From contig VGLO01000003.1 of NCBI GenBank assembly GCA_016866675.1, positions 1-32,552 on the forward strand: DNA of 32,552 nucleotides. Reading direction: 5' to 3'. The translations under genes were made by a program, and so were the position numbers. This DNA is from Candidatus Staskawiczbacteria bacterium (GTDB taxonomy: Bacteria > Patescibacteriota > Minisyncoccia > Minisyncoccales > Staskawiczbacteraceae). The first letter of the stretch is position 1. Each line of letters opens with the position of its first letter. The notes under the pieces were generated by a model. The model made no database searches. It saw nothing but the letters and a program-made list of their open reading frames with translations, and was not told where the DNA came from. Of this stretch, positions 1-32,552 are shown piece after piece.

Positions 1-1
1 A

Positions 2-358
2 TCCGATTTAGCCGTAAAAAAAATAACAGCACAAAATAAAAAGGCAGATTTATTAGTTATTCACGATGACATTGATTTGCCTCTAGGAAAAATTAAAGTT
101 GTAAAAAACAGAGGTTCAGCTGGCCACAAAGGCGTAGAATCAATTATTAAGGCTGTGGGAAATAAAAATTTGGCAAGAATAAGAGTTGGTATTGCTCCCT
201 TAAAAGGAAAAGCAAAAGCTCCTGAAAATTTTGTTATTAAAAAATTTTCAGAAGAAGAACAAAAAATAATTAACAAAACGGTTAAAAAAATATCGGATGC
301 CCTTGAATTATATATGGAAGAAGGCTTGGAAAAAGTTATGAATGAATACAATAAATAA
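2..358 (+). CDS. pth: Peptidyl-tRNA hydrolase, 5'-truncated by the window edge
   Basis: The frame from base 2 reads ...LLVIHDDIDLPLGKIKV...GSAGHKGVESII...RIRVGI, matching the Pth HDD/GHxG/RxRxGI motifs. Confidence 0.95.
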   Translation, partial: SDLAVKKITAQNKKADLLVIHDDIDLPLGKIKVVKNRGSAGHKGVESIIKAVGNKNLARIRVGIAPLKGKAKAPENFVIKKFSEEEQKIINKTVKKISDALELYMEEGLEKVMNEYNK

Positions 359-2291
359 GATAAATCAGTTATTAGTAGTTTCAATCACCCCCTATTTTTT
401 AGAAAAGGAGGTTTTTTGGTTTCAGGCAAATTTAGAAGAAATTTTAAAGTCAGCTAAAACACAACAATTTTTCCAAGACAATACGGTTTTTTTAAAAACT
501 GGTTTAACTTATAATATTTCTGAATTACTAAGAAAGTTTGATGAGCTAGGATACGAAAGAGTGTTTTCTGTGCAAGACCCCGGAGAATTTTCTCAAAGAG
601 GAGGTGTAATTGATATATTCCCAATAAATATGTTGCAAGCCGTGCAATTGGATTTTTTGGGAAATAAAGTTGAGAATATTTCTCTTCTTAATATAAAAAT
701 TAATAACGAAAAAAAGTCAAAAGATGTTTTACTTAAAAGGTTAAAATCTCAAGAACTATTTTCTGATTTAAAAAATATTGAAGTCGGGAACTATTTAGTG
801 CACTTGGATCATGGAGTCGGAAAGTTTACTGGAAAAGAAGAGTTAAATAACCAAGATTACTATGTCTTAGAATATGCAAAGGGAGACAAATTATTTGTGC
901 CCGTTGGCTTAGAAAGAAAACTCTCAAATTATGTTGGCTTTTCTGACCCAATTGTTTCAAGGCTAGGATCTGAATTATGGCAAAAAACAAAAAGAAAAGT
1001 GAAAGAAGATGTTGAAAAATTAGCCAAAGATCTTTTAGATCTTTACTCAAAGAAAGAAATCACCATAAAAAAACCTTACGAAACTGATTTGAGCATGCAA
1101 AAGGATCTTGAACAAAGCTTTCCTTTCCAAGAGACTCCCGACCAACTACAAGCCATTGAAGATATAAAAAAAGATCTTCAGCAAGAAAAACCAATGGACA
1201 GGATTGTTTGCGGAGACGTAGGATTTGGTAAAACAGAAATTGCAATTAGAGCCTCTTTTTTGGCTTCATTAAACGGCTATCAAACTGCCATAATATGCCC
1301 TACGACAATTCTAGCTAACCAACATTACAATAACTTTAAAAAGCGTCTTGAAAATTTTCCCGTAAAAGTGGCTATTATTTCAAGACTGAGCACTAAAAAA
1401 GAACAGCGCGAAATTTTAAGACAAATTTCAGAAGGAAAAATTGATATTTTAATTGGGACTCATAGAATCTTATCTTCTGATGTTGAATTTAAAAAATTAC
1501 AGCTTTTGGTTATTGATGATGAACAAAGGTTTGGTGTAAAACAAAAAGAAAAGCTAAGACAAAAAAATCCGGCTTTAGATATTTTGAGTTTATCGGCCAC
1601 TCCAATTCCAAGAACAATTTATTTAGCTCTCTCTTCTTTTAAAAATATTAGTTTAATGCAAACTCCCCCGCAAGGCAGAAGCGCCATTGAAACTCATATT
1701 CTGCCATACAATGAAAATAAAATTAAAGAAGCTATTGAATCTGAATTAAAACGAGAAGGGCAAGTTTACTTTTTGCACAACAGAGTACAAACAATTGAAA
1801 CAACAAAAAAAGATTTGCAAAAACTTTTACCCGAGTCCAAAATTGCTACAATTCACGGAAGAATGAATGAAAAACAAATAGTAAGCATAATGAAGGACTT
1901 TGCAGAAAAGAAAAATAATATTTTAGTAGCTACTACTATTATTGAAAGTGGAATTGATTTAGCAAATGTAAATACCATTATAGTAGAAGATGCCTCTAGA
2001 CTAGGTCTTTCTCAGGCTTATCAAATACGTGGGCGTGTAGGCAGGTCTCATATTAAAAGTTTTGCTTATTTGTTTTACCCAAAGAAAATACCTCCTTTGG
2101 CTAAAGAAAGATTAAAAGCACTAGAGCAAGCAAAAGAACTGGGTGCAGGATATCAAATTGCTCTGCGCGACATGGAAATAAGAGGAGCTGGAAACATTTT
2201 AGGTAAAGAACAATCTGGCTCAATTAATAAAATAGGATTAAATCTCTATTGCCAAATGCTAGCTGATGCAGTTGAGAAAATGCGATCATAA
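342..2291 (+). CDS. mfd: Transcription-repair coupling factor Mfd, reduced form (649 aa, no C-terminal TRCF/D7 domain)
   Basis: UvrB-homology segment (LGYERV...PGEFSQRGGVIDIFP), CarD-like RID (GNYLVHLDHGVGKF), GDVGFGKT, SATPIPRT, QIRGRVGR and TRG motif (DMEIRGAGNILGKEQSG). Confidence 0.9.
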   Translation: MNTINKINQLLVVSITPYFLEKEVFWFQANLEEILKSAKTQQFFQDNTVFLKTGLTYNISELLRKFDELGYERVFSVQDPGEFSQRGGVIDIFPINMLQAVQLDFLGNKVENISLLNIKINNEKKSKDVLLKRLKSQELFSDLKNIEVGNYLVHLDHGVGKFTGKEELNNQDYYVLEYAKGDKLFVPVGLERKLSNYVGFSDPIVSRLGSELWQKTKRKVKEDVEKLAKDLLDLYSKKEITIKKPYETDLSMQKDLEQSFPFQETPDQLQAIEDIKKDLQQEKPMDRIVCGDVGFGKTEIAIRASFLASLNGYQTAIICPTTILANQHYNNFKKRLENFPVKVAIISRLSTKKEQREILRQISEGKIDILIGTHRILSSDVEFKKLQLLVIDDEQRFGVKQKEKLRQKNPALDILSLSATPIPRTIYLALSSFKNISLMQTPPQGRSAIETHILPYNENKIKEAIESELKREGQVYFLHNRVQTIETTKKDLQKLLPESKIATIHGRMNEKQIVSIMKDFAEKKNNILVATTIIESGIDLANVNTIIVEDASRLGLSQAYQIRGRVGRSHIKSFAYLFYPKKIPPLAKERLKALEQAKELGAGYQIALRDMEIRGAGNILGKEQSGSINKIGLNLYCQMLADAVEKMRS

Positions 2292-2297
2292 TAAATA

Positions 2298-2306
2298 TGG
2301 TATAGT
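2298..2306 (+). promoter_or_regulatory. Extended -10 promoter (TGgTATAGT) for a probably leaderless dprA
   Basis: TGnTATAGT ends 6 nt before the ATG at 2313 and there is no SD. Confidence 0.5.
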
Positions 2307-2312
2307 TTACAA

Positions 2313-3176
2313 ATGAAAGATATTAAAATTGTAAAAATTGAGAGTGAAAGTTATCCAGAATCTCTGAAAAAAATATCTGATGCGCCAAAAGTTTTATATT
2401 ATAAGGGAATCCTGCCAAGTAAAGATGAAAAAATAATAGCAGTTGTTGGCACAAGACGACCCTCGCCCTACGGACAACAGGCAACTATTCAAATTGCAGG
2501 AGAATTGACTAATGAAAATATTACCATTATTTCTGGTATGGCACCCGGTATTGATACATTTGCCCACAAAATTTGCGTTGAGAAACAAAAAAGAACAATT
2601 GCTGTACTAGGCACAGGACTAGATGAAAAAAGTATTTACCCACAACAAAATTTAGAATTATCAAGAAAAATTATTGAAACTGGTGGATGCTTAATTTCAG
2701 AACTCAAAGAAGGTACACATGGCTCAAAATTTACTTTCCCTAGAAGGAATCGTATAGTTTCTGCTTTGTCAGCGGGAGTATTGGTGGTTGAGGCAAAAGA
2801 AAAGTCTGGGTCATTAATTACTGCTAACTATGCAAAAAAACAGAATAAAAAATTGTTTGCGATTCCAGGTCCAATATTTTCTTTAAATTCAGCAGGACCA
2901 AACAGACTTATTAAAGAAGGTGCAAAAATAGTACAAGGCCCAAAAGATATATTAAATGAGTTAAATCTGGTACAATCAAAAAAACAAAAAGAAATATTTG
3001 GAGAAACTAGTGAGGAAAATTTAATTTTGAAAGCATTGAAAGAAGAGGCATTGTATATTGATAAGATAATAGAGAAAACAAACTTGGGGGCTTCGACCGT
3101 CGCCACCTCGCTTGCCTTATTGGAGATATCAGGTAAGATACGGCACTTAGGAGGCAACACATATTCATTAAATTAA
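2313..3176 (+). CDS. dprA: DNA-processing protein DprA
   Basis: IAVVGTR, IISGMAPGIDTFAH, FPRRNRIVSALS, VVEAKEKSGSLITA motifs; C-terminal winged helix; classic dprA-topA adjacency. Confidence 0.96.
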   Translation: MKDIKIVKIESESYPESLKKISDAPKVLYYKGILPSKDEKIIAVVGTRRPSPYGQQATIQIAGELTNENITIISGMAPGIDTFAHKICVEKQKRTIAVLGTGLDEKSIYPQQNLELSRKIIETGGCLISELKEGTHGSKFTFPRRNRIVSALSAGVLVVEAKEKSGSLITANYAKKQNKKLFAIPGPIFSLNSAGPNRLIKEGAKIVQGPKDILNELNLVQSKKQKEIFGETSEENLILKALKEEALYIDKIIEKTNLGASTVATSLALLEISGKIRHLGGNTYSLN

Positions 3177-3183
3177 AAAATAA

Positions 3184-5256
3184 ATGGAATTAGTAATAGT
3201 TGAGTCGCCAACAAAGGCAAAAACAATTCAAAAGTTTTTAGGCAAAAAGTATAAAATTTTGTCGTCTTTTGGACACGTTCGAGATTTGCCAAAGTCAGAG
3301 CTTGGTGTTGATGTTGAAAAAGATTTTGAGCCAAAGTATATAATTCCAACAAAGGCTAGAAAAAATGTGACATTACTAAAAAAGGAAGCTGCAAAAGCAG
3401 ATGAAGTCATATTGGCTACCGACGAAGACCGTGAAGGAGAAGCAATTTCGTGGCATTTGGAAGAGGCTTTAAAGCTAAAAAATCCAAAAAGAATTGTTTT
3501 TCACGAAATTACAGAAGATGCTATTAAAGAGGCTTTAGAAAACCCAAGAAAAATTGATAAAAGATTGGTTGATGCCCAACAAGCAAGAAGAATTTTAGAC
3601 AGAATTGTCGGATACAAGTTATCTCCTTTTTTGTGGAAAAAAATATCTAGAGGACTTTCTGCTGGAAGAGTTCAATCAATTGCGGTACGACTTGTGGTTG
3701 AAAAAGAAAGGGAAATTGAAAAATTCAAACCAGTTGAGTACTGGAGCGTTGAAGCTATATTAAATAAGTCTGGAATTGATTTTTCTGCATTTCTTTCAAA
3801 GGTTAACGGAAAATCAATTGATAAATTAGAAATAAAAAATAAAGAAGAGGCTAATAAAATTCTGAATGAATTAAAAGGTTCAGAGTATAAAGTTGAGAGT
3901 GTAGAAAAAAAAGAAACCAAAAGAAACCCCCTATCACCTTTTACTACAAGTACATTACAGCAAACTTCAGCAAACAAACTTGGATATTCTTCAAAATACA
4001 CAATGTCTTTGGCTCAAAAACTTTATGAAGAAGGACATATTACGTATCACAGAACAGACTCGCTAAATCTTTCTCAACTATCTCTTAATTCAGCTCAAAA
4101 ATTTATAGAAGAATCATTTGGAAAAAATTATTATAACTTCAGAAAATTTAAAGCAAAAAGCGGAGCTCAAGAAGCTCATGAAGCAATTAGACCAACTTTT
4201 GCCAATAAAACACCTGAATCTCTAAAGGGAGAATTAGATGGCCCAAAATATAAACTTTACACATTAATATGGCAAAGATTTATAGCTTGTCAGATGAGTC
4301 CTGCCCTATTTGATTCTACTTCAGTTGATATTTTGGCAAATCAATATACATTTTCAGCAAATGGCCAAGTCTTAAAATTTGATGGTTTTTTAAAAGTTTA
4401 TCCAATGAAATTTTCAGAGAATGATATGCCAAAATTGGAAGAAAAGGAATTACTAAGTTTGGTAAAGATAGATCCGTTGCAACATTTTACAGAGCCACCA
4501 GCTAGATACAACGAAGCCTCATTAATTAAGGCTTTAGAAAAACATGGCATTGGAAGACCATCGACTTATGCTCCAACGCTATCTACAGTACAAGAAAGAA
4601 ACTATATTTCAAAAAACGAGCAAAAAAGATTCATTCCTTCAGAAATGGGTATTATGGTAAACGATATGTTGGTTGAAAACTTCCCTCAAATAGTAGATAT
4701 TGATTTTACAGCCAAAATGGAAAAAGAACTAGATGAAATAGCTGAAGGAAAGGACACATGGAAAAAAACTATTAAAGACTTTTATGAGCCGTTCTCAAAA
4801 AATTTACAGGAAAAATATGATGATGTTAAAAAAGAAAATACAGACATAAAAACTGATAAAGTTTGCCCTAAATGCTCAAAGCCCATGGTAGAAAAATTGG
4901 GTAGATTTGGTAGATTTTACGCTTGTACTGGATTTCCAGATTGCAAACATACAGAGTCATTAGTTAAAGACGGCCCGGGAAACCAAATAATAAAACTAGA
5001 TATTATTTGCCCTAAATGTAAACAGGGCAATATGGTTGCCAAAAAAACTAAAAGAGGGAAAATTTTCTATGGGTGCGATAAATACCCTGCATGCGACATG
5101 GCAACATGGGATAAACCCATAAACGAATTCTGTCCAACGTGCAACTCAATCTTAGTAGAAAATAAAAAGGGGCAAGTTAAGTGCTCCAATAAGGAGTGTA
5201 ATCATAAGAGAGAACAGTCTAATGCAGACTCAAATTCAAAAGCTAATAAAGAGTAG
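3184..5256 (+). CDS. topA: DNA topoisomerase I
   Basis: LVIVESPTKAKTI, ATDEDREGEAI, SAGRVQS, ITYHRTDS (catalytic Tyr), AQEAHEAIRPT, GIGRPSTYA and C-terminal C4 zinc ribbons. Confidence 0.98.
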   Translation: MELVIVESPTKAKTIQKFLGKKYKILSSFGHVRDLPKSELGVDVEKDFEPKYIIPTKARKNVTLLKKEAAKADEVILATDEDREGEAISWHLEEALKLKNPKRIVFHEITEDAIKEALENPRKIDKRLVDAQQARRILDRIVGYKLSPFLWKKISRGLSAGRVQSIAVRLVVEKEREIEKFKPVEYWSVEAILNKSGIDFSAFLSKVNGKSIDKLEIKNKEEANKILNELKGSEYKVESVEKKETKRNPLSPFTTSTLQQTSANKLGYSSKYTMSLAQKLYEEGHITYHRTDSLNLSQLSLNSAQKFIEESFGKNYYNFRKFKAKSGAQEAHEAIRPTFANKTPESLKGELDGPKYKLYTLIWQRFIACQMSPALFDSTSVDILANQYTFSANGQVLKFDGFLKVYPMKFSENDMPKLEEKELLSLVKIDPLQHFTEPPARYNEASLIKALEKHGIGRPSTYAPTLSTVQERNYISKNEQKRFIPSEMGIMVNDMLVENFPQIVDIDFTAKMEKELDEIAEGKDTWKKTIKDFYEPFSKNLQEKYDDVKKENTDIKTDKVCPKCSKPMVEKLGRFGRFYACTGFPDCKHTESLVKDGPGNQIIKLDIICPKCKQGNMVAKKTKRGKIFYGCDKYPACDMATWDKPINEFCPTCNSILVENKKGQVKCSNKECNHKREQSNADSNSKANKE

Positions 5257-6952
5257 TAAAAATTCCGATAAAGTAAGAGAGGCTTTTGAATTTGCAAAAG
5301 AGATTTACAAAGACAGGAAATGGCTTTCTGGAAAAGACTTATACATTGACCATGTATTGAGAATGGCAATTACTCTAAAAGAGCTGGGCATTGATGAGAC
5401 GACTATCATGGCCAGTTTTTTGTATGGCGTAGCTGACACATCCTTATTTTCTCCTCAAGAAATAAATACAGAAGAAATTGAAAAAAAGTTTGGCAAAGAA
5501 GTAGCTTATCTTGTGAAAAAATCCTCCGACCTTAATAAAACTTACTACTCCTTTAACATTAGCCGTGGCAAGTACGACAAATTTGGAAAAGAAAAAATGG
5601 AAAACATTAAGAATATGTTTTTTGCTATGGCCAAAGATTTGAGAGTTGTTCTTCTTAAGATAGCCTCAAGGCTTGATGGTTTAAAAAGAATAGAATTTAT
5701 TTCAGATGAAACCAGAAGGCTTTACTCTATAGAAACTCTTTACATATTTGTGCCTATTGCCAATCGGCTAGGACTAGGAGAGATAAAAACCCAATTAGAA
5801 GACTTAGCCTTTGCCAATATTTACCCAGAAGATTTTAAGTGGATAGAAGAAAATATCAAAGAAAAGTACGAGGAGCGTAAAAAGTACTTGGAGAATTTTA
5901 TGCCAAAGCTAAGAAAGCTCTTAAAAAAAGAAGGGATATCTTTTCTAGATATTGGATATAGAGCTAAATCATACTGGAGCACATACCAAAAACTTCAACG
6001 CCACCAAATGGATTTTGAAAAGATATACGACTTGGTTGCCTTAAGAATAGTTGTTAAAGATATATTTTCTTGTTATAAACTGCTTGGCATTATTCATAAA
6101 AACTTTCAGCCAATGTCAGGGCAAATACAAGACTATATTGCAAAGCCCAAAGAAAACGGCTACAAATCACTCCACACAACTGTTTTTCTTGATGAAAATG
6201 AAATTTCTGAAATACAAATTAAAACAGATCAGATGCATAAAGATGCAGAACACGGAATTTGTGCTCACTGGGCATACAAGGAAAAAATAAACCTTCATAA
6301 AGAAGAAGAAAATTTAAAATTTGCGAAGGAGCTTCCTGAATTTTGGAAAAGTTTTAAAATTGATTTTTTCGACAATAAAGTTTTCACTTTTACTCCAAAA
6401 GGAGATGTAATTGTTTTACCAAAAGGGTCAACCTCTGTTGATTTTGCTTATGCAATACATTCTGAAGTTGGAAATCATTGCGAAGGAGCAAAAATAGATG
6501 GAAAAATTATCCCCCTATCTCGCCCATTAAGCAATGGAGATATTGTTGAAATAATTACCAGCAAGAAGAAACAACCGTCTTTAGATTGGTTAAAATTTGT
6601 AAAAACCAGCTTTGCAAAGTCTCATATCAATAAAATTATTTCTGCTACATTTTCACCAATTTTTTCTGTGCCAACTTTTATCGGAAAAAAAATCATTGGC
6701 ATTGTTAAAAAACCTCATAAAGAAGTAAAACCACAAAAAAAGTTAAAAACTACTGAAGTCTATATTGGCAAGCAAAAAGGCATATCATATAGCTTGGCAA
6801 AATGCTGTCTTCCAAAAGCCGGAGATAATATAAATGCTTACATAGGAAAATCTGGATCAGCTGTTTTACATAGCACTTCATGTAAAAATTTTAAAGAAGT
6901 ATCTAAAAAATTTCCCGAAAAAATAGTTGGTGCCACTTGGCATGAGAGCTAA
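5222..6952 (+). CDS. RelA/SpoT homolog with (p)ppGpp synthetase, TGS and zinc-finger domains; degenerate HD domain, no ACT domain
   Basis: YDLVALRIVV, DYIAKPKENGYKSLHT, EIQIKT, AEHGICAHWAYK; TGS (VFTFTPKGD...DFAYAIHSEVG); AKCC..P..GD. Confidence 0.9.
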   Translation: MQTQIQKLIKSSKNSDKVREAFEFAKEIYKDRKWLSGKDLYIDHVLRMAITLKELGIDETTIMASFLYGVADTSLFSPQEINTEEIEKKFGKEVAYLVKKSSDLNKTYYSFNISRGKYDKFGKEKMENIKNMFFAMAKDLRVVLLKIASRLDGLKRIEFISDETRRLYSIETLYIFVPIANRLGLGEIKTQLEDLAFANIYPEDFKWIEENIKEKYEERKKYLENFMPKLRKLLKKEGISFLDIGYRAKSYWSTYQKLQRHQMDFEKIYDLVALRIVVKDIFSCYKLLGIIHKNFQPMSGQIQDYIAKPKENGYKSLHTTVFLDENEISEIQIKTDQMHKDAEHGICAHWAYKEKINLHKEEENLKFAKELPEFWKSFKIDFFDNKVFTFTPKGDVIVLPKGSTSVDFAYAIHSEVGNHCEGAKIDGKIIPLSRPLSNGDIVEIITSKKKQPSLDWLKFVKTSFAKSHINKIISATFSPIFSVPTFIGKKIIGIVKKPHKEVKPQKKLKTTEVYIGKQKGISYSLAKCCLPKAGDNINAYIGKSGSAVLHSTSCKNFKEVSKKFPEKIVGATWHES

Positions 6953-6970
6953 AATGTGGTAAATTATTGT
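6951..6970 (+). repeat. Left copy of a perfect 20-bp inverted repeat (AAAATGTGGTAAATTATTGT)
   Basis: Exact reverse complement at 8098-8117; contains an extended -10-like TGgTAAATT. Confidence 0.9.
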
Positions 6971-6990
6971 ATTGAAACATGTAATATAAA

Positions 6991-7040
6991 CCTGCCCGGG
7001 TGGCGGACCTGCCTGCCGGCAGGCAGGATTGGCAGACCCA
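6991..7040 (+). repeat. Duplicate of the tRNA-Leu 5' end, interrupted by a 20-bp perfect palindrome
   Basis: CCTGCCCGGGTGGCGGA[CCTGCCTGCCGGCAGGCAGG]ATTGGCAGACcCA versus CCTGCCCGGGTGGCGGAATTGGCAGACgCA at 7289-7318; palindrome at 7008-7027. Confidence 0.93.
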
Positions 7041-7045
7041 TAATT

Positions 7046-7285
7046 ATGAACTATTATGTTTATGCCCTAAAAAGCATTAGTAGAAACTATATTTATGTAG
7101 GAATAACTAATAATTTAGAAAGAAGGATTAGACAGCATAAAAATGGAAAAGAAGCTACAACTAATCCATATCGCCCATTTGAAATAATTTTAACAGAAAC
7201 CTATAATACGAGATTAGAAGCCAGACAAAGAGAAAAGAAGTTAAAATCTGGTTACGGAAAAGAATATTTAAAAAAACTTGTATAG
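7046..7285 (+). CDS. Small GIY-YIG nuclease (UPF0213-like), 79 aa
   Basis: YYVYAL...YIYVGITNNLERRIRQH...EARQREKKLKSG. The ATG at 7046 is preferred because the 6956 extension runs through the tRNA fragment and palindrome. Confidence 0.9.
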   Translation: MNYYVYALKSISRNYIYVGITNNLERRIRQHKNGKEATTNPYRPFEIILTETYNTRLEARQREKKLKSGYGKEYLKKLV

Positions 7286-7291
7286 AATCCT

Positions 7292-7378
7292 GCCCGGGTG
7301 GCGGAATTGGCAGACGCACGGGACTCAAAATCCCGCGATCGCAAGGTCATGTGGGTTCAACTCCCACCCCGGGCACCA
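7292..7378 (+). tRNA. tRNA-Leu(CAA)
   Basis: Acceptor GCCCGGG/CCCGGGC, anticodon arm CGGGA-CTCAAAA-TCCCG, long variable arm, T arm GTGGG-TTCAACT-CCCAC, discriminator A and encoded CCA. Confidence 0.98.
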
Positions 7379-7402
7379 GAATAGAACTTAACACAAGAAA
7401 AT

Positions 7403-7434
7403 AAAAAAAGCTCCGAGCAAAATCGGAGCTTTTT
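7403..7434. terminator. Bidirectional intrinsic terminator between the convergent blocks
   Basis: AAAAAGCTCCGA-gcaaaa-TCGGAGCTTTTT: 12-bp stem with T runs on both strands. Confidence 0.88.
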
Positions 7435-7439
7435 GGTTT

Positions 7440-8060
7440 TCAAACAATGAATTCGGTCAGCTTTTCATAGACCGCCCCATTGTCATCAGCTTTGTAGACA
7501 CAAATCTTTTGAAGCGGAAATGACAAATCAATAGGCGGTGTTTCTGGATTAATTTCCGGTACTTTACCTTCTTGGTAGCGAGTTAAAGTCACATGTGGAC
7601 GAAATAATTTATGTGCCAAATCATATCCGGTTTCCTTGGCGTTATTCTGTTGCGCCTCAGTATAGGGTGTAAAGTACCCCTCTTCATAGGGCTGGCCCGG
7701 ATTGATTCTATATTCCTTAAGCTCACTGATCAGCTTTTCATGAAGTGCGACAAATGGAGTTGATTTTTCGTAGGATACCTCAAAATATCGCCCTTTGGTC
7801 ATAAAGTAACCTGTGTGCTTGCACAAGAAAGATTTAGCTCCCTCCATTAAGCCACCAACTGATTTTAAGATATTGGGTATTTGGTCATTAGAAAAACGAG
7901 CCATATAGACTGTCATATGAGGAAACTTTGTTTCCCCATCCAAAACAAACATTGTGCCATCTGACTTAAGTGACTGGCTGATATTTACACACTCAACCCC
8001 TACTTGATCAGAGGGTATGACACAAATATTGATGATTGTAGAATTATCCGGTTTATTCAT
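7440..8060 (-). CDS. 2H phosphoesterase superfamily protein (2'-5' RNA ligase / cyclic phosphodiesterase-like)
   Basis: Two HxT motifs about 108 aa apart: FPHMTVY and FRPHVTL. Confidence 0.8.
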   Translation of the reverse strand: MNKPDNSTIINICVIPSDQVGVECVNISQSLKSDGTMFVLDGETKFPHMTVYMARFSNDQIPNILKSVGGLMEGAKSFLCKHTGYFMTKGRYFEVSYEKSTPFVALHEKLISELKEYRINPGQPYEEGYFTPYTEAQQNNAKETGYDLAHKLFRPHVTLTRYQEGKVPEINPETPPIDLSFPLQKICVYKADDNGAVYEKLTEFIV

Positions 8061-8097
8061 TGCAATAACCTTTCTTAAAATAAGTGGTAAGAACTAG

Positions 8098-8117
8098 ACA
8101 ATAATTTACCACATTTT
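8098..8117 (-). repeat. Right copy of the 20-bp inverted repeat
   Basis: ACAATAATTTACCACATTTT is the reverse complement of 6951-6970. Confidence 0.9.
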
Positions 8118-8127
8118 TTGAATAGAA

Positions 8128-8718
8128 TCAATTAATTAACTCTCTTAACTCTCCCCTTTCTAAAGACTTTATACTTCTGTGCATATTCGAAGACTTGTTT
8201 TTAAATTGTGTTTCTAATATTTGCAAAACATCACCGTGAGAAACTAACAAAATTTTCTTTTGTTGATATATTTTTTCTAAGTCATCAATAAGAGATACCA
8301 CTCTATTTTTGACATTTTCTACAGATTCTTCATTATATTCTGGTTGCCTATTATTACTATCATTACTCCATACTTTTTGATAATTATTTGTACCTGATTT
8401 ATCAAGACTACCAAACCAACGCTCCCTTAACCTCTCATCAATATTAATTTCAATTTTTATACCCAATAATTCTTTAGTAATTTCTGCTGTTCTTTTGCAT
8501 CTAGAAAACGGTGAACAATAAATTATTACTTCACTATCAAGTATTTTTGATTTTTTAGAGTTTTCTATAGAAGTACTTACCTGCTTTTCACCATTTTTAG
8601 TTAACGAATATTCTTCATTAATTGCGTCCTCTAAATTACTTACTATAATCTCTGCTGTGTTTGCCTTGCTCTCTCCATGCCTTAAGGCAAAATATTTGTT
8701 TTTAAGTTTACTAAACAT
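8128..8718 (-). CDS. Histidine phosphatase (phosphoglycerate mutase-like) family protein
   Basis: LRHGES, SPFSRCKRTA, LRERWFG, LLVSHGD. Confidence 0.92.
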   Translation of the reverse strand: MFSKLKNKYFALRHGESKANTAEIIVSNLEDAINEEYSLTKNGEKQVSTSIENSKKSKILDSEVIIYCSPFSRCKRTAEITKELLGIKIEINIDERLRERWFGSLDKSGTNNYQKVWSNDSNNRQPEYNEESVENVKNRVVSLIDDLEKIYQQKKILLVSHGDVLQILETQFKNKSSNMHRSIKSLERGELRELIN

Positions 8719-9214
8719 ATAATTTTAATAAATTTATAACAATAAAAGAAATAAACCCAGAAAAAATACCGGCCAAAACATCCAAGGGCCAATGCACGCC
8801 ACAAAATATTCTGGATAATGCTATAAAAAAGCTTACAGTACAAAAAAGCAGTCCAAGTGTTAGATTATAAGGTAAAATTGAAAACGATAAAGCAAAGAAA
8901 ACAGCTGTATGACTTGATGGAAATGAAGGGTATTGAGGTTTTTTGACTAGAGAATTAACCTCTAAAACTTCTTGAGGTCTTTTTCTTTTATATATCTGGT
9001 AAATGGATTGATTAATTATAAACCTAGCAAAAAGCATTGCCAAAAACGGAAAAATTAAAATTTTAATATCTCTATAAAAAAGAGCATATAAAATTATAAT
9101 CAAAATTAAGAAGTACCCTGCGTAAACGGCAAATATTTTTGCAAAAAAATCCAAAAGATTATATTTTTTTGCGTACCCGTTAATTAACTTAAATAAATGT
9201 AAATCTAATTTCAT
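8711..9214 (-). CDS. PAP2-family membrane phosphatase (undecaprenyl-pyrophosphate phosphatase-like)
   Basis: KRKRP, SFPSSH and [13 protein letters not shown] motifs; hydrophobic helices. Confidence 0.9.
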
Positions 9215-10455
9215 TTAGGCAAAGGAAACTTTTTACATAGATTTTTAACTTCCTGACTTATTCTTTTTACCAAATAAGGTTTTGATATGACCTCATTTAT
9301 CCAACCTGCAATTTTTTTCATTTCTTTTTCTTTCATCCCCCTTGTGGTAATGGCTGGAGTGCCCATTCTTATTCCAGATGGCTTAAACGGAGAAGCTGTA
9401 TCATACGGAATACTATTTCTATTGGTAGATATTCCAATACTTTCAAGAAGATTTTGAGCATCTAATCCCGTAATATTTTTATTCCGCAAATCAATCAATA
9501 TTAAATGATTATCAGTGCCACCACTTACAAGATTAAACCCTAATTTACTTAGCTCTTCTCCTAAGGCCTTTGCATTTTTCACAACCTGAGATGCATATTT
9601 GCCAAACGCGGGTGTACTAGCTTCTTTTAAGCAGACTGCGATTGCAGCTATTGAGTTTTCGTGAGGGCCACCCTGTAATCCGGGGAAAACAGCTTTATCA
9701 ATTTTTTTTGATAAATCAGGGTCTTTCTTTAATCCCTTCTTTGTCACCATAATTAGGCCTCCCCTTGGCCCTCTTAATGTTTTATGTGTAGTTGTGGTCA
9801 CAATATCAACATATGGCACAGGGCTTGGATAAACTCCTCCGGCCACTAATCCGGCAACGTGAGCAATATCAGCTACCAAATAAGCTCCCACAGAGTCTGC
9901 AATTTTTCCTAATCTTTTCCAATCAAGTATTCTTGAATAAGCAGAGAATCCCAGCCAAATTAGCTTTGGTTTGTGCTCTTTTGCCAATTTTTCAAATTCT
10001 TCATAGTTCATCAAGTGGGTTTTTTCATATACTCCATAAGATACAGCATTAAAAAATTTTCCCGAAAAACTTACTTTGGCTCCATGAGTCAAATGCCCAC
10101 CCATAGAAAGAGCCATTCCCATAATAGTATCTCCTGGGTCACAGGTGGCCATGTATACTGCGGCGTTTGCAGGAGATCCTGAATGTGGTTGCACATTAAC
10201 GTACTCAACCCCAAAGAGCTTTTTTGCCCTTTCAATGCAAAGATTCTCAACTTCATCAATGAATTGGTTTCCGCCGTAATATCTTTTGCCCGGATATCCT
10301 TCTGCGTATTTGTCGGTCAAAAGCGAGCTCAAGGGTTCTCGCACAGCAGAAGAACAGTGGTTCTCAGAAGGAATCATTTGCAGAGTTGTCTTTTGGCGGT
10401 TAGTTTCCAATTCAATCAATTTTGCTACTTTTTGATCATTATTTTTTAACTTCAT
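9211..10455 (-). CDS. glyA: Serine hydroxymethyltransferase
   Basis: [50 protein letters not shown]. Start placed at MKLKNN (10455) because the upstream extension crosses a terminator. Confidence 0.98.
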
Positions 10456-10490
10456 ATGTTTTATTCTCATTATTCTATCATTTTTTATAC

Positions 10491-10533
10491 AAAAAAACAG
10501 CGGCCATTCAAGTTGTAAAACCCAAATAGCCGC
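10491..10533 (-). terminator. Intrinsic terminator of the GC-rich solitary gene
   Basis: Minus strand GCGGCTATTTGGGTT-TTAC-AACTTGAATGGCCGC-TGTTTTTTT: a 15-bp stem that closes fully only with G-U pairs on this strand. Confidence 0.85.
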
Positions 10534-10592
10534 CTTCATTGCTCGTCTCAACTCTCGCTTTGCGAGGTTTCGTCGAGCAACCCTTATGCCTG

Positions 10593-11318
10593 CTACGCCA
10601 CGCTTGCGCGTTGCTTCGCAGGCAGGACACGTACGGAACGAGAGCGGATATGACTGCCGGAACTGCCCACACCACAGCTGTGGACCTGGACCTTGCCGAA
10701 GTCAGGATACCAGAACATGCACGGCACGCGACCATCCACATCGCGCGAGGCAGGACAGAGTGTCAAGTTCTCGTGATCGAGGTGTTCGCCCGTAGTCAGG
10801 AAGAAAGCCAGTTCCAGAAGCTCGCGCTCCAAGAACGTCATTCCGCGATGGCCTTCCCCATCAAGCTGGTTGGTGGATTTGCCGGCATTTTCCTCATCGG
10901 CCTCCACCACGGCGCGAACACTGATGGCGTAACTGCCATTGGCCGGGTCGCGATCGTTACGCTTGGAGATTTTCTGATCCAGGTTGTCCCCGTACAAGGA
11001 ATATCCACCGCAGCGTTCCTTGATCACGTTCCACACCTTGTTGCGGATGAGACTCTTGGGCACGTAGATAGCCCACTGACCAGCTGGTGCCGCCTCAAAC
11101 TGGTCCACGACCTCTTGGAACTCCTTTTACATGCCGAGTGCCTGACCAACAGCTTTCCAGTTGAGAACAACTGGGAGGTTGGCCGGCTCTGGCCAAGGGT
11201 TCTCCTTGCGGAGAAACTTCTTGGTGGCTTCGAGCCACTCACTTCCATCTTCCCCAGAGAGCTTCTGGAGAAGATCCTCAACTGGTCCACGAACATCGCA
11301 GAGCAGTAACCGACTCAT
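10593..11318 (-). pseudogene. GC-rich gene (241 codons) split by one in-frame TAA; resembles CPR DGR-target-like proteins
   Basis: ORFs 11127-11339 and 10593-11108 share a frame (...GGC ATG TAA AAG GAG TTC CAA GAG GTC GTG GAC...). SD AAGGAG precedes ATG 11318. About 58% GC in a counted line. The family resemblance is from recall. Confidence 0.7.
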
Positions 11319-11394
11319 GTCAGTCTCCTTGTCCCACAAAATGGGACTAAAATGAACAGTACCGATAAAGCCCGATGCTTTACCTTACGATTTA

Positions 11395-11423
11395 ATTATA
11401 CATCTTTATCTTATTATTGTCAA
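11395..11423 (-). promoter_or_regulatory. Perfect sigma70 consensus promoter TTGACA-N17-TATAAT
   Basis: -35 at 11423-11418 (inside the tsaC 3' end), -10 at 11400-11395. Confidence 0.85.
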
Positions 11424-11969
11424 GTATCCTTTTGTGAGATCTATAATTGTTGAGGGTTGTGACTTTTTTAAATTCCCCCCATCAATAATAAGTATATCTT
11501 CTTTTCCAAAAACTTTTTCTATTTCTCTTGAGCCAATCATACTTTCACTTCCTGAAATATTTACGGATGTCTGCACTAAAGGCTTATTTATTTTTTTTAG
11601 TAAATTATTTAAAAATTTGTATTTAGGAATTCTTATAGCAATAGTGTTTTTATTAATACCATAAATCTTTACCTCTGCTTTTCTTTGTAAAATAAACGTA
11701 TATTTCCCTGGCCAATGCCCTTTTAGTGTTTTCTCCTGGTCTTTGCTTATTTCTGCAAACTCTTTTGCCATTTTTAAATCTTTAACAAAAACCGGTAAGG
11801 GTTTTGATTTTGGTCTTTTTTTTATTTTATAAATTTTTTCAACGGCTTTTTTATTTGAGGCATCAGCCAAAAATCCATAGACGGTATCTGTTGGACAAAT
11901 AATAACGCCTCCACTTTTTATTTCTAAAATAGCCTCATTAAGCGCTAGTTTTTCCTTTATTACTTTCAT
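11406..11969 (-). CDS. tsaC: L-threonylcarbamoyladenylate synthase (TsaC/YrdC/Sua5 N-domain)
   Basis: PTDTVYG, KIYKIKKRPKSKPL, WPGKYTFI, TSVNISG, PSTIID. Confidence 0.93.
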   Translation of the reverse strand: MKVIKEKLALNEAILEIKSGGVIICPTDTVYGFLADASNKKAVEKIYKIKKRPKSKPLPVFVKDLKMAKEFAEISKDQEKTLKGHWPGKYTFILQRKAEVKIYGINKNTIAIRIPKYKFLNNLLKKINKPLVQTSVNISGSESMIGSREIEKVFGKEDILIIDGGNLKKSQPSTIIDLTKGYLTIIR

Positions 11970-12699
11970 TTTTTAAAAATTCTTCAAATTTAGATACATC
12001 TTCTGGTCTGCCAAAATCCATCCAATAATCAGTAAATCTTTTTACTTTTACTTTATTTTCTTTGGCCAACAATGATATTGCGTCTGTAATTTCATACTCT
12101 CCTCTTGGAGACTTTTGGAGATTAAAAATTTTATCAAAAATAACTGGTGTAAATTTATACAAGCTTGTATTAATTAAGTTGCCAATAAATTCCTTTGGTT
12201 TTTCTACAATTTTTTCCAAATATTCCCCTTTTTCAACTAAAACTCCAAATTTTTCTGGACTACTACTTTCAACTCCAGCCACATAGCAGTATTCATCGTT
12301 TATATTTAATGCCACGAGCTGATCTTTTGTGTAGAAGTTATCTCCTACTAGTGAGATAAAATTTTCTTTGCCCACAATATCTTTAACGCATTTTATAGGA
12401 CATGCCGTGCCATACTCTTTTTCTTTTGGACCTAAAATATCAAATTGATTTACAATTTTTATATTTGGAGTTTGGTTTTTAAAACTATAAGTTTTTAAAA
12501 ACTCACTTATCATGTCTTCGCGAAATCCTACCACCATAATAATTTCTAAATAACCGGCACTCAAAATATTATCTAATAAATAGGCTAAAAATGGCCTGTC
12601 CTTTACTTCAATTAAGTGTTTTGACTTATCTTTTGAAAGGTCTAACATTCTTGTGCCTTGCCCCGCAGCTGAAATTACAACCTTCTTTATACTATTCAT
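11938..12699 (-). CDS. Sugar-phosphate nucleotidyltransferase (RmlA/GlmU N-domain-like)
   Basis: VISAAGQGTRM, IVEKP, SPRGEYEITDA, WMDFG. Confidence 0.88.
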   Translation of the reverse strand: MNSIKKVVISAAGQGTRMLDLSKDKSKHLIEVKDRPFLAYLLDNILSAGYLEIIMVVGFREDMISEFLKTYSFKNQTPNIKIVNQFDILGPKEKEYGTACPIKCVKDIVGKENFISLVGDNFYTKDQLVALNINDEYCYVAGVESSSPEKFGVLVEKGEYLEKIVEKPKEFIGNLINTSLYKFTPVIFDKIFNLQKSPRGEYEITDAISLLAKENKVKVKRFTDYWMDFGRPEDVSKFEEFLKNESNKGKTSA

Positions 12700-12701
12700 A
12701 A

Positions 12702-15179
12702 TTAAATAACTATATTAATCAATTTATCTTGAATAAATATTATTTTTTTGGGCTTATTTTCTTTAACCCATTCTTTTATTTTTTTGCTATCTAGAGCTAA
12801 ATTTTCTGCTTCTCCTTGAGTTAATCCAGAAGATGCTTGAATTTTATCTCTCACCTTTCCATTAATCTGTACTATAATAAAAACTTTTTCCTCTTTTAAA
12901 AGCTTTTCATTGTACTTTGGCCATTTTTGTTGACTACAAAAACCTGCAAATCCAACCACTTTCCAAAGCTCTTCTGCCAAATGCGGTGCAAACGGAGAAA
13001 GAATTACTAAAAATTTTTTGAAATCTTTTTTACTTAAACCAACGCTTGAAATCTGTCCCGATTTCTTCGAGGATCCTCGATTTATTTGCAATCGGGACCA
13101 CTCATTTACAAACTCCATAAGAGAACTTACTGCTGTGTTAAACTTCATTAACTCAATATCTTCTCCAACTTTTTTGATAGTTTTATTGAGTAAAATTTTC
13201 AAACTTTCATCGCTTTCACTTTTTGAAATTTTATTATGAGTTAAATTATAAACCTTTTCCAAAAATCTTCTGCAACCAACAACTCCCTTTTGATCCCATG
13301 GAATTTGCTGTTCAAAGGGACCAATAAACATTTCATAAACCCTAAGAGTGTCTGAGCCGTATTGCTTTGCAACAATATCTGGATTCACCACGTTCCCCCT
13401 TGATTTTGACATTTTAATACCGCCCTCTCCAAGAATTACTCCATGTGAAGTTCTTTTTTTATATGGTTCTGATCCAACGGACTCTGGGACAGCTAAAATA
13501 TCATACAAAAATTTAAAAATAAATCTTGAATAAAGAAGATGCAAAGTTGTGTGCTCCATACCTCCGTTATACCAGTCAACCGGAAGCCAGTATTTTAAAA
13601 TTTTATTATCAGCTAGCGCTTTATTATTTTTTGGATCGGTGTACCTCAAAAAATACCAATTTGATCCAGCCCAATTTGGCATAGTATCGGTTTCTCTTTT
13701 GGCTGGACCTCCACATTTTTTACATTTTACATTAACCCATTTTTCAATTGAGGCCAGAGGAGATTCACCCGTATCTGTTGGTTGATATTTTTTTACATTT
13801 GGCAATTCAACTGGAAGATCTTTCTCTGAAATTGTCTGCCAATCGCAGTTTTGACAAAAAATCATTGGGATGGGTTCGCCCCAGTAATGTTGTCTTGAAA
13901 ATATCCAATCCCTTAATTTATAACTTGTCTTGGTATTGGCAAGATTTTTTTCTTTTAACCATAAAATAATCTTAGTCTTAGCTTCAGATGATTCCAATCC
14001 ATCAAATTGCATTGAGTTGTGCAAAACTCCTTCACCTTCATAACATTCTTCTAAATTCTTTACCTTATGTGAAAACTCCTCATCTTTCGGAATAATTGAA
14101 GTTCTTAAAGGAATGCCGTATTTTTTTGCCAACTTAAAATCTCTTTTATCGTGAGCATCAGCAAAAACAGCCCCTGTTCCATATTGCTCTAAAACAAAAT
14201 CAGCAACCCATATTGGCATCTCTTCATTTGTAGCTGGGTTTCTAGCCAAAACACCTTTTAGCTCAATACCAGTGACATCTTTCTCTAAGTTGGACCTTTC
14301 AATATCTGGAGTATTTTTTGCTTTTTTAATATATTCTAAAACTTGGCTTAAATTTTCTATTTTATCTTTATGTCTTTCAATAAATTTATGCCCCGGAGAT
14401 AAAATTAAATAAGTTCCAGAAAAAATTGTATCAATTCTTGTTGTAAAAACCTCTATTGGGTCTTCAAATCCTTCTACCGGAAACTTTACAATGGCTCCTT
14501 CTGACTTTCCAATCCAATCTTTTTGCTGAATTTTAACTCTTTCTGGATAATCAACCATATTTAAATCCTCTAGCAATCTTTCGGCGTAATTAGTAATTCT
14601 TATCAACCATTGTTCCTTTTCTTTTTTCTCAACATCTGCGCCACATCTTTCGCATTTTCCAGAAATTACTTCTTCATTGGCTAATACAATTTTATCTTTG
14701 GGGCACCAATTAACCAGCATCTTATCTTTATAGGCAAGACCGTTTTCAAAAAGTTTTATAAAAATCCATTGTGTCCATTTATAATATTTTGGATCTGTGG
14801 TATTTACTTCTCGTGCCCAATCAAGTGACAAACCAAGCATTTTCATTTGCTTTCTAAAATTGTCTGTATTCTTTTTTGTGGCCAAAACAGGATGAATTCC
14901 TTTTTTAATTGCATAATTTTCTGTTGGTAATCCAAAAGCATCCCACCCAATAGGGAATAAAAGGTTATAGCCCTGCATCCTTTTCTTACGAGCAATTACA
15001 TCTAAACCAATATATGGCCTACAATGACCCACATGCAAACCATCTCCCGAAGGATAAGGAAACTCAAATAAAAGATAAAATTTCTTCTTTTTTGAGAAGT
15101 TTTTTGCTTTAAAGTCACCTGACTTATACCACTTTTCCTGCCACTTTTTTTCTATTTGCTGTGGATTATATCTCTTCAT
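12702..15179 (-). CDS. leuS: Leucine--tRNA ligase
   Basis: FPYPSGDGLHVGH, GWDAFGLPTEN, FTTRIDT (CP1), DWIFSRQHYWGEPIP, KMSKS, VQINGKVR; start MKRYNP. Confidence 0.98.
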   Translation of the reverse strand: MKRYNPQQIEKKWQEKWYKSGDFKAKNFSKKKKFYLLFEFPYPSGDGLHVGHCRPYIGLDVIARKKRMQGYNLLFPIGWDAFGLPTENYAIKKGIHPVLATKKNTDNFRKQMKMLGLSLDWAREVNTTDPKYYKWTQWIFIKLFENGLAYKDKMLVNWCPKDKIVLANEEVISGKCERCGADVEKKEKEQWLIRITNYAERLLEDLNMVDYPERVKIQQKDWIGKSEGAIVKFPVEGFEDPIEVFTTRIDTIFSGTYLILSPGHKFIERHKDKIENLSQVLEYIKKAKNTPDIERSNLEKDVTGIELKGVLARNPATNEEMPIWVADFVLEQYGTGAVFADAHDKRDFKLAKKYGIPLRTSIIPKDEEFSHKVKNLEECYEGEGVLHNSMQFDGLESSEAKTKIILWLKEKNLANTKTSYKLRDWIFSRQHYWGEPIPMIFCQNCDWQTISEKDLPVELPNVKKYQPTDTGESPLASIEKWVNVKCKKCGGPAKRETDTMPNWAGSNWYFLRYTDPKNNKALADNKILKYWLPVDWYNGGMEHTTLHLLYSRFIFKFLYDILAVPESVGSEPYKKRTSHGVILGEGGIKMSKSRGNVVNPDIVAKQYGSDTLRVYEMFIGPFEQQIPWDQKGVVGCRRFLEKVYNLTHNKISKSESDESLKILLNKTIKKVGEDIELMKFNTAVSSLMEFVNEWSRLQINRGSSKKSGQISSVGLSKKDFKKFLVILSPFAPHLAEELWKVVGFAGFCSQQKWPKYNEKLLKEEKVFIIVQINGKVRDKIQASSGLTQGEAENLALDSKKIKEWVKENKPKKIIFIQDKLINIVI
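13055..13098. repeat. Nested palindromic element inside leuS
   Basis: GTCCCGATT...AATCGGGAC arms enclosing the perfect palindrome TCGAGGATCCTCGA (13067-13080). Confidence 0.75.
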
Positions 15180-15211
15180 ATAATTTGATAATGTTATCAC
15201 GATTTATGGGT

Positions 15212-15242
15212 AAAAAAAAGTCCTGCCATTCATTGGCAAGAC
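15212..15242 (-). terminator. Intrinsic terminator of the 148-aa solitary gene
   Basis: Minus strand GTCTTGCCA-atgaa-TGGCAGGAC followed by 8 T. Confidence 0.85.
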
Positions 15243-15263
15243 ATTGCAAAATCTGTCAATTCT

Positions 15264-15710
15264 TTACTCTTCTTTTTCAAAAGGCTTGAGAAACGTGAGT
15301 GATTCTCTCCTCATTAATCCATTACCTGGCAAAGTTGCCCAAACCCCTACAAGCCGTGGGCCCTGCTTAATCTTATACAAATTAACTCCTTTTATTTGTT
15401 TTCCACCTTCAGCAGTTATAGACCAACTAACCGCCAAATTTTCTCCTTGGCGAATTCCAACTCCAGAAAAATTGGACAACCCCATGTTCCAAGATACAAC
15501 ATAAATTTCGTTAACCTTTGCAATAGTAGCTACTCCGGTGTAAGTCTTACCGCTTGCTTCATTTCCTTTGCAGGTATAGTAGCCATCAATATCAAATAAA
15601 ATTTCTTCTGCCGATATTTTTTTGACTGGCACATCTTTTTGATGAGCAGGCTCTAATTCAGCCATAAAAAATACCATCATTGAAACAATAGACTTCCAAG
15701 GACAACGCAT
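15264..15710 (-). CDS. Hypothetical protein, probable small beta-barrel, possibly exported
   Basis: Strong SD GGAGG 5 nt before the ATG, own terminator, strand pattern GYYTCKG...YTGVATI...YVVSW...GVGI...LAVSW...LVGVW. Confidence 0.75.
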   Translation of the reverse strand: MRCPWKSIVSMMVFFMAELEPAHQKDVPVKKISAEEILFDIDGYYTCKGNEASGKTYTGVATIAKVNEIYVVSWNMGLSNFSGVGIRQGENLAVSWSITAEGGKQIKGVNLYKIKQGPRLVGVWATLPGNGLMRRESLTFLKPFEKEE

Positions 15711-15781
15711 GGTGGCCTCCTAAAAAAGTGTCAACGAGCGAATTGGTTTATTGTATTCCTTAATAATTTTTTTTCAATACT

Positions 15782-15942
15782 GAGTCTAGTTAATAATGCT
15801 CTTTCGAAAGATTTTGAAAAAATATTGAGCGAGAATGTGATAGAACGAGAAGGACTACCCATAGGGTAATCTGCCAAGTTATAGCGCATTCGCAGCCAAT
15901 ATTTTTGCAAAAGATGCGGATATGGCATTATTTACTAGACTC
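15782..15942. ncRNA. Long imperfect inverted repeat: candidate rod-shaped ncRNA (6S-like) or MITE
   Basis: 17/18 outer arms, 15/16 inner arms, further partial pairing and an apical TACCC-ATA-GGGTA hairpin. The structure is seen; its identity is not established. Confidence 0.4.
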
Positions 15943-15946
15943 TAAA

Positions 15947-16768
15947 CTAAATTAAAAATAGATTCTTTGCGTTTTCTGTGGTTTTTTCACAGACTTTTTC
16001 AAAGCTAACATTTTTTAGTTCTGCGATTTTTTTAATGGTATGTTTAATAAATATTGGCTGATTTCTTTTTTCTTCTGCCGTTGGAGGAGTTAAGTATGGG
16101 CAATCGGTTTCAACTAAAATATTTTCTAAAGAAACTTCCTTAATCACTTCATCAATATTAAACTTGAAAATTATGCCATTAATTCCAATGTAAAAACCCA
16201 TCTCAATGTATTTTTTAGCTTGTTCTAAGCTTCCTGTAAAACAATGTATTACACCTCTCTTTTCTCCTCTTCTTTTAAGTATTTCTATTACATCATCATG
16301 TGCTACTCTGCAATGCAAAATAACAGGAAGATTTAATTCTTTTGCCAAATCCAATTGCTCATTAAAAATTCTCTTTTGCTTTTCTTTAAACTGTTGAAGT
16401 TTTAAAGCAGTTTTGGGTTTATAATAGTAATCTAAACCAATCTCGCCAATAGCTAAAACTTTCTTTGATTTTGCCAAATCTCTATATTTTTCTTTATCAA
16501 ATTCATTTTCTTGAATTAAAAATTCTTCCTCGTTTGGGTCTGTTTTTATTTTTATAAATTCAGAGGCTGAATACATTGGATGCAATCCAATTGAAGCAAA
16601 AACACCCTGCTCGTACTTTTCTGCCATTCCAACGGCACTTTTGCTTGTTTCGTATTTAGTGCCAACATTTATTATCTGAATATTTTCAGATAAAGTTTTT
16701 TTGACAACCAAATCCGCATCATCTTTGAATGCATTAAAATTTACGTGGCTATGTGTATCAATTATCAT
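15947..16768 (-). CDS. tatD: TatD-family deoxyribonuclease
   Basis: IDTHSH, GLHP, AIGEIGLDYY, LPVILHCR, GVIHCF, LVETDCPYL; metG-tatD synteny. Confidence 0.95.
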   Translation of the reverse strand: MIIDTHSHVNFNAFKDDADLVVKKTLSENIQIINVGTKYETSKSAVGMAEKYEQGVFASIGLHPMYSASEFIKIKTDPNEEEFLIQENEFDKEKYRDLAKSKKVLAIGEIGLDYYYKPKTALKLQQFKEKQKRIFNEQLDLAKELNLPVILHCRVAHDDVIEILKRRGEKRGVIHCFTGSLEQAKKYIEMGFYIGINGIIFKFNIDEVIKEVSLENILVETDCPYLTPPTAEEKRNQPIFIKHTIKKIAELKNVSFEKVCEKTTENAKNLFLI

Positions 16769-16786
16769 GTTTTTGTATTTTAAATG

Positions 16787-16820
16787 AAAAAGTGGGCAAT
16801 CGCAATTGCGATTGCCCACT
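16787..16820 (-). terminator. csrA terminator: perfect 30-bp palindrome plus T run
   Basis: AGTGGGCAATCGCAA/TTGCGATTGCCCACT (16791-16820), followed on the minus strand by TTTT. Confidence 0.85.
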
Positions 16821-16842
16821 AGTTGTTTGCTGATGGCGAATA

Positions 16843-17052
16843 TTACTCGCCAGGCTTTGGCAACGTGGAGGGTGCGGGCTCTGCACCCGGCTTGCCATAG
16901 ATAGCCTCGTACACCTCGTTGCGGTGCACTGGAACCTCCTTTGGCGCCACAATGCCAAGGCGCACCTTGTCGCCTCGGATATCCACCACGGTGACCGTGA
17001 TGTCATTGTTGATGACGATCCTCTCGTTCTTCTTGCGAGACAATACCAGCAT
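16843..17052 (-). CDS. csrA: Carbon storage regulator CsrA/RsmA, 69 aa
   Basis: MLVLSRKKNERIVINNDITVTVVDIRGDKVRLGIVAPKEVPVHRNEVY is the full CsrA signature; SD GGAGG 8 nt upstream; about 60% GC. Confidence 0.96.
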   Translation of the reverse strand: MLVLSRKKNERIVINNDITVTVVDIRGDKVRLGIVAPKEVPVHRNEVYEAIYGKPGAEPAPSTLPKPGE

Positions 17053-17120
17053 TGTCGAATCCTCCGAAAGGGTGTGATGTGCCAAGCCCTCAAGGTGGCT
17101 TGACGAAGTGTTCTACTTAT

Positions 17121-17149
17121 TTTCTAACAAATTTATATTATTTTGTCAA
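17121..17149 (-). promoter_or_regulatory. Candidate csrA promoter TTGACA-N17-TAGAAA with TGn extension
   Basis: -35 at 17149-17144 inside the metG 3' end; the -10 is imperfect. Confidence 0.55.
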
Positions 17150-18571
17150 CCTTAGAAACAAAATTATAGACTCTGTTTTTTCTAGAGATAATTTAATTTT
17201 TTCTGAAGTTTCTGGTAAAAATATTTTTAGTATTTCTGAAATTTCACCTAAAGAAAATAATACATCCGAAATAACCTGAGAAGAGTTGCCTTTTTCTTCC
17301 CATGGCTTTTCTTCGTTAATATATTTGTCACAATGAGAAATAAGCTCCCAAATAGATTTTAAGGCATCATTAAACTTAAACTCACCTAAAAAGTCATTAT
17401 ATTCTTTTTTATACTTTTCTGTCTCACTCTTTATCTTTTCAGTTGGTTTTAAGTTATTAAAAACAGGTTTTTTAGCTAAAGTGACCGTTCTTGCCAAAAG
17501 GTTTCCGATACCACCTGCCAAGTCAGAATTATATCTTTGCTCAAATTTTTCGTAGGTGAAATCTCCATCTTCTGTGGGAGTAATTTCTCTTAACAAGTAA
17601 TATCTAACAGCATCTGTGCCATATTTTTTAACCAACTCAACTGGATCAACAACGTTTCCCAGAGATTTTGACATTTTTTGATTTGCTACAGTTAAATAGC
17701 CGTGAATAAAAATTTCACTTGGCAAAGAAAGACCAGCAGACATTAGCATTCCTATCCAATAGACAGCATGGAAACGAGATATCCCTTTTCCAATTACATG
17801 TAGTTTGTTTTCGTTTTCCTGCCACCAAATTTTAAAATTATCTTCATCGTCAGCATATCCTAAGGCATTTATATAGTTTGATAAAGCATCAAACCAAACC
17901 CAGATTTTTTGACTACTATCATCTGGCACATCAATGCCCCATCCACGAGACCTTTCAGATGATCGTGATATACATATATCTTCAATTCCAGAATTAATAA
18001 AACTTAGTATTTCGTTTTTTCTTTTTTTTGGAATAATCTTTAATTTATCCCCTTCAATAAGCTCTTTTATTTTATTTTGATACTTTGAAAGTTTGAAAAA
18101 ATAGTTTTCTTCTTCAATTAATTCTGGCTTTGTCTTGTGTTCTACACAAAGTCCATTTTGTAATTCACTTTCTTTATAAAATTCTTCGCACCCTACACAA
18201 TAAAGACCTGTATATTTTTTCTTATATATATCATCCTTACAAGCTAACCATAACTTTTTTGAACCTTTAATATGTCTTTCTTCTGTGGTTCTAATAAATT
18301 CATCATAAGACAAGCTAAGTGATTTTTTAAGGTTTTTAAAAACATCTGCATTTTTTGCAACTAAATCCTCCGTTGATATGCCCTCTTTTTCTGCAGATTG
18401 AACATTTTTTAGTGAGTTTTCATCTGACCCAGTCAAGAAAAAAACATCTTCTTTTAGAGACCTGTGATATCTGGCAACAACATCTGCCTGAATTTTTTCT
18501 AGAGCGTGTCCCAAATGAGGAGAGGCATTAACATAGTCAATTGCTGTTGTAATGTATAATTTCTTTGTCAT
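17138..18571 (-). CDS. metG: Methionine--tRNA ligase (short form, no C-terminal tRNA-binding domain)
   Basis: YITTAIDYVNASPHLGH, YCVGCEEF, WVWFDALSNY, KMSKSLGN. Confidence 0.97.
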   Translation of the reverse strand: MTKKLYITTAIDYVNASPHLGHALEKIQADVVARYHRSLKEDVFFLTGSDENSLKNVQSAEKEGISTEDLVAKNADVFKNLKKSLSLSYDEFIRTTEERHIKGSKKLWLACKDDIYKKKYTGLYCVGCEEFYKESELQNGLCVEHKTKPELIEEENYFFKLSKYQNKIKELIEGDKLKIIPKKRKNEILSFINSGIEDICISRSSERSRGWGIDVPDDSSQKIWVWFDALSNYINALGYADDEDNFKIWWQENENKLHVIGKGISRFHAVYWIGMLMSAGLSLPSEIFIHGYLTVANQKMSKSLGNVVDPVELVKKYGTDAVRYYLLREITPTEDGDFTYEKFEQRYNSDLAGGIGNLLARTVTLAKKPVFNNLKPTEKIKSETEKYKKEYNDFLGEFKFNDALKSIWELISHCDKYINEEKPWEEKGNSSQVISDVLFSLGEISEILKIFLPETSEKIKLSLEKTESIILFLRLTK

Positions 18572-18626
18572 ATAATAAAAATATAGCTATTGTTATAAAT
18601 ACTAAATCATTATTAACAAATCTTCA

Positions 18627-19106
18627 ATGATATTATTAGTTCACATGCTCTTTGGGTCAGCAATTGGATATACAGTATATTCCCTCACAAACCAAATTTG
18701 GTTGTCATTTTTACTGGCTTTTTTAAGTCACTACTTTTTAGATTTATTTCCTCATATTGAGTATTTGGCATCCACTGAAGATTCTGTTAAAAAATTAAAA
18801 AGCAAATCCCCAAAAGAATACCTACCAGACCTTTTTAAAGTAATTGTCGACTTTTTATCTGGCATACTTTTAATATATTTTGTTTCAATTGACCAGCCGT
18901 ATATTTATTTTTGCGCCATTATAGCAATATTGCCAGACGGACTCACTGTCATAAACTCTCTGTTTGAAATTAACATTCTTAAAAAACATCACTATTTTCA
19001 CGGAAAAATTATTCACTTTTTAAAGTATAAAAAAATCTCCAAGTTTTGGAGAATCTCAACTCAAGCGACTGCATTTATAATTAGTATTTACCTTTTACTT
19101 CTCTAG
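18627..19106 (+). CDS. Membrane protein, possible metal-dependent hydrolase (YdjM-like His motifs)
   Basis: HMLFG, SHYFLDLFPH and LPD motifs in hydrophobic helices. Confidence 0.6.
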   Translation: MILLVHMLFGSAIGYTVYSLTNQIWLSFLLAFLSHYFLDLFPHIEYLASTEDSVKKLKSKSPKEYLPDLFKVIVDFLSGILLIYFVSIDQPYIYFCAIIAILPDGLTVINSLFEINILKKHHYFHGKIIHFLKYKKISKFWRISTQATAFIISIYLLLL

Positions 19107-19108
19107 GG

Positions 19109-20134
19109 CTAATCTACTAAAACAGCTTTTCTCTTTTCTAAAAACTCTTTTGTGAACTCGTAAATTATTCCAAAAACGGGCACAACAAAAATTACTCCCA
19201 AAATACCAAATATCTTACCTCCAATAAGTATCGCAATTAAAACTAAAACAGGTGGCAAATCCAAAAACTTTTTCATAAGTATTGGTGTCACAAAGTTGTT
19301 TTCAATACTTTGTATTATGGTAAGAGCAATTACAATATATACTGCAACAAACCAAGAGCCTGAAACTCCAACAAACAAAAGAACTAAAATTGCAGTTACC
19401 AGTGGCCCTATAAAAGGAATGAATGTTAGTGCTCCTGAAATTAAAGCAAGAATAAAGCTGTACTTTACTCCAAACAAAATGAAAACTATAAATGACATTA
19501 TTCCAACAAACAAACATGCCAAAACTCTGGCTCCAAACCACCCTGCAACCTTAATTTGAGATCTCTCAAATATGTTTAATATTGTTTGTTCGTATTTTTT
19601 AGGAGACAAAAGAGTTAAAAACCTTTCTGTAGATTTATTTGCCAAAGAGATATAAAAAGCAAAAACAAATATTATTGAGGTTGAAACAACGCCTCCAAAA
19701 AAAACTGTGATGGCCCTTATAATACTTCCAGAGCTTTCCTCTAGTTGAGTAATTAGATTTTTTGTAAACTCCTCAAAATTTCTTGTGACTTCAAGGCCCA
19801 AGCTATTAAGTACTGGATTTGCCTTTTGAAAATAAGTTGGTATATTATTGCTAAATTGCTTTAATTCAAACACAAAAACTGGAGCTGTAATGTAAACCAT
19901 AAGCCCAACTGCACCAAAAATTGCAGAATAAACAGCAATTACTGCAATAACTTTTGGCACTTTCAACCTTACTAGAAAGGCCACCGCAGGCTCCAATAAA
20001 ATTGATATTATTAAAGCAAAGAAAAACCATACTAAAATATCTCTTGCCAAAAACAAAAGATACAAAACAAAACCAGTCATAAAAACCTTTAGTATAGTCT
20101 GCCAAGAAATATCCAGTGTTTGCCTATTTTCCAT
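19109..20134 (-). CDS. AI-2E family transporter
   Basis: Multi-TM protein with FIPFIGP, QSIENNFVTPILM, LPPVLVLIAILIGG...GILGVIFVVP. Confidence 0.92.
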   Translation of the reverse strand: MENRQTLDISWQTILKVFMTGFVLYLLFLARDILVWFFFALIISILLEPAVAFLVRLKVPKVIAVIAVYSAIFGAVGLMVYITAPVFVFELKQFSNNIPTYFQKANPVLNSLGLEVTRNFEEFTKNLITQLEESSGSIIRAITVFFGGVVSTSIIFVFAFYISLANKSTERFLTLLSPKKYEQTILNIFERSQIKVAGWFGARVLACLFVGIMSFIVFILFGVKYSFILALISGALTFIPFIGPLVTAILVLLFVGVSGSWFVAVYIVIALTIIQSIENNFVTPILMKKFLDLPPVLVLIAILIGGKIFGILGVIFVVPVFGIIYEFTKEFLEKRKAVLVD

Positions 20135-20150
20135 AGTATAATAGTAAAAA

Positions 20151-21428
20151 CTATATCTTTAATATTTTTTCTAGGCTTTCTTTATCTTTTTCATCAAAGG
20201 GTCCAATTACAGATAGATTCAATTTTTCGTTTTTGAAAATATCTTCTGCTACATTCTTTATATCACTTAAAGAAACTTTATCAATCATCTCAATCTTTTC
20301 CTCTGGAGTTAAAACTTTTTCACCCATTACTTCCTGCATTGCATAAAATGAAGCCTTGCTATCTGTTGAGTCTAAAGATAGTGAAGTGGCTCCCCTTAAA
20401 TAGTCTTTGGCCTTTTGAAGCTCTTTCTCAGTAATTCCATTTTCGCTTAAGTCTTTGTATTCTTTTAAAACCAAACTCACTGCTTTTTCTAAGCTATCGT
20501 TTTTAATTCCAGCTTGTGTAACCAAATAACCAGCATCCGTTGTACCATCGTAAGATGTGTTTACATAATAGGCCAACCCATTCCTCTCTCTTACAGAAAT
20601 AAAAAGCCTAGAGCTCATATTACCCCCAAGTACCACTGAAATTATCTTTAAAGCATATCTTCTTGGGTCATACATATCATATGCCCTTACACCCAAGCAA
20701 AAATGAGTTTGGTCTGTTTTTTTATAGTGAAGCAAAATGCCCGGACTTTTTTGACTCTCCAATGTTTTTAGTTTTTCTGGACTCTCTCTTATTTCTATTT
20801 TTGAAAAATAATTTCTTACTTTTTCTTCAATTTCTTTTGAATTAACATCTCCTGCAACACAAACAACCGTATTTTCATTGGAGTAATGACTATGATAATA
20901 ATTCAAAAGCTTCTCTCTTGTATAATCAAGTATAGTTTGCTTTTCGCCTACAATTCTCCAGCCAGCTGGTTGGTCACCATAAAGTAAATCCTCAAAAAGC
21001 TCTGAAACATGTGAAGTTGGGGTATCTAAATACATATTCAATTCCTCAATAACAACTCCCTTTTCTCTTTCTAATTCGTCTTTATCAAACTTTGAGTTTA
21101 AAAACATATCTGAAATCCAGTCCAAAGCTACATCTGTGTGCTTCTTATCTACTTTTGCCCAAAACCCTGTCACCTCTTTTGAGGTAAAAGCATTGTATTG
21201 ACCACCAATTCTGTCTAAAGTTTCAGAGATAGTTAGAGTATCTGGCCTTTTCTCTGTCCCTTTAAAAAACATATGCTCTAAAAAGTGAGACATCCCATTA
21301 ATATCTTTCGTTTCGTACTTTGAACCAGTCCCCACCAATATTAAAACCGTCACGCTGTTTGCGTTTTCAACTGGAATAGTAATCAATCTTAACCCGCTAT
21401 CTAATTTTGTTTTTTTATAACTTTCCAT
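20151..21428 (-). CDS. M16 family zinc peptidase
   Basis: Inverted zincin motif HFLEHMFFKGT, NAFTSKE, LGGNMSSRLF..VRERNGLAY. Confidence 0.95.
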   Translation of the reverse strand: MESYKKTKLDSGLRLITIPVENANSVTVLILVGTGSKYETKDINGMSHFLEHMFFKGTEKRPDTLTISETLDRIGGQYNAFTSKEVTGFWAKVDKKHTDVALDWISDMFLNSKFDKDELEREKGVVIEELNMYLDTPTSHVSELFEDLLYGDQPAGWRIVGEKQTILDYTREKLLNYYHSHYSNENTVVCVAGDVNSKEIEEKVRNYFSKIEIRESPEKLKTLESQKSPGILLHYKKTDQTHFCLGVRAYDMYDPRRYALKIISVVLGGNMSSRLFISVRERNGLAYYVNTSYDGTTDAGYLVTQAGIKNDSLEKAVSLVLKEYKDLSENGITEKELQKAKDYLRGATSLSLDSTDSKASFYAMQEVMGEKVLTPEEKIEMIDKVSLSDIKNVAEDIFKNEKLNLSVIGPFDEKDKESLEKILKI

Positions 21429-22701
21429 TTATATACTTTTTTAATTCGCTAATTTTAATGCGCTCTTGTTTCATTGAGTCTCTATCACGAATAGTCACAT
21501 CATCGTTTTCTAAACTCTCAAAGTCAACTGTTACGCAATAAGGAGTACCAATCTCATCTTGACTGTAGTATCTTTTACCAATATTTCCTCTATCATCAAA
21601 AGCAACCATAAAATCTTTTTGCAGTTCCTTATAAATTTCCCGTGCCTTAGCAACTAATTCGGGCTTATTTTTAAGAAGAGGGAAAACCGCTACTTTATAT
21701 GGAGCAAGACTAGGCTTTAATTTCAAAACAATCCTATCTTCTTCTTCAACATATGCATCACACAAAACAGCTAAGACCGACCTATCTACACCAAATGTTG
21801 GTTCTACAACATGGGGATAAAAACCTTCATTATTTTCTTCGTCTCTATAGGGAGGTTCTTGGTAGTGATTTTTTAAATCAAAATCTGTCCTGTAGGCCAA
21901 GCCATAAAGCTCTTTTCTGCCAAATGGAAAGTCATACTCAAAATCTATTGTTCTTTTTGAGTAATGGGCTAACTCCCCTTTTGCTACTTCTAATTCGTGG
22001 ATCTTGGATTTTTCCACTCCCAAGGTTTCAGTCATCCAACTCCACATTTCTTTGCGCCACAACTCAAACTTCTCCTTCCAATCTTTTTCTTCAATAAAAT
22101 ATTCTATTTCCATTTGTTCAAATTCTCTAGTGCGGAATATAAAGTTTCCCGGCGTCACTTCATTTCTAAATGCTTTTCCTGTTTGAGCGATTCCAAATGG
22201 AAGTTTTTTTCTTGAGCTTTCCAAAACATTTTTAAAATCAACAAACATCGCTTGAGCGGTTTCCGGCCTAAAGTACACTTCATTAACTCTTTCTTCTGCT
22301 GGCCCCAAAAAAGTCTTTAACATTAAATTAAATTGTCTTGGCTGACTTAACTCTCCTTTGCATTCTGGGCAATTATTTGAATTAATATGATCAGCCCTAA
22401 ATCTTTTTTTGCATTTTTTACATTCCACTAGGGGGTCTGAAAACTCTTTCAAATGTCCTGAAGATTCCCACACTTTTGGGTTCATAATTAATGAAGCATC
22501 AATGCCAACCATATCATCTCTTTCTTGAACAAACTTCTTCCACCAGAGGTTTTTTATGTTGTTTTTTAACTCAACACCCAATGGACCATAATCCCAGGAA
22601 TTGGCTAATCCTCCGTAAATTTCAGATCCAGGAAACACAAAACCCCTTCTCTTACAAAGAGAGATAATTTTTTCCATTAAACTATTGTCTTGTTTTTTCA
22701 T
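21415..22701 (-). CDS. glyQS: Glycine--tRNA ligase, alpha2 type
   Basis: EIYGG...DYGPLG, RPETAQ, FRNEVTPGNFIFRTREFEQMEIE, VVEPTFGVDR, GNIGKRY. Confidence 0.97.
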   Translation of the reverse strand: MKKQDNSLMEKIISLCKRRGFVFPGSEIYGGLANSWDYGPLGVELKNNIKNLWWKKFVQERDDMVGIDASLIMNPKVWESSGHLKEFSDPLVECKKCKKRFRADHINSNNCPECKGELSQPRQFNLMLKTFLGPAEERVNEVYFRPETAQAMFVDFKNVLESSRKKLPFGIAQTGKAFRNEVTPGNFIFRTREFEQMEIEYFIEEKDWKEKFELWRKEMWSWMTETLGVEKSKIHELEVAKGELAHYSKRTIDFEYDFPFGRKELYGLAYRTDFDLKNHYQEPPYRDEENNEGFYPHVVEPTFGVDRSVLAVLCDAYVEEEDRIVLKLKPSLAPYKVAVFPLLKNKPELVAKAREIYKELQKDFMVAFDDRGNIGKRYYSQDEIGTPYCVTVDFESLENDDVTIRDRDSMKQERIKISELKKYINGKL

Positions 22702-22707
22702 TAATTG

Positions 22708-22736
22708 ATTCTACTCCAAAAGACACTCAATTTCAA
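22708..22736 (-). promoter_or_regulatory. glyQS promoter TTGAAA-N17-TAGAAT, 6 nt from the ATG (leaderless)
   Basis: Direct read of spacing; no SD. Confidence 0.65.
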
Positions 22737-22737
22737 T

Positions 22738-22760
22738 AAAAAAACCGCCCCGCTGACGGT
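22738..22760 (-). terminator. Intrinsic terminator after the 550-aa surface protein
   Basis: Minus strand ACCGTC-agcgg-GGCGGT followed by a T run. Confidence 0.65.
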
Positions 22761-22773
22761 CACAAAACCAATT

Positions 22774-24426
22774 TCACTGAACTACTCCTCCGCCCGAGTT
22801 TGACTGGTCGTCCGGCAATGTTGTATTTATTGATGAAATAGTTTTTTGAATTGTGGCTCCCGTAAACTGGTCATCTGCAAACACAGTTGCTTGGCCAATA
22901 ATACTTGGTGCTGTTCCTATATGAAAAGTGACTGGCTGTAAAACAATTTGTAGCGTAAGGCTTTTAGATGAATTTTCAGACAAGTCGCCAGCCAACCAAA
23001 CCAATTGGCGACTAAGACTATCAAAAGAAAGATGTGATGCCTCTCTTTCAGGGTACAAATTATCAACCAAAGAAACATTTTGCGGCAAAACCGCCTTTAT
23101 TCTGACATTTTTTAAATTACTTGTTGCGTTTTGCACACTCCAAACAATATTATACGATGTACTTTCTCCAACTTTAGGTGGAATTGGACCAAAGTTATCA
23201 ATTCCATTTGTTGAAGACCTATAAGCTTTTTGCGAAAAATTTAGTTGAGAGCTAACTTTTGTCACAAATTCTTGGCTAATATCTAAAACATTTACAAAAC
23301 TTTTAATTGTCTGGCTTGATGAGTCAGGCAAAGATTCTTTTAATTGAATGCTAAAGCTAACACTTACTTTTTGTTGCGGATAAAGATTTTTTAGTTGAGA
23401 AACTTGAGATGGACTAAAAACTACAGCCCTGCCATTCTGGTCAACCTGTCCAATTGACGACTGCAATGTTGAAAAATCATAAGCTTTTCCTTCAAGATTA
23501 ACTGTAGCAAATAAATTACTAAAAGATGTAGATCCCACATTTTGAAAAGAAATTTGGTAGCTAAGAGTTTCTCCGGGAGACGAAGAGTAGTCTGGAGACC
23601 CATTTATTGATTGTGAAATTAAAAGCCGGGGTTGGGTAATACTCATCTCTTGATTTGTTTCTTTTAGCACGATAAATGATCCATCCTGCCAAATACCAAT
23701 CTTTGCAGAAAAATTAAGATGTCCGCCAGTTTCACTGTTAATTAAACCGCTGATTGTTATTCTGCCACCCTGACCCTTATTTAAAGTATTAAGCTTCCAT
23801 TCTGTATTATCTAATGAAGATGGATTAGCTGATTTGAAGTTAAAACCTTCAACTGGATCAATTTTTATGCTTAAGTTTTCCAAGGGGTATTCAATGTTAG
23901 AAAAATAATTTATTGAGTAGCTTATTTCTTTCCCTTTCTCAACATTGGTTGGCATATCATAGGTTAGAGTGAGAGGTACGGATTCAATTTTTGTGGCAAG
24001 AATTGTATCAGACTCGTATCTTGCAGACAAATTTTTGGGAATATACGTAAGAGTAGCTTTTGCCTTTTTTACATCGCCCTCTTTGCCAAAAATTCTTCCC
24101 TTAAATTCTTTTGTATTTTCTTCTCCTGGATAAATATCTTCTAAATCTTCTGTAAATCTTGTCTTTGAGTCTTCATTTAAAGAATTTTCTGGCAATTCAA
24201 AAATCAGTCTTGGTTTTTCTAAAACAAAATTTCCATTGTTTTTGTACTTTATAGTGTATATAATTTCGTCACCGGCTTTTGCTGAATCAGGCCCTAAAAT
24301 TTCTAATTTTAAGATTTGCTTTGAAAAAACAGCTTCTCGCCAAAACCAAAAACCAACAACACCTAAAATAATCAATAAAATTATTGCCCCAAAAACAAAT
24401 CTTTTATCTTTTATTATTTTATACAT
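22774..24426 (-). CDS. Membrane-anchored extracellular protein with repeated Ig-like (DUF11-like) domains
   Basis: Single N-terminal TM; repeats of G[DE]xIxYxIxYxN (AGDEIIYTIKYKN, KGKEISYSINYFS, PGETLSYQISFQN, VGESTSYNIVWSV). Confidence 0.7.
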   Translation of the reverse strand: MYKIIKDKRFVFGAIILLIILGVVGFWFWREAVFSKQILKLEILGPDSAKAGDEIIYTIKYKNNGNFVLEKPRLIFELPENSLNEDSKTRFTEDLEDIYPGEENTKEFKGRIFGKEGDVKKAKATLTYIPKNLSARYESDTILATKIESVPLTLTYDMPTNVEKGKEISYSINYFSNIEYPLENLSIKIDPVEGFNFKSANPSSLDNTEWKLNTLNKGQGGRITISGLINSETGGHLNFSAKIGIWQDGSFIVLKETNQEMSITQPRLLISQSINGSPDYSSSPGETLSYQISFQNVGSTSFSNLFATVNLEGKAYDFSTLQSSIGQVDQNGRAVVFSPSQVSQLKNLYPQQKVSVSFSIQLKESLPDSSSQTIKSFVNVLDISQEFVTKVSSQLNFSQKAYRSSTNGIDNFGPIPPKVGESTSYNIVWSVQNATSNLKNVRIKAVLPQNVSLVDNLYPEREASHLSFDSLSRQLVWLAGDLSENSSKSLTLQIVLQPVTFHIGTAPSIIGQATVFADDQFTGATIQKTISSINTTLPDDQSNSGGGVVQ

Positions 24427-25156
24427 TTTTAAAATTACTCTTTAAAACAGAACATAAATACAGGTAATAGTTTTCCGTTAAATTTACAAGAGAGTTTTTT
24501 AATGTTTCTGATATTTTTATCTTAGACAATATATCCCAATCTCTCCTTAAAATTAACCTTAAAACTTTTAAAGAATCTGATTTTATTTTAATACCCTCCC
24601 TTTTTAAAGCATAGCAGTTTTTACAAATAACTCCACCCTCACTGCTTGAGAAATAAAGTTCGTATGGATTTAGTTTTTTTTGGCAGTTTATGCAATTTAT
24701 AAGCTCTGGGTTATATCCTAATATAGAAACAAAATTCCAAAAAAAATATTGATAAATTAAATTACTCTTTGACTCCTCGAAGCTTTTGTCTAATTTTAAA
24801 AAAACATCTAACAACAAATCTAATATTTTTTCATCTTGCTCTTGACCTTTGATAAAACTATCTGCAACTTCTGAAATTTTGCAAGCTACAATAGAGGAAT
24901 GACTTCTTCTTGATATGTTTTTGAAATTCTCTAAAAAAACCGCGTCGGTCAAAGTTTTTTTTAACCTGCCCTGAATAAACTCAATATCTGATAAAGAAAA
25001 TAGCCCTATACCTCCCCTTAGCTTTGAATTAATTTTTCGTATTGCTCTCCCTAATAAATCTACTTTTCCAAAGTCTTTTGTAAAAACAGAAAAAATCCTG
25101 CTATCATCCAAATAATCCTCTTTTTTCAAAACAAATCCTTTTGTTTTATACCGCAT
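24419..25156 (-). CDS. recO: DNA repair protein RecO
   Basis: N-terminal OB fold (GFVLK...FTKDFGKV...RKINSKL), LGYNPEL, CxxC...GGVICKNC zinc finger. Confidence 0.93.
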   Translation of the reverse strand: MRYKTKGFVLKKEDYLDDSRIFSVFTKDFGKVDLLGRAIRKINSKLRGGIGLFSLSDIEFIQGRLKKTLTDAVFLENFKNISRRSHSSIVACKISEVADSFIKGQEQDEKILDLLLDVFLKLDKSFEESKSNLIYQYFFWNFVSILGYNPELINCINCQKKLNPYELYFSSSEGGVICKNCYALKREGIKIKSDSLKVLRLILRRDWDILSKIKISETLKNSLVNLTENYYLYLCSVLKSNFKNV

Positions 25157-25170
25157 GATCATAGCCGATT

Positions 25171-26139
25171 TTAAATAACCTTAACCTCCACAAACACAAT
25201 CCATACTATGTAAATAATATACAATAGTATAAATACAAACCCCTGCCAACGCTCAAGCATATGCTTTTTCCCCACAAACATAAAAGCAAAAAGAAGAAGG
25301 GTTGCTAAAACCGTCATTAAAACATCTCTTGTAAGCGATAAGGAAAAGGGCAGCGAACTAATAATTGACGAAACACCTAAAATCCAGAATATATTAAAAA
25401 TATTAGATCCCACAATATTTCCTACGGCAATATCTGGATTTTTCTTAAAAGCTGCCACAGCAGAAGTAGCAAGTTCTGGTAAAGACGTTCCAATTGCCAC
25501 GACAGTAAGGCCAATTAATGCTTGACTAACTCCCAATGAAGAAGCAATAAATACAGCTGCGTCAACAATCCATTTACCACCAATAGTTAAACCAACCAAT
25601 CCCAGAATTATCCATACAATTGACTTTACTTTTGACATTGCTTTGACTTGCACATCTCCTGAAGCACCCTCAACTTTGCTTATTCCATAGGTATAATAAA
25701 GAAAAATTGCAAAAAACGATACTAAAACCAAGCCATCGCTGCGAGTCAAACTGGAAAATGGCAAACCATCAAAAAAAGCATCATTTGCCATAAAAGCAAC
25801 TACTGCAATGGCTAACAAGCTAAAAGGAACTTCTTTCCAGACAGTGCCCCTTGTTACAGTTAAGGGATAAATAATTGCCGAAATTCCCAAAATCAGCAGG
25901 ATATTGGCAATATTGCTTCCCAAAATATTGCCTATGGCAATATCAGTATTGCCATTTATGCTGGCAAAAATATTAACAATAAGCTCAGGAGCCGATGTTC
26001 CAAAAGCAACAATTGTAAGCCCAATCACCAACGCCGAAATCCCCATTCTCTTTGCAATGGATGAAGCTCCCTCAACTAAAAAATCTGCTCCTTTGATAAG
26101 CAGCACAAATCCTATAATTAAAAAAATATATTCTATCAT
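25171..26139 (-). CDS. Calcium/sodium antiporter (YrbG family)
   Basis: Two alpha repeats: GLTIVAFGTSAPE...GNILGSNIAN and GLTVVAIGTSLPE...GNIVGSNIFN. Confidence 0.95.
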   Translation of the reverse strand: MIEYIFLIIGFVLLIKGADFLVEGASSIAKRMGISALVIGLTIVAFGTSAPELIVNIFASINGNTDIAIGNILGSNIANILLILGISAIIYPLTVTRGTVWKEVPFSLLAIAVVAFMANDAFFDGLPFSSLTRSDGLVLVSFFAIFLYYTYGISKVEGASGDVQVKAMSKVKSIVWIILGLVGLTIGGKWIVDAAVFIASSLGVSQALIGLTVVAIGTSLPELATSAVAAFKKNPDIAVGNIVGSNIFNIFWILGVSSIISSLPFSLSLTRDVLMTVLATLLLFAFMFVGKKHMLERWQGFVFILLYIIYIVWIVFVEVKVI

Positions 26140-26166
26140 TTTCTTAGGGTAATGAAATTCAACTGA

Positions 26167-27024
26167 CTAATATGCTTTCTTCTCGTTGATAAGTTTATCA
26201 TATTCATCGACCAACTTTTTTGCCTCAATTGTTTTTCGGGTATATTCTTCTTTCTTAGCTTCATCTCTTGTATTAGAAGCAAGTTCACTAAGATGCCAAA
26301 AGAAATCGCGAACTACCTGCATTTTAATTAACTCTTCGTGAACTGGACTGTGAGGACCAGTAATTTTGCCAATCATGGGAACTACCATCTGAAGATACAT
26401 TTCTGAACCATTTTTCCATTGCTCCATTAAATCTAGGTATTCTCGCTCTAGTTGCTCTAAGGCTTTTTCGCCCCATTCTTCTCTGTATTTCTCCAGCATT
26501 ATTCGCTTTTCCACCCACTCCCGCCGATAACGATCATCTAGTGTTTCGGCCATGTCATTGCTGATATAGCCAAACTCTTCAGTTTTTTCTTCGTCAGACA
26601 CTTTGCCTAACTCGTCTCGCACCCATAGCAAGTCATTGTTTGCCTCAACCAGGTGACGGGGTATAAAATTGATTGATGGATACCACTCCCCCTCTGAGGT
26701 TTTTTGAGGTCTCCAAACTAAAAATTCAACATCCTCTTCTAAAGTATTTAGTTTTGGATCACTGTAACCTTCGTTTCTGCGTCGTCGCACGCCTATCACC
26801 TCTAAATCCTTTTTATCATCTTCCGCTAAATAGCTTATATTTTCACATGATACAGAACGGGGACTACCAAAAAAGATGAAGTGGCGATCAATCATCATTC
26901 TCTTTACCTGATCGCGTAATTGCTCTCGCTGTTCCTCGATAATTTCAGTGCTCGTCTCTTTCTCGGAGGACAACTCGTGTTCTTGCTTATTTTCATTGTT
27001 TTCAAATGGATTTTCAACAGACAT
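26167..27024 (-). CDS. Hypothetical acidic, helical protein
   Basis: 285-aa ORF filling the gap; extended -10 TGaTATAAT upstream at about 27056-27064; no recognised motif. Confidence 0.75.
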   Translation of the reverse strand: MSVENPFENNENKQEHELSSEKETSTEIIEEQREQLRDQVKRMMIDRHFIFFGSPRSVSCENISYLAEDDKKDLEVIGVRRRRNEGYSDPKLNTLEEDVEFLVWRPQKTSEGEWYPSINFIPRHLVEANNDLLWVRDELGKVSDEEKTEEFGYISNDMAETLDDRYRREWVEKRIMLEKYREEWGEKALEQLEREYLDLMEQWKNGSEMYLQMVVPMIGKITGPHSPVHEELIKMQVVRDFFWHLSELASNTRDEAKKEEYTRKTIEAKKLVDEYDKLINEKKAY

Positions 27025-27178
27025 GCTTTTTATTTTTTAGAATTTACTTTATTCAATTATATCAAAATATCATCGTATGATATATGGTGGGAGTAATATG
27101 CATATTCTTTTACATCATCGGTAAGATTGCCCATCACCATTATAAAAAGCAGGAACACTTGCGCAGAGGATAGATCGT

Positions 27179-27553
27179 TTAGTGAGATTCATGACCTTCC
27201 TTGCCGAATTCCTTTAGCGCTTTTTCTAAAATGGTTCTGTGATCTCTCTGCTTATCAATCTCTTCAAGGTCCCCCTTATGGCCTTCCATTCTAAATCTTA
27301 TCCGAGCTGCATCTTCCATTTTCTTTGCGTGCTCTATTTTCTCCTCTAGTAACTTGTGGGTGATTTGCTGCCCAGGGTTAAAAAAATCGTGATGCAGAGA
27401 TCCTCTTTCTTTGTAATCGGATATGTGGTGCCCTAAACCTCGTGAAGTAGTTTTATCCGAGGCTGATAAACTGATTTGTCTAAAACGATCCATGGACATT
27501 GTTTTTGGGAGGTCATTTTTAGGTTGTTTATTGGGTTGATTTGGTTGTTGCAT
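27179..27553 (-). CDS. Hypothetical protein (124 aa, basic and His-rich)
   Basis: ATG 4 nt after the ileS stop; the longer ORF start overlaps ileS and is unlikely. Confidence 0.6.
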   Translation of the reverse strand: MQQPNQPNKQPKNDLPKTMSMDRFRQISLSASDKTTSRGLGHHISDYKERGSLHHDFFNPGQQITHKLLEEKIEHAKKMEDAARIRFRMEGHKGDLEEIDKQRDHRTILEKALKEFGKEGHESH

Positions 27554-27557
27554 ACTA

Positions 27558-30473
27558 TTAATGTGATTTTTGAATTTTAATAAAAAAACTTGTATTGTCG
27601 ACCATAAATTCCTTTTGCAAACTATTTTGAGAAAATTCACCCTCATCTGAATACTCTTTTGCTCTAACTTCTTTTAGTAGAAATTCTTTATTTTTCTCTA
27701 AAGTATCTATCATAGATTTATCGCCAGAAAAAGAAACTATAATGATATCTTGAGGCTTTAACCCAGCTTCCTTTCTCATGTCTTGCACAAATCTAATAAC
27801 TTCTCTAATATTGCCTCGCTCTTTTAATTCCTTGGTAATAGTTGTGTCTAATTCTATATCTTTCTCTATTTTATCATCAAACACAATTTCCTCCAAATTC
27901 ACTTCATCTTTTACCAAATCTAACAACTCTTTATCATTTTTTATTTTTGACTTTGTATTTTTTACCTTAAGAGCCAATAAGGGCTGACGCACTTTAATTG
28001 CTTTCTGGGCGCGTTCTGCCAAAGCAAGTGTGACAATATGTCTCACTTCATCCATTTTTTCTTCCAATTCCAAATCAACATGATTTTCTGGCATTGGCCA
28101 AGATTCCAAGTGAACAGATTCTCTATTGTTTTCACCTTTAACTTTTTTAAAAATCATTTCAGCAGTAAAAGGAATAATTGGCGCAATTGTTTTTGAAAAA
28201 ACCAAGAGTACATTTCTTAAAACCTGTTCTGCATTTTTTTTGTCTTCTGATTCTTCTTTAAATCTAACTCTTGACCTTCTCACATACCACAAAGACAAAT
28301 CCTCAACAAAATCTTTAATCAACCTGCATGACTTTACAGTACTGTAATTATCCATATAAGAAGTAATTCCCTGTACATAATGATCTAGTTTACTCAAAAT
28401 CCATTTATCAAGTGTATTGCTTGGTACAATTTTTCCATCAATTGTCTCTTTGCTTGAATACATTGAATAAAACTCAACTACATTAAGGATTGTGTTAATT
28501 ACTCTATTTCTTGCATCTTTTACATCTTGGTCTTGAAAAAACAAATCTTCGCCGTCTTTTACAGAGCTAGACATTAAATAAAACCTTAGGGGGTCAACTC
28601 CATACTGATTAATAATTGCCCACGGATCAGTATAATTTTGCTTTGACTTTGAAAGTTTTTCGCCCTTTTCATTTAGAATTGTTCCTGTTGAAACCACATT
28701 TTCAAATGAAATTTCATCAAAGAGAAGAATAGACAAAACATGCATATAATAAAACCAAGTTCTAGTTTGAGCCACATACTCTGAAATATATTGAGCTGGT
28801 AATCTCTTTTTAAAATCAGCTTTATTTTCAAAAGGATAGTGGAGCTCTGCAAAAGGCATACTCGAGGACTCAACCCAACAATCAATAACCTCTGGAATCC
28901 TTTTCATTTCTTTCTTGCAGTCTTTGCACTTAATTTTAATTTTATCTACTTTATCTTTATGTAAATCCACTTTTTCTATTTCGTCTGAATCAAAAACTTC
29001 ATCAAAGTTTAATGCTTTCTTTTTTAAATCTGTAAATGACCCAATACATTCTTTGTGTCCATTTTCACAAACGAAAAATGGTAGTGGTGTAGCCCAATAT
29101 CTATTTCTTGATATATTCCAATCTGGGGCACCCTCTAAAATATTCAAAAATCTGCCGTTTTTTAAGTGGTCAGGATACCAATTTATTTTTTCATTAAGCT
29201 TTATTATCTTCTTTTTGTCTTTCTGAATATTAATAAACCAAGCTGAGACAGCATTGTAAAAAAGTTGCGTGCCACACCTCCAGCAAAAAGGGTATGAATG
29301 AGTGTGTTGTTGTTTTGCAAACAAAAGACCTCTTTTTTCCAAATCATCCTTAATAAACTTTTCTGACTGCTTAAAGTACTTGCCTTTGATGAATTCTGGG
29401 GCGTTGCTGTTAAAGGACCCTGCTCCATCTAAAAGAGGTACCATTGGCAAATCCAATCTTACGCCCAAGTTATAATCATCTTCTCCATATATTACAGCCG
29501 TATGAACAATTCCCGTACCATCCTCTGTATTAACAAAATCGGCTGATGCGACATACCAAGCTTTTTTACCTGAATCTAAAACAGCCTTTATCTCGTATAA
29601 CGGCTCGTATCCTAAACCAACCAGCTTTTTTCCAAAAAAAGTATTTTTAATCAAATACCCTTCTTTTGGAAAAACTGCACTCAATCTATCTTCAGCTAAA
29701 ATGTAATTTTGTCCTTCTAGTTCAATGTGAGCATAGGATATTTTTTCTCCCACTGCCAAAGCAATATTTCCGGGCAAAGTCCAAGGAGTTGTGGTCCATG
29801 CCAAAATATATGTGTTTTCTGGCAATTTAAACTTTTGAGGATTTTTTACTTTAAATTTTACTGTCACCGCCTCTTCGGTAATATCTTTATAACTATTATC
29901 CATTGAAACCTCCGCCTTTGAAACGGGAGTTTCACAATGCGGACAATACATTAAAACTTTTCTGCCTTCATATATTAACCCTTTGTCCCATAAGCTTTTT
30001 AAAGACCACCAAACAGACTCCATATAAGTAGAATCCATTGTTTTGTATGAATTATCAAAATCAACCCATCGGCCAATTCTATCTACCATTTTTTTCCATT
30101 CTTTTGTGTAAGTTAAAACTTTTTCTCTGCAAACTTGATTAAACTTAGCAACGCCAAGCTTTTCCTCAATATCTTTTTTACTATTAAGTCCTAATTCTTT
30201 TTCAACTAAATTTTCAATTGGCAACCCATGGCAATCCCAACCCCATCTTCTTCTTACATAAAAACCCTGCATTGTTTTATAGCGAGGGAAAACATCTTTT
30301 GATACCGAGCTTAATATATGCCCGTAATGAGGAAGTCCTGTAGCAAAAGGCGGGCCATCATAAAAAACAAATGGTTTTTTCTTTTTTGTTTGATCTAAGG
30401 ACTTCTCAAAAATTTTGTTGTCTTGCCAAAACTTGAGAATTTCTTCCTCGTTATCTATAAAACTATTAGCCAT
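27558..30473 (-). CDS. ileS: Isoleucine--tRNA ligase, type 2 (eukaryote/archaea-like)
   Basis: YDGPPFATGLPHYGH, GWDCHGLP, WTTTPWTLP, DWNISRNRYW, KLSKS; C-terminal A.IKVRQPL and RE.IR.VQ.MRK typical of IleRS2. Confidence 0.97.
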   Translation of the reverse strand: MANSFIDNEEEILKFWQDNKIFEKSLDQTKKKKPFVFYDGPPFATGLPHYGHILSSVSKDVFPRYKTMQGFYVRRRWGWDCHGLPIENLVEKELGLNSKKDIEEKLGVAKFNQVCREKVLTYTKEWKKMVDRIGRWVDFDNSYKTMDSTYMESVWWSLKSLWDKGLIYEGRKVLMYCPHCETPVSKAEVSMDNSYKDITEEAVTVKFKVKNPQKFKLPENTYILAWTTTPWTLPGNIALAVGEKISYAHIELEGQNYILAEDRLSAVFPKEGYLIKNTFFGKKLVGLGYEPLYEIKAVLDSGKKAWYVASADFVNTEDGTGIVHTAVIYGEDDYNLGVRLDLPMVPLLDGAGSFNSNAPEFIKGKYFKQSEKFIKDDLEKRGLLFAKQQHTHSYPFCWRCGTQLFYNAVSAWFINIQKDKKKIIKLNEKINWYPDHLKNGRFLNILEGAPDWNISRNRYWATPLPFFVCENGHKECIGSFTDLKKKALNFDEVFDSDEIEKVDLHKDKVDKIKIKCKDCKKEMKRIPEVIDCWVESSSMPFAELHYPFENKADFKKRLPAQYISEYVAQTRTWFYYMHVLSILLFDEISFENVVSTGTILNEKGEKLSKSKQNYTDPWAIINQYGVDPLRFYLMSSSVKDGEDLFFQDQDVKDARNRVINTILNVVEFYSMYSSKETIDGKIVPSNTLDKWILSKLDHYVQGITSYMDNYSTVKSCRLIKDFVEDLSLWYVRRSRVRFKEESEDKKNAEQVLRNVLLVFSKTIAPIIPFTAEMIFKKVKGENNRESVHLESWPMPENHVDLELEEKMDEVRHIVTLALAERAQKAIKVRQPLLALKVKNTKSKIKNDKELLDLVKDEVNLEEIVFDDKIEKDIELDTTITKELKERGNIREVIRFVQDMRKEAGLKPQDIIIVSFSGDKSMIDTLEKNKEFLLKEVRAKEYSDEGEFSQNSLQKEFMVDNTSFFIKIQKSH

Positions 30474-31034
30474 TTAATTTAGTTCTTTAATTTCGCCAGT
30501 GTGTATTTCTCTATCTTGCTTTATCGCCTCCACAAGAGAAATTCCATTAATAGTGCTCTTTAAAATCCACCAGAAAAATCCGTGCGTGACAATTAATATA
30601 TTTTTTCCTTTATAACTCTCCTCCATTGATTTTAGAAAGTTAGAAATTCTTTCGGCTAGTTGCTCATAATTTTCTCCTTCAGGAAATGCCTGTGTAATTC
30701 TGTGAGACTCTTGTTGAAAATAAGACTCTGACTCTTCTACTGTTTTTCCATTAAATTCTCCAAAATCAATCTCCCTTAACCTTTTATCAAAATTTATGGA
30801 CAAATTCAATTTTTCTGCAACAATCTGGGCAGTTTGTTTAGTTCTTAGCACATCAGAGGCAAATATTAAGTCAATATCCTTTTTAATAAGATCTTCTGAA
30901 GCAACCCTTATCATTTCTATACCAAGGCCGGTTAGCGGGTTTTCAAATGTTTCAGGAAAAGAAGAGCAAATGTTTTTAACATTTGATAAAGCTTCTCCGT
31001 GCCTCAATATATAGTACTTATTATTTAGTTTCAT
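30474..31034 (-). CDS. Histidine phosphatase family protein
   Basis: LRHGEA, SDVLRTKQTA, LREIDFG, LIVTHG. Confidence 0.92.
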   Translation of the reverse strand: MKLNNKYYILRHGEALSNVKNICSSFPETFENPLTGLGIEMIRVASEDLIKKDIDLIFASDVLRTKQTAQIVAEKLNLSINFDKRLREIDFGEFNGKTVEESESYFQQESHRITQAFPEGENYEQLAERISNFLKSMEESYKGKNILIVTHGFFWWILKSTINGISLVEAIKQDREIHTGEIKELN

Positions 31035-31100
31035 ATAAATTTCATACATTTTATTAAAATCACTCGCATAAGCTCAAGATAAGTGTTCGCTTACGCTCCC

Positions 31101-32552
31101 CTACATTCTCTCTGGTGCTGGAATACCCAATAACCAGAGTCCATTTTTAATAATAATTGAGAATGCCCGTGTTAAAGCAACTTTATAGGGTGAGAATTCA
31201 TCGTTATTATCAACAATTTTGTTTTTTGAATAATAGCTATTAAACTCTCTGGCCAACTCAATAAGATAGGTGGCGATAATATGGGGCTCATACTTTTCAC
31301 CAGCCTCCTCAACAACTTCTGGAAAACGAACCATTATTTTTTCCAATTTCCTAACTTGAAGAGGAGTATTTTTAAAAGATGATTTTACCCTTTCTTTTTT
31401 TGATTTTTCCAAAACAGAGTTTGCTCTTACATGTGAATATTGTAAATATGGACCTGAATCTCCTTCAAATGAAATTGATTTTTCAAAGTCATAAATAATA
31501 TCTGAACCAATTGACTGTTTTAAAATTGAGTATTTTATTGCTCCAATTGAAATTTTTTCTAATTCACTGTCTTCTAAGTTTCTTTGTCCTACCTTTTTTT
31601 GAATTTCCTCTTTCACTTTTTCAATTAAAGAATCTGCTCCAATTACATTTCCAGTCCTTGAAGACATTTTGCCTTCCGGCAATCTCATCATCCCGTGTCC
31701 AATATGATGGGTTTTATCTCTTAAATCAGGAAAAATTTGGCTCATTGCAGACATTACTACTTTAAAATAATCATTGACTTCTTTTCCGGTAACAACAATA
31801 GATTTATCATATTTGTATTTTTTATACTTAAAATTTGCTAAGCCCAATTCTTTTGCCTCATAAGTTGGTAGCCCTTCAGAGTTTATAAAAACTCTTGTAT
31901 GAAGTCCCTTATTTTCTCCTTTAAAAACAATTGCCCCTTTATCTCCTTCATCAAAAACACTTCCAATATTTTTTTCTACAATTTTTTTTCCAAAACCAGC
32001 AACTTGGCTTTCAAAGATTATTTCATTAAACTTTGTGCCAAGCTTTTTGTATATTAAATTAAAATAGTCAATGCTCCACTTTTTACCTTCGTCATACAAC
32101 TTATTAACTGATTTATCTGACTTCTCAAAAATCTTCTTATTTAATTCAACAATTTCTCTTTTTGAGATTTCACCTTCTTCGTACTGTTTGTTTCCAAAAA
32201 CATAGGATTCCTGCCAATTATAATTAGGGTTTTTTAACTTTCCATAAATTGCCTTTGCAATTGAAATGCCAACATCGCTTTGATAACAAAGTCTTTTTAT
32301 TTTAGATCCCTCAAACTCTAAAACCCTAGAAATTGACTCTCCAATAACATTGCTCATTAAATGGCCAATATGAAATTCCTTTAAAATGTTTGGGTCTGTA
32401 TATTCAATAATTATCTTTTTGTTTTTAAAATTATTATTTCTTCCAAAGTTTTTATCAATCTTTTTTAATTCATTAATAAAAACTTCTTTTGATAAGTAAA
32501 AATTAATAAATCCTGGGCCGGCAACCTCAACTTTTTCAAATAACTTATTTTT
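31101..32552 (-). CDS. argS: Arginine--tRNA ligase, 5'-truncated by the window edge
   Basis: The frame is open to the window end: VAGPGFINF, EYTDPN..KEFHIGH, KMSSRTG, GDSGPYLQYSHVR, LLGI.APERM. Confidence 0.97.
   Translation of the reverse strand, partial: KNKLFEKVEVAGPGFINFYLSKEVFINELKKIDKNFGRNNNFKNKKIIIEYTDPNILKEFHIGHLMSNVIGESISRVLEFEGSKIKRLCYQSDVGISIAKAIYGKLKNPNYNWQESYVFGNKQYEEGEISKREIVELNKKIFEKSDKSVNKLYDEGKKWSIDYFNLIYKKLGTKFNEIIFESQVAGFGKKIVEKNIGSVFDEGDKGAIVFKGENKGLHTRVFINSEGLPTYEAKELGLANFKYKKYKYDKSIVVTGKEVNDYFKVVMSAMSQIFPDLRDKTHHIGHGMMRLPEGKMSSRTGNVIGADSLIEKVKEEIQKKVGQRNLEDSELEKISIGAIKYSILKQSIGSDIIYDFEKSISFEGDSGPYLQYSHVRANSVLEKSKKERVKSSFKNTPLQVRKLEKIMVRFPEVVEEAGEKYEPHIIATYLIELAREFNSYYSKNKIVDNNDEFSPYKVALTRAFSIIIKNGLWLLGIPAPERM

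Follow-up and report, generated by a model that had tools for sequence, protein, structure and literature searches.

Three solitary minus-strand genes (11318-10593, 15710-15264 and csrA, 17052-16843) lie between the core genes of a genome of Candidatus Staskawiczbacteria (916 kb, GC 34%, rated 100% complete), and the question they raise is whether they form one kind of element and where their unusual expression signals and composition come from. The analysis covered a stretch of 32,552 nt, referred to here as the window, together with relatives of each gene. The genes do not form a single kind of element: they are three unrelated accessory genes. We consider it likely that they comprise a relic of a diversity-generating retroelement (DGR) target, an exported barrel protein gene and a csrA gene, the latter two being of Planctomycetota (Gemmataceae-type) descent and csrA probably repressing its own mRNA. 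Each forms a separate promoter-to-terminator unit set between tightly packed AT-rich core genes, in a Ca. Staskawiczbacteria-type Parcubacterium whose ribosome lacks an anti-SD.

Layout of the window

A Pfam scan of the neighbours returned SHMT, Sua5/YrdC, NTP-transferase, LeuRS, TatD, MetRS and AI-2E, and the neighbouring genes are glyA, a sua5-like gene, leuS, tatD and metG; the initial annotation had named dprA and glyQS among them, which these families do not bear out. Its description of three minus-strand genes, each with an SD-like motif and its own terminator, was confirmed by location of the motifs and by a terminator scan, in which the terminators at 16820-16791, 10534-10499 and 15242-15220 all ranked among the window's top four. 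The scan found 24 terminators in positions 1-20000 (14.0 +/- 4.5 in shuffles) and 6 in positions 20001-32552 (6.9 in shuffles). The TTGACA promoters described before two of the genes were also recovered, the one before 11318-10593 being perfect and that of csrA being followed by a weak TAGAAA. These same two genes are indeed GC-rich, with a CDS GC of 0.57-0.58 and not the 58-62% first given. No transposase-like ORF was found in the window, and the best candidate for a flanking duplication, a 12 nt AT-rich pair with one mismatch, was not convincing, in agreement with the absence of both reported earlier.

A probable DGR target relic at 11318-10593

The features of the first gene are as follows.

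11395..11423, minus strand: promoter (TTGACA, 17 nt spacer, TATAAT), the sole 12/12 match in all 32.5 kb
11319..11394, minus strand: 5' leader, read from the sequence
11347-11331, minus strand: leader hairpin GTCCCA-TTTT-GTGGGAC, before AAGGAG
11330-11325, minus strand: AAGGAG, 6 nt upstream of the ATG
11127..11318, minus strand: N-terminal 63 codons of a variable-protein homologue, ending at an in-frame TAA (11129-11127)
10593..11126, minus strand: rest of the frame, with a putative C-type-lectin-like domain, to the stop TAG (10595-10593)
10499..10592, minus strand: conserved 3' element (RNAalifold and terminator scan)

The gene is a single frame interrupted by the TAA, a position occupied by Glu (GMEKEF) in the closest intact homologues, P0002 and P0003. 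Translation of 11127..11318 was 70% identical to the P0002 N-terminus, and the C-terminal portion encoded in 10593..11126 is homologous to the relatives' variable repeat and has a conserved ..RSRSV.. end. Promoter layout is alike in the relatives' copies, and the motifs TAAGGTG.., ..TGTTC.. and AAGGAG recur in their leaders. The 3' element carries GGGTTGC (10583-10577) in an 8 bp stem closing on ..GCAAT, with an inner hairpin inside, followed by a long hairpin of 16 pairs and a T-run (10534-10499); glyA comes directly after the gene. RNAalifold on 9 copies of the element gave 23 pairs, 13 of them with compensatory changes, and the ..RSRSV.. end together with the GGGTTGC...GCAAT stem-loop, that is, an IMH-like end followed by a hairpin, was conserved in 9 loci.

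An AF2 model of P0002, which is 68% identical to the window copy, was obtained with a pLDDT of 84.4. All 50 listed fold matches of this model were CLec/FGE folds, with a best Z of only 7.7, and included the DGR proteins TvpA (Z 7.3), Mtd (5.9) and TaqVP (5.0). The protein may have a CLec/FGE-type fold like that of the DGR variable proteins of Bordetella phage (Mtd), Treponema (TvpA) and Thermus (TaqVP), the matches being middling. Foldseek with the same model returned nothing at E<=1e-3, and no sequence similarity of the protein to solved DGR proteins was found.

The target family was present in 16/36 genomes of the same family (1-5 copies each) and in 0/24 genomes of other families. The relatives share with known DGRs a 3' variable repeat, a template repeat with an adenine bias, an ORF resembling an RT and, past the target, a hairpin element. 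A downstream repeat of the 3' end of the gene was found in 11/22 of their loci; the eleven repeat matches listed were of 60-133 nt at 79-90% identity, and almost all mismatches were A in the downstream copy. A reverse-transcriptase-like ORF was next in 5/5 loci examined, as judged by eye. The genome has another DGR (C14:567-704 versus 112-249), in which 19/21 mismatches are at A. Unlike known DGRs, the window copy has a premature stop and neither template repeat nor RT: no repeat of the island occurs anywhere in the 916 kb genome, and RVT_1 matches were confined to contigs C97 and C38, with none in the window. Also unlike known DGRs, the entire target gene is GC-rich and the RT beside it, in relatives, is AT-rich. 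Among the closest known systems is also the CPR-restricted DGR clade 2, as described by Roux et al. 2021 (PMC8144416).

By its anatomy, 11318-10593 is what remains of a DGR target gene. It has kept the family promoter, the leader, the conserved C-terminal end and the 3' stem-loop element; its template repeat and reverse transcriptase are gone, and a nonsense codon interrupts it. With both partners lost, the gene is no longer diversifiable, and it is probably non-functional and decaying. Translation may nevertheless restart at GTG 11108 or read through the TAA, and since a nearby template repeat was missing also in 9/14 relatives' loci of one set and 2/8 of another, orphan copies may have a function of their own. 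In phage BPP-1, DGR homing is described as needing a hairpin just after the variable repeat (PMC3240598). By analogy, the 3' element would serve in homing; compared with that of BPP-1, which adjoins the repeat, it is longer and starts about 10-50 nt past the conserved end. The region offers an example of a DGR target after loss of the retroelement.

A predicted exported beta-barrel at 15710-15264

15264..15710, minus strand: gene encoding an exported beta-barrel of eight strands, 148 aa (model and homologues)
15720-15716, minus strand: GGAGG before the gene
15220..15242, minus strand: intrinsic terminator, 9 pairs then TTTTTTTT

This gene is not GC-rich in the window (GC 0.39, GC3 0.31). A search for homologues gave 1006 cluster representatives at E<=1e-3, and the protein matched no Pfam family. 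An AF2 model (pLDDT 88.6) retrieved up-and-down barrels with Foldseek, the best being 1jju_A at 1.7e-4, and the order tatD then barrel gene was syntenic in 4 relatives. On the strength of the model, the product is a small exported beta-barrel, and probably a ligand binder. It is predicted to share eight antiparallel strands with calycin-like barrels (lipocalins, FABPs and the barrel domain of quinohemoprotein amine dehydrogenase, 1jju_A), preceded in the window protein by a predicted N-terminal hydrophobic helix; there was no family-level sequence match (E=0.048). The TTGACA that lies 20 nt upstream of the ATG is rejected as its promoter.

csrA and its leader

17121..17149, minus strand: promoter (TTGACA 17149-17144, 17 nt spacer, weak TAGAAA 17126-17121), read from the sequence
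17053..17120, minus strand: leader, a hairpin and then GGAGGA
17104-17081, minus strand: leader hairpin, stem CAAGCC/GGCTTG
17065-17060, minus strand: GGAGGA, 7 nt upstream of the ATG
16843..17052, minus strand: csrA, 69 aa, planctomycete type (Pfam CsrA 7e-26)
16791..16820, minus strand: terminator, a perfect 15+15 palindrome then TTTTT

CsrA is a GGA-binding RNA regulator. The Pfam match to the CsrA/RsmA family (PF02599) was full-length, residues 1-51 aligning with profile positions 1-51 of 53. The gene was found in 31/36 genomes of the same family and in 0/24 genomes of other families, and lies between metG and tatD, with the barrel gene just beyond tatD. Its promoter was read by eye and was not listed by the promoter scanner; the 12 csrA loci listed, the window's included, have TTGAC-N17 with TATAAT-like hexamers. 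An SD-like motif was present in 12/12 orthologous leaders, and GGA in the hairpin loop in 10/12 (by eye), the window's loop having GAGGG only. RNAalifold on the leader alignment gave no consensus structure.

In E. coli, CsrA is described as repressing glgC via a two-site layout and as also repressing its own mRNA (PMC7652899). The window leader, in which GGA-type motifs are present, resembles E. coli CsrA targets in that a hairpin comes first and a motif containing GGA then occupies the place of a ribosome-binding site, and hairpin and GGAGGA at the start codon would together make up a two-site layout as on glgC. Judging by these motifs, CsrA is a candidate binder of the SD-like GGA sites, and by analogy with E. 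coli we infer that CsrA represses its own mRNA by sterically blocking the start region. This csrA differs from known CsrA/RsmA systems as follows: it is a planctomycete-type gene inside a CPR genome, the organism has no anti-SD, so there is no SD for CsrA to occlude, and no FliW, as partner in a CsrA-FliW switch module, was found (PF02623, 0 matches in the genome, with a control search positive in B. subtilis and Thermotoga).

SD-like motifs in a genome without an anti-SD

The 16S rRNA 3' end reads ..GGATCATTTTTTT, with CCUCC absent. CCTCC was found in 0/18 readable 16S 3' ends of the order, a further 4 loci having no anchor, which agrees with PMC9297842. With a 16S rRNA of this kind, SD-like motifs cannot work canonically; the "strong SD" motifs of the initial annotation are present, and their canonical role falls. 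The second gene class that it proposed is real as a description. In a crude ORF set, SD-like motifs of 5-6 nt preceded 16/94 ORFs with GC3 >=0.35 versus 18/648 with GC3 <0.30, and a terminator-like hairpin lay within 90 nt of 22/56 SD-like ORFs versus 117/870 without the motif. Eight other GC-rich gene units listed from the genome all end, by reading, in a stem then a T-run; a TTGAC-N17 promoter is visible in four of them, and the start is preceded by a purine-rich motif in five or six. Fourfold sites of all GC-rich genes follow the order C>G>T>A, with A at 0.05-0.19 versus 0.38-0.47 in core genes, and those of EF-Tu are 91% A+T, the native preference being for A/T.

Origin of csrA and the barrel gene

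CsrA was up to 89% identical to Planctomycetota CsrA, GKPGAEPAPST tail included, and most of the best 80 genome loci were titled Planctomycetota. The barrel orthologue of genome G016 shared 86% aa and 81% nt identity with a Gemmataceae gene, the similarity being limited to the CDS. For both genes the nearest relatives are in Planctomycetota, mostly Gemmataceae, where their own flanks are of equal GC (for csrA, median 0.55 versus 0.56 in the flanks), and a GC-rich donor is therefore supported for two of the three genes. The proposal of acquisition from such a donor does not extend to the DGR gene, whose family is CPR-only with an AT-rich partner RT; its GC-richness would have a cause other than planctomycete descent. 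A search of five planctomycete genomes for three further GC-rich genes of this genome recovered none of them.

Recent transfer is not indicated. Best nt identity to donors was about 79-81%, well short of near-identity, and presence was not patchy, the csrA locus being conserved across the family. Among csrA orthologues 59% of fourfold sites differ against 12% for the proteins, and the synonymous codon difference was 0.54 among copies of the family and 0.57 against planctomycete copies. These saturated sites and the synteny of csrA and the barrel gene with tatD among relatives argue that the transfers were not recent. Planctomycetota descent would explain the donor-like GC-rich codon usage of both genes, which would since have been fitted with lineage-typical promoters. 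The csrA tree, built on only 73 columns, did not resolve, and both the direction of transfer and the number of events are read from distribution and composition.

What keeps the genes GC-rich

Two GC islands were delimited, 10486-11348 and 16775-17114, with GC of 0.55-0.61 inside versus 0.26-0.35 around (200-300 nt windows). The expectation that orthologues stay GC-rich while diverging held for csrA, most copies having 47-96% G+C at saturated fourfold sites, and failed for some copies that have drifted towards AT (csrA of G002, GC 0.43; two variable-protein copies, 0.40-0.43). That saturated csrA copies are still G+C-rich is not predicted by simple old transfer and amelioration. It is possible, if doubtful, that an intrinsic force keeps the cassettes GC-rich and A-poor irrespective of origin, donor ancestry being incidental; candidates are GC-biased gene conversion and selection acting on the RNA, through the structure or stability of short transcripts of a single gene. 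Such a force would fit the persistence of csrA composition through saturating synonymous change, the extent of the GC-rich stretch in both islands (approximately from transcript start to terminator), the fourfold order common to all GC-rich genes and the CPR-restricted DGR target family, with a GC of 0.40-0.58 beside an RT at 0.25-0.41. Against it, the planctomycete relatives have the same composition, and certain copies, among them the window barrel gene, have drifted towards AT.

We regard as rather improbable a recurrent gene flow from Planctomycetota in which donor DNA repeatedly replaces resident copies at fixed loci and so maintains their GC-richness, implying lasting physical association. 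The barrel genes of G016 and G008 fell within the planctomycete group (99/99) and those of G000, G025 and G004 formed a separate clade, all five lying after tatD; the CPR barrel family was recovered as one clade in 0/200 bootstrap trees, and the csrA tree paired single CPR rows with different planctomycete rows (support 80-81). However, the AU test (p = 0.054) does not reject a single origin, and faster change in AT-drifting copies can mimic two. No pair was nearer than about 81% nt, and the lowest fraction of synonymous codons by which csrA differed from any planctomycete copy was 0.30-0.47, not below the 0.35 seen between planctomycetes.

A broader and similarly improbable proposal is that Staskawiczbacteria-type Parcubacteria took genes repeatedly from Gemmataceae-type Planctomycetota as physical partners or hosts, and that the imported CsrA reads GGA motifs as a private code. 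If true, the SD-like motifs before GC-rich cassettes would be a regulatory code and not ribosome-binding sites. The question behind it is what conserves GGAGG-type motifs before starts when ribosomes cannot pair with them, and CsrA is one obvious candidate. To our knowledge, the hosts of most Parcubacteria have not been identified, and two neighbouring planctomycete-type genes, csrA and the barrel gene, provide a testable lead; the donor is at most a candidate host.

That the cassettes are written in a host dialect of SD and GC-rich codons, their mRNA or protein acting inside the host cell, is very improbable. The SD-like motifs in a genome without an anti-SD, codon usage opposite to that of EF-Tu and a donor-like composition fitting a possible host phylum would accord with it; however, no export signal or machinery could be linked to the genes, one of the three has a disrupted frame, their promoters are those of the lineage itself, and CsrA is a cytoplasmic regulator, reported as highly expressed in ultra-small prokaryotes (PMC9938205).

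An assembly or binning artefact, with planctomycete reads joined into a CPR contig, is scarcely credible despite the sharp GC contrast, the planctomycete-like proteins and the lake metagenome source, given that gene order is identical in independently assembled relatives, that promoters and leaders have the form typical of the CPR lineage, and that the AT/GC junctions are spanned with 0 differences by contigs assembled from other runs (X3, X4 and X5), which excludes the chimerism raised at the outset. For annotation of CPR genomes, SD-like motifs, GC islands and private terminators are to be taken as marks of accessory or imported genes, not of contamination. The TAA of gene 11318-10593 is also present in X3 record 10 (11024-11487).

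Genome context and soundness of the assembly

The genome (G000) comprises 916 kb in 138 contigs at 34% GC, and the window is one entire contig of 32,552 b. The two GC islands, the SD-like motifs (purine-rich motifs before the start codon), the TTGACA promoters and the private terminators described in the initial annotation were all present in the window. The genes concerned are as follows.

10593-11318, minus strand, gene 1, similar to the target gene of a diversity-generating retroelement (DGR), in the GC island 10486-11348
15264-15710, minus strand, gene 2, beta-barrel gene
16843-17052, minus strand, gene 3, csrA, in the GC island 16775-17114

The neighbours were glyA, a Sua5/YrdC-type gene, an NTP-transferase gene, leuS, tatD, metG and an AI-2E transporter gene, with the core neighbour genes of the window overlapping or abutting one another. 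The AT/GC junctions were bridged without difference by contigs from three other sequencing runs, and the in-frame TAA of gene 1 was also present in one bridging contig from another run. All of the runs compared were lake-water metagenomes from one year and may represent one campaign. At the sua5/NTP-transferase junction (11838-11964), a deeper contig in four of four runs carried 40 other letters for 125 nt, and probably stems from a relative (strain or species) present in those lakes. Structured RNA was dismissed as the content of the islands, as the only Rfam match in the window at the gathering threshold was a tRNA-Leu and the islands are coding.

Gene 1 is a probable relic of a DGR target gene

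Gene 1 is probably the relic of a DGR target gene, interrupted by a TAA at the position of a Glu codon in intact homologues. Its two pieces (63 aa and 171 aa) aligned end to end with intact homologues of 237-238 aa at 64-70% identity. The protein family had no Pfam match, and a PDB sequence search was of no use for it. Copies, as many as five per genome, were detected in 16 of 36 same-family genomes and in none of 24 genomes of other families. A search of 5.8 billion proteins with the family returned nine matches, the sole organism name given being Staskawiczbacteria, and a genome scan returned one match, labelled CPR. The AF2 model of an intact homologue, P0002 (pLDDT 84.4), matched only C-type-lectin/FGE-type folds with a middling best Z of 7.7, and these matches included the DGR proteins TvpA, Mtd and TaqVP, likewise at middling scores.

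A downstream repeat of the last part of the gene was observed in 6/8 relatives' loci and in 5/14 further loci, and the 11 printed matches spanned 60-133 nt at 79-90% identity. Nearly every mismatch between gene and repeat in the relatives was an A in the downstream copy, and because of this adenine signature the downstream repeats were taken to be DGR template repeats. The template repeats of the relatives are the decisive evidence for the DGR identity of gene 1. An RT (reverse transcriptase)-like ORF, recognized by eye, followed the template repeat in the five relatives' loci looked at. For gene 1 itself, no template repeat was found anywhere in the G000 genome and no RT adjoined the gene. 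Remote targeting by a template repeat elsewhere in the same genome was considered and rejected, with same-genome template repeats matching no orphan copy in G000 or in two relatives (G003 and G004).

The element 3' of gene 1 was kept in nine copies chosen by eye, for which RNAalifold predicted 23 pairs and showed compensatory change at 13. A target hairpin is described as needed for homing by the DGR of phage BPP-1 (PMC3240598), and by analogy the gene 1 element may be its counterpart. An origin of the genes as integron cassettes was rejected by eye, since they own their promoters and this 3' element is unlike an attC core. A different conserved hairpin, AAAGGAGTTTT..AAACTCCTTTT, followed each template repeat (relatives' loci L020 2377-2410, L022 2281-2320 and L023 2312-2345) and was unlike the element 3' of the target gene. 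The leaders of variable-protein genes at L060, L066, L071, L022 and L064, and on contig C14 of G000, belong to a second type, likewise conserved, in which GCCACTTCGG comes after a long hairpin AGTCATAGCCA...TGGCTATGACT; this type differs from the leader of gene 1.

Other DGR and reverse transcriptase genes of the genome

G000 has a DGR of its own on C14, with the RT on C38, which is apparently complete.

C14:565-1341, target gene, GC-rich, 216-258 aa
C14:112-249, downstream repeat
C38:4920-5531, RT

The 3' end of the C14 target gene (567-704) was 85% identical to the downstream repeat; of the 21 mismatches, 19 fall on adenines of the template. On C38 a 338 aa RT frame lies at the contig end, which may adjoin C14, and C14:1-102 repeats C14:1337-1438. 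A second reverse transcriptase (C97:329-1048), within a 696 aa open frame, is possibly that of a group II intron.

csrA and the missing anti-SD

A csrA gene was present in 31/36 family genomes compared with 0/24 genomes of other families, and FliW was absent from the G000 genome. Twelve printed csrA loci were compared, those of 11 relatives and that of the window. All 12 had a TTGAC-N17 promoter, an SD-like GGA-containing motif 5-9 nt upstream of the ATG and a leader hairpin whose stem changes are compensatory (by eye). A stem with a T-run 3' of the stop was found in 11, the exception being the relative G016, where a second csrA copy lies directly next. Locus GC was 0.43-0.62 versus 0.30-0.46 for the flanks, and tatD came next after csrA in several loci. 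The leader layout agrees with that of the CsrA two-site repression described in PMC7652899; RNAalifold returned no structure from the leader alignment.

The 16S rRNA 3' end of G000 (..GGATCATTTTTTT) is without the anti-SD. Of 22 loci surveyed, four lacked the anchor, and none of the 18 readable 3' ends (10 within the family and 8 in other families of the order) had CCTCC. Loss of the anti-SD is reported for a Parcubacteria subgroup (Tsurumaki et al. 2022, PMC9297842). With respect to CsrA as the sole reader of the SD-like motifs, counts of AGGAG-N5-9-ATG relative to the same pattern with N20-24 gave ratios of 1.51 in 32 csrA-positive family genomes, 1.34 in five family genomes without a csrA match and 1.19 in 24 other-family genomes. 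This csrA-linked trend fits such a role, yet it is not an exclusive one and kinship confounds it; the proposal was rejected.

Gene 2 and the origin of csrA and the barrel gene

Gene 2 had no Pfam family and no useful match in PDB sequence searches, and belongs to a large family (1006 cluster representatives). Its model (pLDDT 88.6) has an N-terminal helix and an eight-stranded up-and-down barrel, and the product is predicted to be an exported beta-barrel. The barrel gene followed tatD in 4/36 family genomes, where its GC was 0.46-0.59, compared with 0.39 (not GC-rich) in the window. In the window, an imperfect palindrome of 161 nt with 70% self-complementarity fills the spacer between tatD and the barrel gene (15782-15942) and overlaps an ORF of 65 aa (15731-15928) that is probably spurious.

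Among species-representative genomes the closest CsrA relatives were those of Planctomycetota, with up to 89% identity over all 69 residues, extending into the normally variable tail; there the GC of csrA equals that of its flanks. For the G016 barrel orthologue, identity with a Gemmataceae gene was 86% at the amino acid level and 81% at the nucleotide level. Neither transfer, of csrA or of the barrel gene, is recent, and the tree of the barrel gene gives a hint of two origins (AU p = 0.054). Adjacency of the two genes was not seen in planctomycete loci within 1.2-1.5 kb. A csrA and a barrel gene like those described here also occurred in records titled as other CPR groups, Saccharibacteria and Uhrbacteria (L127 and L157); L127 showed the same promoter and leader style with AT-rich flanks, and L157, at 0.57 GC throughout, may be misbinned.

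A class of GC-rich genes with SD-like motifs

SD-like 5-6-mers preceded 58 of 1041 ORFs from a crude longest-ORF caller, which includes spurious ORFs and underlies all class figures. Their rate was 2.8% of ORFs at GC3 <0.30 versus 17% at GC3 >=0.35. ORFs with the motif had a terminator in 39% of cases versus 13% of those without, and an AGCAC-type start motif in 21% versus 5%. All GC-rich genes shared one codon pattern, the opposite of that of EF-Tu. Translational selection was therefore rejected as the cause of this codon use, the fourfold sites of EF-Tu being 91% A/T. Further GC-rich genes of G000, with GC3 of 0.60-0.80, are listed.

C26:710-2086
C15:13242-14621
C2:22537-23458
C26:7813-8499
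C16:683-1006
C1:53458-54006

The GC-rich genes of 458 aa (C26), 453 aa (C15) and 242 aa (C2) had no match in five planctomycete genomes, and for two of them no match was found in a scan of close relatives. A Pfam match was obtained for one of the six genes only (DUF218). The printed 3' sequence of all six ends in a stem with a T-run (by eye), and a TTGAC-N17 promoter lies upstream of four.
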